Shown here one piece after another: positions 1 to 64,000 of a DNA stretch of 64,000 bases. Each line of letters opens with the position of its first letter. Position 1 is the first letter of the stretch. The stretch is from Methanobrevibacter sp. Its GTDB lineage: Archaea; Methanobacteriota; Methanobacteria; Methanobacteriales; Methanobacteriaceae. The notes below the pieces were generated by a model, which saw nothing but the letters and a program-made list of their open reading frames with translations, made no database searches and had not been told where the DNA came from. Both the position numbers and the translations under genes were made by a program. Location: contig JAFRFB010000048.1 of the NCBI GenBank assembly GCA_017434555.1, positions 11,488 through 75,487 of the forward strand, given 5' to 3'.

Positions 1-5
1 AAGGA

Positions 6-872
6 ATGATAGGTCTTGCAATAATTGGTGGAGTGACACCATTTTGTGCTGTCCAGGAATTGGGTTATGATATTGACATTAAAATTGGTGAAGAGCTTGA
101 AAACTTTGATAAATTAAAATCAATAAGCCAAAAAGTTAATTACAGATTAAAAGAGCATGAAAAAATTAAAGAGTCAAATATTCCTTTTATACTTTCAAAA
201 TCATGGAATCTAATCCAGCAAGTTAGTCTTGATGTTGAAAACGAATGTGGAAACATTATAGCAAACATATCCCATATCAAAAAGGAGGATTTGGAAGATG
301 CAATGGAAATAATGGAAGAATGTTATGAATCAAATAAAAAATACATTAGTCCCCATTTCCAGATTGTATCACACCCAAATGATGATGAAAAAGTAGGAAT
401 AGCTACAATATGTAGTTTAAGCGTGGACGGACTATTAATAAAAAATGGAATTAAATCAACACCAAAATACGGAGGATTATTGGAATTGACCGAACCACCT
501 CTCTTCATTGATTTGATATCCTATGACGGTTCATCAATTGATCCGCACAAAATATTTATTGCCAAGGATATGACATCAATAACTGCAGACAGTGGCGTTA
601 AAAGATTAATGGCAAGTATAAAAGAGATTCCATATATTGCAAGAGACCATAGTGTATATTTCATGGATAAACTAGAAAAATTGAAATTGCCGATTTATAA
701 AATAGGCAAACCTCGTGAATTGACTTACAATGCAAAAGCTGAAAATTACAATTTTGCTGTTGTAGCCGGTAGCGGTCTTAATGCAATAGCTGCCATTAAA
801 GAAAAAGGAATAGATATTGAAGTAAAAGCAGATGCAAAATTAATGCCTTTTGAAAAAATGGATAAACTGTAG
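6..872 (+). CDS. nrpR: NrpR-family nitrogen regulator (DUF128/NRD domains), 5'-truncated by window edge
   Basis: Frame is open to the window start. Two similar NRD-end motifs (GLAIIGGVTPFCAVQELGYDIDIK and AVVAGSGLNAIAAIKEKGIDIEVK). The N-terminal wHTH lies outside the window. Confidence 0.75.
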   Translation: MIGLAIIGGVTPFCAVQELGYDIDIKIGEELENFDKLKSISQKVNYRLKEHEKIKESNIPFILSKSWNLIQQVSLDVENECGNIIANISHIKKEDLEDAMEIMEECYESNKKYISPHFQIVSHPNDDEKVGIATICSLSVDGLLIKNGIKSTPKYGGLLELTEPPLFIDLISYDGSSIDPHKIFIAKDMTSITADSGVKRLMASIKEIPYIARDHSVYFMDKLEKLKLPIYKIGKPRELTYNAKAENYNFAVVAGSGLNAIAAIKEKGIDIEVKADAKLMPFEKMDKL

Positions 873-873
873 A

Positions 874-1164
874 TTATACTACAGTCACTTCAATAACCTC
901 ACCATCTTTAGGCGTATGAGTAAATTCAATCAAATCTTCCTGAATTTCATATACATCGATTTCTATAGTAGGGTTGAGATGAGATTCATCCAAGGACAAT
1001 AATAATTTAAAACCAGGTTTTCCGAAATATTCAGAAAAATCCACGTTTAAAACTTCACCTTCAGCAAAAATTCTATTATATGAAATTTCAAGCTTATCAT
1101 AAATTTTTATATTTTCTTTTAAGTATTTTACAGCTTCATCTACAGATAATTCTAACATTTTCAT
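874..1164 (-). CDS. DUF2097-family small protein (paralogue 2)
   Basis: Start moved to ATG 1164 (MKMLELSVDEA) behind a GAGGTG RBS. Motif LEISYNRIFAEGEVL is shared with the adjacent paralogue. Confidence 0.75.
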   Translation of the reverse strand: MKMLELSVDEAVKYLKENIKIYDKLEISYNRIFAEGEVLNVDFSEYFGKPGFKLLLSLDESHLNPTIEIDVYEIQEDLIEFTHTPKDGEVIEVTVV

Positions 1165-1255
1165 AGACTTCACCTCAATATGATTATGTTTATCATAATA
1201 TAAAAATTTGTTCGTAAACAATAAAACGAAATAAAAAATGAATAAAAAAAAGTAT

Positions 1256-1549
1256 TCAGAAATCAATTTCAATAGTGATTTCTTTATCTTCAGTAATGTG
1301 ATTCATTTCAAGCAAATCGTCATAAATTTCTTTAAAATCAATTTCAACAGCCTGATTTAAAATCTCACCATTCAACTGTAAATTAACTCTGAGTCCTTCT
1401 CCAGTAACTTCATCTTCTTCGGTAATACCTAAAACTTCACCAGGAGCATAAATACGATTGTAAGAAATTTCTAAAGTATCTCCCACTTTAACATTATTTC
1501 TAACATATTCAATAGCTTCATCAACAGTCATTAAAATTTCTTCAGCCAT
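1256..1549 (-). CDS. DUF2097-family small protein (paralogue 1)
   Basis: 97 aa with LEISYNRIYAPGEVL; GGTGAT RBS; lies directly downstream of fwdC. Confidence 0.75.
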   Translation of the reverse strand: MAEEILMTVDEAIEYVRNNVKVGDTLEISYNRIYAPGEVLGITEEDEVTGEGLRVNLQLNGEILNQAVEIDFKEIYDDLLEMNHITEDKEITIEIDF

Positions 1550-1588
1550 ATTATCACCAAAATCTTAAAAAAAATAAAAGAAAAGGAA

Positions 1589-2455
1589 TTATAAATTCCT
1601 ATATTCTCTGATTGAAGTATAATCGTCGTCTAATTCTCCGTAAGTAGATAATTTTTCTTTGTTTGCTTCAGCATCCAAATACAAACTACCTTTACCATTA
1701 AGACCGATATCTCCAGTATATTTAATATATTTACCTGGGAAAACAACACCACTGTCTTCAGGATCTTCAACAACACCTTCAAGAACGAATCCTTCAAGTA
1801 ATCTTCCTAAAAATCCGTGAATTACAATAGTACCGTTTTTCATTTGTCCACCAGGCCAACGGTTTACATCACCATCGATTTCGATAATACCTTTGGTCAT
1901 GTGAATACCGGCTAAAATATCACAGTTTCCTTTAACGTGAATTTTACCACCAGTTAAACATTCACCACATTGTTTACCAGCGTTACCACCGACAACAATT
2001 TCTCCACCAGTCATACCTCTCCATTCACCAATGTAAGAAGCACCAGTAAATTCTTTAGTATTACCAGTGATTTCAAGGTATCCGCCAGACATTTCTCTTC
2101 CAGCGTGAGCAGCTGCGTCACCGTTAACGAGAATGGATCCACCACTCATTTCAGCACCGACGTGAAGGTCAACACTGCTGTTACAGATAATTTCACCAGC
2201 ACTCATTTTACAACCGATGTATTTGACTCTGTTTAAATCCCCGTTGAAAATCATTTTAACTTCATTAGGACCTTCAGCTTCACCTTCAACAGTAATATCA
2301 AAGAAGTCAGTAATTGGGAATCTGGAGTTTCCAATAGGTACTTCATATTTTGCGAAGTCAGCTTCAGTCCAGGAATAAATTTCATCAGGAATTACTTCAT
2401 CCATTTCTAATGCGATTGAAGAAGTTTTTATTTGATCAAATGTAATTGTTTTCAA
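1589..2455 (-). CDS. fwdC: Formylmethanofuran dehydrogenase subunit C
   Basis: GXGXG beta-helix repeats ([28 protein letters not shown]). Probable TTG start at 2455 after a GGGGTG RBS. Confidence 0.95.
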
Positions 2456-2469
2456 ACTAAACACCCCAC

Positions 2470-4179
2470 TTATTTTTCAACATCTACTCTGATTGGGTTA
2501 GATACGTAGTGGTCTTGTACTGGGTAGTTTTCCCATTTTACGGAATAGTACTGAGTGAAGAACGGCATGATGTTATCAATAACTTTTTGTTCTTGTCTTT
2601 CCCATCCTTTTACGTTAACCCAAATGTTTTGACTTTCTTTAACTTTTACAATTTCTTTATCTTTTACTAAGATTTGACCATCTTTAATAGTGTAATCAGC
2701 TACAGTGAAACCTTTTTCGATGTCTAAAGCTTGTTTGGATGGGTCAATATCATTAGGATTTATGTCATATACTGCAATATCTGCTTTGTATCCAGGAGTA
2801 AGAGCGCCTCTGTCTTCAAATCCGTAGATTTTAGCTGGAGCAGCTCTTGTAATAGTTGCAATTTCATAGAAATCGTATTCTCTTTCGATAGTTGGAAGAG
2901 TAGTTCTTTTGTAAATCCATTTGTGAACTTCGTTTTCGCACATATCTTGTCTTTTCTCATTACTCATTAACCATGAGATGATTCTAGGATATCTCATGAA
3001 AGGACCTGCATTAGGGTGGTCAGTAGTTAAACAAACTTTCCAAGGGTCGTTGATGAGTAAGAACAATTCTAAACCAATACCCCATTGTAAGGTACTAACA
3101 GGACTTTTCTTGGAGTAAATACAAGGGATGATGCCTGCAGCGGTTTCACATTCAATATCTTTGTTGGTCCATTTTAAACCAGATAATTTGAATAAGTCAT
3201 ATTCCATTGGAGCATCTGCAGTCATTGTAGTGGTTTCATCAAAGGTAACTTGACCTACGTCACAAGTAATGTGGTCATGTTTGTTAATGTAATCAGCAAC
3301 TTCCACTGCACCGGACCCTGCATCTTTCCAACTGTTACCGGTGTAGGAGTGGAATTGTAAGTGAGTAACGTGCATGACTTGGTCCCTGATAGTAGCTTTA
3401 GAACTTTTCTTAATATTTTTAACTGAGTCTAAAGTTTCAAGAGTAGTTGGTACGTTACCAGGGTGTCCTAAATCGTTAGGGTGAATGTGAATAGAGTGAG
3501 GAAGTCCTAACATTTCGTTAGCTTCAGCTAAAGCCATTACAACTTCTCTGGAGGTTACATCGAAATATGGTGCTTTATCATCATATCCGTGTACATTCAT
3601 ACCCCATCCCCATGCTTCACTTCCACATGGGTTAACAATTTTTACACCGTATCCTTTTGAGATTTTTAACCATGAAGAAATGAATGCTGCTAAATCTTCA
3701 ATATTTTTATCTTTAGCATATTCCATTACAAACCAGTTGTTACCGAATAATGGTAAAGCTGGAATATCAATGTTTGGAATAGTTGCAATTTCTTCGTGAG
3801 TGTGTTTTGCTTCAAGAGGAGGCATAGCTGCTTCTACAACAGTACCATAACCCATTCTTGAGTATCTGTAACCGGTTGTTGGACAACTTGGAATTGAGAA
3901 ACCAGATTCAGATCTTAATACTTTAGTTTTTTGGGAAACACCCATTCTTGAATCTTCTGGTCTGTATAATCTTCCTACAACTAATTTTGGACCTGCTACG
4001 TGAGCGTGTGGGTCAACACCTGCTGGCATGACGATTTTATCAGTTACGTCAATAACTTTAGCATCAGCAGAAACTTCATCGACGATAATGTCATCTTTAA
4101 ACATTACGTCTTTTTTCTCTCCGTTAATTCCATTTGCAGGATCATAAACAATACCATTTTTAAGTATATATTCCATCAT
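2470..4179 (-). CDS. fwdA: Formylmethanofuran dehydrogenase subunit A (amidohydrolase)
   Basis: [33 protein letters not shown] and [10 protein letters not shown] metal-binding motifs. Confidence 0.97.
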
Positions 4180-4186
4180 ATCACCA

Positions 4187-5572
4187 TTACATTGCTAAAT
4201 CTAAGTTTGAATTTGGTACATACTTAGGAGCTACATTTGGCTCTTCTCTGAGTTTCATTACTCTTTCTTTCAATTCACGAACAATCCATTCGTCATCACG
4301 ACAGGTTTCTGGTTTGTCGATTGCTTTTTTCATGTAGATAGGAACTCCATCCATACGATAACTGGTACCATCACATTCTACACCAATGAATGAACCTGGT
4401 AATACTACATCTGCAAGTTCAGTAGATGGTCCCCAGTGAATATCGATTTGAATAACAGGAATATCAGCTAAGTGTTGGTTTGCTCCGTTAGGGAAGTGAG
4501 CACCAGGGTCAGCTGCAATAACCATGAAACAGTCAGGTTCTTTTCTAACTAATAAATCGATAGTGTTGGTTTCACCCATCATATATCTGGTAGTACCTCT
4601 TGCGAAGTCAACACCGAATGCAAATCCAGTTTCGAATGCCATGAAAATGTTGAATCCGTTTACGTTAAAGTGACCTCTCATTGGAGTGAGACCCCATTTA
4701 CTGTATTTGTTTAAGTCTTGAACCATTTTAATAGCGATATCAATGTTTCTTTGTTTTGATAAAGTGTGAGTTAAACCTAAACCGAAGAAGAGAACACCGA
4801 ATTCTGCATTTTTCATTTCTTCAGCTAATTCATAAATATCTTCTTTAGGAATTCCAGAAATAACATCTTGGTATAATTCTTTTCCTCTTAATACAGCTCT
4901 AATTGCATTATAGAAACCATAGTCCCCATTTTGTTCAAATCCAATCCATTTGTCAGAACATTTTGCAGTATCTGAGAATTTTGGATCCATGGTAACAACA
5001 GTTCTGTCAAATCTTCCTCTTTGTCTGAAGTATCCACGACAGAATACAGCATATCTTGCCATGTGTCTTGGGTGAGAGTTCATAGCGTTACTTCCAGAGT
5101 AAGCAATCATGTCTGCTCTGTTTTGAACTTCTCCTAAAGTTTGGATAGGATAACCTGCATTTTGTACAGCTTGTAAGGAAGGACCGTGACAGATAGTAGC
5201 CTGGTTATCTAATACAGCACCGATGTATTCACCTAATGCTAAACCTTCTTTCATACATTCAGTAGAAGTTTCAGACCAACCATAGAATACTGGTCTGATG
5301 GAATTAGCAATATATTCAGCAGCTTTATCTAAAGCAGTATCCCAATCAACTTCCATAAGTTCTCCGTTTTCATCCCTAATCATTGGAACAAGTAATCTTT
5401 GGTCCATATCTTCCATGATTTTACTTGCACCAAGTCTGCATGCGTGTCTTACAGCAACGACATGACCGTCTTTGACTAAGTAATCTAAATCGTCACAGTT
5501 ACAACCACAAAATGCACAAGTACAATTTTCTACAATGTAATCGTAATCAGTTATAGGTGGTTCATAAGTCAT
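4187..5572 (-). CDS. fwdB: Formylmethanofuran dehydrogenase subunit B (W/Mo-bis-pterin, Cys ligand)
   Basis: [11 protein letters not shown] Fe-S motif, ATICHGPS active site, AMNSHPRH and MRGHFNVNG; start overlaps the fwdD stop. Confidence 0.96.
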
Positions 5573-6131
5573 GATCAATCAACTCCTCCCATTTACGTCC
5601 TTTGTAAACTGGTAATTCACCTAATGAGTCCATGTTTTCAACAACATCATCATCAGTTTCATCAACATATTTTTTGTATACCCATCTCATTAAATCAGCC
5701 ATGAGTAATACTTTTCTGTCTGTTTTTTCGACAGTACATCTAATTCCTTTGTAAGTAGGGTCAGAACAGCAGTAAGTATCGTGACTTACGACAGTGTTAG
5801 CCCAAGGTCCTTTACAAATAAATACGGTACCTTCGTGAGGTGCGTCTCTTGATACTGCACAGTTTACAACAACTTCACCGAAATCAGTTTTAACTAAAAC
5901 AGTATCCCAATTGTTTACACCTAATTTTGCCATATCTCTTGGATCCATATAACAAGTTCCGGAAGCGTTTTTATATTCTTCTTTTAAAGTAGAACCTCTT
6001 TTCTTACATGCACCTTGATAAATATCAGATCCGGTGTTTAACATACATTTGAGAACTTTTGTATTTCCTTCACCAGTAATTTTTACATCAGGTACTACAG
6101 GTTTTTCTAAATAAGTGTTAGCATAATGCAC
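5562..6131 (-). CDS. fwdD: Formylmethanofuran dehydrogenase subunit D, with terminal extensions
   Basis: [23 protein letters not shown] and PTYKG motifs. Probable GTG start at 6131 after a GGGGGA RBS. Confidence 0.93.
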
Positions 6132-6142
6132 AATAATTCCCC

Positions 6143-6373
6143 CTATTCTAACCATATAGCGTTTACTGGGCAAAACATTTGACAAGTTCCACATAATTCA
6201 CATTTATCTGGACTGAAAAGTTTAATAAACCCATTTTCTACCATGATAACTACTTCATCAGTTTTTGCACCATTTCCACCAGCATTTTCTGGACTGATAG
6301 CTGCATTAACCGGACAAGCAATTACACAGATTCCGCATCCTAAACAATTATCTTGATTTACTTTAAGTTCCAT
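6143..6373 (-). CDS. fwdG: Fwd ferredoxin subunit G
   Basis: [12 protein letters not shown] and [12 protein letters not shown]; position within the fwd operon. Confidence 0.92.
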
Positions 6374-6381
6374 CTAATCAC

Positions 6382-7479
6382 CTAGTCTTTAATTGCATTT
6401 AAAGCATCTGTCCAAGTTGCTGAATTGGTTGGAGTGTGATCAACAGCAGTTCTTTTTACAGTTATTGCACCATTAGGACATGCTTTTGCACATGCTTTAC
6501 ATTTAATACAGTAATCAGGTTGTGCAACAATGTGGTCTAATCTTGAACCTGGACCAGTTGAAACTGGGAATGCTAATGCATTACATTTACAAATATCTAC
6601 ACAAGCACCACATGCTTGACATTTTTCTTGATCGACTTCAATTGTTCCTTCAAATGGTTTTTTGGCTTTAGCTGCATCAGTTGGGCAGACACCTTCACAC
6701 CATCCACAGTAGACACAGAGTTCACTGTCAATGACTGAGTTACCTTTAACGACAGCTTTTGCTGGGTCAATATCATATTCACCATATGAACAGATTCTAC
6801 ATAAAGCTTTAATAGCGTTAGTAGGACATGCTTTTTTACATACTAAACAGTAAACACATTTATCGGTGTCAACTTCAATTGATTCTCTACCAGTTTCTTT
6901 ATCGACAACAATAGCTTCTGCAGGACATAATTCTTCACATATACCACAGTAGATACATTCATTATCGTCAATTTCGATTTCACCAGTTACTAAATCAGCA
7001 CGGTCTGGTAATGTTCTGTCAATTACAATTGCATCACGTGGACAAGCGATTTCACACTTTTTACAATATACACATTCATCATCATCGATTTCAGAAAATG
7101 CATTGTAGTGAGGGTATGCTTCGATTTCACTGATTGGTACACCATCAATAGTTAATATTAATGCGTCAACAGGACATAATCCACTGCACATACCACATAA
7201 TACACATTTGTCTTCATTAATACTAATTCTTTGAACATCAAATTCGTCATGAATGTTTTGTGCGATTTTTTCATGACCACTGAAGTAGACATTATTAGCT
7301 AATTGAACACGAGAGTCAATAGCAATCTCATTCAATGTAATTGCACCAACGGGACAAGTAGATTCACAAATTCCACATCCGATACAGACATGGTCTTTGA
7401 AAGATAAGTTTCTTACTTCCTCCGCTGACCTTGTAATGTCAAAGTTATTGTCATTAACTTCTTTCAAATTTCTTATCAT
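6382..7479 (-). CDS. fwdF: Fwd polyferredoxin subunit F
   Basis: Eight CxxCxxCxxxC motifs in 365 aa. Confidence 0.95.
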   Translation of the reverse strand: MIRNLKEVNDNNFDITRSAEEVRNLSFKDHVCIGCGICESTCPVGAITLNEIAIDSRVQLANNVYFSGHEKIAQNIHDEFDVQRISINEDKCVLCGMCSGLCPVDALILTIDGVPISEIEAYPHYNAFSEIDDDECVYCKKCEIACPRDAIVIDRTLPDRADLVTGEIEIDDNECIYCGICEELCPAEAIVVDKETGRESIEVDTDKCVYCLVCKKACPTNAIKALCRICSYGEYDIDPAKAVVKGNSVIDSELCVYCGWCEGVCPTDAAKAKKPFEGTIEVDQEKCQACGACVDICKCNALAFPVSTGPGSRLDHIVAQPDYCIKCKACAKACPNGAITVKRTAVDHTPTNSATWTDALNAIKD

Positions 7480-7931
7480 TATTTAATCTCCAAAATTTTA
7501 ATTGAATCAGTTGGGCACTCATCTTTACATAGTTCGCAACCACAACATAGTACGGAGTTTGTATGTGCTGTTAATGATTCTAACTTAATAGCTTTCATAA
7601 AACACACATTTACACATAAGCCGCAACCAATACAAGAATCTTTAATAGTTGCTTCATAGTTCTTCTCTCGGCAAATATTCACAATTTTTCGACTCTGTTC
7701 TGGTTCATCAAATACCGCATTGGTCATTATTAAAAAATCCCTGGGAGTTAATTCAGTGATAGTTCTTGCAACATCAATTGAATTCCAGGATAAGTTCCTA
7801 CCATTCAAATAATGTGATACAGTGGATCTATCAATTCCTAACTCATCAGCAATTGCCTGGTGACTTTCACCTGCTTCTTTTAATTTGACCGCAGCTAAGT
7901 ATTTTAAACCAGATGCAATATGCTTCGGCAT
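7479..7931 (-). CDS. fwdH: FwdH-type HTH plus 2x[4Fe-4S] protein
   Basis: N-terminal HTH (HQAIADELGIDRSTVSHYLNG) and C-terminal CIGCGLCVNVC and CCGCELCKDECP; first gene of the fwd operon. Confidence 0.85.
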   Translation of the reverse strand: MPKHIASGLKYLAAVKLKEAGESHQAIADELGIDRSTVSHYLNGRNLSWNSIDVARTITELTPRDFLIMTNAVFDEPEQSRKIVNICREKNYEATIKDSCIGCGLCVNVCFMKAIKLESLTAHTNSVLCCGCELCKDECPTDSIKILEIK

Positions 7932-7941
7932 TTAAACCACC

Positions 7942-7960
7942 ATGTGTAATGATTACACAT
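7942..7960. promoter_or_regulatory. Palindromic operator 1, ATGTGTAAT-G-ATTACACAT
   Basis: Perfect 9-bp arms, between the minus-strand TATA box (TTTATATA, 7970-7977) and the fwdH RBS. Confidence 0.7.
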
Positions 7961-8020
7961 ATGTTTATCTATATAAATATATTTGCCTACTAGATTAAAG
8001 TCGAAATACTTATATATAAC

Positions 8021-8037
8021 TGTGGGAATACTACACA
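8021..8037. promoter_or_regulatory. Degenerate operator 2, TGTGGGAATACTACACA
   Basis: Same TGTG-N9-CACA frame; right half (ACTACACA) identical to that of operator 3. Confidence 0.5.
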
Positions 8038-8265
8038 AAAAATTTTAAGTTAAAAAAGTACAGTAAGTATAAACATCTAATTCAAATTATAAATTATTTA
8101 TAAAATAAAATAATTAATTTAAAAAAGAATTTTAATAAATAAACCTCACTTATCAATATGTAATACTATTTATATCGAAAGATTAGATAATATTTGTAAT
8201 AAATAAAATTAAAAAAGTATTACAAAATAACCAAAAATGGGCCAAAATTTTTAGGTTGACCCAAA

Positions 8266-8284
8266 ATGTGTAGTAACTACACAT
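8266..8284. promoter_or_regulatory. Palindromic operator 3, ATGTGTAGT-A-ACTACACAT
   Basis: Perfect 9-bp arms, 57 bp upstream of the mobB ATG; 16/19 identical to operator 1. Confidence 0.7.
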
Positions 8285-8341
8285 ATGAATGTTTTAATAA
8301 TTAAAAATACATATTTATTGTATAGGATAGGGGGATTGAAA

Positions 8342-9379
8342 ATGAAAATCGTGTCGATTGTCGGGAAGAAAAATACTGGAAAAACATCACTGACTGTTAA
8401 GGTTATTTCTGAACTCACAAAAAGAGGTTATAATGTTGCTTCCATTAAACATTCTCACCATTCAATAGAAATGGATAAGGAAAATACTGATACATGGAAA
8501 CATAAAGAGGCCGGATCAAATTTGGTTGTAGGTGTTGGCTCAACAACTTTTTTCAATGTAAAAGCAGAATATGACTTAAACAGAATATTATACCTGCTGA
8601 AACACTTTGACGATTTTGATTTTGTAATCATTGAAGGCTATAAAAGTTATAATTATCCAAAAATAATTACTTCCCCCGAAGTTCGTGATGAATATACCAT
8701 AAAAGAAGTTAATTCCTTTACAATTGATGATGCGGACGTAAGCGAACTGGCTGACCTTATTGAAAAAAGAGGCCATGATATTGTTGACACTTTATTTGCA
8801 AATAACTGCGGATTCAATAATGGAGAAAGTATTGCAAAAGAAATCCGTGAAGGAAATCTAAAAGTTGAGGATTTAGATAACGTACATAGCTACCTATCAA
8901 TAGACAATAAAGTCGTGGGATTGAACAGATTTGTCAGCGACTATTTAAAACAGAACATTTTAGGCATCATCAGCACACTGAACCTTGATGACTATGGGGT
9001 TGAAGACATTAATAAAATCGAACTAGTAATACCAAATACAAAAGCAACCCCCAAAATTAATAAAAAAACAACTGTCCTAATTAATGATAAAAAACTTATG
9101 ATAAATTCATTTACATCAGACATTATAACGAATTCCATAAATGCAATGGTTAACTCGATTAAAACTGAAGATACTGTAAAAAATATAGATATAGAAATAT
9201 CCAACATTACAGGTGAAAATTTAACTGATGCAGAGATTATTTTAAAAACCAATGATAAACCTGTCGATATAAATAAATTTACATCAGGAATATTGAAAGA
9301 AACTATTTTTGCAGTTATTAACACACTAAAAATAGATGATGAAATCAATAATATAAAAATAAAAGTGGGGAGTGATTAA
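8342..9379 (+). CDS. mobB: Molybdopterin-guanine dinucleotide biosynthesis protein MobB with repeated C-terminal domains
   Basis: VGKKNTGKT P-loop, IKHSHH and IIEGYK motifs. Start at ATG 8342 after a GGGGG RBS. Confidence 0.92.
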   Translation: MKIVSIVGKKNTGKTSLTVKVISELTKRGYNVASIKHSHHSIEMDKENTDTWKHKEAGSNLVVGVGSTTFFNVKAEYDLNRILYLLKHFDDFDFVIIEGYKSYNYPKIITSPEVRDEYTIKEVNSFTIDDADVSELADLIEKRGHDIVDTLFANNCGFNNGESIAKEIREGNLKVEDLDNVHSYLSIDNKVVGLNRFVSDYLKQNILGIISTLNLDDYGVEDINKIELVIPNTKATPKINKKTTVLINDKKLMINSFTSDIITNSINAMVNSIKTEDTVKNIDIEISNITGENLTDAEIILKTNDKPVDINKFTSGILKETIFAVINTLKIDDEINNIKIKVGSD

Positions 9380-10312
9380 ATGGCGGAGGAATTTGTGAAA
9401 GATAAATTCGAAAGACCTATAGTATCACTCAGAATCACTATTACCAATAGATGTAATGAAAATTGCATATATTGTCATCATGACGGAATGGTATCTTCAA
9501 AAGATGAAATGACTCCTGACGAAATATATACGATATGTAAAATAGCCAAAAAATTAGGGGTTAAAAAAATCAGGCTTTCCGGTGGAGATCCATTAGTTCG
9601 AAAAGACATTGTGGAAATCGTTGAAAAGATAGGCAGCCTGAATTTCAAAGATATTTCACTTACAACAAATGGTGTGCTACTTGAAAAATATGCTAAAGAT
9701 TTAAAAGAAGCTGGTTTGAGTAGGGTTAATGTCAGTTTAGATACTTTAAACCGTGACACATACAAATTCGTTACAAATATGGATTATTTAAATGAAGCGA
9801 AAGCAGGAATCCTGAAAGCTGTTGAAGTCGGACTTTATCCGGTTAAGATTAACATGGTAATCATGAAAGACATAAACGAACATGAAATAAAAGACATGTT
9901 TAACTTCTGTAAGGACAACAATATGGTCCTTCAATTAATAGAATTGATTGAAAGTGAAAACTGTGATGATGATAAATTCTCAGCTGAATACCATTACACC
10001 TTAGATAAGGTTGAAGAAAGATTGGCTGATATAGCTGATGATGTAAAAGAACGTAAATTTATGCAGGGCCGTCGTAAATATTACATTAACGGTGGAGAAA
10101 TCGAGGTAGTCAAACCTATGGACAACTCTAAATTTTGCGCAAATTGTACCAGATTGAGGGTAACGCCGGACGGTAAAATCAAACCCTGCCTGCTTAGAAA
10201 TGACAACCTTGTAGAACTAATATCATACATCAGAAATAATGAAAGTGATGAAAAATTAGAAGAAATCTTTTTAAAAGGTATTGATAAAAGAGAACCTTTC
10301 AATACTGATTAA
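9380..10312 (+). CDS. moaA: GTP 3',8-cyclase MoaA
   Basis: [27 protein letters not shown] and [20 protein letters not shown]. Confidence 0.96.
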
Positions 10313-10399
10313 AAAAATATTTTTTATTCTTTTGTAAATATTATATAATACTAGTTTTTTAAAAAAATAAGAAAAATAAATAAAGCAAAAATGCTTTAT

Positions 10400-11608
10400 C
10401 TATAATTTTTTAGCTTTTGAAATGTGTTCGGTGAATGGGATTCTGTCGTCAGTGTCGAATCCAGGGATGTATCCGTAAACATCTCTTACTTTGTTGTTTA
10501 CAGTACTCCATACTTTGGATACAGGAATTTCACAAGGACAGACATCACTACATTGACCACAGTTGGTACATGCATCAACCATGTGAACCATACGGGTTAA
10601 GTGGAAGAATGGTGCTGCAGGAGTGTATCCACCAGGTACCCATTCAGGACCTTCAGCTTCAAGACAGCAGTCTTCACAGAAACATAATGGACATGCTTCA
10701 CGACAACCGTAACATTTCATACATTTGGAGAATTCTTCATCGTACATATGGAATACATCGATGATATCTCCGGTAGTACCAGCATAGTCTACTTCTTTTT
10801 TAGCGTTAGAAGCTTTGAGCATGAAGTTGTTGATGTTTTCTCTGATTTTGATACCTTTTTCGATTGGTTCAGCAACTTCAATTAAACCTGCGTCAATTAC
10901 ATCTGCTAAGATTTCAGAACCTTTGTCAGTGAATACTTCTACGAAAGTAGCTTTACCAGCTAATTCACCGATAACTCCCCAGTTACCTAATGCTAAGTCA
11001 GCATTGGATGGGATTTTTAAACTGCATCTTTGACAGTTTTCTCTTCTACCCATACCGTCTTCTTCTAAGTCTTCGATACCGAATCCTTTTTCTTCACCGT
11101 CAGCAGTTTCCATGATGAGTTTACCTTTAGAGATTTCTTCTTTAACAACATCTTTAGGGTCTAATTCATAGACTTCTTTAATCATGTTCATGGTTGGTAC
11201 AGGTGGTAATGTTCCTCCACAGTTTACACCGATCATGATGATGTTATCACCGATGATTTTTCCTCTTTTGATTAATTCTCTAATGGTCATTGCATCACAT
11301 GGTTTACATGAGACTGCAACTTTCATGTCTCTGCATCCGTCTAAGTATTTGTAAACGAATTTAGCTAAGTTTAAAGTACCACAGTGAATTGAACCAGCGG
11401 TTTTAATAATGTCTTCAGGTTCGGTTACTAAACATGGTACTGCGTCATATAAATCATGACCTTCTTCTACTCCAACAACTGCATCAACAGTTCCGCTTTC
11501 TAATAAGTATTTCATGATGGTAGTTACAACTCCACCATATTCACCTTTAGCTTTGATGTCGTCGTTAGCAGAGTAAGCATAATACATTTTTTCAATATTT
11601 GCGCTCAT
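10400..11608 (-). CDS. fdhB: F420-dependent formate dehydrogenase beta subunit
   Basis: [24 protein letters not shown] and [10 protein letters not shown]; [12 protein letters not shown] and [12 protein letters not shown]. Confidence 0.95.
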
Positions 11609-11625
11609 TTAAATCTACTCCCCAT

Positions 11626-13785
11626 TTATTTTCCTACAGTGGTAGTTGATATATCTTCAGCTTTTACTTCAGTATCAGTACCATATTTGTAGACTTCGTT
11701 TTTAATTTCGACTTTTTCATCGAATTTTTCAACTTCAATAGCACAAGCTTTTAATTCAACCATTTTAGATTTAGGGTCGAATGAATCAGAGTTAGTTAAT
11801 ACGTTAGCAGCACATTCAACGAAGTGCATAGGGATATTTACAATACCTTCTCTAATATCATCAGTTACACGTGCAGGAATAGCGATTTCTCCTCTTCTTG
11901 AGAATGCTCTTACAACTTCACCGTTGATAATTCCTCTTGCTTCTGCATCTTTAGTGTTGATTTCGATAAATCCAGTTTTAACTTCGTTAGATAAGGTTTC
12001 ACATCTTCTGGTCATAGCAGCGTGATAGTGGAACAATATTCTGGTAGTAGTTAATAATAATGGATATTCGTCGTCGACAGTTTCAACTGGTCCTTTGTGT
12101 TCTAATGCTTGGAAGACTCCTAAACCATCAGGGTGTGCAAATTTCTCTTTGTGCATTAATGGTTGACATGGGTCATCTTCAGATGGGCAAGGCCAGTGAA
12201 GTGCTTCAGGAGTGTCTAATCTTTTACGGTCCATACCAGCCATGATAGGAGCACATTCTCTGATTTCTTCAAAGATGTCTTCAGCTGATTCATAGTGGAA
12301 TAATTCTCTTGGGACACCCATTCTAACAGCGATTTCTTCCATGATTTTCCAATCTAACCATGCGCCTTCAGGTGGTTCTTGAGCTTTGTGTAAGCATTGT
12401 ACTCTTCTTTCACCACTGGTGAATGTACCTTCTTGTTCACCCCAACCTGCTGCTGGTAAAACAACGTCAGCACATTGTGCGGTGTCAGTTAAGAAACATT
12501 CTTGTACGACTAACATGTCTAAGTTAGCGAGAGCTTCTTTAGTGTGAGCTACATCTGCATCAGATAATACTGGGTCTTCACCGTGGATGTATAATACTTT
12601 TAAGTCTCCAGCGTGAGCAGCATTCATCATTTCAACTAAAGTTAAACCTGGTTTGGTAGGTAAGTTAACTTCGTATCCGTATCCGCTGTAGTAGTCATTG
12701 AACCATGCAGTAGTTTCTTCGTCTGCAACTTTTCTGTAACCTACGTAATCGGATGGTAATGCACCCATATCACAAGCACCTTGTACGTTGTTTTGTCCTC
12801 TTAATGGGTTTACACCAGTACCTTGTTTACCAATGTTACCTGTTAACATTGCGAGGTTTGCGGTGGACATAACGTTATCTGCACCGTGAGAGTGTTCGGT
12901 AATACCTAATGAGTATACAATAGCTGCTTTGTCAGCTGATGCGTATTCAACAGCTAAGTGTTCAATTACTTCAGGTTTGATACCGGTAATTTCAGAAGCC
13001 ATTTCTAAGTCGTATTTTTGTACAACTTCTTTCATTTCTTCGTAACCTTTGGTTCTGTTTGCAATGAATTCATCATCTTGTAATCCTTTATCGATGATTA
13101 CTTTAATCATTGCATTCATTAAAGCTACGTCAGTACCGGTTTCAAATTGTACATATTCATCTGCGATTTTTGCAGTAGGAGTGAATCTTGGGTCTAATAC
13201 AACTAATTTAGCACCGTTTTGTTTTGCTTGAATCATTTTACGTCCGAACAATGGGTGTGCTTCCATGTTGTTTGATCCGATACAGAATATGTAGTCTGCC
13301 TCTTTAATACTGTCGAAACCGTTTGTCATAGCACCGGATCCAAAAGTAGTTGCTAAACCAGCTACAGTAGGTCCGTGACAAATACGTGCACAGTGGTCTA
13401 CGTTTTGAGTACCACATGCTACTCTTGCTAATTTTTGAGTAATGTAAATGTTTTCGTTAGGTGAACGAGCACATGCGTAGAATCCAACTTTGTTTGGATC
13501 TTCATCAGATACTTCTTTGAGTTTGTTAGCAACTAAATCTAATGCTTCATCCCAGGAAGCTTCTCTAAATTCACCATTTTCTTTTATTAACGGAGTAGTT
13601 AATCTGTCTTCTCTGTTAATGAACTGATATCCAAAGTTACCTTTTGGACATACTTTACCCTCATTTACAGGGTGTCTTTTGTAAGGTTCTACCCCAATGA
13701 TTTTGCCGTCTTTAACTACGAAATTAATACCACAACCGGTACCACAGTATGGGCAAATAGATGGGACATATTTAATCTCAACCAT
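11626..13785 (-). CDS. fdhA: Formate dehydrogenase alpha subunit (Cys active site)
   Basis: CPYCGTGC...[15 protein letters not shown] and [15 protein letters not shown]. Confidence 0.97.
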
Positions 13786-13826
13786 TTTATAATCTCCAAA
13801 ATTTTTTCATATCGAATAAAAAATTT

Positions 13827-13854
13827 TTTAAGAAGCAAATAAATGCTTCTTAAA
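13827..13854. terminator. 11-bp stem hairpin between fdhC and fdhA
   Basis: TTTAAGAAGCA-AATAAA-TGCTTCTTAAA, with a T-run shortly after it on the minus strand. Confidence 0.55.
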
Positions 13855-13866
13855 TTGTTTTTACAC

Positions 13867-14658
13867 TTAATCTTTAAGATAAGTGTACCAGTATATACAA
13901 GCTACGAATACAGCTCCACCAACAATGTTTCCTAAAGTTACAGGAACTAAGTTGTTAATAATCATTGTAGACCAGGTTACACCTTCAGCACCTAAGAATA
14001 AACCTAATGGTATGAAGAACATGTTTGCAACACTGTGCTCAAATCCGATGGTAACGAAAGCCATAATTGGGAACCAGATACCAACGATTTTACCAATGAT
14101 ATCATCAGATGCATTAGCTAACCATACAGCTAAACATACAAGCCAGTTACAACCAATTGCTTTAATAAACGCTTGGGCAAATGGCATTTTGACTTTTGCA
14201 GCAGCCACAGCAGTTGCTTTGGTTGCAAATGCTGAATCAGCTGGGAATAAACCTCCCATGTAAGCAAGAACGAATGCAACAAATAAAGCACCGACAAAGT
14301 TGAATAACCAACTTAATACCCAATTTTTTGCAAGTCCGCCTACAGATGCAGAACCGTCTAATACACCGATGGTCATAAACATTACGTTACCGGTGAATAA
14401 CTCGGATCCTGCGAGAACTACAATAATCAAACCTACAGGGAACACTGCACCGAATACGAATTTTTCTAATCCGACAGGTGCTCCTGCAGCTAACATTCCT
14501 GCACTAGCGATTTCAGCTAGTAATCCTCCGAATGCGATATAAGCTCCTGCTAAAAAGGAGAGTAAAATCACATTTACAATATTTGCTGAGTTTTTAGCTC
14601 CAGCAGTTGCAGATATTGCTTTTGCAGTATCTACTGGACTTTTAAAAGATGAACTCAT
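13867..14658 (-). CDS. fdhC: Formate channel (FNT family)
   Basis: [32 protein letters not shown] and [10 protein letters not shown]. Confidence 0.95.
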
Positions 14659-14944
14659 AATCTCAACCTCTTTTTATCCCCTTATAAATTAATTTATAGT
14701 ATAATACATATGAATCTGCCAAACAGTATAATCCATTGTATTATGATTATTATATATAGTCATTATATAATAAAAAGGCTTTGTTATTAGAACGTAAAAG
14801 AAAATTTTAAATACTATTAAAAGAATAAATAAAAAGTTAATGATAAATCATGATAGATAGTTGTTCACATCGATTCATTTTTATAAACTCTGTTTGAATG
14901 TTACGAATAAAATAATAAAAAAACAAATAAAAAAATAGTTTGAA

Positions 14945-15244
14945 TTAACCCGATACCATTACTAATTCGCCCGTATTAGGATCCTCATAGACTTTTCCAA
15001 CTTCATTAAAGCCACTATCTTCAATTCCGCCGGCATCAGAATAAGTCTGATTGAATGTATCAGCCGTTGAAACATCTTGAGTGTTCGGTGAATTTGAAAT
15101 TAACTCGGGATTTGCAGATAAAGCCATAATAGCAAAAATTAAGAATCCTAAAGCTAAAACCAACATCGCATCTGAAAGATTGGTTAGACCAGACATTGGG
15201 TCATCATCGATGGAATCACTGATTCTTCGTTTTTTTCTAAGCAT
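14945..15244 (-). CDS. DUF2149 / ExbD-HmuV-like single-pass membrane protein
   Basis: DDPMSGLTNLSDAMLVLALG (Asp in the TM segment, like ExbD IDVMLVL) and C-terminal GKVYEDPNTGELVMV. Confidence 0.8.
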   Translation of the reverse strand: MLRKKRRISDSIDDDPMSGLTNLSDAMLVLALGFLIFAIMALSANPELISNSPNTQDVSTADTFNQTYSDAGGIEDSGFNEVGKVYEDPNTGELVMVSG

Positions 15245-15250
15245 AAATTA

Positions 15251-15895
15251 TCACTTCTGATTGTTCAATGATTCGAGTTCAACCTCAGCTAAAGTTTCAA
15301 CTTCAATTAAATCTGATTCATACCACTGTTTTTTAAATTTAGAAATCAGATAACCGACACCACCAACAGCAAGCCCAGTAACAGTAGTATCAAAAGCTAT
15401 AGTTAACGATTCCGCAAGAGTTGTTATATCACCACTGCCCAAAGCTGCAAGACCTGGCCCTAAAGGAATTAATGTGCCTAAAAGACCTAAAATAGGACCT
15501 AACCTGACTAGTATATCGGTTTTATTAGTACTCTTAATTAATCTGGTTTCTTCACTGGAAACTAACTCACTGGCCAAGGCTTCTCTTGCTTTTGTACCGA
15601 TATCATGATTTTCTGCAATTTTTACAAGAACATCCTTTTGCCAATCAAACAAATTACTGTTATTTACATAGTCTTCAATTTCAGATGGAGAATCGGAAAA
15701 TGAAATATCACGGACTAATTTTTCAAATTCGTCAGGTTTGATAGGTTTTCTTGAAAACCTTTCATTAATCATTCCTCCAAGACATAAAATGACTAAAACT
15801 ACAAAAATTACCAAGATTATAACAACAGGAGTTAATAAACTCTCTGAAATTATATGAATTAATGAAGTTAAAGTTTCTGTACCTCGAATTATCAT
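15251..15895 (-). CDS. MotA/TolQ/ExbB proton-channel family protein (HmuU-like)
   Basis: RLGPILGLLGTLIPLGPGLAAL and LAESLTIAFDTTVTGL. Confidence 0.9.
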   Translation of the reverse strand: MIIRGTETLTSLIHIISESLLTPVVIILVIFVVLVILCLGGMINERFSRKPIKPDEFEKLVRDISFSDSPSEIEDYVNNSNLFDWQKDVLVKIAENHDIGTKAREALASELVSSEETRLIKSTNKTDILVRLGPILGLLGTLIPLGPGLAALGSGDITTLAESLTIAFDTTVTGLAVGGVGYLISKFKKQWYESDLIEVETLAEVELESLNNQK

Positions 15896-15898
15896 AAA

Positions 15899-16543
15899 CT
15901 ACCTCAAATTTTTTTTATCATTCCAATAAGATCCAATAATTAAAACAATGACAATTCCTATTATAACATATATTAGCTGATATGTTGGAGTTAATATTAA
16001 AAATGATGAAAACATTTTATAATCCAAATTCATAATAGAAACATAGGTTAAACCAAAAATAAAAATTAAAATTCCTGATAAAGACATGAACTCCCCAATT
16101 ATAACATCATAGGGGCGCTTCGCAAAAATTAATAATTTAGAAGATTGAAATGCCACAATCATTACAATTATTGAAACAACAGATAACAATAAGCCATTAA
16201 ATACATATTCATTCAATTGTGAAGCCAATAAAAATGATGTTATATAATATAATAATATAGTGGCTGAAATTACCGGCATTAATTTGATGTTAATCTTCAG
16301 ATAAACAATCATTATAATAAATATTATTATAGAGATTAAAATGAAAATATATGCCAGATAATCACCTAAACTAAAAGTCAATAGGCTTGAAGTGAAAACC
16401 ACAATAAATAAGATTATTCCTATCAACATAAATATCAGGCTACTTTTTATGTTATTTAATCTGAAATTACCGAAAAAAAGACCAATATTTGCTGAAAATA
16501 AAATTGTGGTAATTAATAAATAACTAAAAATCAAATCAAACAT
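15899..16543 (-). CDS. Polytopic membrane protein, DUF2162/HmuT-like
   Basis: About 7 hydrophobic segments with IIGEFMSLSG motif; only 3 bp from the ExbB-like gene. Family inferred from context. Confidence 0.55.
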   Translation of the reverse strand: MFDLIFSYLLITTILFSANIGLFFGNFRLNNIKSSLIFMLIGIILFIVVFTSSLLTFSLGDYLAYIFILISIIIFIIMIVYLKINIKLMPVISATILLYYITSFLLASQLNEYVFNGLLLSVVSIIVMIVAFQSSKLLIFAKRPYDVIIGEFMSLSGILIFIFGLTYVSIMNLDYKMFSSFLILTPTYQLIYVIIGIVIVLIIGSYWNDKKNLR

Positions 16544-16635
16544 ATTTATAGCTCATTAAATTATTATAATAAGTAATATAACAATATAAATATATAAACA
16601 TATCGTTAATTAAAAAAAGAAAAATGAAACAGACT

Positions 16636-18456
16636 TTATTGTCCATTTCTTTTGTTTAACATGAATTTTACATCATCCCTATAATATAAGCCAATTACAC
16701 AAAGGATTAATGCCAAAATAAAACCTATTCCAGCTATTCTAACAACTTCTTCATCAATATTCAAAGATTTAGCAACTGATTTTTTTGGAGTTGAATCAGA
16801 TGCTGATTGCTGTGCATTATCACTTGATACCGCTTGAGAAGCTGACTGGCCAGAACTTTCAGCACTTTGGGAAGATGCCTGTTCAACAGCATTATTAGAA
16901 TTAGCGACATTTGCCGGATTCTGGCTTTGAGGAGATCCGGAATTTTGATTTGTGGAAGTTCCATTTCCTTCAATCTGTTCTGAATTGCCATTTGTTCCAT
17001 TACTTGTGCTAGATGAAGAATCATCATCTTTAGTCGGAACATCCGGAACTACAGGAACATCCGGAGTAACAGGAGCAGGCGGGACATAATCTTTCATCTG
17101 ATATTCATAATTGTTATTGCTTTCAAAATAATCAAACACAAGATTTCCATCAGCATTTGCAACATTTATAGTAGCTTTTCCATCAGTTAATGTAGCATAT
17201 TGCCAATTGCGGCCACCATTTGTTGAATACCTGAGTAATGAATCGGTTTTTATTCCATCAACGCTAACGGATAATGTATTGGAGTCCAATTGATTTACAT
17301 TCATGTGATATTTTTTAAATTTGACTTTTTCACAAACACCATTAAATCTAGGATTATCAGAGGCAATCCAGTTAGTATTCAGTTCAATGTTCATGTAAAT
17401 ACTGTCTCTTGCTAAAACGTTAAAGTCCTTATTGTAAACAATGGAATTATTACCAATGTTCAATACACCGGAATCATAGGATTTACGGTAATTTTCACCG
17501 AAATAAATACCATTTCCATTATTGCGCTGAATAGTATTATATTCAATGTTTAAATCATCATCTCCAGCCATATCAATGAAAATACCGTTTTCATTTCTCT
17601 CCAAAGTATTTCCTAACACGTTTGAATGTAATCCTGATTTAGCAAAACTGATAGCATCATTTTCAGATTTTGAAATATAATTTGAAATAATTTGAGTATC
17701 CAAAACGTTTTCGTCAAGATAAATTCCATTATAATTATTTAAAAGATTGTTTGCTGAAATATTTGCATTATTTGAATTTTTTAAATAAATTCCATTATAA
17801 TTATTAACAATATCATTAAAAGAAACTTCAACATTATTGGAATTTTCTATGGCAATACCGTCTGATCCTCCGGAAATAACCAGGTTGGAAATCTTAACAT
17901 CATCTGACTTTACAGTTATGACTGGAGATTTGGAATTTCCATTAAAAACTGACTTTACAATACTGATGATGTTTAGTGATTTTTCTACGTTAACAGCTAC
18001 ATCATTATATGTGCTTCCCGCAAAAATCAGAGTATCACCAGAATTTGCATCATCAATGATTTTTTGGATATCATTTCCGGATAAATTATCTTTAATCAGC
18101 GTTCCCTCATTATGTGAAACATATATCGTATTGTTGTTAATCAGTTTTTGATTGTTTGAATCCACATATGCTGTAGAAATTGGATAAATACCATCTTCAA
18201 GATTAATATTCAAAAATGCAAAACCATTCAGGTCAGTTAATCTCGTATAATTAATTCCATTTACTGAAAAAATTATCGTTTGATTAATCAGCGGATTATT
18301 ATCAGCTGATTTGAGTGATGCGTTGTATTCAAGATTATCTCCAAGTAAATCCGCATCCGAAGTATTCAATACGACATTGGAAACATCAGTCAAATTATCC
18401 TCAGCACTGACAACATTGATTGAAACAATAATCATCAAAAGCGAAATTAAAATCAT
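16636..18456 (-). CDS. Membrane-anchored surface protein (Ig-like + right-handed beta-helix + Pro/Ser linker + C-terminal TM)
   Basis: Signal peptide, TFSVNGINYTRLTD ALP repeat, parallel beta-helix repeats, VPPAPVTPDVPVVPDVP, Ser/Asn/Gln linker and TM IAGIGFILALILCVIGLYY. Confidence 0.85.
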   Translation of the reverse strand: MILISLLMIIVSINVVSAEDNLTDVSNVVLNTSDADLLGDNLEYNASLKSADNNPLINQTIIFSVNGINYTRLTDLNGFAFLNINLEDGIYPISTAYVDSNNQKLINNNTIYVSHNEGTLIKDNLSGNDIQKIIDDANSGDTLIFAGSTYNDVAVNVEKSLNIISIVKSVFNGNSKSPVITVKSDDVKISNLVISGGSDGIAIENSNNVEVSFNDIVNNYNGIYLKNSNNANISANNLLNNYNGIYLDENVLDTQIISNYISKSENDAISFAKSGLHSNVLGNTLERNENGIFIDMAGDDDLNIEYNTIQRNNGNGIYFGENYRKSYDSGVLNIGNNSIVYNKDFNVLARDSIYMNIELNTNWIASDNPRFNGVCEKVKFKKYHMNVNQLDSNTLSVSVDGIKTDSLLRYSTNGGRNWQYATLTDGKATINVANADGNLVFDYFESNNNYEYQMKDYVPPAPVTPDVPVVPDVPTKDDDSSSSTSNGTNGNSEQIEGNGTSTNQNSGSPQSQNPANVANSNNAVEQASSQSAESSGQSASQAVSSDNAQQSASDSTPKKSVAKSLNIDEEVVRIAGIGFILALILCVIGLYYRDDVKFMLNKRNGQ

Positions 18457-18494
18457 TTTCCTGTTCAGATTTTCACCTCCATTATAATCGATTG

Positions 18495-18513
18495 TAATGT
18501 ATGGTTTACATTA
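18495..18513. promoter_or_regulatory. Palindrome TAATGTA-TGGTT-TACATTA downstream of a TATA box
   Basis: 7-bp arms, 13 bp downstream of the minus-strand TTTATATA (18526-18533) serving the 16636-18456 gene. Confidence 0.45.
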
Positions 18514-18837
18514 TCTTGATATAACTATATAAATAATTCGACTCTATTTTTTAAAAAAAAACATTGAATATTAATCGAGATGAATATTATAAAATTCGTT
18601 AAAAAAATGAAATATATAATTATAATCATATAAAAATTAAAAGAATTATTAAATTATTTATAGATTATTAATAAATAAATTAAATAAAATTAATTGATAA
18701 TTTATCGAATGATAATAATCTTTATATAGTGTCTATATTAAAAATTAATATTGCTAATAATTAATTAATGGCATATGAAAGTAATTATCTCATTAGTTTT
18801 ATTAGTTCAGTTTAATAATATAAGGAGAGAAAAAAAT

Positions 18838-21051
18838 ATGAAACTTAATAATAAAATTTTAGCATTATTATTTGTTTTTATTGCTATTGTTTCTATTTCT
18901 GCAGTTTCTGCTGAAGATGTTGCAACCGATAATATTGTAGCAGCTCCAGTTGATGATGTTGCAGTTGTTGAAGCAAGCGCTGATAATGTATTGGGTGCAA
19001 GTCATGACGTACCTGCCAATGCAACAATATCAGACATTGAAGCTATAATAGCAAATACTAGTGCTGGTGACACACTTAATTTCGCAGAAAACGCAGTATA
19101 TGATTTCGGCAATAATAGTGACCCTATTGAAATTGCACACACCCTTATCTTACAGGGTAACAATGCAACCATTAAAGGTTATCAAGGATTCCTTTTCCAA
19201 GCTGATGAGGAAAGCGTTGCCGGATCACAAGTATACAACATGAACTTTGAAGTTTACCAACCAGTCCTCTGGAACGGTCGTGCACTAGACTTTGAAGGTG
19301 GAAGTGACTACATTATAGAAAACTGTACATTTAAAAACGGTAATTCAGGAATTTATGTAAGAAGACCTTCAGGTAATGTACTCATCAATAATAACTACTT
19401 CTTCGCTGATGAAGGTGCAACAAATGCAAGTACCGTTAAAAAAGATTTCTCAAAACAGGAAACCGGTTCAAAAGCAATTAACCTTATGGGTGGTTCAGGC
19501 ATTACTATTACCAATAACATCTTTGAAGGAGACTACCTCGATGCTATATCCATTGCATCCGGTGCTTCCAATGTAGAAGCATATGACAATTACATGGACA
19601 GTGTATGGTATGGTGTTTTCTACGGCGGTGGAATTACAAACATTACAATGGAAAGAAATGTATTTGGAAATTCAAAAGCATTTGCTATGGGTATTATTAA
19701 AGCAGCAGGAAATTCCGAAATACATGAAAATACCTTCATTACTCCGGAATATGAAACTGCAATTTTCGTACAAGAAGGTAATACCGCTCACGGTGCTCCA
19801 AGTAGAATCGAAACTATCCACATTGACGATAACAAGTTCATGGGTGCAAATACTGTAGCTGTTGCTTCCCAAAGTGAAGGCGGTATGATTACTCCTAAAG
19901 GAGAATTCACCGTAACCGAAAATGAGATTGAAGAAGGCGTTACCGTATTCTTCTTTAACGATAACAACACATACACTTTCTCAACCAACAACTTTGTATC
20001 TGAAGATAAACATGTTTATATCGAAAACAACAATGTAATGAAAAAAGACGAAGCAATCATCAATATTTATGAAGAATCAGTAGAGTTAACTTTACCAGAA
20101 GATGCAACCGGATACTTATTAGTTGACGTTGATGGCGTCGGTTACTATGTTCCTGTTGAAGTTGGTGAAGCAGAATTTGAAATGCCTGAATTAGCACCAG
20201 GAGAATATATTGTAATCGCTACTTACACCGGTGATGAAAAATATGAGGAATACACTGAAGTTGCAAACATTACTGTTGAAGAACCTACTGAAACTATTAT
20301 CAGTGAAGATTTAACTAAAATCGAAAAATCTCCAGTTAAATTTGATGCTACTTTCACTGATGAAAACGGCACTGCTTTAGCCAATACCAAAGTTACATTC
20401 GAAATTATGGGTGGTACCTACACCAGAACCACTGACGCTAACGGTACTGCACATATGGATATTAACTTAGAGGCTGGTGAATACACAATCTCCATGGTTA
20501 ACCCAGTTACTGGTGAAGAAAAAGAAAACATTGTTACTGTTTTACCAAGAATTCTAGCTGATGATTTAACCAAATACTACAAAAACGAATCACAATTCGT
20601 CGTTCAAGTTTTAGATGATGAAGGCAATCCTGCTAAAGCTGGTGAATTAGTAACATTCAACATCAACGGAGTATTCTACAACAGAACAACCGATGCTAAT
20701 GGTACCGCTAGGTTAAATATTAACTTACGTGACGACACTTATATTATTACAACTGAATACAAAGGTTGTAAAGCTGCTAATAGCATTACTGTTTTACCTA
20801 TTTTAACTGGTAAAGACTTAACCAAAAAATACGGTACTCCTGATCAATTTGAAGCAACTTTAGTTGATGGCCAAGGTAAACCTTTCGCTAATCAAATTGT
20901 AGCTTTCAACATCAACGGAGAAATCTATTTCCGTACTACCAACAGTGATGGTATTGCAAAATTAAACATTAACTTACAAGAAGGCATATACATTATAACT
21001 TCATACTATAATGACTTCAGTACATCAAACACAATTACTGTAACTGCCTAA
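18838..21051 (+). CDS. Adhesin-like protein (beta-helix, Ig-like and C-terminal ALP repeats)
   Basis: Start at ATG 18838 after a GGAGAG RBS; signal peptide; repeats such as VTFNINGVFYNRTTDANG. Confidence 0.88.
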   Translation: MKLNNKILALLFVFIAIVSISAVSAEDVATDNIVAAPVDDVAVVEASADNVLGASHDVPANATISDIEAIIANTSAGDTLNFAENAVYDFGNNSDPIEIAHTLILQGNNATIKGYQGFLFQADEESVAGSQVYNMNFEVYQPVLWNGRALDFEGGSDYIIENCTFKNGNSGIYVRRPSGNVLINNNYFFADEGATNASTVKKDFSKQETGSKAINLMGGSGITITNNIFEGDYLDAISIASGASNVEAYDNYMDSVWYGVFYGGGITNITMERNVFGNSKAFAMGIIKAAGNSEIHENTFITPEYETAIFVQEGNTAHGAPSRIETIHIDDNKFMGANTVAVASQSEGGMITPKGEFTVTENEIEEGVTVFFFNDNNTYTFSTNNFVSEDKHVYIENNNVMKKDEAIINIYEESVELTLPEDATGYLLVDVDGVGYYVPVEVGEAEFEMPELAPGEYIVIATYTGDEKYEEYTEVANITVEEPTETIISEDLTKIEKSPVKFDATFTDENGTALANTKVTFEIMGGTYTRTTDANGTAHMDINLEAGEYTISMVNPVTGEEKENIVTVLPRILADDLTKYYKNESQFVVQVLDDEGNPAKAGELVTFNINGVFYNRTTDANGTARLNINLRDDTYIITTEYKGCKAANSITVLPILTGKDLTKKYGTPDQFEATLVDGQGKPFANQIVAFNINGEIYFRTTNSDGIAKLNINLQEGIYIITSYYNDFSTSNTITVTA

Positions 21052-21052
21052 G

Positions 21053-21087
21053 ATGAGAAGTCTTACTTCTCATATTTTTATTTTTTA
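21053..21087 (+). terminator. Hairpin plus T-tract terminator
   Basis: ATGAGAAG-TCTTA-CTTCTCAT followed by ATTTTTATTTTTTT. Confidence 0.65.
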
Positions 21088-21317
21088 ATAATTAACCACA
21101 TTCATATCATTTAACAAAAAATTAATTATAATCTTTATTTTTAATATAATTTAGACTGATAAATCAATACAACCATTAATAAATATTAATTTTTATTATT
21201 TTTTTATAAAATAACTATTATAACAATTATTAAAATAATAGAATATTTTTAATAATATGAATTATAATACATATCAATAGTTATAATTCTATTCAAATAT
21301 GGGAGGAATTAAGTTTT

Positions 21318-24300
21318 ATGAATTATAAAAAATTATTATTAACCTTTTTAAGTATTGCAATAATATTAACATTTTCCTCAGCTGTAATGGCAGAGGATAA
21401 CCTTAGTAATTTTGGAAATACTATTGTTGTAGACGGCTCATCAGTTAACCAGATGAATGACCCGACGATTCAAACTGCAATTGATAGTGCAAATGCCGGA
21501 GATACGATTGAAATCACCGGTACTAAATACGAACACTGTCATTTTATAGTAGATAAGCAACTGACAATAGTCAGTAACGTAGGTACACAAATGAGTACCT
21601 GTCCATCAAATATCAAAGGTTCTGACGGAGTTGGAATATTCTACTTTAATGAAAATGCATCAGGATCAGTATTATCAGGATTTACCTTTTCAAATGATGC
21701 CGCTAAAAGAGGAAGCGTGGATCCATATGCAATATACATCAATGGTGCAAGCAACATCGAGATAACAGAGTGTAACATTAAAGAAGTTACAGACGGTCCG
21801 GGAATTTATGTAGTCAACGGTTCAGACATCAGTATAAATCATGACACCATTAAAAAATCAAATAAAGGAATTTATATAACCGACAGTAACGGCATCAGCA
21901 TAGCTCACTCCACAATAAATCAGAACCTGGAAGCGGGAATTTATTTTGGGGAAAATGTTGAAAATACAACAATTGTCGACAATACAATTTATTTGAATAA
22001 CTGGAAAGGAATATACTACGGATCCTGTGTGAACAGTAACGTTACAAGCAACAATATCTCAGACAACAGGGACAATAAAGTTCAGTCAAGAGCAACAGTA
22101 GGTGCCGGAATATACGTTGACTCACCAATGGAATATTTGAGAATCCGAGGAAACACCATCAGTCAAAATGGTCACTACGGAATATTCAACAGCTATCTGA
22201 CTGTCCCAAGTATAGACAAAGTAAAAAGCTATGATGATATTGAAAAAATACAGGAGATAGATGAAAACATCTTTGTAAGACACCTGACAAGATGTATTTA
22301 CACACAGCAAACAAAAGAGGGCGGAACTTACACGCTATATGTAAAAAGTAACTTTTACGCCATGGAAACATTCTGTCCAAGCACATACTATGAACCTGGA
22401 GTGCTTAGAAAAAGCAATGAAAGGGACTTGGTTTTCAGTGAAATAAAAGAGTCTGAACCCGGAATTTATAATATTTCATTTGTCAAAAAGAACACTGGAG
22501 AAATTGCAACATTCTTAAATACAACAAACGTTACATTTTTCCTGAATAAGGCTACAACAAAAGCAAGTATTGAGCCAAATGATCAGGCCAAAATCATTAC
22601 AGTAGTCAATGGAACTGCAACAGTTGATTTTACCGATGCAAAATATAAATCTAAAGGAAATACAATAACTGCAATAAGTATCGGTTACGGCGCAATCGAC
22701 GTTAAAGTAACGACTGACAGATTATCTGCAATCTATAATGTTCCAAACGAAAACATTCCAAACGGAACTGTCGTTTCAGAAACCCAATTGACTGGTGAAG
22801 ATTTAACAAAATACTGTGGAAATGAAAATCCGTATACAGTTACATTAATGGACGGTGACGGAAATTACCTGGCTAACCAGAAGATTATTTTAAATTTTAA
22901 TGGAATGAACTATACCAGAACAACAAATGAAAATGGTACCGCCAAATTAAACATTAACGTCAATCCTGGAGAATATAGAATAACGGCATTATTTAATGGA
23001 ACAGACGACTATCCTACATCAAATACAACTAATACAATCACAATATTATCCACAATTGACAGCAAAGACCTTACAAAAATGTATAGAAATGCTACCCAAT
23101 ATTCAGCCACATTTATGGATGGCGAAGGAAAGATATTAAAAAATCAGACTGTAACATTCAACATTAACGGAGTATTCTATGACCGGAGAACAAATGAAAA
23201 CGGTACCGCCAAATTAAACATTAACTTGGAACCTAAAGAATACATCATAACCGCATACAATCCCGTTACAAAAGAACAGAAAGCAAACAATATTACTGTA
23301 TTGTCATTAATAAGCGAAAACAAAGACATAGTGAAATATTTCCGTAACGGCACCCAGTATATTGTCAGGTTACTTGACGATAAAGGCAACCCGGTTAAAG
23401 CAGGAGAGGTTGTGACATTCAACATTAACGGAGTATTCTACGAAAGAAAGACTGATGACAGCGGATACGCAAGGTTAAACATTAACCTGGAGCCTAAAGA
23501 ATACATCATTACTGCTGAATACAAAGGATGCAGAGTGTCAAACAACATTAAAGTATTACCAACCTTAAGTGCTGAAGACATGGTAAAAGAATACGGCACC
23601 GTTGAACAGTTCAAAGTCAAATTGGTTGACGGTGAAGGAAAACCTGCAGACGGTGAAGTCATAACATTTAATGTTAATGGAGTATTCTACGAAAGAACAA
23701 CAAACAGCAGCGGAATAGCTGGATTGAACATCAGACTGCCTGTCGGCAAATACATAATAACCTCCATCTATAATGAAGCCACGATTGCAAATAGCATCGA
23801 AGTTTTAGAAACTTTGGAAGTTGCTCCCGGTTTATCAAATACACAGATTCAATCAATATTGGATTCCGTTACAAATAAAGTATCCGTTAAATTTATGGGA
23901 AGTGAATATTCAGACATTTCACTTAACATAAATAAAGCTATTTTATTTGATGGAAACGATGCAGTATTAAACGGTAAATTAGATTCTGATGTCATTACAG
24001 TTAACTGCGACAACACAATTATAGAAAATGCAAAAGTAAATGCGAATAATGGGTCTGGAATTGTATCAAAAAATGTAAAAAATACAGTCATTAAAAATAA
24101 TGAAATAATCAACAAAGCATCTCGAAGCAAAATTGATAGGTACAATTCTACTGAAGTCTTGTTTAAAGGAAATGCCATAGATGTTTCAGGGCAGAATACC
24201 AAAATTTTCGGCAATACGATTACTAAATTCAGAAACGGAATATACCTTAAAAATGCAGATACAACAACAATAAAAGAAAATAAAATATCTGAAAATAATT

Positions 24301-25127
24301 TCGGAGTGGAATTTGACACAAATGTTCAAAATACTGATATTTTAAACAATAATATTTCAAACCAACAGGGCTGGATTACATTTGATATGGTGGAAGGTCC
24401 TTACGGATACGGAATCAGTGTCAGACACTCAGGAATTAACATTAATATCATTGACAATCTGATTAATGAAAACTACATGGGAATATTTCTAGACTCTGCA
24501 AATTCATCAGGAATAGTCATCAGAGGAAATGAAATCAGGGAAAGTATCGTTGAAGGTTTTACCGCCAATGAAAATTATACCCCTGCAAGCGGAGCCACAT
24601 TAATTGTGGAAAACAATGCACTATACAACAATGCAAAAGGCCCAAGTTTAATGATTTTAGGAGAAGTCAGCGCAAATCCTGCAGGAATTTATGGTCCCGG
24701 AGAATGGGATGATGATTTAAAACTTCAATTAGGTCCGAACTGGTATGGAACAACAATATACACCAAATGGGGTGAAAACAACACAGGTCCCGGAACAATA
24801 TGTCCAAGAATAAAGACTACACTGATTGACTGTCAATTAACAAGCATAGGAGACGGAAAATATAATGTCAGCTTTGTTGATAAGGGTAAAATTGTATCCG
24901 AATTGCCGGATTTCACATACCACTTTACATTGAACGCATATACCGACTTACAGCAGGAAGTAATAGCTTATGCACATGATGGAGTGGCCACAATATCATT
25001 TGAAAAGAAAAACTTTAATTCAACAGGAAACATTATTGAAGGATCATCTGGTTCCCTATTTGACAGCGAAAGGCCATTCAGCGTGACATTTACTTACAAT
25101 GTTCCGGACTCCGAAATTCCAAAATAG
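21318..25127 (+). CDS. Large adhesin-like protein: two beta-helix modules flanking ALP/Ig repeats
   Basis: Signal peptide, IQTAIDSANAGDTI, central NINGVFY repeats, then a second beta-helix from IQSILDSV. Confidence 0.88.
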   Translation: MNYKKLLLTFLSIAIILTFSSAVMAEDNLSNFGNTIVVDGSSVNQMNDPTIQTAIDSANAGDTIEITGTKYEHCHFIVDKQLTIVSNVGTQMSTCPSNIKGSDGVGIFYFNENASGSVLSGFTFSNDAAKRGSVDPYAIYINGASNIEITECNIKEVTDGPGIYVVNGSDISINHDTIKKSNKGIYITDSNGISIAHSTINQNLEAGIYFGENVENTTIVDNTIYLNNWKGIYYGSCVNSNVTSNNISDNRDNKVQSRATVGAGIYVDSPMEYLRIRGNTISQNGHYGIFNSYLTVPSIDKVKSYDDIEKIQEIDENIFVRHLTRCIYTQQTKEGGTYTLYVKSNFYAMETFCPSTYYEPGVLRKSNERDLVFSEIKESEPGIYNISFVKKNTGEIATFLNTTNVTFFLNKATTKASIEPNDQAKIITVVNGTATVDFTDAKYKSKGNTITAISIGYGAIDVKVTTDRLSAIYNVPNENIPNGTVVSETQLTGEDLTKYCGNENPYTVTLMDGDGNYLANQKIILNFNGMNYTRTTNENGTAKLNINVNPGEYRITALFNGTDDYPTSNTTNTITILSTIDSKDLTKMYRNATQYSATFMDGEGKILKNQTVTFNINGVFYDRRTNENGTAKLNINLEPKEYIITAYNPVTKEQKANNITVLSLISENKDIVKYFRNGTQYIVRLLDDKGNPVKAGEVVTFNINGVFYERKTDDSGYARLNINLEPKEYIITAEYKGCRVSNNIKVLPTLSAEDMVKEYGTVEQFKVKLVDGEGKPADGEVITFNVNGVFYERTTNSSGIAGLNIRLPVGKYIITSIYNEATIANSIEVLETLEVAPGLSNTQIQSILDSVTNKVSVKFMGSEYSDISLNINKAILFDGNDAVLNGKLDSDVITVNCDNTIIENAKVNANNGSGIVSKNVKNTVIKNNEIINKASRSKIDRYNSTEVLFKGNAIDVSGQNTKIFGNTITKFRNGIYLKNADTTTIKENKISENNFGVEFDTNVQNTDILNNNISNQQGWITFDMVEGPYGYGISVRHSGININIIDNLINENYMGIFLDSANSSGIVIRGNEIRESIVEGFTANENYTPASGATLIVENNALYNNAKGPSLMILGEVSANPAGIYGPGEWDDDLKLQLGPNWYGTTIYTKWGENNTGPGTICPRIKTTLIDCQLTSIGDGKYNVSFVDKGKIVSELPDFTYHFTLNAYTDLQQEVIAYAHDGVATISFEKKNFNSTGNIIEGSSGSLFDSERPFSVTFTYNVPDSEIPK

Positions 25128-25137
25128 AAAAAATTAG

Positions 25138-25161
25138 AGATAGTAATTAACTTTACTATCT
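25138..25161. terminator. Bidirectional hairpin between convergent genes
   Basis: AGATAGTAA-TTAACT-TTACTATCT. Confidence 0.6.
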
Positions 25162-25168
25162 TATTAAC

Positions 25169-25738
25169 TTATTCATCGATTACTTCGTAGTAAGCCCCTT
25201 CAACACAAGGCCTGCATGCAGGCTTACCATCAACCATCAAATGACGGCCGTCAGTTACCTTATCGCCACAAATGGAACAGATTTCAGTGTTGTGTGGTTT
25301 ACCAGGCATTTGTGCTTCAGTTAATTCAACTTTAACTTTTTGCACATCAAACAGCTCTTCAGGAGGAGTGGTTTTAAACCTTTCAATCATTTCCTCACGG
25401 GTTTCTTTTTTCTTATCTTTTCTGTTAGCGTCAGCATCGATGATTCTTAAAGCTTCACCGGTATCCATATTATAGAATGTTGCTGCAAATTTACCGTAAT
25501 AAGCCTGTTTAAGTGAACGTTTACCCATTGAACATTTTGTAACTGCCTGAACAGCATCAGCCATACATCTGTCAATTTCCAAAATAACAATCAGGTTTTT
25601 ATGACGCGTGTTCAATTCCATGCCCATCAATTCCAAACCGTACATTGCGAGTTTAGTACCGATAGCTATTCCTCCACAGATTTCACCGTGGAATTCACCG
25701 GCCATTTTTAACTGTTCTTCATAATCTTTCTGATTCAT
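25169..25738 (-). CDS. fmdE: FmdE-family protein with C-terminal C4 zinc finger
   Basis: FHGEICGGIAIG, EIDRCMADAVQ and GKFAATF; CSICGDKV...ACRPC. Confidence 0.85.
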   Translation of the reverse strand: MNQKDYEEQLKMAGEFHGEICGGIAIGTKLAMYGLELMGMELNTRHKNLIVILEIDRCMADAVQAVTKCSMGKRSLKQAYYGKFAATFYNMDTGEALRIIDADANRKDKKKETREEMIERFKTTPPEELFDVQKVKVELTEAQMPGKPHNTEICSICGDKVTDGRHLMVDGKPACRPCVEGAYYEVIDE

Positions 25739-26529
25739 TTAATATCACCTAATTTTAAATTTGTTTTTAAAGGAACACAAACTTTCCTATTATCGTCAAT
25801 ATTTATTAATTTAACATCTATTGAATAAGCTTTTCTAAGGTTTTCCTCTGTTACCACATCATCAGGCTTTCCAAAATCTATAAATGATTTGTCTTTCATT
25901 ATAGCTACTTTCGTAGAGCTTAGAAATGCATGATCCGGAAAATGTGATGACATTATAATGGATAAACCTGATTTAGCCAGGTTATCAATTATTTCCAAAA
26001 GTTTTATCTGGTTTCCAAAATCCAGATGTGATGTCGGCTCATCCAAAATCAGTATATCCGGCTGCTGACACAATATTCTTGCCAGAAATACAAGCTGACG
26101 CTCACCGCCGCTTAAGTTAGTATACTCCTTATCCTTCAAATCCTCTATTCCCAAAGTTTTCAGGGCATTTAATGCAATTTCCTCATCTTCCTTTTTGGGA
26201 GTGTCTGTCAGATTCAAATAAGGAGCCCTTCCCATCAGTACAACGTCAAATACGGAAAATGGAAATGTGGGAATATGTGACTGCGGAATATAACCTATAT
26301 GTCTTGATATTTGAGCAAATGACAGGTCTTTAATATCCTTTCCGTCAATCAGTATTTCGCCGGAATCGATTTCATGAATCCTGTTAAGACATTTAATCAG
26401 CGTAGTTTTTCCGGTACCGTTGGGTCCGAGTATACATAATACATCCCCTTTATCAACCGAAAAACTGATATTGTCGAATATTAATTCATCATCATAGGAA
26501 AATGAAATGTTTTTAACGTCTAAGACCAT
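25735..26529 (-). CDS. FecE/BtuD-type ABC transporter ATPase
   Basis: GPNGTGKT, LSGGERQ, LDEPTSHLD and SSHFPDHA. Confidence 0.95.
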   Translation of the reverse strand: MVLDVKNISFSYDDELIFDNISFSVDKGDVLCILGPNGTGKTTLIKCLNRIHEIDSGEILIDGKDIKDLSFAQISRHIGYIPQSHIPTFPFSVFDVVLMGRAPYLNLTDTPKKEDEEIALNALKTLGIEDLKDKEYTNLSGGERQLVFLARILCQQPDILILDEPTSHLDFGNQIKLLEIIDNLAKSGLSIIMSSHFPDHAFLSSTKVAIMKDKSFIDFGKPDDVVTEENLRKAYSIDVKLINIDDNRKVCVPLKTNLKLGDIK

Positions 26530-27533
26530 TCTGAATACCCCCTTCTAAGCAAATAAAGGAAAATCGGAACACCTATGACTGCAGTCAATATGCCTATTGG
26601 AATTTCAATTGAAATCACGACTCTTGAAATGTTGTCAATCAACAGTAAAAAACTAGCACCGAGACTTAAGGATGCCGGAAGCAATACCTTGTTATCCGGT
26701 CCTACAATCATTCTTGCCATATGGGGAATAATCATACCGATCCATCCGATGATACCGCTTATGGATACTGCAGCAGAAGTCAATAATGTACATGCTGCAA
26801 TAATGATTAATCTGACTCTTGAAGGGTTTAAACCTAAGGACTGTGCTTCCTCATCACCCATGGCCAGTATGTTCATCTGCCATCTGAGCAAATAAAGGAT
26901 AATGAAACCTATAAACAAAGGAATGATAATCATGATTATTTCATTCATTGTGACGGATGCCAGACTTCCCATTAACCAGTATACGATTTCCGGCAGTTTG
27001 TCTTCAGGGTCTGCTATGAACTTTATTCCGGAAATCAGTGAGTTGAAAAATGCTGAAATTGCAACTCCTGAAAGTACCAAAATCAAAATTCCGCCGGCTT
27101 TATATGCCTTTGAAATCAGATAGGTTATTGAAACAGATATGATACCGAAAACAAAAGCGAAAAGTTGAATGACAACACTGGAACCGCTTAATAAAATAGC
27201 TAAAGCCGCCCCGAATCCTGCACCGTTTGATACGCCCAAAAGGTCTGAAGATACCAGCGGGTTTTTAAATATTCCCTGAAATGCCGTACCTGCCATTGCA
27301 AGTGAAGCTCCCACTAAAAGAGCCGCTAAAATTCTTGGAAGCCTGATTTGCCAAACAATAGTATTGACAGTGGATGAAACAGTTAACTGTGGGAAAAGCG
27401 GACTTAAAATCGTTTTGACTACATCAACAGGACTGATCGGATATCTTCCCATTAAAAAGGATGCGAAAAAAAGAATTATAGGTAAAAATACCAAAAGTAC
27501 CAGACTTATAATTTCTTTATTTTCCTTATCCAT
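26520..27533 (-). CDS. FecCD/BtuC-type ABC permease
   Basis: IRLPRILAA, FQGIFKNPLVS, GDEEAQSLGL and IGWIGMIIPHMAR. Confidence 0.95.
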   Translation of the reverse strand: MDKENKEIISLVLLVFLPIILFFASFLMGRYPISPVDVVKTILSPLFPQLTVSSTVNTIVWQIRLPRILAALLVGASLAMAGTAFQGIFKNPLVSSDLLGVSNGAGFGAALAILLSGSSVVIQLFAFVFGIISVSITYLISKAYKAGGILILVLSGVAISAFFNSLISGIKFIADPEDKLPEIVYWLMGSLASVTMNEIIMIIIPLFIGFIILYLLRWQMNILAMGDEEAQSLGLNPSRVRLIIIAACTLLTSAAVSISGIIGWIGMIIPHMARMIVGPDNKVLLPASLSLGASFLLLIDNISRVVISIEIPIGILTAVIGVPIFLYLLRRGYSEWS

Positions 27534-27542
27534 AAAATCATC

Positions 27543-28643
27543 CTAGAAATTCTCTTCTTTAAGGCCTGAATCTAGCAAGATCTGTTTTGCCTGTTCGTCT
27601 GATAAATCGAAGTGGTAGAAGTTTGAGTAAAACTCTTTTGTTGCACTTAACATGTCAATATCAGAATATTGGTCAGGATATATTACTTTTGCAGTCCAAG
27701 GAACACCGATAATCATATTTGCACCGACAGGTCTGTCAAACCATTTAAATGGAGACTGCGGTGATAAATACACTTCATGATTTTTAACTGCATTAATGCC
27801 TGCCCAGTTTGAATCGTTATAGACTTTTGCATAAAAATCAGGGTCAGTTGTAATGATAACATCCGGATTCCAGCTGATAACCTGTTCTATTGATACCTGA
27901 ACACCGCTGGTTGTATTTCCCTGACTTAATGAGTCAGCAACATTATTTCCTCCGACCAAATCAATCAGCTGTCCGTGAACAGAACCTGACGGGTTAGTTT
28001 TTAAACCGTCATTTCCTTCCGCATAATAAACGTTTTTCTTATCTGTTATTTGAGGGGATTTCTTGTGAACAATGTCCAAATACTTATCATTGAAATCCGT
28101 CAATTTTTTGGCATTGTCCTGTGCACCGATAACCTCGCCGATAAATGTAATGGATGCGTCAACTTTTTCAACGCTTGTAGTATCGTTTACTGCCACAACA
28201 GGAATTTTACCGAATTTTGTTTGTCTTTCATTGACTGTGGATAAATCTCCGTCGCCTCCCTCATCAATAGACTCTATAACAATGTCCGGTTCTGATGCTA
28301 TAAACTCCTCATAACTTCCGTCCTGAGTTCCATACCATCCGCCGATGTTTGGCAATCCCTGGTACTGTGAAGGAACATAAACCTTTTCACTATCGGTCCA
28401 CTCAAAATTCAGGGCAGTTAATTTTTCCGGAGCAATCATATAAACTACTGTAGTCATCGGAGGGGAAGTGGCAACAACTTTATTAAGTGAAGCGGGTATT
28501 TCAACAGCCCTGCCAATCATGTCTGTGATATTTTTAGCTCCTGAATTTTCAACAGTTAAAGGAGTTAAAAATAAATGAGTTGCAACCCCCGATACAATCA
28601 AAAGAGCTAAAATTAAAATAATAATTTTACTTTTCTTTTCCAT
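27543..28643 (-). CDS. Iron/siderophore/corrinoid-class (helical backbone) ABC substrate-binding protein
   Basis: N-terminal TM anchor, ITDMIGRAVEIP, EQVISWNPDVI and AVKNHEVY. Start set at ATG 28643. Confidence 0.9.
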   Translation of the reverse strand: MEKKSKIIILILALLIVSGVATHLFLTPLTVENSGAKNITDMIGRAVEIPASLNKVVATSPPMTTVVYMIAPEKLTALNFEWTDSEKVYVPSQYQGLPNIGGWYGTQDGSYEEFIASEPDIVIESIDEGGDGDLSTVNERQTKFGKIPVVAVNDTTSVEKVDASITFIGEVIGAQDNAKKLTDFNDKYLDIVHKKSPQITDKKNVYYAEGNDGLKTNPSGSVHGQLIDLVGGNNVADSLSQGNTTSGVQVSIEQVISWNPDVIITTDPDFYAKVYNDSNWAGINAVKNHEVYLSPQSPFKWFDRPVGANMIIGVPWTAKVIYPDQYSDIDMLSATKEFYSNFYHFDLSDEQAKQILLDSGLKEENF

Positions 28644-28765
28644 ATCAACCACATTATAACCTTTGATATGAATATTTATTCTCAACATATTAAATAATTT
28701 ACTAAATAGCTAAATTTAATTGAAATGAGAAAAATAATATATTATTGATAACAGGAGTTATAACT

Positions 28766-29515
28766 ATGAAAATCGAAGAAATTGATGCAATACATTACAA
28801 GAACAACAAAGCAAAGGAAGTAAAAGAAAATGTTGTTCAGGATGAAACAATCACGTTAACGATTAACGGAGACATTAGTCGTAGTTTATCAGCAATTGAA
28901 GACTCTCTTGAAGAGTTTGCTGTAGGATATATGTTTAATGAGAATATGGTTGATTCAATGGATGCGATAAAAGAGATTAAAATTGAAAAAAATCAGATTT
29001 ATGCTGAAATTGATGATACACTGCTTAAAACAAACGAAACCGTTTTATGTTCAGATTCTGCAGGAGGATGGAGAAGTAAAATCAAGACAGTAAAAGAAGT
29101 AAAATCCGATTTTCAGGTATCCGTTCATGAATTGATTGACAGGATCGAAGAACTTAAAGACAATGCCGAAATCTGGCAGGCAACAGGAGGAACTCACGTT
29201 GCAGGAATTGTCTATAATGACCAGTTTGTTGTTAAAGAAGACGTCAGCAGACATGTTGCAGTTGATAAAGTAATCGGTTACGGTCTTTTGCATGATTTTG
29301 ATTTATCAAATTCTTATGTGATTTACAGTGGAAGAATGCCTGCAGACATGGTTATTAAAATGACACGTGTCGGCGTTCCAATTTTAGCATCAAATGCCGC
29401 TCCTGCAAATTCCGGATATAATATAGCTAAAAAAGGTAATGTTACATTAGTCGGATTTTTACGCGGTGAAAGGTGTAATGTTTATAATAATCAAAATAGA
29501 GTAATTTTTGACTAA
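28766..29515 (+). CDS. fdhD: Formate dehydrogenase accessory sulfurtransferase FdhD
   Basis: LCSDSAGG, TGGTHVAG, EDVSRHVAVDKVIG and SGRMPADMV. Start at ATG 28766 after a GGAG RBS. Confidence 0.93.
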   Translation: MKIEEIDAIHYKNNKAKEVKENVVQDETITLTINGDISRSLSAIEDSLEEFAVGYMFNENMVDSMDAIKEIKIEKNQIYAEIDDTLLKTNETVLCSDSAGGWRSKIKTVKEVKSDFQVSVHELIDRIEELKDNAEIWQATGGTHVAGIVYNDQFVVKEDVSRHVAVDKVIGYGLLHDFDLSNSYVIYSGRMPADMVIKMTRVGVPILASNAAPANSGYNIAKKGNVTLVGFLRGERCNVYNNQNRVIFD

Positions 29516-29516
29516 A

Positions 29517-30107
29517 TTACTCTAATACAGTATGTCTTGCTTTTAAATCGCTTTCAGTTTGATGCATTTTCTCCATTAATTCTGATACAATTGCATCTAA
29601 AAATACAAGAGTGGTTAACTCGAAAGCGGTGCCTAAAGGAGTTAAAGAAGTATAATTTCCATGAATTTGACGTTTCATATAATTTTCATCATCAACTTCC
29701 TGTTTGGTCCTTCCTTTAACTAAAAGACAGGAATCGGATAATTTGCCTAAAGTTGATTCAGGATATGATGTAACCGCTAAAACTTTAGAACCTCTTTTTT
29801 TTGCAATTGTGGCTGCAGATACTATAGTATTAGTTTCACCTGAACCTGAAATTGCTACGATACAGTCATTTTCATAAATTGCTGGTGAAATAGTTTCTCC
29901 AACGACATAGGCACTTACACCCAAATGCATTAATCTCATTGCAAAAGCTTTTGCAGCAAGTCCTGACCTTCCAGCACCAGTAACAAAGACATTTTGTGAT
30001 TCAATAATAATATTTTCAAATTCATCGATGACATCTTCATCCAAAAATTCTTCAGCACTGACAATATTTCCTATAATAGCCTTGATTGAACTTTTCATTA
30101 ATTCCAT
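29517..30107 (-). CDS. hxlB: 6-phospho-3-hexuloisomerase (SIS domain)
   Basis: GAGRSGLAAKAFAMRLMHLG, ISGSGET and PLGTAFE. Confidence 0.93.
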   Translation of the reverse strand: MELMKSSIKAIIGNIVSAEEFLDEDVIDEFENIIIESQNVFVTGAGRSGLAAKAFAMRLMHLGVSAYVVGETISPAIYENDCIVAISGSGETNTIVSAATIAKKRGSKVLAVTSYPESTLGKLSDSCLLVKGRTKQEVDDENYMKRQIHGNYTSLTPLGTAFELTTLVFLDAIVSELMEKMHQTESDLKARHTVLE

Positions 30108-30164
30108 TATATCATTCCTAAAAACACTAGATTAAATATATGGTCATACTTTAATATATAATTA

Positions 30165-31034
30165 ATGAAACTTGAAAGTAGAGGGCTAATCAGTTTGGAG
30201 ATAAATGGTGAAATCTATGGTTATAAATTATACCAAAGTTTGGAATCATTGAACAGAACCCATTCCCAAAGAAAATCCGCTAAAGAATTAAATATCTCCC
30301 ATACTGTATTTAACAGAAGAATACTTAAAGCTGAAAATCAGTTAGGCATTAAATTGACTGAAAAGAAAGGAAACGGCAGTGTTCTTACAGATGATGGCAC
30401 GAGGCTTTTGGAAGAATACAGGAAATATTTAATTCAAATTGCCGAACCGGACAACATCAATATTGCCGGAGGCCATATCAGCTCCAGTCTTTTAGAAAGC
30501 ATTGATTTGCCATTCAATATTAACGTTTACAGCAGCACTGACGAAGACGCTTTCAAATTAGCCAGAAGAGGGGTTGTTGATTTATTGACATTGGATGATC
30601 CGTTAATTGCTTATGAAAGAGACATAAACTTTATTCCAATAGCTTATGACCATCTTGTTTTAATTTCAAGCCCTGATGCAGCCGAAGTTAGAAGCATTAA
30701 AGATTTAGACAACTTAAACTTTGTAAAAGTTGCAGGGTCAGCCCAAAGACTTGCCTGGAACAGTCTAAAGCATTACGATTTAAAATACAATATTGAATAC
30801 GAAGTTAATTCACAATTTGATGCTTTTAAACTTGTTAAAAATTCTAAAAATTTACACAGTTTCTTAAATGCCAGTTTTTTTAATGGAAATGACATATTAA
30901 AATTTGATACACGCCATGTAATCAGTTTAGTTAAAGTTAACGATGATGACCCTAAAACTGATGATTTTATTAATTATTTATTAACTAAAGCGCAAAAAGA
31001 CATTGAAAAACAAGGTTTTATTCCTATGGATTAA
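30165..31034 (+). CDS. ModE/LysR-type transcriptional regulator (wHTH + PBP-like domain)
   Basis: SQRKSAKELNISH...ILKAENQLGIKL...GSVLTDDG; C-terminal substrate-binding-like domain. Confidence 0.8.
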   Translation: MKLESRGLISLEINGEIYGYKLYQSLESLNRTHSQRKSAKELNISHTVFNRRILKAENQLGIKLTEKKGNGSVLTDDGTRLLEEYRKYLIQIAEPDNINIAGGHISSSLLESIDLPFNINVYSSTDEDAFKLARRGVVDLLTLDDPLIAYERDINFIPIAYDHLVLISSPDAAEVRSIKDLDNLNFVKVAGSAQRLAWNSLKHYDLKYNIEYEVNSQFDAFKLVKNSKNLHSFLNASFFNGNDILKFDTRHVISLVKVNDDDPKTDDFINYLLTKAQKDIEKQGFIPMD

Positions 31035-31188
31035 TACTCTTCAGACGCTCTCACCAACATTATTTATACTTCAAAAACAAATCATATATTACACCTCATC
31101 TTTAAGTTGTGAAATTTCATTCATATCAATATGGAATTTTGCAAATTATTAAATTAATACTAAATAAATACAAATAAAGGCGATAATT

Positions 31189-32103
31189 ATGGTAAAAAGC
31201 ACAGATTTACTTGCAATTGGTCATGCAGCTCATGATTATATTATTAGAGTACCCACATTTCCAAAAGCCAATTTTTCATCTCCGATAACTGATATGAAAA
31301 CATTTAATGGCGGTGCAGCAGCAAATGTTGCTTGCGTTGGAGCAAATCTCGGATTAAAAACCGCTTTGGTTTCAGCAGTTGGTGGAGATTTTAAGAAAAC
31401 AGAATACTTTGAACATATGGAAGATTTAGGTGTTGATACTGAATCATTAATAGTTGTTCCTGGAGAAAAAACTCCTACAGCATTTGTTTTAACTGATGAT
31501 AACTCCGACCAAATCAGTTACTTCTATTGGGGCGCTGCAAAAGAATTCGCTGACAGTAAAGTACCTGCACGTGCTATTAAAGATGCACAGGCAGTGCACT
31601 TGGCAACAGGTGATCCTGAATTCAATTGGAAATGCTCTGAAGAAGCTAAAAATGAAGATTTGCTTGTTTCATTTGACCCTGGTCAAGACCTTGGAATGTA
31701 TGATACTAAAAAATTAAGAGACGTTATTGAAAATTCAACTATTCTTTTTGCAAATCATCATGAAATCGAAAGGATATTGGATTCATTAGAAACTGATTTG
31801 ACTGGTTTAAGAGAATTAGGTCCTAAAATAATCGTTAAAACCTGTGGAGCTAATGGAAGTGAAATTTATTCCAGTGAAGATAAAATTAAAATTGATGCTA
31901 TTGACGTTAATGTAGTTGACCCTACTGGTGCCGGAGATTCCTACAGAGCAGGATTTTTATCAAGATTCTTAAATGGAGAATCATTGGAAGAATCTGCTAA
32001 ATTTGCATCAGCAGTTTCATCATTTATTATTGAGCATCAAGGTTGTCAAACTAATATGCCTAGTTTTGATGACGCTTTTGAAAGAATGAATGAGTTTTAT
32101 TAA
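31189..32103 (+). CDS. PfkB-family carbohydrate/nucleoside kinase
   Basis: GGAAANVA, AVGGD and VVDPTGAGDSYRAG. Confidence 0.92.
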   Translation: MVKSTDLLAIGHAAHDYIIRVPTFPKANFSSPITDMKTFNGGAAANVACVGANLGLKTALVSAVGGDFKKTEYFEHMEDLGVDTESLIVVPGEKTPTAFVLTDDNSDQISYFYWGAAKEFADSKVPARAIKDAQAVHLATGDPEFNWKCSEEAKNEDLLVSFDPGQDLGMYDTKKLRDVIENSTILFANHHEIERILDSLETDLTGLRELGPKIIVKTCGANGSEIYSSEDKIKIDAIDVNVVDPTGAGDSYRAGFLSRFLNGESLEESAKFASAVSSFIIEHQGCQTNMPSFDDAFERMNEFY

Positions 32104-32130
32104 ACTCATTTTACTTATTTTTTTGATATT

Positions 32131-33000
32131 ATGCACTACACCAAAGTTAAAACAATCCTATCACCTAAAAACGGAATGAATCTTTATAGAGGGTGCACTC
32201 ACGGCTGCATTTACTGTGATTCACGAAGTTCAATTTACCAGATCAATCATAAATTTGAAGATATAGAAGTGAAGGAAAACGCTCTGGAATTACTAAAAAA
32301 ATCACTGAAAAATAAACGTCAAAAGGTTATGATAGGTACCGGTTCAATGGCTGATCCGTACATGCCCATTGAAAAAAGAATAGAATATACAAGAAAGGCC
32401 TTAAAATTAATTTACAAATACGGTCATGGATTTACATGCATTACGAAATCCGATTTGATTTTAAGGGATTTGGATTTGATTAAAAAGATTAATGAAAAGA
32501 CCAAAGCGGTTGTTCAAATGACTCTAACAACGGCAGATGAAGATTTGTGCAAAGTTTTAGAACCCCACGTCTGCACAACCAAACGACGTGTTGAAGTCCT
32601 AAAAGAACTGAATGAAAACGATATTCCAACTGTTGTTTGGCTATGTCCAATTTTACCTTTCATTAATGATAGTGAAGATAATATTAACGGCATAATAGAT
32701 TACTGCATTGAAGCCAATGTTAAAGGAATACTTTGCTTTGGAATAGGCATGACATTAAGGGAAGGAAATCGGGAATATTATTATAAAAAGCTGGACGAAA
32801 ACTTCCCCGAGTTAAAAAATAAATACATTACACATTTTAAAAACAATTATCATGTTGCAAGTCCCTATAACGGAAAGTTAATGAAGATTTTTTACAAAAG
32901 AACCTGTGATGCGGGAATAATGAATAATCCGGATGAAATTTTCACTTATCTGAATGAATTTCCAGCAAAAAATACCACCAAACAATCAACTTTATTTTAA
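32131..33000 (+). CDS. Radical SAM protein, spore-photoproduct-lyase-like
   Basis: NLYRGCTHGCIYCD, GSMADPY and TKSDLILRD. Confidence 0.85.
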   Translation: MHYTKVKTILSPKNGMNLYRGCTHGCIYCDSRSSIYQINHKFEDIEVKENALELLKKSLKNKRQKVMIGTGSMADPYMPIEKRIEYTRKALKLIYKYGHGFTCITKSDLILRDLDLIKKINEKTKAVVQMTLTTADEDLCKVLEPHVCTTKRRVEVLKELNENDIPTVVWLCPILPFINDSEDNINGIIDYCIEANVKGILCFGIGMTLREGNREYYYKKLDENFPELKNKYITHFKNNYHVASPYNGKLMKIFYKRTCDAGIMNNPDEIFTYLNEFPAKNTTKQSTLF

Positions 33001-33163
33001 AAATTAATATATTAAAAATTAAATTTAACTTTATATTTATCAAGTTTTTTAGATTCTAAATCAATTAATTTAAATATTATTAAGACCTAATTAATAATAT
33101 CAAATTAAAATGATTTCGAAATCAAATAATATTGATTAAATTAAAAATTAATTGAGTGATAAT

Positions 33164-34462
33164 ATGACACAAATTAGTGATGCAAAAAAAGGCATTTTAA
33201 CTGAAGAAATGAAACATGTTGCAAAAATAGAAAATGTTTCAGAAGATTTTATTTTAAAATCAGTAGCCCAAGGGACTATTGTTATCCCAAGTAACGTTAA
33301 CAGAGATATTGAAGCTGCAGGTATCGGTGCAGGACTTAGAACAAAAGTAAACGCAACTGTCGGAACATCCACAGATATTGTAAACTTTGATGAAGAAGTC
33401 GAAAAAGCACAAATTGCTATTGACAACGGCGCAGACTGTTTAATGGAATTAAGTATCGGTGGAGACCTCGATGTAATAAGAAACAGAGTACTTGACATGT
33501 CCCCACTTCCTGTAGGTTCAGTGCCAGTTTATCAGGCAGCTATCGAAACCATAAGAGAAGAAGGTTCCGTTATCTACATGGACGAAGACGTATTATTTAA
33601 AACCATCGAAAAACAAGCAAAAGATGGTATTGACTTCATGGCTGTCCACAGTAGTATCAACATTGAAACATTGACCAGACTCAAAAGACAAGGCCGTGTA
33701 ACCGGACTCGTTTCAAGAGGTGGATCATTCATGTCCGGATGGATTGTAGAAAACGAAAAAGAAAATCCATTATATGAAAACTTCGATTATGTTTTAGAAA
33801 TTGCAAAAGAACATGATGTCGTGCTTTCCCTTGCAAACGGTATGAGAGCAGGTTCAATTGCTGATTCAACCGACAGGGCACAAATACAAGAATTGATTAT
33901 TTTAGGAGAATTAATTGACAGATCCCGTGAAGCTGGAGTACAATGTATGATTGAAGGACCAGGTCACATCCCAATTAACGAAATCCCTACAAACGTAATG
34001 ATTCAAAAGAAAATGTGTTCAAATGCACCATTCTATATGTTAGGACCTATTGTATGTGATGTAGCCCCAGGTTATGACCACATCGTATCTGCAATCGGAG
34101 CAGCATCCTCTGCAAAAGCTGGAGCAGACTTTATCTGTTACGTTACCCCTGCAGAACACTTAGCACTTCCTTCCCCACAAGATGTAAAAGAAGGAGTTAT
34201 TGCAACAAAAATAGGTGCTTATGCTGGAGATTTAGCTTCAGGTCAAATCGATGGTTCACAAGACTTGGCAATGGCTGAAGCAAGAAAAAGATTAGATTGG
34301 GAAGCACAATATGAATGTGCAATGTTTCCTGAAGCTGCACGTGCAAAAAGGGATGAAAGACCTCCTGAAGAAGAAGACACATGTACCATGTGTGGAAACT
34401 ACTGTGCAGTAAAAATCGTTAACGAATGGTTAGATAAATCAGATTCTGACTTAATCAAATAG
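33164..34462 (+). CDS. thiC: ThiC-family radical SAM enzyme (HMP-P synthase or Bza-type 5-hydroxybenzimidazole synthase)
   Basis: [39 protein letters not shown] and CTMCGNYC. Start at ATG 33164. Confidence 0.8.
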
Positions 34463-34490
34463 ATTTTTTAATCTATTTCTTTTTTATTTT
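34457..34490 (+). terminator. Hairpin containing the thiC stop, followed by a T-tract
   Basis: AAATAGATT-TTTT-AATCTATTT, then CTTTTTTATTTT. Confidence 0.6.
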
Positions 34491-34543
34491 TATATATTTT
34501 AATTTACATATCACTAATTAAAAGAACTTATTTTCAAGGTGAT

Positions 34544-35734
34544 ATGATGGGCGAAAGTAAGGAAAAATTACTAGAAAAAATAGAAACTCTCGAAAATGAA
34601 AATAAAACTCTAAAAGAAGAAAAATCAGAGAGTAATAAAAAATTAAGAAGTCTTGAAACTAAAGAACTCAAACAAAATATTAGCAATCGCCAATTAGAAG
34701 GAAAAATCAAAGAATTGAAGGGAGAAATCAATTCCTTTAAAAAGACACCTCTGATTCTTGCAACAATAACTGAAGTTTTTGATGACAATAGGGTTGGAAT
34801 CAGAGGTCATGTAGGTCATGACTTTGTTGTTACTTATCCCGGATCAATTGATAAGGAAAAGGTTGTTGCCGGAGCCAGAGTGTCCCTAAATCAGGATACT
34901 TTAGCTGTTGTTGAAGTTCTTCCATCCAAAAAGGAAGCAGACATCATGGCCATGGAAATTGAAGAAAAGCCGGATATTGACTATGATGATATCGGAGGGC
35001 TTGAAAAGGCAATTGTTGAGGTTAAAGAAACCGTAGAACTTCCAATCAAAAAGCCGGAACTCTTTAAAGAGATTGGAATTGATCCTCCTAAAGGAATTCT
35101 ATTATACGGACCTCCGGGAACCGGTAAAACATTGCTTGCAAAGGCCGTGGCCAACCAGACGGATTCAACATTTATAAAGCTTGTGGCATCAGAATTTGTA
35201 AACAAATTTTTAGGAGAAGGTGCAAGATATGTAAGGCAGGTTTTCGAACTTGCAAAAGAAAAGGCACCTGCAATAATATTTATAGATGAAATTGATGCAA
35301 TAGGAGCAAAAAGAACCCATGAATCACAAGGAGCAGACAGAGAAGTTCAGCGAACTTTAATGCAGTTGCTCTCAGAGCTTGACGGGTTTGAATCAAGAGG
35401 CAATGTTGGAATAATAGCTGCAACAAACCGTCCGGACATATTGGATGATGCATTGATAAGGCCCGGAAGATTTGACAGGGCAATTGAAGTGCCTATCCCA
35501 GATAAGGAAGGAAGAACAAAGATTCTGGAAATTCACACACAAAAGATGAAAATTGATGAAAAAATCGATTTTGACTCAATTAGCGAATTGACTGAAGGCT
35601 TTTCCGGAGCAGACCTTAAAGCAATATGTACCGAAGCGGGAATGTTTGCAATAAGAGCCGAGAGGAAAAAAATTATTTCAAAAGACTTTATGGATGCAAT
35701 CGATAAGATTATTGAATCGGCGAAAATGCAATGA
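34544..35734 (+). CDS. pan: Proteasome-activating nucleotidase (PAN)-like AAA+ ATPase
   Basis: N-terminal coiled coil and OB domain, GPPGTGKT, KFLGEG, FIDEIDAIG and RPGRFDR. C-terminus ESAKMQ has no HbYX motif. Confidence 0.8.
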   Translation: MMGESKEKLLEKIETLENENKTLKEEKSESNKKLRSLETKELKQNISNRQLEGKIKELKGEINSFKKTPLILATITEVFDDNRVGIRGHVGHDFVVTYPGSIDKEKVVAGARVSLNQDTLAVVEVLPSKKEADIMAMEIEEKPDIDYDDIGGLEKAIVEVKETVELPIKKPELFKEIGIDPPKGILLYGPPGTGKTLLAKAVANQTDSTFIKLVASEFVNKFLGEGARYVRQVFELAKEKAPAIIFIDEIDAIGAKRTHESQGADREVQRTLMQLLSELDGFESRGNVGIIAATNRPDILDDALIRPGRFDRAIEVPIPDKEGRTKILEIHTQKMKIDEKIDFDSISELTEGFSGADLKAICTEAGMFAIRAERKKIISKDFMDAIDKIIESAKMQ

Positions 35735-35823
35735 AAAAATTTAATCTTTTTATATTAATAAAAACATAATAAAGATATTAACTTATTTTTATGATAATTT
35801 TTTATTAAATAACGGTGAATTAG

Positions 35824-37407
35824 ATGACACATTGGATTGAAAATATAGCTAATGAATTAATTGAAAGAGATGTAGAAGAGCATGTAATATCCAGTGGAAC
35901 CTCAATATCCGGTTCAATACACATTGGAAACTCATGCGACATATTTATAGCAAATGCAATAGGCAAAAAATTAAGAGAAAAAGGTAAAAAGGCAAAAACA
36001 ATCTGGATTGCAGACGATCACGACCCACTTAGAAAAGTTCCATACCCACTTCCCGAAGATTATGACAAATACCTGGGTATGCCATACTCCACAATTCCAT
36101 GCCCTGACGGATGTTGTGATAACTTTGTAGAACATTTCGAAAAACCATTATTAAACGTTATTGAAGACTACGGTATTGAAATGGAAGCAAAATCCGGTTT
36201 TGAAATGTATAAAAGTGGAGTTTATAATGATTACATAAGAACCGCATTTGAAAATGTTGATGAAATTAAAGAAATCTTCAACGAATACAGAAGAGAACCA
36301 TTGGCAGATGACTGGTTACCATATAATCCGATTTGTGATGAATGTGGACGTGTCAATACAACTTATGCTTATGATTACGATGGAGACATTGTTAAATACA
36401 GATGTGAATGTGGCCATGAAGGTGAAATGGACATTAAATCCGGAAACGGTAAATTAACCTGGAGAGTAGAATGGGCTGCAAGATGGAAAATATTTAAAAC
36501 TACCTGCGAACCCTTTGGAAAGGACCATGCTGCAAGCGGGGGATCCTATGACGTAAGTAGTGTGATTTCAGAAAAAATCTTTGATTATCCTGCACCTTAT
36601 CCAGTTCCATACGAATGGATTACACTCGATGGTGAAGCAATGAGTAAATCACACGGAGTATTTTTTGCACCTGAGGAATGGTTAAAAATTGGTCCTGCAG
36701 AAAGTCTTAACTATTATTTATTCAGGTCAAAACCTATGAAAGCAAAAGATTTCTCACCAAAAATGCCTTATTTAGATTTCATTGATCAGTTTGATAAAGT
36801 GGAAAAGGTATTTTATAATGAAGAAGAAGCTCCATCAGAAAAAGAAGATAAAAAATTCAGAGAAATCTATGAAATCTCCCAAATCAATGTTGGTGAGCCA
36901 CTTCCATTCAGACCGCCATTCAGATTTTTGGTTAACGCATATCAAATAGCAGGCGATGATTTAGAGAAAATATTTGGAATTTTAAAAAGAAATGCACAAT
37001 TAACCAAAAGCTTTGAAGACAAAGAATTCAGTGATTTGAACGAATCTGAAATGGCACAATACCAGGAGCGTATTGATAACGTTAAATACTGGTTGGATAC
37101 ATATGCTCCAAAATTCGTTAAATTCCAAGTTCAGGAAAAAAGCGTTCCTAAATTACCACTTAGCGAAGAACAAGATCAGTTCTTAAGCGATTTGGCAACA
37201 TTAATTGAAACCACTGAATTTAAGGATGCAACCGAATTACATGATGCAATGTATGAAATATTGGAAGGTCAAGGTTTAAAACCACAAAAAGGTTTCCAAG
37301 CAATCTATAAAATGATACTTGGTCAAAAACAAGGCCCTAGAGCAGCATCATTCTTATTATCCCTAGATAAAGATTTTGTTGTTAAAAGACTAAGAAAAGA
37401 AGCTTAA
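35824..37407 (+). CDS. lysS: Class I lysyl-tRNA synthetase
   Basis: [22 protein letters not shown] and QGPRAASFL. Confidence 0.96.
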
Positions 37408-37790
37408 ATTAAGCTTCTAAATTCTTTTTTTATTAAAATTTCATCATCATTAGAGACAATTTGATAATCTAATTTCTTAAATATTTCCAAAGCCAAATCA
37501 TCATCTTCCAAAGATACATAAGACGCCTTAAAGTCAAAATCAATAGCTATCTTTTCAAGTTGCTTAATCAATTTATAGGATAGTTCTTCCCGATTTTTCA
37601 TTGAATCTATGAATAGGCTATTAATTTCAATGGATTGTGCATCATAAACTTTAAAGCTTGCACATCCAACAGTTGATTCATAATTATTTAAAAGTAAAAC
37701 TACCTGAGGCTCATCCAAAATACATCCGAAGGATTTGCAAAATTCCATAAACCTTTCGTCTCTCTCATCAGTCACTATTACTTCCATCAT
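37404..37790 (-). CDS. GNAT-fold-like protein (degenerate)
   Basis: TVGCASFK...IEINSLFI...LIKQLEKIA pattern; start overlaps the deaminase gene. Confidence 0.55.
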
Positions 37791-38256
37791 TGGCCTCCGT
37801 AGTGTTTCCTACCTTTGCAAGTTCTTCGTCCCAAATTTCTGAATTATTGCAGGTAAATTTTAAAAACAGGTCCCTGCATCTCAAATCATTTAAAACAACG
37901 ACTTCAACATCATTACATTTGAGCAAGTTTTCTGCACCCATCAGCGTAGTATTTTCGCCGATTACCACACGTGGAATGTTATACAATATTACTGCACCGG
38001 AACACATCGGACAGGGAGAAAGAGTTGTATATAATGTGCATTTACGATAATCTTCATAATCAAGACGGCCTGCGTTTTCAATTGCATCCATCTCAGCATG
38101 TAAAATCACAGAATCATTTTGAATTAACCTATTGTGACCTTTAGATATTACTTCATCATCTTTTACAAGGACAGCACCTATTGGAATGCCCCCTTCATCT
38201 AAAGATTTTTGAGCTTCCCTAATAGCTAATTCCATGAAATAAGAATCATTATTCAT
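37768..38256 (-). CDS. Zn-dependent nucleoside/cytosine deaminase (CDA superfamily)
   Basis: EGGIPIGAVL, HAEMDA and LSPCPMCSGA. Confidence 0.88.
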   Translation of the reverse strand: MNNDSYFMELAIREAQKSLDEGGIPIGAVLVKDDEVISKGHNRLIQNDSVILHAEMDAIENAGRLDYEDYRKCTLYTTLSPCPMCSGAVILYNIPRVVIGENTTLMGAENLLKCNDVEVVVLNDLRCRDLFLKFTCNNSEIWDEELAKVGNTTEANDGSNSD

Positions 38257-38294
38257 AAAAAAAGAATTTATAGATGATTATTGATTAATCATCT

Positions 38295-39329
38295 TTATTT
38301 AAATCTGTCAAAGAAACCGCCTTTATCGGATTTCTTTTCAGAATCATTTTTTAATCTTTCAATCTGGTTTCTTAAATCAGCAATAGTCTTTTGAGATTCA
38401 TTAGATAACTTATCATAATTACTTTGCTTAATTTTTAACTCAGATTTAAGAGATACGATTTCATCTTTTAATTTGTCAATGGATTTTTTAGCATTTTCAT
38501 CGACTTCTTCTTTATAGTCACCCATTTCAATGAGTTTTTTCCTTAAATCATCAACTTCAGCTCTGAGTTCTTCATTTTGCTTTTTAGTATCATCCAATTC
38601 ATCATTAGACGTTTTTAAATCATCTCTTAAATTTTGATTGATTTTTTCTAATTCATCAACATCAGAAGCTTCCAAATTACTGATTTCTACTTCCAAAGAT
38701 TTGATTTTTTCTTCATAATCATCTCTAATTGATTGTAATTCAGATTCTAATCTGTCGCTTCTTGCTTTGCTAACTGCATTATCTGCACCTAACTCACCAA
38801 TACGATTACTTAAATCTTCATTAATATCTAGTTGATCATAATATTTTCTAGAAGTTTTATCTAAAGCATTAGTTAATTCAACTTTTAGTGATTTTAAACT
38901 AGAATTTTCCTTTTTAAGGTCAGGAATAATAGTATTAGTTAAATAATTTAATTCATTTGATTGATTTTTTAATTTTGATTCCTTTTCTTTCAACTCATCT
39001 TTTAACTGAACTAATTCAGAATCATCTTCTTTAGGTTCCTCAACAACCTCTTCAACCGCTTCAACAACAGGCTCTTCAACAACCTCTTTTTCAGCAGCTT
39101 CTTCTTCTGCAGGTTCTTCAACAGTTTCTTCCACAACAACCTCTTCAACCGCTTCAACAGGTTCTTCTACGGTTTCTTCTACTGGAGGCATAGCTTCAGG
39201 AACAGGTTTTTTATTTTCTTTTTTAATTTCAACAGTAGTTGAAGGTTCTTTTTTAGAGTTATTACCTAATTTAGTAAAATCTAACTTTATTTTATTTCCA
39301 TACAATTTATTTACTGGTTCATCAGCCAT
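38295..39329 (-). CDS. Coiled-coil protein with acidic E/V/P-rich linker
   Basis: EEPVEAVEEVV repeats, a long heptad region and C-terminal GGFFDRFK. Confidence 0.75.
   Translation of the reverse strand: MADEPVNKLYGNKIKLDFTKLGNNSKKEPSTTVEIKKENKKPVPEAMPPVEETVEEPVEAVEEVVVEETVEEPAEEEAAEKEVVEEPVVEAVEEVVEEPKEDDSELVQLKDELKEKESKLKNQSNELNYLTNTIIPDLKKENSSLKSLKVELTNALDKTSRKYYDQLDINEDLSNRIGELGADNAVSKARSDRLESELQSIRDDYEEKIKSLEVEISNLEASDVDELEKINQNLRDDLKTSNDELDDTKKQNEELRAEVDDLRKKLIEMGDYKEEVDENAKKSIDKLKDEIVSLKSELKIKQSNYDKLSNESQKTIADLRNQIERLKNDSEKKSDKGGFFDRFK
39041..39159. repeat. 26-bp direct repeat in the acidic linker
   Basis: CAACAACCTCTTCAACCGCTTCAACA at 39041-39066 and 39134-39159. Confidence 0.8.
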
Positions 39330-39538
39330 TATATCACCATTAAAAGCAATAAAAAATTTTCAAATTCGACAGTCTATGTAAAATAAACATTTCTTTTTTA
39401 ATATATTTAAATCTTATTTAAAAAAAAAATTCATATATAAAGGATTCATTTTTTCACACTTGTGCACTTCCCCAAATTTAATATAGTCCGAAATATACAT
39501 ATAATAACTAACTAATTTTAAAAAACCACGGCGATATT

Positions 39539-42500
39539 ATGGATTATTTTGATAGATTAGAAGCTGAAACGCATGCATTATATAAAATAGCTAATGAAGC
39601 TCGCTCCAAAGGACTGGATGTTGAGACAAAAACAGAAGTTCCATTAGCAAAGGATTTAGCTGAAAGAGTTGAAGGGCTAGTTGGTCCTGAAGGTGTAGCT
39701 AAACGTATAAAAGAATTAGAGGAAGATATGACAAGAGAAGAAGTTGCCTTTGAAATAGCAGCGGAAATCGCATCTTCCAAATTTGAACTGACCGGTGAAA
39801 AAGCAGACTATGATGAGGAGCAAAGATGTGACCAAGGTTTAAGAACCGCACTTGCAATCCTAACTGAAGGAGTAGTAGCCGCACCCCTAGAAGGTATTTC
39901 ACAGGTTAAAATCAAAAATAATCCAGATTCATCAAAATATATTGCCGTTTATTTTGCAGGACCAATCAGAAGTGCTGGAGGTACTGCTGCTGCCCTTGCA
40001 GTTTTACTTGGAGATAAAATTAGAAGAGCTATTAACATTGATGAATTCAAACCTATTGATGATGAAATAGAGCGTTATGTGGAAGAAGTTGAACTTTACG
40101 AATCTGAAGTTACCAACCTTCAATATTCACCAACTCCTGAAGAAGTCAGATTCGCTGCAAATCACATCCCTGTTGAAGTTACCGGTGAACAGACTGATGC
40201 AGTTGAAGTATCACACAGGGATTTGGAACGTGTAGAGACAAATAACATTCGTGGAGGAGCATTATTGGCTATGGTTGAAGGAGTAATCCAAAAATCCAAA
40301 AAGATTCACAAAATTTCAAATACCCTCGGCCTTAATTGGGAATGGCTCACAGAATATTCCAAGCCTAAAAGCGAAGAATCCTCCGATTCATCTGAAGAAT
40401 CCGAAATTGTTCATGAACCTAAATATATTCAGGATATCATTGGCGGAAGGCCTGTTTTAGGCCATCCTTCCGAAAAGGGAGGTTTCAGATTAAGATATGG
40501 CAGATCAAGAAATACCGGTCTTGCTACAATGGGAGTTCACCCTGCAACAATGGCACTCCTTGAGTTTTTAGCTGTAGGAACACAACTTAAAATTGAATAT
40601 CCCGGTAAAGGAAACTGTGTAGTTCCTGTAGATTCAATCGAAGCACCTACAGTTAAGCTTAAAAACGGCGATGTTGTAATTATCAACAGCGTAAAACAGG
40701 CCAGGGAACTTAAAAAGGATGTTGTTGAAATCCTATTTTTAGGAGATATGCTTGTTGCATTCGGAGAATTTTTAAGAAACAACCAGCCGTTATATCCATC
40801 AGGATGGTGTGAAGAATGGTGGATTGGACTTTTAAAGCAAAGTGAAAATTACTCAGAAGATGACGGATTGGATTTGGGCCGTCTTGAATATGATTATCTT
40901 CCGGCTAAAGAAGCATTCGAATTATCCAAAAAATACAATATTCCTCTTCATCCAAAATACACATACTGCTATAATGATGTGACCATTGAAGATTTAAATT
41001 CATTATATGACCTGTTGATTGAAGGCAAAGGCACCTACAGCAATGAGGAAGGACTTAAATTAAAGTTATCATATCCAAAAAGAACTCTTGAAATGATTGG
41101 AGTGCCACACATTGTAAGAGATAATCAGATAATAATCGATGCAGACAACTCATTTGCACTTCTTGCAACATTAAAAGACAGGTTGCCTAAAAAAGATACC
41201 ACAATTGAGGCTTTAAATGAAATAACAGATATAGAAATTAAAAACAAGGCTCCCTCATATATCGGTACCCGTGTAGGAAGGCCTGAAAAATCAAAGGAAA
41301 GATTGATGAAGCCAGCGCCTCACGGATTGTTCCCGATTGGAAATTATGGTGGAGCTCAAAGGCTTGTTGCAAATGCTGCTAAAAAAGGTACAATAGAAGT
41401 TGAATTGTCAAGAAGAAAATGTACTAATCAGGACTGCAGGCTGATGTCTTTCAATTCAATCTGTCCTAAATGCGGTGCACCGACAGAAATGGGAAGACCT
41501 GAACATAAAAAAATCAACTTATCATCAATGCTTAAAAAGGCATCCGACAATGTCAATGTAAGAAAAGTTGATAAATTCAAAGCCGTTGTAGGTATGATTT
41601 CAGAGTCTAAACTCCCAGAACCATTGGAAAAAGGAATATTAAGGGCTAAAAATGAAGTATTTACATTTAAAGATGGAACAATACGTCACGATTCAACAGA
41701 TTTACCTTTAACCCATTTCATCCCTAAAGAAATTGGTGTGAGTGTTGAAAAGCTTTTAGAAATGGGTTATGAACATGACTGTTATGGAAATCCTATTGAA
41801 AATGAAAATCAGATAATTGAACTTAAGGTTCAGGATGTCGTTATTTCCGATAACTGTGCCGAATATCTGATTAATACTGCCCATTTTATTGATGATGAAC
41901 TGACCAGGTTCTATGGAATGGAAAGCTTTTATAATGTTAAAAGCAAAAGCGATTTGATTGGTCATTTGATTGCGGGACTTGCTCCCCACACGTCTGCAGG
42001 AGTTTTAGGCCGTATTGTCGGTTTTACAAAAGCTCTGGGTTGTTATGCTCATCCTTACTTCCACTCAGCAAAACGTAGAAACTGTGACAGTGACGAAGAT
42101 GCGATCATGCTGCTTTTAGACGCTTTGATTAACTTTTCAAAAACATATTTACCAAATACAAGAGGAGGAAGTATGGATGCTCCATTGGTTTTATCTTCAA
42201 GAATTGACCCTGAAGAGATTGATGACGAATCACATAACCTGGACATTTATGAACGCTTCCCTGTTGAATTTTATGACAAGACAAAGGATCCTTTAAAGCC
42301 TGCTGAAGTTTTGGATTTGATTGACAATGTTGAAAAGCATTTGGGAACACCTGAGCAGTATGAAGGGTTAATGTTTTCCCACCATACTTCAAGCATACAT
42401 TCAGGACCTACACTCTGTCTTTATAAACGATTGCCGTCAATGAAAGAAAAAGTGGAAGCTCAAATCGAACTTGCTGAAAAAATCAGGGCTGTTGATCAGC

Positions 42501-42835
42501 GGGATGTTGTTCAAAGAGTACTGTCCTCTCATTTCCTGCCGGACATTATGGGTAACTCCAGAGCATTTTCCAAACAGAAGGTAAGATGTACAAAGTGTAA
42601 TTCAAAATACAGAAGAATACCTTTAACCGGAAAATGTACAAAATGCGGTGGAAATTTAATCCTTTCAGTTTCAAAAGGATCCGTTCAAAAATACCTTGGA
42701 ATTTCCCAGGACCTTGTTAACAGATACCCAGTATCACCATACCTAAAACAACGTCTAGAAATTCAGGAATTTGGTATTAATTCACTGTTTGAAAGTGATA
42801 AATCAAAACAAAGCTCCCTAGACCTGTTCTTCTGA
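39539..42835 (+). CDS. polC: DNA polymerase D large subunit DP2
   Basis: GPIRSAGGTA, GGFRLRYGR, RRNCDSDED and Zn fingers; C-terminal PIP box QSSLDLFF; no intein. Confidence 0.97.
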   Translation: MDYFDRLEAETHALYKIANEARSKGLDVETKTEVPLAKDLAERVEGLVGPEGVAKRIKELEEDMTREEVAFEIAAEIASSKFELTGEKADYDEEQRCDQGLRTALAILTEGVVAAPLEGISQVKIKNNPDSSKYIAVYFAGPIRSAGGTAAALAVLLGDKIRRAINIDEFKPIDDEIERYVEEVELYESEVTNLQYSPTPEEVRFAANHIPVEVTGEQTDAVEVSHRDLERVETNNIRGGALLAMVEGVIQKSKKIHKISNTLGLNWEWLTEYSKPKSEESSDSSEESEIVHEPKYIQDIIGGRPVLGHPSEKGGFRLRYGRSRNTGLATMGVHPATMALLEFLAVGTQLKIEYPGKGNCVVPVDSIEAPTVKLKNGDVVIINSVKQARELKKDVVEILFLGDMLVAFGEFLRNNQPLYPSGWCEEWWIGLLKQSENYSEDDGLDLGRLEYDYLPAKEAFELSKKYNIPLHPKYTYCYNDVTIEDLNSLYDLLIEGKGTYSNEEGLKLKLSYPKRTLEMIGVPHIVRDNQIIIDADNSFALLATLKDRLPKKDTTIEALNEITDIEIKNKAPSYIGTRVGRPEKSKERLMKPAPHGLFPIGNYGGAQRLVANAAKKGTIEVELSRRKCTNQDCRLMSFNSICPKCGAPTEMGRPEHKKINLSSMLKKASDNVNVRKVDKFKAVVGMISESKLPEPLEKGILRAKNEVFTFKDGTIRHDSTDLPLTHFIPKEIGVSVEKLLEMGYEHDCYGNPIENENQIIELKVQDVVISDNCAEYLINTAHFIDDELTRFYGMESFYNVKSKSDLIGHLIAGLAPHTSAGVLGRIVGFTKALGCYAHPYFHSAKRRNCDSDEDAIMLLLDALINFSKTYLPNTRGGSMDAPLVLSSRIDPEEIDDESHNLDIYERFPVEFYDKTKDPLKPAEVLDLIDNVEKHLGTPEQYEGLMFSHHTSSIHSGPTLCLYKRLPSMKEKVEAQIELAEKIRAVDQRDVVQRVLSSHFLPDIMGNSRAFSKQKVRCTKCNSKYRRIPLTGKCTKCGGNLILSVSKGSVQKYLGISQDLVNRYPVSPYLKQRLEIQEFGINSLFESDKSKQSSLDLFF

Positions 42836-42923
42836 AGGCCTTAATACTCTTCAAATGCTCTAGGACAAGTCTGAATTAATATATTATATATAAATTAAAA
42901 TTGCAGTACCCCCTGTAAAATAA

Positions 42924-42943
42924 TGTTCGTATTAATACGAACA
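42924..42943. promoter_or_regulatory. Perfect 20-bp palindrome upstream of the nrdD TATA box
   Basis: TGTTCGTATTAATACGAACA, ending 3 bp before TTTATACA (42947-42954). Confidence 0.65.
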
Positions 42944-43051
42944 ATGTTTATACATGTACTTACTAATAGTATAATCAAGTGATTAGTAGTAGATAGATTG
43001 CTCTATCTCTAATTTTTACTAGTCAAAATTTAATGGAAAATGGTGTGTTAA

Positions 43052-45370
43052 ATGGAAAGAAGCTCAGAAATTGCAAATAATTTAAATAAATCCGTTAAAA
43101 TTAATGTAGAAAAAAATAACGGAATTAGAGAAAGATTCAGTTATGAAAAATTATTAAAATCATTAATAATGGTGGAAACCCCATTCTTTGAATCTGATAA
43201 AATCGTAGCTACAGTTGTATCATCATTATATGATGGAATAACTACAAAAGAAATTAAAAAAATTGTATATGAATGTTTAGAAGATATTGATGGTGAAATT
43301 GCAAACAAATACCTAGCAAGCACCCAATTAAAAGTACGTACTTCAAGAGACACTATCGAAGCATTCGATTTATCCAAAATCGCAAATACTTTAATTGAAG
43401 AAACCGGTGCCAGTCAGGAAACTGCTTTTGAAATTGCAACTGAAACCTGGAAAGAACTCAAAAAATTAAATGTTGAATACTTAACCGCTCCAATGATTAG
43501 GGAAATGGTTAACACTAAACTTATCGAATACGGATTAGAAGATTTAAGAAGCCGTTACACTCGTTTAGGTATTCCAGTTTATAACATTACCTCTTTAATC
43601 GAAAACGGTAACAGAGATAATGCTAATATGATTCACAACCCTGAAAGTATCCACAAACATGTGGCTGATGAAGCATTAAAACAATACGCATTACTCAAAA
43701 TGCTTCCGGCAAGATTAGCTGATGCGCACATGTCCGGAGACATTCACATTCACGATTTAGAATTCTTCGCAGGAAGACCTTTAAACTGTATGCAGCACGA
43801 TATCAGAACTTTCATCAAATACGGACTTAAAGTAGACGGTACCGGTGACCACACCTCTATTGCAGGGGCACCAAACCACATGGAAACTTTAATGAACCAC
43901 ACTGGTGAAATCATGCTTGCAGCACAACAAAACATGTCCGGTGGACAAGGAATGTCACTCTGGAATGTATTTGTAGCACCATTTGCAAGAGGAAGAAGCT
44001 ACGAAGAGATCAAACAGTCCGTCCAAATGCTTGTTTATAACTTGAACATGGCTTACGCAGCTCGTGGATCCCAAGTACCATTCACAAGTATGGCATTGGA
44101 ATTCGGTGTTCCAAACTTCCTGAAAGATGAAACCGCATACGGACCAAAAGGTGAAATTGTTGGAACTTACGCAGACTTCGAAGAAGAAACCAGATTAATC
44201 CAAAGAGCATTTACTGAAACTTTACTTGAAGGAGACAATGAAGGAAAACCTCATTTATTCCCAAATACCATTTACACATTACGTGAAGAAACAATGACCA
44301 GCGAATATGAAGAAGATATCCGCTTAGTTCACGAATTATCCGCAAAATACGGTTCATCATACTTTGTAAACATGTTAGCTGACTACAGAGGAGACATGGC
44401 AAACTATATGGGATGCAGAACCTGTTTACAAGATAACTGGACTGGTGACTGGGATCAAGACTGTTTAAGAACCGGTAACCTTGCATACGTTACCTTAAAC
44501 CTCCCAAGAATCGGTTACCAATCCAAAGACGAATCCCAAGTATTCGAATACTTAGATGAATACATGGATTTAGCTACTGAAACATTAATGCTTAGAAGAG
44601 AACAAGGTTTAAAATGTTTAAATGATTTCCACATTTTACCATTCTTAAAACAAAAAGTAGCTGAAGATTCATACTACAGAATCCAAAACTCAACCTTATC
44701 ATTCGGTTTTGTCGGACTTAACGAAATGTTACTCTCATTATTCGGAGAAGGCATTGAAAACCCAGATGCAAATAAATTCGGTATCAAATGTCTTGAATAC
44801 ATTAATGAAAGAGCTAACAAATTAAAAGACGAAACTGGACTTCGATGGTCTGTTTTACAAACTCCTGCAGAATCTACTGCTTACAGATTTGCAACTCTCG
44901 ATAAAAAACAATTCGGAGACCAAGCTATCGTACAAGGTGACGGAAATGCTAACTACTACACAAACTCCTCACACGTACCGGTAGACACCTCTGCATCATT
45001 GATTGAAAAAATCAAAATAGAAGAACAGTACCACCCATTAACTCCAGGTGGACACATCTTCCATGCATTCATGGGTGAATCATACTCTGATCCTGATTCA
45101 TTAATGAGTTTAACAAATAAAATTGCAAGAAAATCCGATATCGGTTTCTGGGCTTACAGTTCAGCTTTAAGCTTCTGTTTAAAATGTAAAACTTTAATGA
45201 AAGGATTAAATCACACTTGCCCAAGCTGTGGTGAAAGCGAAGATGTAGAATGGTATGACAGAATTACCGGTTACGTACAGCAAGTAGGCCGTGCAAAATC
45301 TGCATCCGGTGGCTGGAACCCAGGTAAACGTCAAGAATTAATTGACAGAAGAAGATTTGAAGATAACTAA
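43052..45370 (+). CDS. nrdD: Anaerobic (class III) ribonucleoside-triphosphate reductase with two ATP cones
   Basis: GDIHIHDL, YMGCRT, QTPAES, CLKC...CPSC and glycyl-radical loop DRITGY. Confidence 0.96.
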   Translation: MERSSEIANNLNKSVKINVEKNNGIRERFSYEKLLKSLIMVETPFFESDKIVATVVSSLYDGITTKEIKKIVYECLEDIDGEIANKYLASTQLKVRTSRDTIEAFDLSKIANTLIEETGASQETAFEIATETWKELKKLNVEYLTAPMIREMVNTKLIEYGLEDLRSRYTRLGIPVYNITSLIENGNRDNANMIHNPESIHKHVADEALKQYALLKMLPARLADAHMSGDIHIHDLEFFAGRPLNCMQHDIRTFIKYGLKVDGTGDHTSIAGAPNHMETLMNHTGEIMLAAQQNMSGGQGMSLWNVFVAPFARGRSYEEIKQSVQMLVYNLNMAYAARGSQVPFTSMALEFGVPNFLKDETAYGPKGEIVGTYADFEEETRLIQRAFTETLLEGDNEGKPHLFPNTIYTLREETMTSEYEEDIRLVHELSAKYGSSYFVNMLADYRGDMANYMGCRTCLQDNWTGDWDQDCLRTGNLAYVTLNLPRIGYQSKDESQVFEYLDEYMDLATETLMLRREQGLKCLNDFHILPFLKQKVAEDSYYRIQNSTLSFGFVGLNEMLLSLFGEGIENPDANKFGIKCLEYINERANKLKDETGLRWSVLQTPAESTAYRFATLDKKQFGDQAIVQGDGNANYYTNSSHVPVDTSASLIEKIKIEEQYHPLTPGGHIFHAFMGESYSDPDSLMSLTNKIARKSDIGFWAYSSALSFCLKCKTLMKGLNHTCPSCGESEDVEWYDRITGYVQQVGRAKSASGGWNPGKRQELIDRRRFEDN

Positions 45371-45383
45371 TTACAGTTATCTT
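45360..45383 (+). terminator. Hairpin containing the nrdD stop
   Basis: AAGATAACT-AATTAC-AGTTATCTT. Confidence 0.55.
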
Positions 45384-45472
45384 TCACACCATTTTTTAAA
45401 CACCATTCATCATCACTTATTATTCAAAAAATTTTAATATCCTAATAATAATACTATTAACTAGGTGTTAAA

Positions 45473-46021
45473 ATGGATAAAAAAACAATCATTTTATTAA
45501 TAGCCATTATAGCAATTATTCTTGTTGCGGGAGCATTGTTAATGACAAATACTTTCAAACAGGAACCTAAAATTGATATTGTAACCAATGGTACAGTTCA
45601 TACAAATACTACATTTTTAGTTAAATCAACTGCCTCAAACAATACATCACTGGCAAATGAAAATATTTCCATTGAAATTACTGATAATAAATCAAATACC
45701 GTTATTGATAAGGAAGTTAAGACCAATGAACGTGGTGAAGCAGCCATAGAGCTCACAAATGTTTCAGAAGGTAATTATACAGTAAATGTTACTTTTGAGG
45801 GCAATGATGAATTTAAAGAATGTATTGTCGAAGAAAAATTGGAAATCGTTGAAGATACTGTTGAAGAAACATCTCCAAGTGATACCCAAACAATTGTTGA
45901 TGAAGGCGCATATTACAGTGAACAGGCCGGAAGAACGATTTATACCGGAGAAGTTGAATTAGCTCCAGATGGCCATTACTGGAAACATCTGGGTCATAAT
46001 GAATGGGTAAAAATTGACTGA
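45473..46021 (+). CDS. Membrane-anchored Ig-like surface protein
   Basis: N-terminal hydrophobic anchor, TNERGEA and GNYTVNVTFEGN Ig-like motifs, acidic linker. Confidence 0.75.
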   Translation: MDKKTIILLIAIIAIILVAGALLMTNTFKQEPKIDIVTNGTVHTNTTFLVKSTASNNTSLANENISIEITDNKSNTVIDKEVKTNERGEAAIELTNVSEGNYTVNVTFEGNDEFKECIVEEKLEIVEDTVEETSPSDTQTIVDEGAYYSEQAGRTIYTGEVELAPDGHYWKHLGHNEWVKID

Positions 46022-46124
46022 TTACCTTTTCATTTTCTTATTTTTTTAAATCAAATTTTCAAAAATTGACCGAAAATGTCAAAAAACTAAAAGTATATTA
46101 ATATCTTCAAATATAAATTATACT

Positions 46125-46239
46125 ATTATCATATCACTGATGATAATTTATTTTCACACTCTATGTTACTAGTATTTATGGGCTTTTTTGATACTAGGTA
46201 GCTGATAACATAGACTTAATTAATACCCAGTGCATTAAT
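46125..46239 (+). promoter_or_regulatory. Structured 5' leader of rpl21e (putative cis-regulatory RNA)
   Basis: Stems ATTATCAT/ATGATAAT (46125-46147), TCTATGTTA/TAACATAGA enclosing CTAGTATT/GATACTAG (46160-46214), and ATTAAT/ATTAAT near the RBS. Confidence 0.45.
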
Positions 46240-46256
46240 AAATCGAGGTAATAAAA

Positions 46257-46547
46257 ATGCAAAGATCAAGAGGATTTAAAAGCAGATCAAGAAAAAAATT
46301 AACTAAAGTTGAAAGAAAAGGAAGAACTAATCCTATTACTAACAGATTCCAAAAATTTGAAGAAGGAGATTTAGTTCACATTATTATTAATCCAAGTATT
46401 CAAAAAGGTCAACCACATTCAAGATTCCATGGTAAAACCGGTAAAATCATTGGAACTAAAGGTAAAGCTTACTTAGTAGCTTTAAAAGAAGGAAACAAAG
46501 CAAAAGAATTGATTGTTAGACCTGACCACTTAAAATTACAAAACTGA
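46257..46547 (+). CDS. rpl21e: 50S ribosomal protein L21e
   Basis: [10 protein letters not shown] and [12 protein letters not shown]. Confidence 0.97.
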
Positions 46548-46552
46548 TTTAA

Positions 46553-46897
46553 ATGATTGGTAAAAACGTCATTAAAAAAGAGGAAATCACTGGAGTTGAA
46601 GTTAAAGAGACTCTCGAAGAATTTTCTCAAGAATATGAATTAAATTATGAGCAAAATGTAACTTTAAATCATCTTGTGAGATTTCCAAGATTTTCTCTTG
46701 AAGATTCACAAAAAATCATTGATGAACTTGAAGAAAAACTCGGATTAAGACACAAGGTTGCAGTTCAGATTGTTAATTTAATTCCAAAAGATGATGATGA
46801 TTTAAGATTGATATTCGCAAAAGAACCAACTCAAGTTGATAAAGAAGAACGAGACCAAATTTTAGAAATCTTAAATCAATATTTCCCTGAAGAATAG
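46553..46897 (+). CDS. rpoF: RNA polymerase subunit F (Rpo4)
   Basis: ELNYEQ, VAVQIVNLIPKD and LRLIFAKE; canonical rpl21e-rpoF-DUF655-rsmA order. Confidence 0.93.
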   Translation: MIGKNVIKKEEITGVEVKETLEEFSQEYELNYEQNVTLNHLVRFPRFSLEDSQKIIDELEEKLGLRHKVAVQIVNLIPKDDDDLRLIFAKEPTQVDKEERDQILEILNQYFPEE

Positions 46898-46930
46898 TTA
46901 ATTACTATTCTTTTTAATACTTTTTTTAAC
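46890..46930 (+). terminator. Hairpin containing the rpoF stop, followed by T-tracts
   Basis: AAGAATAGT-TAATT-ACTATTCTT, then T-rich sequence. Confidence 0.6.
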
Positions 46931-47011
46931 TTACTTTTTTTTAGATATATTTATTACTATTAAATATTAAAAATAAATATTAGATTTTTAAAAAAATAGT
47001 GAAGTGATATT

Positions 47012-47647
47012 ATGGATAAAAAAAATAATAAAAGAAAAAACCAACCTCAAAAAACTGAAGACAATGCGGTCATATTAGATTATCTTAGTTTAGGATATGT
47101 ACAATCTGACATGTCTAAGTTTAAAGGAAAAGCTATTGCTCAAGCTATTGGTACTGATTACTTCACTTTACTGGAATTAGCTCCGAAAAACGGAGTTGAT
47201 TTAGAAATTCAAGATACCGTCTATATTGGAAAAGGAAAAAGAGACAAAATTTATAGGGTCCTTGGAAAATTAGACTTTGAAAACTTAACTGCAACAAGTA
47301 GAATCGAACTTGAATACGCAATTAAAGACATTGTTATTTCAAGAGAAGAAGAATTCGTTGACTTTTTTAACACCGCAGGTCCTGTTAATACAAGATTACA
47401 TAAACTGGAGTTACTTCCTGGAATCGGTAAAAAATACATGTGGGAAATTATCGAAGAGCGTAAGAAAAAAGAATTTGAAAGCTTTGAAGATATAAGCCAA
47501 AGAGTTCCTGCAATATCTGATCCTGTTGGAATGATTGTTAATCGTGTAAAACAAGAATTAGATACAACAACCGTTAAAAAAGGTAAACAAAAATATTATT
47601 TATTTACCCCTATTCCTAGAAGCCCTCAAAGCAGGAATAAAAGATAA
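47012..47647 (+). CDS. DUF655 putative RNA-binding protein
   Basis: AQAIGTDYFTLLEL, LTATSRIEL and RLHKLELLPGIGKK. Confidence 0.9.
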   Translation: MDKKNNKRKNQPQKTEDNAVILDYLSLGYVQSDMSKFKGKAIAQAIGTDYFTLLELAPKNGVDLEIQDTVYIGKGKRDKIYRVLGKLDFENLTATSRIELEYAIKDIVISREEEFVDFFNTAGPVNTRLHKLELLPGIGKKYMWEIIEERKKKEFESFEDISQRVPAISDPVGMIVNRVKQELDTTTVKKGKQKYYLFTPIPRSPQSRNKR

Positions 47648-47657
47648 AAGTGATAAC

Positions 47658-48530
47658 TTGAATGGTGAAGGCAGCGAATCCTTATCTAAAACAACCAAAT
47701 CTATTCTCAATAAACATGGAATACGATTAAACAAAAATCTTGGACAGAATTATTTAATTGATAAGAATAAACGTGATCAAATAATTAATTTTGCAGAATT
47801 AAGCAATGAAGATGTTGTTTTGGAAATTGGTGCTGGAATCGGTACACTTACAATAGAATTAGCTAAAAGAGCTAAAAAAGTAATAGCTATCGAACAAGAT
47901 TCAAATATTTGTGAAATATTGAATCAGCGTTTGAAAAATGAAAAAATTGATAATGTAGAACTCATTAACGAAGATGCATTGAAAATTGAATTTCCAAAAT
48001 TCAATAAAATAGTGTCTAATCTACCTTATCAAATATCATCACCCATTACATTTAAATTCCTTGATTATGATTTTGACTTGGCCGTTTTAATGTATCAGAA
48101 AGAATTTGGCGATAGAATGAACGGTGAAGTTGGAAGTAAAAACTATTCAAGACTTTCAGCAATGCTTTATTTTAAATGTGATGTCAATCCCCTGACTGAG
48201 GTCAGCTGCGAAAGCTTTATACCAAAACCTAAAGTTGACTCCATTGTCGTGGGACTGACGCCAAAGGAATCTGAATTAACAACAGAAGAGTTCAATATCT
48301 ATTCAAAATTTACAAAAGCATTATTCCAGCATAGAAATAAAAAGATTAGAAATGCTTTAATTGATTCCAGACATGTCGTCAGCAATTTAGATAAAAAAGA
48401 AATCAAAAAACGACTGAATAATATTGACGATGAAAAGCTGAATGATTATTTAAGCAAAAGGGTTGTTGTACTGACCCCTGAAGAGATTTTATTTATTTCA
48501 AAAGAACTGAATCCTATTTTTAATGATTGA
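47658..48530 (+). CDS. rsmA: 16S rRNA A1518/A1519 dimethyltransferase
   Basis: KNLGQNYL, LEIGAGIG and SNLPYQISSP; exact start uncertain. Confidence 0.94.
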   Translation: MNGEGSESLSKTTKSILNKHGIRLNKNLGQNYLIDKNKRDQIINFAELSNEDVVLEIGAGIGTLTIELAKRAKKVIAIEQDSNICEILNQRLKNEKIDNVELINEDALKIEFPKFNKIVSNLPYQISSPITFKFLDYDFDLAVLMYQKEFGDRMNGEVGSKNYSRLSAMLYFKCDVNPLTEVSCESFIPKPKVDSIVVGLTPKESELTTEEFNIYSKFTKALFQHRNKKIRNALIDSRHVVSNLDKKEIKKRLNNIDDEKLNDYLSKRVVVLTPEEILFISKELNPIFND

Positions 48531-49113
48531 TATGGACTTTATAATTAATACACATGAAAACGTTTACGTTCCGGCCGAGGACAGTTACCTGCTTGCCGAA
48601 AATCTTGAAATCAAAAGTGGCGAAAGCGTTTTGGAAATCGGTACGGGCTCCGGAATCGTTGCAATGTATGCATCGAAACTAACTGATAAAGTAACTGCAA
48701 CAGACATTAATTTTGATGCCATTACACTGGCTGAATCAAATTTTAAAGAAAATAACATCGATAATATCGAATTGCTCTTTGGAAATCTGTTTGAGCCTGT
48801 GAAAAATAGAAAGTTTGATGTAATTCTATTCAATACTCCATATCTACCTACCGAAGAAGGTGAAGTTATAGACGACACTATAAATTATGCATTTGACGGT
48901 GGATTAAATGGAAGGAAAGTTATCGATCTTTTTTTAAATGAAGTGAAAAATCATTTAAATGATGGTGGAATTGTGCAGCTGATACAGTCTTCACTTTCAG
49001 ACAATGATGAAACGTTAAAGCGACTGGATGACCTTGGCTTTATAGCTGAAATTGCAAAAAAAGAGCACTATTTCTTTGAAGATATAGTATTAATAAACGG
49101 ATATTTAATATAA
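48523..49113 (+). CDS. HemK2/MTQ2-family N5-glutamine methyltransferase
   Basis: VYVPAEDSYLL, LEIGTGSG, FNTPY and DGGLNGR. Confidence 0.9.
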   Translation: MIDMDFIINTHENVYVPAEDSYLLAENLEIKSGESVLEIGTGSGIVAMYASKLTDKVTATDINFDAITLAESNFKENNIDNIELLFGNLFEPVKNRKFDVILFNTPYLPTEEGEVIDDTINYAFDGGLNGRKVIDLFLNEVKNHLNDGGIVQLIQSSLSDNDETLKRLDDLGFIAEIAKKEHYFFEDIVLINGYLI

Positions 49114-49130
49114 ATAAAAAAGGAGAATAA

Positions 49131-49991
49131 TTAGAATTCTCCATCAAAAACAAGTTTTGCAGGACCTTTCATGAATGCGCCTAACTCGCCGTCTTCCTCA
49201 TAGATATCAAAATTCAAGTCACCGCCAGGCAAATGAAGCAAGATATCATCATCAAATAATCCTAATTTATAACCGGAAATAGCAGTTGAGGTTGCACCAG
49301 TACCGCATGCAAGAGTAACGCCGGCACCACGTTCCCATGTAATCATTTTTCCTTCATTTTTGCTTATGACTTCAACGAAGTGTACATTGATTTTTTCAGG
49401 GAAAACTTCATGTGCTTCAATGGCAGGACCATATTTATTAATGTCAATTGCATCTACATCGTCAACGAAAATGATTGCATGAGGATTACCGACACTTATT
49501 GCAGTGACATTGAATGTAGTGTCCAATACTTCAAGTTCACCGTCGATAAATTCGTCCTCATCACTGGTCATTGGAATTTCAGGAGTTTTGAATGTTGATG
49601 TACCCATATTTACTTTAAATAAAACAGGTTCATCATTTTCTAAAGTTATTTCAATGGTTTTGATTCCTGCTCTTGTCTCAACAGTCATTTTTTCCTGTTT
49701 TAAAATGCCTTTTCTGTAGACAAAATCTCCAAAGCATCTGATACCGTTACCGCACATTTCAGCTTCGCTTCCATCAGGATTGAACATTCTGTATCCAATA
49801 TCAGCAACATCAGACGGTTCTACAAAGAGTACTCCGTCTCCACCGACACCGAAGTTTCTGTGGCATAATATTCTGCATGCTTCTGGTTTATCAACTTCAG
49901 GAATTACTTCCCCTTTTGATTCATCAATAATGGGAAAATCATTACCTATACCATGCATTTTTGAAAATTTTAATCCTTTTAAATCTAGCAT
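49131..49991 (-). CDS. dapF: Diaminopimelate epimerase
   Basis: KMHGIGNDF, EAEMCGNGIRC, VGNPH and ERGAGVTLACGTG. Confidence 0.97.
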   Translation of the reverse strand: MLDLKGLKFSKMHGIGNDFPIIDESKGEVIPEVDKPEACRILCHRNFGVGGDGVLFVEPSDVADIGYRMFNPDGSEAEMCGNGIRCFGDFVYRKGILKQEKMTVETRAGIKTIEITLENDEPVLFKVNMGTSTFKTPEIPMTSDEDEFIDGELEVLDTTFNVTAISVGNPHAIIFVDDVDAIDINKYGPAIEAHEVFPEKINVHFVEVISKNEGKMITWERGAGVTLACGTGATSTAISGYKLGLFDDDILLHLPGGDLNFDIYEEDGELGAFMKGPAKLVFDGEF

Positions 49992-49999
49992 AATATCAC

Positions 50000-51283
50000 T
50001 TATTTTAAATGATCAGGAATAATTTGATGTGTGTATAAATCTTCAAAAGTCTGTCTTTCACGAACAACTTGACATTTACCGTCAGTTACCAATATTTCAG
50101 AGGATAAAGGTCTTGAATTGTAGTTTGAAGACATGGTAAATCCATATGCTCCTGAATTTAATATTCCTAAGACATCTCCTTCTTCGACATCAGGCATTGG
50201 TCTGTCACGTGCAAACAAGTCTCCTGATTCACATACGTTACCTGCGATGTCAACTTCCTGAGTATTAGGAGCGTCCATTCTGCTTGCATCAACGATGTGG
50301 TGGTATGAATCATACATTGCAGGTCTGAGGAGTGTGTGGAAACCGCCGTCTACACCTATGAATTTTCTGTAACTTTGTTTTACACTGTTGACTGTTACGA
50401 GTAAAACACATGCATCAGCAACAAGGAATCTGCCCGGTTCAAGATACATTGTAGGTGAACCCATGTCAAATTCTTCTAATTTTTCTTTAAATAAACCGAT
50501 ATTGACTTCTGCAAATTTATCCAAATCAACGACATTTTCTTCAGGAGTGTAAGGAACACCTATACCTCCACCAAAATCAATGAATTCAAAATCAATTCCT
50601 GTATCTTCGTGAACTTTTCCTGCGATGTCCATGGTTGATTCAACAGCTAATTTGAACGGTTCCGGATCTAAAATTCCTGAACCGATGTGGGAGTGCATAC
50701 CAATAGGAGTGAAACCTAAGTCTATTGCCTGTTGATAAACTTCACTAGCTTCATTATCCATGATACCGAATTTACTCATTACTCCACCGGTAATGGTGTG
50801 TGCATGGTGTCCGGCACCGACCATAGGGTTTACTCTAAATGAAATTTTCAGTCCTTCAGGATCAACTACTTTAGCCAATCTTTTAAGTGCTGAAACTGAA
50901 TCGATGTTTAGGACTGCACCCTGTTCATGAACGAATTTCAATTCCTCGTTAGTAATGTTATTACCAGTAAATAAGATTCTTTGACCGTCAAAGCCTAATT
51001 TTTTAGCAGTGTATACTTCACCAGGAGAAACTGCATCAATACAGCATCCTTCACTTTCCAATATTTTCATTACTGCTAAATTGGTGTTAGCTTTACATGC
51101 ATAAAATACTTTGAAATCAGGATAGTATTTGGAAAATGCACCATAAAATCTATTATAATTTTCTCTTATCCTGTTTTCATCAATTACAAATGTTGGAGTT
51201 CCAAATTCTTCTGCAATGTCAATTGCATCAGCGCCTCCAATATCCAAGTGGTTTTTATCGTTGACTTTAATATTTAAATCCAT
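50000..51283 (-). CDS. lysA: Diaminopimelate decarboxylase
   Basis: YACKAN, SKFGI, HSHIGSG, EPGRFLV and GNVCESGD. Start at ATG 51283 after a GGAG RBS. Confidence 0.96.
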
Positions 51284-51414
51284 GATATAAACTCCTAAAA
51301 AAGTTTTATTATAATTATATTTATGTATCAAATATTATTTAAAAATAATGAAGGAAATGGATTTGCCAACAAATAATTTAAAGTTAAAATATATATTAAA
51401 TAATAGGTGAGATA

Positions 51415-51819
51415 ATGGAAAAGCCATACGGATTGACAATGCGAAGCATGGTAAAAAACGATGAAGGAAAGATTTTAGTTTTAAGAAGGCATCCAAAATC
51501 AAAAACAAACCCCCACAAATGGGAATTGCCTGGTGGAAAAATAGAAAAAGGCGAATTCTTTGATGAAGCATTAATTCGTGAAGTTAAAGAGGAAACCGGT
51601 TTGGATGTAAAAGTTGGAGACTTTTGTGAAGCGGTACAGGACGATTATCCTCACAAAAGAACAGTTCAGTTAATAATGTATTCAAAAGACATTACCGGAG
51701 AAGTGAAAATAAGCGATGAGCATGACGACTGGATGTGGGCCAGTGCTGATGAAATTAAATCTCTTGACATAACTTCATCACTTGAAAAAATAATTGAAAA
51801 AAGAAATGGGGAAATCTGA
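51415..51819 (+). CDS. NUDIX hydrolase (MutT-like)
   Basis: Nudix box PGGKIEKGEFFDEALIREVKEETG. Confidence 0.92.
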   Translation: MEKPYGLTMRSMVKNDEGKILVLRRHPKSKTNPHKWELPGGKIEKGEFFDEALIREVKEETGLDVKVGDFCEAVQDDYPHKRTVQLIMYSKDITGEVKISDEHDDWMWASADEIKSLDITSSLEKIIEKRNGEI

Positions 51820-51892
51820 TATTCAATAATTATTAAAATTTATATACAATGAAAAAAATAAAATAAAATTAACCAAAAAGGAGTTTTAAACC

Positions 51893-52075
51893 ATGCACCC
51901 TAAAAATGATCATAATATTGTAAAAATATCAAGAAAAGATTATTCTTTTGAAGAAATTCTTTCAATGGACGTTTATAAAAGAGAGTACAGTGATGAAGAA
52001 ATCTTAAATAAGAATTTAGAACTAGCTAAACTGTTGGGACTTAATCTAAACGTTGAAACAATGGAACTATATTAA
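51893..52075 (+). CDS. Small hypothetical protein (60 aa)
   Basis: Intergenic ORF with AAGGAG RBS; internal repeat RKDYSFEEIL / KREYSDEEIL. Confidence 0.5.
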   Translation: MHPKNDHNIVKISRKDYSFEEILSMDVYKREYSDEEILNKNLELAKLLGLNLNVETMELY

Positions 52076-52100
52076 TATCCTAAAAAAAGAATGAAATACT

Positions 52101-53267
52101 TTAGAGTGTTTCATCTAAAGCTTTAACAAATTCATCTATTTCTTCTTTTTTAATAATTAATGGTGGAACTAATCTTAAAACTTTATCTGCAGTACAGTTG
52201 ATTAAAAATCCTTTTTCACGGAGTTTATCAACATATTTTGCTCCAGGTTCAGTTAATTCAATACCAACCATCAATCCGCAGCCTCTTACTTCTGCAATAA
52301 CATCATGATTTTCTTTGATTTTTTCCAGTTCGTCTTTTAGGTATTGTCCCATTTCTTTTGAATTGGATAATAAGTCATCATCAATAATAGCATCCAAAGT
52401 TGCATTGGCTGCTGCACAGACTAATGGACTTCCACCGAAAGTGGTTCCATGATCACCTGGTACAAATGCACTGGCCACTTCTTCTGTTGCAAGGATTCCT
52501 CCCATTGGGACTCCTCCACCAATTCCTTTAGCCATTGTCATTATGTCTGGTTTTACATCGAATAATTCGTGAGCAAATAAAGTTCCGCATCTTCCAAATC
52601 CTGTTTGCACTTCATCAACTATGAAAACGATATTGTTTTCCTTACAGATTTTGGAAATCTCTTTAAGGTAGTTGATATCAGGAATGTTAACTCCACCTTC
52701 ACCTTGGATTGGTTCTACAATAATGGCTGCTGTGTTTTCTGTAATTGCCTCTTTAATAGCTTCAATATCATTATATGGTACATTAATGAAGCCTTTTGGT
52801 AAAATTGATTTGAATGGTTCATGATAATGTTCATGACCAGTTGCTGCAAGAGTCATTATAGTTCTTCCGTGGAATGATTCGACTGTAGATATTACTTCGC
52901 TTTTTCCAGTATATTTAACAGCAAGCTTAATAGCTCCTTCATTTGCTTCAGCACCACTGTTTGCATAAAATATTCTGTCGAAGTTTGTTAGTTCAATTAA
53001 TTTTTTAGCATATATCAATGCAGGTTCGTTATAGTAAATACTTGAAATGTGAATGAGTTTTTCTGCCTGGTCCTGAATTGATTTTACAAGTTTTGGATGA
53101 TTGTGACCTAAAGCATTGACTGCAATACCTGCAAACATGTCAATATATTCATTTCCATCTTTATCCCATACTTTAACCCCTTCACCATGATCAAGTACGA
53201 TTGGTTGGCGAGTAAAAGTATTGATAAAATAATTATCTTCAATCTCAATAAGTTCTTTCGTATTCAT
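52101..53267 (-). CDS. argD: Acetylornithine aminotransferase (class III PLP)
   Basis: NSGAEANE, SFHGRT, EPIQGEGG, DEVQTG and AKGIGGG. Start at ATG 53267. Confidence 0.92.
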   Translation of the reverse strand: MNTKELIEIEDNYFINTFTRQPIVLDHGEGVKVWDKDGNEYIDMFAGIAVNALGHNHPKLVKSIQDQAEKLIHISSIYYNEPALIYAKKLIELTNFDRIFYANSGAEANEGAIKLAVKYTGKSEVISTVESFHGRTIMTLAATGHEHYHEPFKSILPKGFINVPYNDIEAIKEAITENTAAIIVEPIQGEGGVNIPDINYLKEISKICKENNIVFIVDEVQTGFGRCGTLFAHELFDVKPDIMTMAKGIGGGVPMGGILATEEVASAFVPGDHGTTFGGSPLVCAAANATLDAIIDDDLLSNSKEMGQYLKDELEKIKENHDVIAEVRGCGLMVGIELTEPGAKYVDKLREKGFLINCTADKVLRLVPPLIIKKEEIDEFVKALDETL

Positions 53268-53347
53268 ATATAAAAACTCCATAAAGTATTTATCAAATAA
53301 TACTTATATTAATGATAATATTTATATATTTTATAAAAGGTGATTAA

Positions 53348-53779
53348 ATGAAAGTCGCAACAATAGAAACTGATAAAGGAAATATTGAATTAGAATTATT
53401 CCCAAACGAAGCTCCAGGTACTGTAGCTAACTTTGAAAAATTAGCAAACAGCGGATTTTATGATGGATTAACATTCCACAGAGTTATCCCTGACTTTGTA
53501 ATTCAAGGAGGATGTCCTGTTGGAAATGGAACCGGAGGCCCAGGTTACACCATTAAATGTGAAACTGAAGGAAACCCACACAAACATGGTACAGGTGCTT
53601 TATCAATGGCACATGCAGGTAAAGATACTGGTGGAAGTCAATTCTTTATTACTCACTCACCACAACCTCACTTGGATGGAGTGCACACAGTATTTGGTCA
53701 AGTAATCAAAGGCCAGGATGTTGTAAATGCAATCCAACAAGGAGACAAAATGAATAAAGTTTATGTTGAAGAAAGATAG
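53348..53779 (+). CDS. ppiA: Cyclophilin-type peptidyl-prolyl isomerase
   Basis: [20 protein letters not shown] and GSQFFITH. Confidence 0.95.
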
Positions 53780-53798
53780 TTACCCAAACTATCTTTTT
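53772..53798 (+). terminator. Hairpin containing the ppiA stop
   Basis: AAAGATAGTT-ACCCA-AACTATCTTT. Confidence 0.6.
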
Positions 53799-54023
53799 AC
53801 ATTATTAAACTCACAAATCATAATTATCCTCACAAAAAATTATTTTTATATTAAATAGTGTTTTAAGCTCATAATATTGTATAAAGCAGTATAAAAAAAG
53901 TTATTTAAATAAATTAAAAAGTAATCAAACACTATTTGAAAAAAGTTTGTTGAAATTGCTCTGCTCTAAATGTCTGATTTCAAATATGTTTACAGTTGGA
54001 AATACTTAAAAATTAACAGCAAT

Positions 54024-55394
54024 TATAGTTAATTACCAAACTTTTGGTATATATGTTTCAAACCATTTGTCATAAACTTTTGTATCTAAAATCGATTCTT
54101 CATAGGTTTTTATAGTTAATTCATGTAAAATTCTTTTGATTCAAGGTAATAATGTTTTATTTCTCTTTTCATTTGTCTCCAAATTTGTTCAATTGGATTT
54201 AAGTGAGGAGAGTATGGTGGAAGATATATTAAAGTAATATTAAGATGCAGCGCTATTTTTTGATGAATGCGGATTTGTGAACGCTATAATTATCGAGAAT
54301 TAAACATAACCTTTGTTCAGTTTGCATTTTTGTTATCATATCTTCTTTTGTTAATAGATTTAATGTTATTTTTCTTCTTATTTCTCTTCTTTTTTTAACA
54401 TTGTTTAGTGATTCTCGATTGCAGTGTTTTCCGATTATTCTGGCGATTGTTGAGGTTGTATTGTCTTTGTATTTTTCTAGTGTTTTTAAAATTTTTTCTG
54501 CGAAAACTTCATTATTTTCATTATTTTCCATCAATAATTCGTCTATTTCTTCATCTGTTAGATTTACTTCTTGTAGTATATTGTTTAATATTTTTATTGT
54601 GTTTTTGTTTTTTGTGTTTGCGCATCTTAGTTCTAGTAGTGCTATTGCAATTTCTGGAGCGGTTGAGGAATTTGTTATTGTGATGGTTGAGTTTCCATTT
54701 ATTGTTAATGATCCTGTGGCGTTGATTTTAATTTGTATGGGTTTACGATTTGTGTATGTTTTGTTCCTCTTTTATATAGTGATTTTTGTGTATATGGTTC
54801 ATTTTGGAATGATGCTTCGTCAAATAAGACTATAATATCGTTTGTTGTTACATTGTGTTCTTTTAAGTTTTTTTAACTGTTCTTCAGCATCTTCTGGTGA
54901 TTTTGAAAATTTTGGATATGCTTTACTGTAATTGTATCCTAATTTTTTCACAATTTTTCCTATTTGCTTTAAACTATAATCTACATTGAATTTATCATTA
55001 ACAAGCAAATGTACATCTTTCATTGACATATTAGGTCTTTCATCTATGATTTTATCTAATTCAATTAGTTGATCATAAGTTAATTTTGATGGCCTTCCAC
55101 CACCAAAAGATGGTTTTAAACCTTCTAATCCTTCGGCTTCGCAGGTTTTTGCCCATCTATGAACTGTTTGGTATGATTTTCCTATTATTCTTGCAGCTTC
55201 TGCAATGGAATGTCCTTCGCTAATGATTCTAATTGCAATTAACCTTTGATAATACCTATGGTAAGCCACGTACTTTGCGATTTCTTCATCCAGAGTTGTT
55301 TTGTTAACTTTATTTAAAACTTCAATTGTAGATTTTCCTGACATAATTTATTATTTGTCATTCATCTATAATAAAAGTTTGGTAACTAACTATA
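54024..55394 (-). mobile_element. IS630-family insertion sequence with TIRs and TA target duplication
   Basis: Left TATAGTTAATTACCAAACTTTT (54024-54045) and right AAAAGTTTGGTAACTAACTATA (55373-55394) are inverted with 21/22 identity; TA at both outer ends. Confidence 0.92.
54033..55344 (-). pseudogene. IS630 transposase, frameshifted as sequenced
   Basis: HTH ORF at 54820-55344. Downstream frames give FDEASF, LILDNYSVH and LPPYSPHLNPIEQIW; shifts are needed at about 54870, 54730, 54258 and 54128. Confidence 0.88.
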
Positions 55395-55445
55395 TTATAA
55401 AAAACAAATATTTTAACTCAGTTACAACAAAAAAATTAAAAAAAT

Positions 55446-55464
55446 AGGGAAAATTAATTTCCCT
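55446..55464 (-). terminator. Hairpin plus T-tract downstream of the 1778-aa gene
   Basis: AGGGAAA-ATTAA-TTTCCCT followed by long T-runs on the minus strand. Confidence 0.55.
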
Positions 55465-55476
55465 TATATTCAAATA

Positions 55477-58400
55477 CTATTTTATTATATCTTTAACCAG
55501 ATTAATTGAAGCTTTAACCAAATTATCAAAAATCTTTTTTACACCAATTTCCTGAATATCTTGACCAGACATATGCTGATCTGCTATAGGATTGACTGAA
55601 TTTTTAATTATAAGTGTTAAACCCTCACCATACGCTACAGCAGAGACACCATCATTGATACCTTTTAAAAGTCTGGAAGCAAACTGACTGTAGTCATGGT
55701 TATCGACTGAATAGGTTATTGCATTGACTAAACCTCCAACACTACCGACAATAGTACCTACAAGCATGTTGATAAAATGAGCTGCCTGTATTCCAGCATA
55801 TGAAATTCCGCTGCTGATACCTGCAGTAATTAATGTAACACCTAAAGTAATACTTGTTTCAATTAAATCCTGCTGCCATGCCGGTCTTGGGAAATGGTCG
55901 GACACGCTAGGATACGATTTAACTGAGATTATTGATGCTGAAGATTCCTGATTATAAACATCCACATTGCTTTTGGCGCTGTATCCCTTATTATTAAAGA
56001 AGTCACTTATAACAATAGTTAAACTACCCTTATTATTATAAATTGCTCCGGCATACTTTGCATAGTTATCAGCAAATGTAGAATTATAGATAAGAACTGA
56101 ACCTTCGTTAACAATAGCTCCACCGTAATCCTTTTTCGAATTATAATCAACCTTATTATTATTCATATGAGAATTGAAAATACAGACCGTACCCTTATTT
56201 TCTATTGCAATATTGAATCCCTGAATTGTTAAATTGTTAATGAAAACAGAAGATCGTTTTTTCGTTACTAAAAATCTAGTCTCATCATTGTCATTTTGAT
56301 TTTGAACAAATATTTTAGCACCGTTACCGTTTAAAATAAAATTACCATAATCAAAATCAAACAATATTTGTGAATTAGGAAGTACATTGTATTGCTTGTT
56401 TACAAAGGATACATTGATAACGTCATATTCAGTGTTGTCTTTAACTATTTTAGATAATATATATAAATCAACCAGATTCTCTACAACAATATTATAAATA
56501 GTTTCATTAAGGCTTTCTCTATATAAGACCAAAGCTCCATTTTTAGTAATGATATTGGATTTACTAAGTCCATTGCATTTGATTACTTTAACCATAGCAT
56601 TATCATCCAAATATATTGGATTGTCATTAGAATTATACCAGACCAAATTGGATAATCTAGTATTGCCGCTGAATGAACAGTTATAAAAGTGAGCAATTGA
56701 AGAATCACCCTTACCGCAATATGCTCCACCATATGAAGCACGGTTATTGGTGAATGTTGTATTGTAAACATATACTGAGTCATAATTTCTTATTGCACCA
56801 CCAAATTCAGTTTCAGCATTTTGATAGAAATAGTGTATCCTGTTATCCTTAAATGTACAGTTAATAATAATTAACTTACCGTAATTGAGAATAGCATTGT
56901 TGAAACCGGATATGGTCAAGTTGATTAATGTCAATGATCCATATTTAGGAACGAAAGCGAAATGATTGTCATCACTGTCTGAACTACCGGACAATTTGAT
57001 TTCAGCACCATTACCGTTTATAACAACCGGTCTGCTTCCTATGTCAAATAAGAAACCATGATGGACATAAGTATTGTCCTTTTTGCCGGGAGTTGAGGCA
57101 AAGTTTCCTAAAGAATTGAAAGTACGGAAATCATTTTTGAAGGCAATATTTTTATAATCAGATAACGAGATATCATAAGTTTTTTTCTCCAAATTAAAAA
57201 TAAATGAAGAACTATTTGATTTATAAATACTTTCTCTGTTATCGGTTGCTAATTTAAATACATCACTATAATTATATGTGGCTGTAGCATTCTTATTAAA
57301 AGATGCATATGGCCTATAATCCAGGCATGAACCTGTCTCAAAATTATTGTTTGCATCTTTTTTGAGTTTATTGAAGTTATCTTTAGTATTATCATAAAGA
57401 ACGACCATACTTCCATCTACAGCATGTATTGTATCATAATCTGTCTTGAAGTTACATTGGACAAAATTTGTTAAGGAATTCTGTTCAGCATATAAAACTG
57501 ATGCCTGTAAATCCGCCTGATAGATATAAATTGATGCCCCATGTTTATTTTCATTATGATCGAAAACACAATTGACAAAAGTAGCTGTCATTTTATTATA
57601 AATAACAGTTCCTTTAGTTGAAGTTGCCCAGAATGATGCATCATTTTTAACAAAATTGACATTATTACAGTAGACTTCACCATTATTTACAAAGATACGC
57701 TTAAATCGAGTGAAAGTAAGGTTATTTATGGAAATCTTTGTGTCTTTTTCCAAGGTAATAAAACCGTTTTTATACTCATCATCAATTGTAGCACCATTAC
57801 CGTTAATATATAAAGCACCATGAGTTAAATGAATATAATAACTCCATTCCTGATCTTTATAAAAACCGCTGGAAAGTTTATAATTGTTATTTTTAAGGTT
57901 GATTATTATAATATCTGCTTTGAAATCGTTTCCAGATATTTTCTTAAGAACCTTTTCAAATTCAGCATTATTTGAAACTGTAACATTATAGATAATGCTG
58001 GATTCATTATTTGGGAATATATAACGATAAGTATCTTCTGCTAATTTACTATAAATCACATTATTGTTTTTAGTGAAAGTTTCATTGTTATAAATTGGTA
58101 TTAAAGAACCATAACTGGTTTTATTTAAATCCAGAGGATTTTGAGAATATTTGTTAAGAACTTTAATATTGACAGTATAAACTGTCTTAGAGTCATGCAA
58201 CACATTTACTGTATAATCGCCTGCTTTAACATTTAATTGACAATATGCAATATTATCAGTAATATTTGCTATAAAAGAGTAACTTCCAATTTTAAATGTA
58301 ACACTACCATTCTTTAATTTTTCTGATGCAAATTTAACTGCAAAAATGTCACTGATGTTATATGTGGCATTTCTTGAAACTATTTTAAGTTGATTAATGA

Positions 58401-60813
58401 AAGATTCACCAGTAACCTTATTGATAGATTTTACTGTGTAAATTCCTGGCTGTAAATTATTTATAGAATTTAGCTCAGCAACACCATTTTCTAAAACTTT
58501 AGATTTATATTCAACATTATTAATTTCAAAAGCAACATCACTACCATTTTTAAGATAATTACCATTTGAATCTTTAAATACTGCAGTGAAAGTTTTATTG
58601 TCGCCCTGTACTTTAGTCATGTTTTTTCCATAAACACTGATTTTTCCAACAGCCACAGTATATGTTAAACTTTGAGAATCTGCAGTAGCAGTAATCTTAT
58701 GAGTACCCTCTTCATTAGGAACATATATGATTTCTAATGAATTACCAACAATATTTCTAGTTGTAAAATTACCTTTTTTATCAGAAGAAAATTTGATTGT
58801 GCCGAATTCATAATTACTTATTCCTGATGTGAAAGTGATTTTTATGGAAGCTTCAGCTCCAACATAAGCTTTTGAAACACCGGAAATGCTGATTTTGTTT
58901 GGATTGCCGTCAGAATGTTTTTCATTACGGCCAATTGTATGATATTCCATTAATTTTTCATTGTCAAATGAAGGAGAATTAGTACCCCACCAGTTTTGAC
59001 TAATTGAGGAGTAAGATCCACTGTTGAAAACATCTTTTCCCTGTCCTGAAGCATCATTGGATAGAAATACATTATTATTTATGGATAATGAAGTGGATTT
59101 TGAATCTGTGTAAATAGCTCCACCACGTCCATCAGTAGCTTTATTGGAACTGAAATAGGTATTTGTAATAGAAATTGTACATTTATTGTTGACATAGATT
59201 GCTCCACCCTCTTTAGCATGGTTGGATATGAATACTGAATTTTTAATGCTGTCAATCGTATTCGTATAGATTGCTCCGCCTAAATTTTCAGCCCAGTTAT
59301 CAATGAATGTACAGTTATCAACAGTTAGCTTATTGCAGCATCTGACTGCTCCACCGTAACGTTTTTCCTTACCGCCATTAGCAAAATTATTTTTGAATGT
59401 TGAATTAATTAAGATAATATTGGTTGATCCACTGTCACTGTAAATAGCTCCACCGTCACCAGCTGTAGCGGAGTTACCTGTAAATGTAGAATTGATGAAA
59501 AATACATTACCGGACTTTTTATTTATATAAATAGCTCCACCAAAATCTTTTGTAACTTTGTTTCCATAAAAATTAATGTTACATACATTATTTGAAATGA
59601 AATCTGTATATACTGCACCACCATGGTCTTTAGCAGTATTATTTATGAAAAATACGTTTTGACCAAATTGAATATAATTAGTTAAAATTGCTCCGCCTTT
59701 AGCATCTGCCGTATTTCTTAAAAATGTTGAATTTTCAATATGTGTCCATTTAGATGAATAGATAGCTCCACCGCCAAAAGATTTAGCAGTGTTATCTGTG
59801 AAAATTGAAGTTGAAATAACAACATTTGAACTATCTGCATAAATAGCTCCCCCTTTATTGGCCGTATTTTTAGTGAAAGAAGAATTTTTAACTATAACAT
59901 CCGTGTATGAAAAAATTGCACCACCAAAATCACCGGCAACATTATTTGAAAAGAGACAATTTTCAGCAATCACAGCACCATATGAACGTACTGCTCCACC
60001 GTATGATGTATGTTTTACATCTCGCTTAGATAAGTGATTAGAAATAAACTTTGTATTAATTAATTCAGTTAGTTCTTCACAACAAATTGCACCACCATCC
60101 ACTGAAGCCTTATTACCTTCAAAAAATGAATTTTCAATGATTAACTTTCCTCTAGAAAAAATTGCACCACCATCATCATTAGAAGCGGAATTGTTAATAA
60201 ATTTAGAATTTTTAATAGTAAGCGAATTTTCTTTCACACCATTATAAATTGCACCACCATCAAAATTTGCCTTATTATTAATGAAAGTACAATTATTTAT
60301 TGTGCACGCAGCAGAATCTTTAATATATATTGTCCCAAAACCTAATAAATCATTATTATTATTTTTTATTATTAAATTTTCTAAAGTAATTTTTCCATTT
60401 GTTAATTTAAATAGAAAAGTATTTTTTAAATTAGCACAGTCAATTGTATGTCCCTGTCCGTCAATTGTCAAACTTTTATCAATTGATATTCCGGAATCTC
60501 CACTTCCTGAATAATCTTGATTTAATTTTATAACAGCACCATTTGAAGCCTTATTAATTTGGTCCTGAAGTTGACTTAAAGAACCAGCTGCACTAAGATT
60601 ATCCTCATTTGAAATAGCGGATTGGATATTATAATTTGAAATAGCGGATTGGATATTATAATTTGAAATAGCGGATTGGATATTATAATTTGAAATAGCT
60701 GTAAAATCATTATCCTGTGATTGTGTATCATTTAACTCAATAGCACTGACACTAGAAATTGAGCATAAAACAAATAATATAACCAATCCAATTAAAACAT
60801 TTTTTAACTTCAT
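55477..60813 (-). CDS. Giant adhesin-like protein with Pmp-type GGAI repeats and a hydrophobic helical C-terminus
   Basis: Signal peptide, more than 10 FxxNxA..GGAI repeats, NWWGTN, three INGNGA modules and a Gly/Ala/Ser-rich apolar tail. Confidence 0.85.
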   Translation of the reverse strand: MKLKNVLIGLVILFVLCSISSVSAIELNDTQSQDNDFTAISNYNIQSAISNYNIQSAISNYNIQSAISNEDNLSAAGSLSQLQDQINKASNGAVIKLNQDYSGSGDSGISIDKSLTIDGQGHTIDCANLKNTFLFKLTNGKITLENLIIKNNNNDLLGFGTIYIKDSAACTINNCTFINNKANFDGGAIYNGVKENSLTIKNSKFINNSASNDDGGAIFSRGKLIIENSFFEGNKASVDGGAICCEELTELINTKFISNHLSKRDVKHTSYGGAVRSYGAVIAENCLFSNNVAGDFGGAIFSYTDVIVKNSSFTKNTANKGGAIYADSSNVVISTSIFTDNTAKSFGGGAIYSSKWTHIENSTFLRNTADAKGGAILTNYIQFGQNVFFINNTAKDHGGAVYTDFISNNVCNINFYGNKVTKDFGGAIYINKKSGNVFFINSTFTGNSATAGDGGAIYSDSGSTNIILINSTFKNNFANGGKEKRYGGAVRCCNKLTVDNCTFIDNWAENLGGAIYTNTIDSIKNSVFISNHAKEGGAIYVNNKCTISITNTYFSSNKATDGRGGAIYTDSKSTSLSINNNVFLSNDASGQGKDVFNSGSYSSISQNWWGTNSPSFDNEKLMEYHTIGRNEKHSDGNPNKISISGVSKAYVGAEASIKITFTSGISNYEFGTIKFSSDKKGNFTTRNIVGNSLEIIYVPNEEGTHKITATADSQSLTYTVAVGKISVYGKNMTKVQGDNKTFTAVFKDSNGNYLKNGSDVAFEINNVEYKSKVLENGVAELNSINNLQPGIYTVKSINKVTGESFINQLKIVSRNATYNISDIFAVKFASEKLKNGSVTFKIGSYSFIANITDNIAYCQLNVKAGDYTVNVLHDSKTVYTVNIKVLNKYSQNPLDLNKTSYGSLIPIYNNETFTKNNNVIYSKLAEDTYRYIFPNNESSIIYNVTVSNNAEFEKVLKKISGNDFKADIIIINLKNNNYKLSSGFYKDQEWSYYIHLTHGALYINGNGATIDDEYKNGFITLEKDTKISINNLTFTRFKRIFVNNGEVYCNNVNFVKNDASFWATSTKGTVIYNKMTATFVNCVFDHNENKHGASIYIYQADLQASVLYAEQNSLTNFVQCNFKTDYDTIHAVDGSMVVLYDNTKDNFNKLKKDANNNFETGSCLDYRPYASFNKNATATYNYSDVFKLATDNRESIYKSNSSSFIFNLEKKTYDISLSDYKNIAFKNDFRTFNSLGNFASTPGKKDNTYVHHGFLFDIGSRPVVINGNGAEIKLSGSSDSDDNHFAFVPKYGSLTLINLTISGFNNAILNYGKLIIINCTFKDNRIHYFYQNAETEFGGAIRNYDSVYVYNTTFTNNRASYGGAYCGKGDSSIAHFYNCSFSGNTRLSNLVWYNSNDNPIYLDDNAMVKVIKCNGLSKSNIITKNGALVLYRESLNETIYNIVVENLVDLYILSKIVKDNTEYDVINVSFVNKQYNVLPNSQILFDFDYGNFILNGNGAKIFVQNQNDNDETRFLVTKKRSSVFINNLTIQGFNIAIENKGTVCIFNSHMNNNKVDYNSKKDYGGAIVNEGSVLIYNSTFADNYAKYAGAIYNNKGSLTIVISDFFNNKGYSAKSNVDVYNQESSASIISVKSYPSVSDHFPRPAWQQDLIETSITLGVTLITAGISSGISYAGIQAAHFINMLVGTIVGSVGGLVNAITYSVDNHDYSQFASRLLKGINDGVSAVAYGEGLTLIIKNSVNPIADQHMSGQDIQEIGVKKIFDNLVKASINLVKDIIK
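60607..60699. repeat. 27-bp tandem repeat, 3.4 copies (encodes SAISNYNIQ)
   Basis: ATTTGAAATAGCGGATTGGATATTATA at 60607, 60634 and 60661, with a partial copy at 60688. Confidence 0.95.
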
Positions 60814-60852
60814 TTTAATCCCATTTTAATAATTTTTTTATTAATCGACCCC

Positions 60853-63795
60853 TTAACTTGAAATAGTAATTTTATTTGAAATACTTAAATTATTATAAGT
60901 GGAAGTGATAATATACTCACCAGCCATTAAATTAATGTTTAAACGAGCAATACCATTTTCATCACTAACACGAGTATAAAATACGCCATTAACGTTGAAT
61001 GTAACACTTGAACCGGCCAATGGATTGCCTGTACCGTCCAATACTTTTACTTCAAACTTGGATCCATCCTTATATTTCATTGTTAAATCTTTAGCTTGTA
61101 AAGTAGGCAGTACTTTTATATTATTAGAAGATTTAAATCCATTATAATCCGCTGTGATAATATAATCCCCAGGATTGAGATTTATATTCAATTTAACATG
61201 ACTTGAAGCATTTGTATAACGAGTATAGAATACTCCATTAATATTGAATGTTACACTCACATTAGCACCTGCCGGATTGCCCTGATTGTCCAAAAGTTTA
61301 ATGACATACTGTGAATCGTTTCTATAATACTTAACCAAATTATGATTCTCCACGATTGGAGGTAAAACAGTTATATTGTTGGAATACATTTCACCAGTAT
61401 TTGAATTAGTTGCCGTTATAATATAAACTCCAGGATTTAAATTAATATTCAAACGAGCAACACCAGAATCATTTGTTGAACGAGTATACATTACACCATT
61501 GATATTAAAGGTTACCGGAGTATTTTTGGCCAAAGTTTTTCCTGTAGAATCCATAAATTTAGCACTATATTGAGTTCCATTACGGTATATTTTTGTAATG
61601 TCGGATCCATCGACCGTACTTTTAATTTTAACAGTTGAATATACACTAGATGAATTGAATTCAGTAGTGACGGCATAAACACCACTAGATAAGCCCAATG
61701 CCAATGATGCTGAACCATTATTGTTAGTGACTCTTGTATAATCAACACCATTGATATTGATTTTAATGCTAGCATTAGCAATAGGCAATGCATTGTTATC
61801 AGTTAAAGAAATTATAAAACGTTCTGAACCTTTATAATACTTTTCTACATCAGGAGCTGTTATTACAGGATAATAATCATCTACCTGAAGTACAATAACA
61901 GAATCTGATGAATTAAAAATAGAATCTCCAGAATATTTTGCAGTGACCAAATAATTTCCTGAACTTAAATTACTGACCAATACTTTTGCAACTCCATTTT
62001 CAACAGTAGCATTATAATATGTACTATTAAGTTCAAAAGTGACTTTACCTGTGGCATTTAAAGGATAAACATTAGCTGATAAAATAAAAGCATTAACTCC
62101 AAATGTTGGAGTGTATTCTGCATAAATTAAAGTATCAATCTTATTAACTTCAAACTCAAATGAATCTCCACCACCATATTCAGGATAATTATTGAAAACA
62201 ACATAACCTGAATACTTTCCAACATTTAAATTAGGAATAGTTAAGTTAGCAATATTTTCAACGACTTTTGTAGTATAATTCTTATTATTGACAGTTATAT
62301 TGATACTACAATTATTAAATGTTTTATTTTCGGCATAAATATACATGAACATATTAAGATTATCGCCATAAGTAATATCTGAAACCTGGATATACATATC
62401 AACTAATTTCTGAATATAAAAGTCATCGCAGATAGTCTGATTGTCCAGCGTTATATCATCACTATAACTTGCAATAGTGTTACTTCCATCACCAGCATTA
62501 TTTTTTTCAAAAATAGAATTTTTAACATCTAACTTTTCGCCAACATATAATGCTCCACCACTTATTTTTGCATTATTTTCAGAAATTGTGGAATTAATGA
62601 TAACACCATCTTCAAGGATTATGGCACCGCCTTTTTCAGCACTGTTATTATTAAATGTTGAATTTACAATAGATGCATAAAAGTTACTGTAAATGGCTCC
62701 ACCCATTTTATTTGCAGAATTATTTGAATATATAGATTCATGAAGGTTTAATTCACCCTCTACAAAAATTGCACCACCGAAATCTGCAACATTATTTGTG
62801 AAAGATGAATTATACACATCCAGAATTATATAATCATCTATAAATATTGCACCGCCATTAGTTGCATTGTTGTTTACAAATTTAGAACCATATATTTCAG
62901 CATTTCCCCCGGTAAAACAAATAGAACCTGCTTTATCGGATGCATTATTATTATCAAATATACAATTGCTTATATTCAATCCACTGACATCACAAAATAT
63001 TGCACCACCATTTTCAGCAGTATTGTTGATAAAAGTATTGTTGAGTAATGTACCTGAAAGGCCATCCCAATAAATAGCGCCCCCTTCATCAGCGGAATTA
63101 CTATTGAAAACAGTTTTTTCAACCAAACCTTCTTTTCCTACCCAAATAATTGCACCGCCACTTTCAGCAGAATTATTAAAGAAATAACAGTTAGAAATGA
63201 GTCCGTGGTTAGCATTCCAATATATGATGCTTCCAAAGTTTGCATTATTGTCTATAAACTTAGAATCGTATAAATGGCCTATGTTACCTATCCAATCAAT
63301 TAACTCACCATCAAAAGCATAATTGTTTTTGAAAGAACAATTCTGAATTGTACCATTGTCGCCACCCCACAAAATTATACCTTCATAATTATCCAGATTC
63401 CAATTAATAAAATTAATATTTTTCAAAACAATATTGTTTCCATAAGCAACAAATAAATTAGACAAACTAGATCCGTTTCCATCAAAGAAATGTCCCTGCC
63501 CATTTATAGTCACATTTTCAAAAATATATATTCCATCAGTCACATTGGTCTGGGAACAGTAATAATCTCTATTTAAATTAATCACATCCCCAGGATTTGC
63601 ATTTTGAATTATATTATCAAGTTCATCTAATGTTTTAGCATCATTATTAGAACTTTCTAATTTATCAGAGATATTAAAACTAAGTTCATCATGATTTAAA
63701 GTGTTATTTTCATCATTATCATAAGCAGTCACGGATGTCATAGAGCACAATAATATAACTGCTAAAAACACAATAAAAACATACTTTATTTTCAT
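60853..63795 (-). CDS. Adhesin-like protein (Pmp-type GGAI repeats, Ig-like, C-terminal ALP repeats)
   Basis: Start MKIKYVF at 63795; GGAIxW repeats; C-terminal VTFNINGVFYTR repeats. Confidence 0.88.
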   Translation of the reverse strand: MKIKYVFIVFLAVILLCSMTSVTAYDNDENNTLNHDELSFNISDKLESSNNDAKTLDELDNIIQNANPGDVINLNRDYYCSQTNVTDGIYIFENVTINGQGHFFDGNGSSLSNLFVAYGNNIVLKNINFINWNLDNYEGIILWGGDNGTIQNCSFKNNYAFDGELIDWIGNIGHLYDSKFIDNNANFGSIIYWNANHGLISNCYFFNNSAESGGAIIWVGKEGLVEKTVFNSNSADEGGAIYWDGLSGTLLNNTFINNTAENGGAIFCDVSGLNISNCIFDNNNASDKAGSICFTGGNAEIYGSKFVNNNATNGGAIFIDDYIILDVYNSSFTNNVADFGGAIFVEGELNLHESIYSNNSANKMGGAIYSNFYASIVNSTFNNNSAEKGGAIILEDGVIINSTISENNAKISGGALYVGEKLDVKNSIFEKNNAGDGSNTIASYSDDITLDNQTICDDFYIQKLVDMYIQVSDITYGDNLNMFMYIYAENKTFNNCSINITVNNKNYTTKVVENIANLTIPNLNVGKYSGYVVFNNYPEYGGGDSFEFEVNKIDTLIYAEYTPTFGVNAFILSANVYPLNATGKVTFELNSTYYNATVENGVAKVLVSNLSSGNYLVTAKYSGDSIFNSSDSVIVLQVDDYYPVITAPDVEKYYKGSERFIISLTDNNALPIANASIKININGVDYTRVTNNNGSASLALGLSSGVYAVTTEFNSSSVYSTVKIKSTVDGSDITKIYRNGTQYSAKFMDSTGKTLAKNTPVTFNINGVMYTRSTNDSGVARLNINLNPGVYIITATNSNTGEMYSNNITVLPPIVENHNLVKYYRNDSQYVIKLLDNQGNPAGANVSVTFNINGVFYTRYTNASSHVKLNINLNPGDYIITADYNGFKSSNNIKVLPTLQAKDLTMKYKDGSKFEVKVLDGTGNPLAGSSVTFNVNGVFYTRVSDENGIARLNINLMAGEYIITSTYNNLSISNKITISS

Positions 63796-63873
63796 CAATT
63801 TTTCCTCCAATTTGTTTATATATAAAAAATATAGAAAATAAAATATATAATATTTATCAAATGATTTTCATAT

Positions 63874-64000
63874 GGGACTGTCATTTTGTTAGGACTTTTT
63901 TTCTATTTTCAATCCATCCATTTTTTCTTGCCATAATATAATCAAATATTCCTTCTGGCGTTCTATAAATTCTTTTTGTATGTTTATCTAATGTATTTCC
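63874..64000 (-). mobile_element. Probable end of a second IS: transposase-like C-terminus plus putative terminal IR
   Basis: Open frame 64000-63881 reads GNTLDKHTKRIYRTPEGIFDYIMARKNGWIENRKKVLTK*. The stop lies inside a GC-richer GGGACTGTCATTTTGTTAGGAC end next to AT-rich DNA. The partner IR is outside the window. Confidence 0.45.

Follow-up and report, generated by a model that had tools for sequence, protein, structure and literature searches.

An HmuTUV-type ExbB-like module beside an anchored surface protein and a molybdate-type importer in Methanobrevibacter, with a probable role in metal scavenging at the cell surface

Gene content and transcription signals of the locus

Three membrane protein genes follow one another closely on the minus strand of the window, the whole 64,000-nucleotide stretch of Methanobrevibacter sp. 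DNA that was analyzed (Table 1). They occupy 16543..14945 in the list of open reading frames (ORFs) with gaps of 3 and 6 bp, in agreement with the tight coupling described in the original prediction. Judged by sequence comparison, the trio is an HmuTUV-type gene set in the order DUF2162, MotA_ExbB, and DUF2149, in which DUF2162 membership is assigned through orthologues alone; the pairing of an ExbB-type channel with a single-transmembrane (TM) Asp protein that had been proposed for it is borne out.

Table 1. Features of the trio and its surroundings in the window.
Feature	Position	Strand	Description and basis
Oligo-T tract, likely archaeal terminator	14903..14944	-	Directly after the DUF2149 stop codon; sequence reading
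DUF2149 protein (HmuV-like)	15244..14945	-	99 aa, PF09919 match
ExbB/TolQ-fold channel subunit (HmuU-like)	15895..15251	-	214 aa, PF01618 match
DUF2162-like (HmuT-like) membrane protein	16543..15899	-	214 aa, 7 TM helices
Partner/DUF2162-like spacer	16544..16635	-	92 bp; oligo-T run, then TTTATATA-like (TATA-like) box
Beta-helix surface protein, candidate effector/partner	18456..16636	-	606 aa, 92 bp upstream of the DUF2162-like gene
FmdE with zinc ribbon	25738..25169	-	Pfam
ABC ATPase	26529..25735	-	Pfam
FecCD-type permease	27533..26520	-	Pfam
Substrate-binding protein (PBP2)	28688..27543	-	Pfam

The DUF2149 gene was found directly 3' of the ExbB-like gene in 86/86 surveyed loci, which are phylogenetically non-independent and were picked by query similarity; 18 of these DUF2149 genes, which overlap with the ExbB-like gene at its 3' end, were identified by a six-frame HMM search. 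This arrangement is far beyond chance, and the ExbB-like/DUF2149 pairing is obligate.

The oligo-T tract behind the trio stands between it and fdhCAB. The fdhC RNA contigs stop at about 14658-14853, before the trio, and are at least 100-fold deeper than anything placed over it. Co-transcription of the trio with fdhCAB was rejected on account of the oligo-T tract and promoter-like region between them and the early end of the fdhC contigs. The trio is absent from the assembled gut metatranscriptome contigs, being either weakly expressed or simply unobserved there. On its other side, the upstream partner and the trio may be separate transcripts, as they are separated by an oligo-T run and a TATA-like box, and the spacer possibly holds a promoter for the trio. 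Such motifs can also arise by chance in an AT-rich genome. Riboswitch control of the trio was rejected after an Rfam search of the window gave no match; in eight Firmicute loci, the search returned a tRNA and nothing else.

ExbB-like subunit

The ExbB-like protein matches the MotA_ExbB family (PF01618) with an E-value of 3e-9 and 37.1 bits, above the cut-off of 22.9. Its AlphaFold model (pLDDT 96) is predicted to have the ExbB/TolQ-type fold over its full length, with three TM helices and long cytoplasmic helices. The best Foldseek matches of the model are the E. coli ExbB structures 5zfp, 5sv0, and 6tyi, with TM-scores of 0.64-0.69 over 205-216 columns, followed in the ranking by TolQ and then MotA.

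The motif GLxGTLIPLGPG...AFDTT is kept among the relatives of this protein, and T141, G137, and P144 are invariant in 86/86. Thr141 aligns with Thr148 of E. coli ExbB and, like Thr171, corresponds to one of the pore-lining Thr residues of TM2/TM3 that are conserved in the family. The Thr residues expected in the last helix are present (IAFDTTVTG), where Thr171, found in 78/86 relatives, aligns with E. coli ExbB Thr181. The position of ExbB Glu176, in contrast, is not conserved and is occupied by Ile, with a near-invariant Asp169 close by.

DUF2149 subunit

The smallest protein of the trio matches DUF2149 (PF09919) with an E-value of 8.8e-11 and 42 bits against a cut-off of 27. It is composed of a basic N-terminus (MLRKKRR), an N-in single TM helix, and an outside segment of ~55 aa that ends in the invariant motif G-x-V-Y-x-D-P-x-T-G. 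The TM helix carries Asp25 in NLSDAMLVL, as the original prediction had it, and this residue is invariant in 86/86 relatives, together with M27, L28, V29, G33, G83, V85, D88, and G92.

The likeness of this pair to ExbB-ExbD and TolQ-TolR comprises the whole-length ExbB/TolQ fold, the TM2 and TM3 threonines, tight gene coupling, and a partner with an N-in single TM helix bearing an essential-looking Asp in a D-x-M-L-V-L context. The window differs in having an extra 7-TM subunit, in lacking TonB, TolA, and an outer membrane, and in the outside part of DUF2149, which is ~55 residues long compared with a folded periplasmic domain of ~80-100 or more. The periplasmic domain of MotB and TolR binds peptidoglycan. 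A PDB search with the DUF2149 profile returned no ExbD, TolR, or MotB chain, and PF02472 was matched by three of 31 DUF2149 members, weakly (best E-value 0.014). Membership of DUF2149 in the ExbD family by sequence was rejected on these two results.

A classical Ton or Tol complex, a flagellar or archaellar stator, or a Zorya-like defense motor would share with the trio its membership in the MotA/ExbB family, which is the one point in its favor. Methanobacteriales have no outer membrane, and archaella are ATP-driven. No TonB, TolA, receptor, or peptidoglycan-binding MotB-type protein was found among the scanned window proteins, the archaeal loci of the survey likewise contain neither TonB nor a TonB-dependent outer-membrane transporter, and the DUF2149 profile has no counterpart in these systems in the PDB. 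A classical system is, with a negligible remaining probability, effectively refuted. An anti-phage defense motor (Zorya and others) was rejected separately, with no PADLOC match for the four proteins. The trio is an HmuTUV-type module and neither a Ton system, a flagellar stator, nor a defense system; "archaeal Ton-like system," the name first given to it, was overstated, since there is neither TonB nor receptor and DUF2149 falls outside the ExbD family by sequence.

DUF2162-like subunit

The first protein of the trio is DUF2162-like by transitivity only because its own match to DUF2162 (PF09930) is not significant (E-value 6.4, 6.6 bits), while its orthologues (46-64% identity) match the family over their full length with an E-value of about 1e-7 and 31.8-32.6 bits, just below the cut-off of 34.4. 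One orthologue cluster carries a pre-existing PF09930 annotation. Of the three family assignments originally proposed, DUF2149 and MotA_ExbB stand above their cut-offs, and DUF2162 does not. The AlphaFold model (pLDDT 84) has seven predicted TM helices, and Foldseek found no significant fold match for it in the PDB (best E-value 0.7). The DUF2162 members associated with CobN possess a Cys-rich TM motif, APCPCCFG or LPCPFC; in an alignment with them, the CPCC segment is deleted from the window protein. DUF2162 is missing altogether in about 20/86 loci, and in 15 of the 17 readable loci of this kind, the gene directly upstream of the ExbB-like gene encodes an Ig-like protein with a C-terminal anchor.

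These properties bear on whether the trio is a transporter in its own right. In that case, a metal ion, a tetrapyrrole, or another solute would be carried by DUF2162 as the permease, the ExbB-like/DUF2149 pair would be no more than its ion-coupling device, and the beta-helix neighbor would be incidental. The polytopic nature of DUF2162 is consistent with it, as is the Cys-rich motif of the CobN-associated forms, which resembles a metal-translocation site, and so are the loci in which the trio has no anchored partner. Reviews of the hmu system also suggest that HmuTUV carries heme or iron across the inner membrane (PMC12094164, PMC13227078). The loci that dispense with DUF2162 and keep an anchored protein instead, the loss of the Cys motif from the window protein, and the lack of a transporter fold match for its model argue against it. 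We know of no ExbB-family member that energizes a co-encoded permease. The autonomous transporter is considered unlikely.

Upstream anchored partner

The surface protein encoded upstream of the trio begins with a signal peptide, continues with a NosD/right-handed beta-helix domain and a linker rich in Pro and Ser/Gln/Asn, and is anchored by one C-terminal TM helix (...IAGIGFILALILCVIGLYYRDDVKFMLNKRNGQ). Its Pfam matches are NosD (E-value 4e-12) and Beta_helix (E-value 6e-9); the NosD match reaches 34 bits against the NCBIfam NosD family cut-off of 300, and a PDB sequence search with the protein gave no match. The best 18 BLAST matches all lie at the same gene position and align over the full length down to 29% identity, by which the protein is a conserved ortholog across Methanobrevibacter. 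A model of its last 70 residues matches the Methanobacterium partners with E-values of 1.7e-12 to 5e-4, and a search with the anchor motif found DUF2162 about 90-100 bp downstream in 17/19 metagenome loci. The original prediction had listed 16636-18456 as a TM; the TM anchor is present, and the gene is in fact a conserved partner that sits where CobN-like HmuS sits in Bacteroidota. Methanobrevibacter has a great many adhesin-like beta-helix genes; in the window, the two other adhesin-like proteins lack a C-terminal TM helix.

The same layout recurs in other lineages, where the HmuS slot is filled by other C-terminally anchored surface proteins. A signal peptide with a C-terminal TM anchor is encoded by the gene just upstream of (DUF2162-)ExbB in 32/70 loci, compared with 21/720 for the remaining genes of these loci. 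Outside the membrane, the partners carry mutually unrelated domains, which include beta-helix, PQQ/PKD/NosD, CobN, DUF11, Big_2, and Big_5. Homology of the anchor module between the beta-helix partner and the CobN or DUF11 partners was rejected (E > 0.7), the anchor-region model being significant within Methanobacteriaceae only; what is shared is the architecture. HmuS of Bacteroidota likewise combines a signal peptide with a C-terminal TM helix (PMC13227078, PMC12583661). The earlier idea of a motor for surface-protein or ligand handling fits, in general terms, with such a conserved anchored gene upstream. In many loci of Methanobrevibacter (type b), no anchored partner adjoins the trio.

Metal-uptake genes in the neighborhood

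A PBP2-FecCD-ABC-FmdE operon (25169..28688) lies 8.6 kb upstream on the same strand as the trio and was overlooked in the original prediction. It adjoins the trio directly in about 25 Methanobrevibacter and Methanobacterium loci, and its association with the trio in the window is probable. The best solved relative of the permease is MolB (HI1471; 7.5e-69, 235 bits), compared with 152-176 bits for BtuC, HmuU, and FhuB; those of the 381-aa binding protein are 4pag and 4ovk, followed by MolA (HI_1472; 1.7e-22), with BtuF at 3e-5. MolA/MolB is a molybdate importer of Haemophilus (PMC4031551). All NCBIfam matches of the importer are under their cut-offs, and the likeness to MolA/MolB, read from sequence, is not proof of an oxyanion substrate.

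FecCD-ABC-PBP2 genes also adjoin the trio in Firmicutes, and in Methanosphaera, CbiM and an FmdE-domain protein are encoded in the same operon as the trio. FmdE homologues occur mostly beside metal transporters (PMC2954224). A metal-related neighbor was present in only 49/86 loci, counted within the DNA fetched. The window itself has a Mo/W gene island consisting of fwd/fmd, mobB, moaA, fdhD, and fdhCAB.

No gene for CobN, TonB, or a receptor adjoins the trio, and the archaeal host has a cell wall and no outer membrane, as had been noted. None of these three families was matched among 38 Pfam-scanned window proteins, small ORFs and a few mid-sized ORFs at 45.4-55.4 kb lying outside the scan, and the same is true of the HmuY and HmuR families among the scanned proteins. 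CobN was also rejected for the large ORFs of the window, which are adhesin-like (Chlam_PMP, Big), PolD, and NrdD. CobN-like genes are adjacent to the trio in 7/86 loci, including some Methanobacteriaceae and none in Methanobrevibacter; the statement that methanogen copies usually sit by cobN consequently fails for the subfamily of the window.

The CobN-like neighbors in these seven loci have a signal peptide and a C-terminal anchor next to DUF2162-ExbB-DUF2149, as would be expected if the trio serves an HmuS-type chelatase or dechelatase that in Methanobrevibacter is encoded elsewhere, with the local gene order being uninformative. Methanothermobacter, another member of Methanobacteriales, has several cobN homologues of unknown role (PMC3087415, PMC12583661). 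Such an accessory function is nevertheless very unlikely here: no scanned window protein is CobN-like, CobN adjoins the trio in no Methanobrevibacter locus, the HmuS slot is taken by a different conserved anchored protein, and the window DUF2162 lacks the Cys motif typical of CobN-linked forms.

A further alternative is a machine of the cell envelope that moves, exposes, tensions, or helps insert an anchored adhesin-like protein in the pseudomurein wall, like Tol-Pal or GldLM/SprB gliding, and has no part in nutrient uptake. The partner is of the adhesin-like beta-helix class and evolves fast: it shows 29-37% identity in cases in which the ExbB-like protein is still 70-75% identical. Lauric acid, which is membrane-active, jointly induces mru_0329, the ExbB-like gene of M. 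ruminantium, and the adhesin-like genes on its flanks (mru_0326, mru_0327, and mru_0331); however, 26 adhesin-like genes were induced in general, so that the co-induction is not locus-specific (PMC5816558). The repeated links to FecCD-type importers, FmdE, CbiM, and CobN in archaea and Firmicutes point to metals instead, and the envelope machine is regarded as quite unlikely.

Comparison with known systems

The hmuYRSTUV operon of Bacteroidota (Porphyromonas gingivalis PG1554-1556; Bacteroides thetaiotaomicron) has the same three families in the same order, and in both cases the gene preceding the trio codes for a protein that has a signal peptide and, at its C-terminus, a TM helix (PMC13227078). 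The window differs in lacking HmuY, the TonB-dependent receptor HmuR, and the CobN-like HmuS, with a NosD/beta-helix gene preceding the trio instead; in its single-membrane archaeal host; in its DUF2162, which has no Cys-rich motif; and in the associated transporter, which is FeoB there and MolBC-like here.

MolBC-A (HI1470/HI1471/HI1472) of Haemophilus influenzae, a type II importer of molybdate/tungstate, is the closest solved relative of the window permease and a near relative of its binding protein. The archaeal operon adds FmdE and, in relatives, is joined in gene order to the motor trio.

A looser analogy can be drawn to NosD-NosFY of nitrous oxide reductase maturation, where a beta-helix outside protein is served by a membrane energy-transducing complex for the handling of a metal center. 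NosD is mechanically served by NosFY, and the comparison is by analogy. NosFY relies on an ABC ATPase, whereas the window has an ion-driven ExbB-like motor and no nos genes.

Proposed mechanism

In the favored reading, to which we give a little less than an even chance, the trio is an ion-driven motor for metal acquisition whose target is an anchored extracytoplasmic effector; substrate and coupling are inferred. The ExbB-fold protein would form a ring, presumably a pentamer, enclosing the TM helices of a presumed DUF2149 dimer, one from each copy, as in a 5:2 stoichiometry. Asp25 on these helices would be the ion-binding site, and ion flow would move the ring and DUF2149 relative to each other. 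With neither outer membrane, TonB, nor flagellum in the host, the work is proposed to stay within the cytoplasmic membrane, where it would reach both the 7-TM DUF2162-like subunit and the C-terminal anchor of the 606-aa protein. The motor may thereby force a conformational change in the beta-helix effector, which would serve to capture or release, at the cell surface, a metal species that is bound tightly or hard to obtain; from there the metal would pass to the MolBC-A-like type II ABC importer encoded nearby with FmdE. Molybdenum or tungsten is the best guess for the substrate. The coupling of the motor to the beta-helix protein is read from gene context, and the DUF2162 of the window has lost the Cys-rich motif of CobN-associated forms.

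A broader and more doubtful proposal is that the ExbB-like/DUF2149 pair, with or without DUF2162, is a widespread TonB-independent force generator for outside proteins tethered by a C-terminal TM helix in archaea, Firmicutes, and, by extension, the HmuS of Bacteroidota, in place of ATP-driven helpers, which proteins outside the cell do not have at their disposal. In Methanobacteriaceae, it would drive a beta-helix effector that scavenges Mo/W or another scarce metal through the pseudomurein wall to supply formate dehydrogenase and formylmethanofuran dehydrogenase.

Significance

HmuT, HmuU, and HmuV are usually drawn as energizers of the outer-membrane receptor HmuR or as an inner-membrane heme transporter. 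The HmuTUV-type module is common in archaea and Firmicutes, that is, in single-membrane hosts, and therefore cannot energize an outer-membrane receptor there. For the hmu field, its presence in such organisms with an anchored outside protein or metal importers is an argument, as far as comparative genomics goes, for the anchored protein, including HmuS, as the target of the motor. For archaea, the motor, if the favored reading is true, would mean that ion-motive force reaches a surface protein in an organism lacking an outer membrane. In Methanobrevibacter, where the module has an anchored surface protein and a molybdate-type importer as neighbors, its probable role is to scavenge metals at the cell surface. 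Rumen and gut methanogens would then have a dedicated route for trace metals, possibly Mo or W, feeding into formate and CO2 reduction, and this bears on methane mitigation.

Identity and organization of the trio

The three tightly coupled membrane genes of the original prediction were borne out as ORFs separated by gaps of 3 and 6 bp, and the HMM search recovered MotA_ExbB and DUF2149 directly, while the third family was reached through orthologues only. The window DUF2162-like protein itself lacks a significant Pfam match (E 6.4 for DUF2162); orthologues sharing 46-64% identity with it match DUF2162 over their full length at E ~1e-7, slightly below the gathering score, and one orthologue cluster already carries the PF09930 annotation. 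NCBI names this family "peptide ABC transporter permease", a label unsupported by any result here. The source of the DNA is Methanobrevibacter, and a MAG contig of a Methanobrevibacter sp. carries a gene 100% identical to the window ExbB-like gene. The trio is very probably a module of the HmuTUV type, known from the haem-utilisation (Hmu) operon of Bacteroidota, in which an ExbB fold and an Asp-bearing helix exploit the ion-motive force.

Coordinates of the window features considered here
Feature	Position	Strand	Remarks
MobB-domain protein	8285-9379		364 aa; MobB domain at residues 22-129
fdhC, formate transporter	13867-14658		
DUF2149 ORF	15244..14945	minus	99 aa; Pfam DUF2149, E 8.8e-11
ExbB-like ORF	15895..15251	minus	214 aa; Pfam MotA_ExbB, E 3e-9
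DUF2162-like ORF	16543..15899	minus	214 aa
Beta-helix partner	18456..16636	minus	anchor within 16636-16900
PBP2-FecCD-ABC-FmdE operon	28688..25169	minus	same strand as trio; three adhesin-like genes in between

The ExbB-like and DUF2149 motor pair

The neighbourhood survey comprised 80 loci (one genome per species), five from assemblies and the window; ORFs were called heuristically and clustered, and the clusters were annotated with Pfam. Similarity to the query guided the choice of loci, which are phylogenetically clustered.

Of 1.84 billion cluster representatives searched, only 1,047 are full-length relatives of the ExbB-like protein at E <= 1e-3, and by sequence these proteins form a distinct subfamily that stays apart from most ExbB, TolQ and MotA proteins. 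The AlphaFold model (pLDDT 96) matches E. coli ExbB best in the PDB (TM 0.64-0.69 over ~210 columns), followed by TolQ and MotA, while the subfamily profile scores MotA at 3e-4, ExbB at 2e-3 and TolQ at 0.016. In the profile alignments to PDB chains, Thr141 and Thr171 align with ExbB Thr148 and Thr181, respectively; unlike in E. coli ExbB, Glu176 is not retained in the subfamily, and Asp169, two residues N-terminal of Thr171, is near-invariant.

DUF2149 has a basic N-terminus, a single TM helix with Asp25 within N-L-S-D-A-M-L-V-L, and a segment of ~55 residues outside the membrane that ends in the motif G-x-V-Y-x-D-P-x-T-G. The conserved transmembrane Asp of the original prediction holds throughout, as Asp25 and eight further positions are invariant in 86/86 archaeal and bacterial sequences; the gene directly follows the ExbB-like gene at all 86 loci. 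By sequence, DUF2149 falls outside the ExbD family and is a separate family, ExbD-like in position and key residue. The module is present in many archaea and Firmicutes, which are single-membrane hosts, and therefore cannot energise an outer-membrane receptor there; that it belongs to one of the classical systems (Ton, stator, defence) is extremely improbable.

An anchored partner in the HmuS slot

Within the window lineage, a beta-helix protein of ~620 aa (606 aa in the window) is followed after ~93 bp by DUF2162, ExbB-like and DUF2149 and, after a further ~300 bp, by fdhC-fdhA-fdhB. This partner combines a signal peptide with a linker rich in Pro and Ser and a TM anchor at the C-terminus; the other two adhesin-like window proteins have no such anchor. 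The order resembles that in Bacteroidota, where HmuS, which also bears a signal peptide and has a TM helix at its C-terminus, precedes hmuTUV (PMC13227078, PMC12583661). All 18 best matches of the partner are genes at the equivalent position, aligned over their full length at identities down to 29%, a range across which the ExbB-like protein keeps 70-75%. Proteins with a signal peptide and a C-terminal anchor account for 32/70 genes immediately upstream of (DUF2162-)ExbB vs 21/720 other genes, and the anchored protein is encoded right next to ExbB-like at loci without DUF2162. The outside domains are mutually unrelated across loci, comprising NosD/beta-helix, a 1784-aa PQQ/PKD/NosD protein, CobN-like proteins of 1414-2133 aa, DUF11, Big_2 and Big_5.

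A model of the last 70 residues of the window partner also detects Methanobacterium partners (E 1.7e-12 to 5e-4) but not the CobN and DUF11 partners. A metagenome scan with the anchor motif yielded 19 loci, 17 of which have DUF2162 at a distance of 90-100 bp downstream, with ExbB-like and DUF2149 next in line on every contig that reaches far enough; these and the same-position counts reflect conservation among orthologous loci, not independent events. The partner anchor and the last DUF2162-like helix end similarly (…IGLYYRDD… and …IIGSYWNDKK…), a weak resemblance (E 0.03-3) that recurs across loci, and both may, from their sequences, dock at the same site of the motor.

Two metagenome strains reached only via the anchor motif, L097 (2300-2686) and L103, retain the partner gene, followed either by just a shortened DUF2162 of 128 aa or by no trio at all, and the motor seems dispensable in some strains. 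The module also looks decayed at L044 (~9142-10900), a rumen Methanobrevibacter MAG locus, with DUF2162 in pieces of 87 and 77 aa, DUF2149 in two and the ExbB-like ORF shortened to 162 aa.

DUF2162 and the metal-uptake context

The DUF2162-like AlphaFold model (pLDDT 84) has seven TM helices and no PDB fold match. In an alignment of DUF2162 proteins (A3), where the window protein was compared with loci L054-L057, L073 and L063-L069, a Cys-rich TM motif (APCPCCFG or LPCPFC) is found in the CobN-linked, Methanosphaera and Firmicute forms, while the window protein and its close Methanobrevibacter relatives have a deletion at this position. The motif of the CobN- or CbiM-linked forms resembles the CPC motif of metal translocation. 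That DUF2162 is an autonomous transporter is unlikely. CobN-like genes adjoin the trio in 7 loci; that the trio is accessory to a distal CobN-like enzyme is very unlikely.

PBP2-FecCD-ABC-FmdE precedes the trio by ~210 bp in ~20 other Methanobrevibacter species, and in Methanobacterium the order is partner(s), trio and PBP2-FecCD-ABC-FmdE. Several Firmicutes have FecCD-ABC-PBP2, an anchored Ig-like protein, ExbB-like, DUF2149 and a small secreted Oxidored_molyb-domain protein. At the Firmicute-type loci, this secreted protein measures 163-180 aa and is encoded immediately after the pair (L060, L062, L071, L084) or nearby (L074); the one scanned has the Oxidored_molyb domain (Moco-binding fold), which a 1882-aa protein of L062 also bears. 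In Methanosphaera (L059/L061, ~4500-11000), an FmdE-domain protein (1018-1056 aa), a TM protein, CbiM, which is a Co/Ni ECF S-component, and a 161-aa anchored protein precede DUF2162-ExbB-DUF2149 in this order, which places the motor in another metal context.

The window importer permease scores 235 bits against HI1471 MolB vs 152-176 bits for BtuC, HmuU and FhuB, and its binding protein matches HI_1472 MolA at 1.7e-22 vs BtuF at 3e-5, although two unliganded structural-genomics entries outscore MolA. MolB and MolA, of the type II molybdate importer MolBC-A (PMC4031551), are the closest solved relatives, from which the window operon differs by its additional FmdE zinc-ribbon protein; most FmdE homologues have metal transporters as neighbours (PMC2954224). 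Elsewhere in the region are the Mo/W genes fwd/fmd, mobB, moaA, fdhD and fdhCAB, and the importer may, from these similarities, be an archaeal Mo/W importer of the MolBC type. The MobB-domain protein is unusually long, with two similar segments (…NKFTS.I…IN…) in its C-terminal extension. Among the relatives, L013, labelled Bacteroidaceae, has full Methanobrevibacter synteny at 76% identity and probably represents an archaeal contig wrongly binned into a bacterial MAG; the labels of L071 (Bacteroidaceae) and L055 (Actinomycetota) look doubtful.

Transcription

Between DUF2149 and fdhC lie an oligo-T tract, downstream of the DUF2149 stop codon, and an AT-rich, promoter-like region ahead of fdhC. 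Contigs of fdhC from four metatranscriptome assemblies of gut or rumen are deep (~290-3,900 in the two deepest runs) and end at ~14658-14853, and the trio and partner are unassembled there except for one ~18x patch. Thus fdhCAB is a separate unit with far higher expression, although contigs are unable to prove transcript absence. The fdhC transcript is among the organism's most deeply assembled in gut and rumen, and its several sequence variants imply co-existing strains. Co-transcription of the partner with the trio is uncertain, given an oligo-T run and a TATA-like box in the spacer that separates the partner from DUF2162.

In M. ruminantium M1, lauric acid induces the ExbB-like mru_0329 (log2 1.56) and the neighbouring adhesin-like mru_0326, mru_0327 and mru_0331 (log2 5.0, 1.7 and 1.15), along with many other adhesin-like genes (PMC5816558). 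An envelope or surface-protein machine unrelated to nutrients is quite unlikely.

Proposed function and significance

What the motor drives is much less sure than what the module is. In the best-supported reading, held tentatively at a little under an even chance, the motor would exert its action inside the membrane, with DUF2162 and the C-terminal anchor of the beta-helix surface protein as its targets, and would serve metal acquisition jointly with the MolBC-like importer and FmdE; Mo or W is the best guess of metal for the window lineage.

DUF2162 is never mentioned in the literature searched, and no paper found discusses the archaeal trio; HmuT, HmuU and HmuV are treated as uncharacterised (PMC12094164, PMC13227078, PMC12583661), and archaeal CobN homologues are noted as unexplained (PMC12583661). 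As the gene families are already known and carry annotations, the finding is not new in category. Its novelty lies in the conserved anchored partner swapped into the HmuS slot, in the link of the trio to an importer of the MolBC kind with FmdE, and in the use of single-membrane hosts as an argument against receptor energisation.
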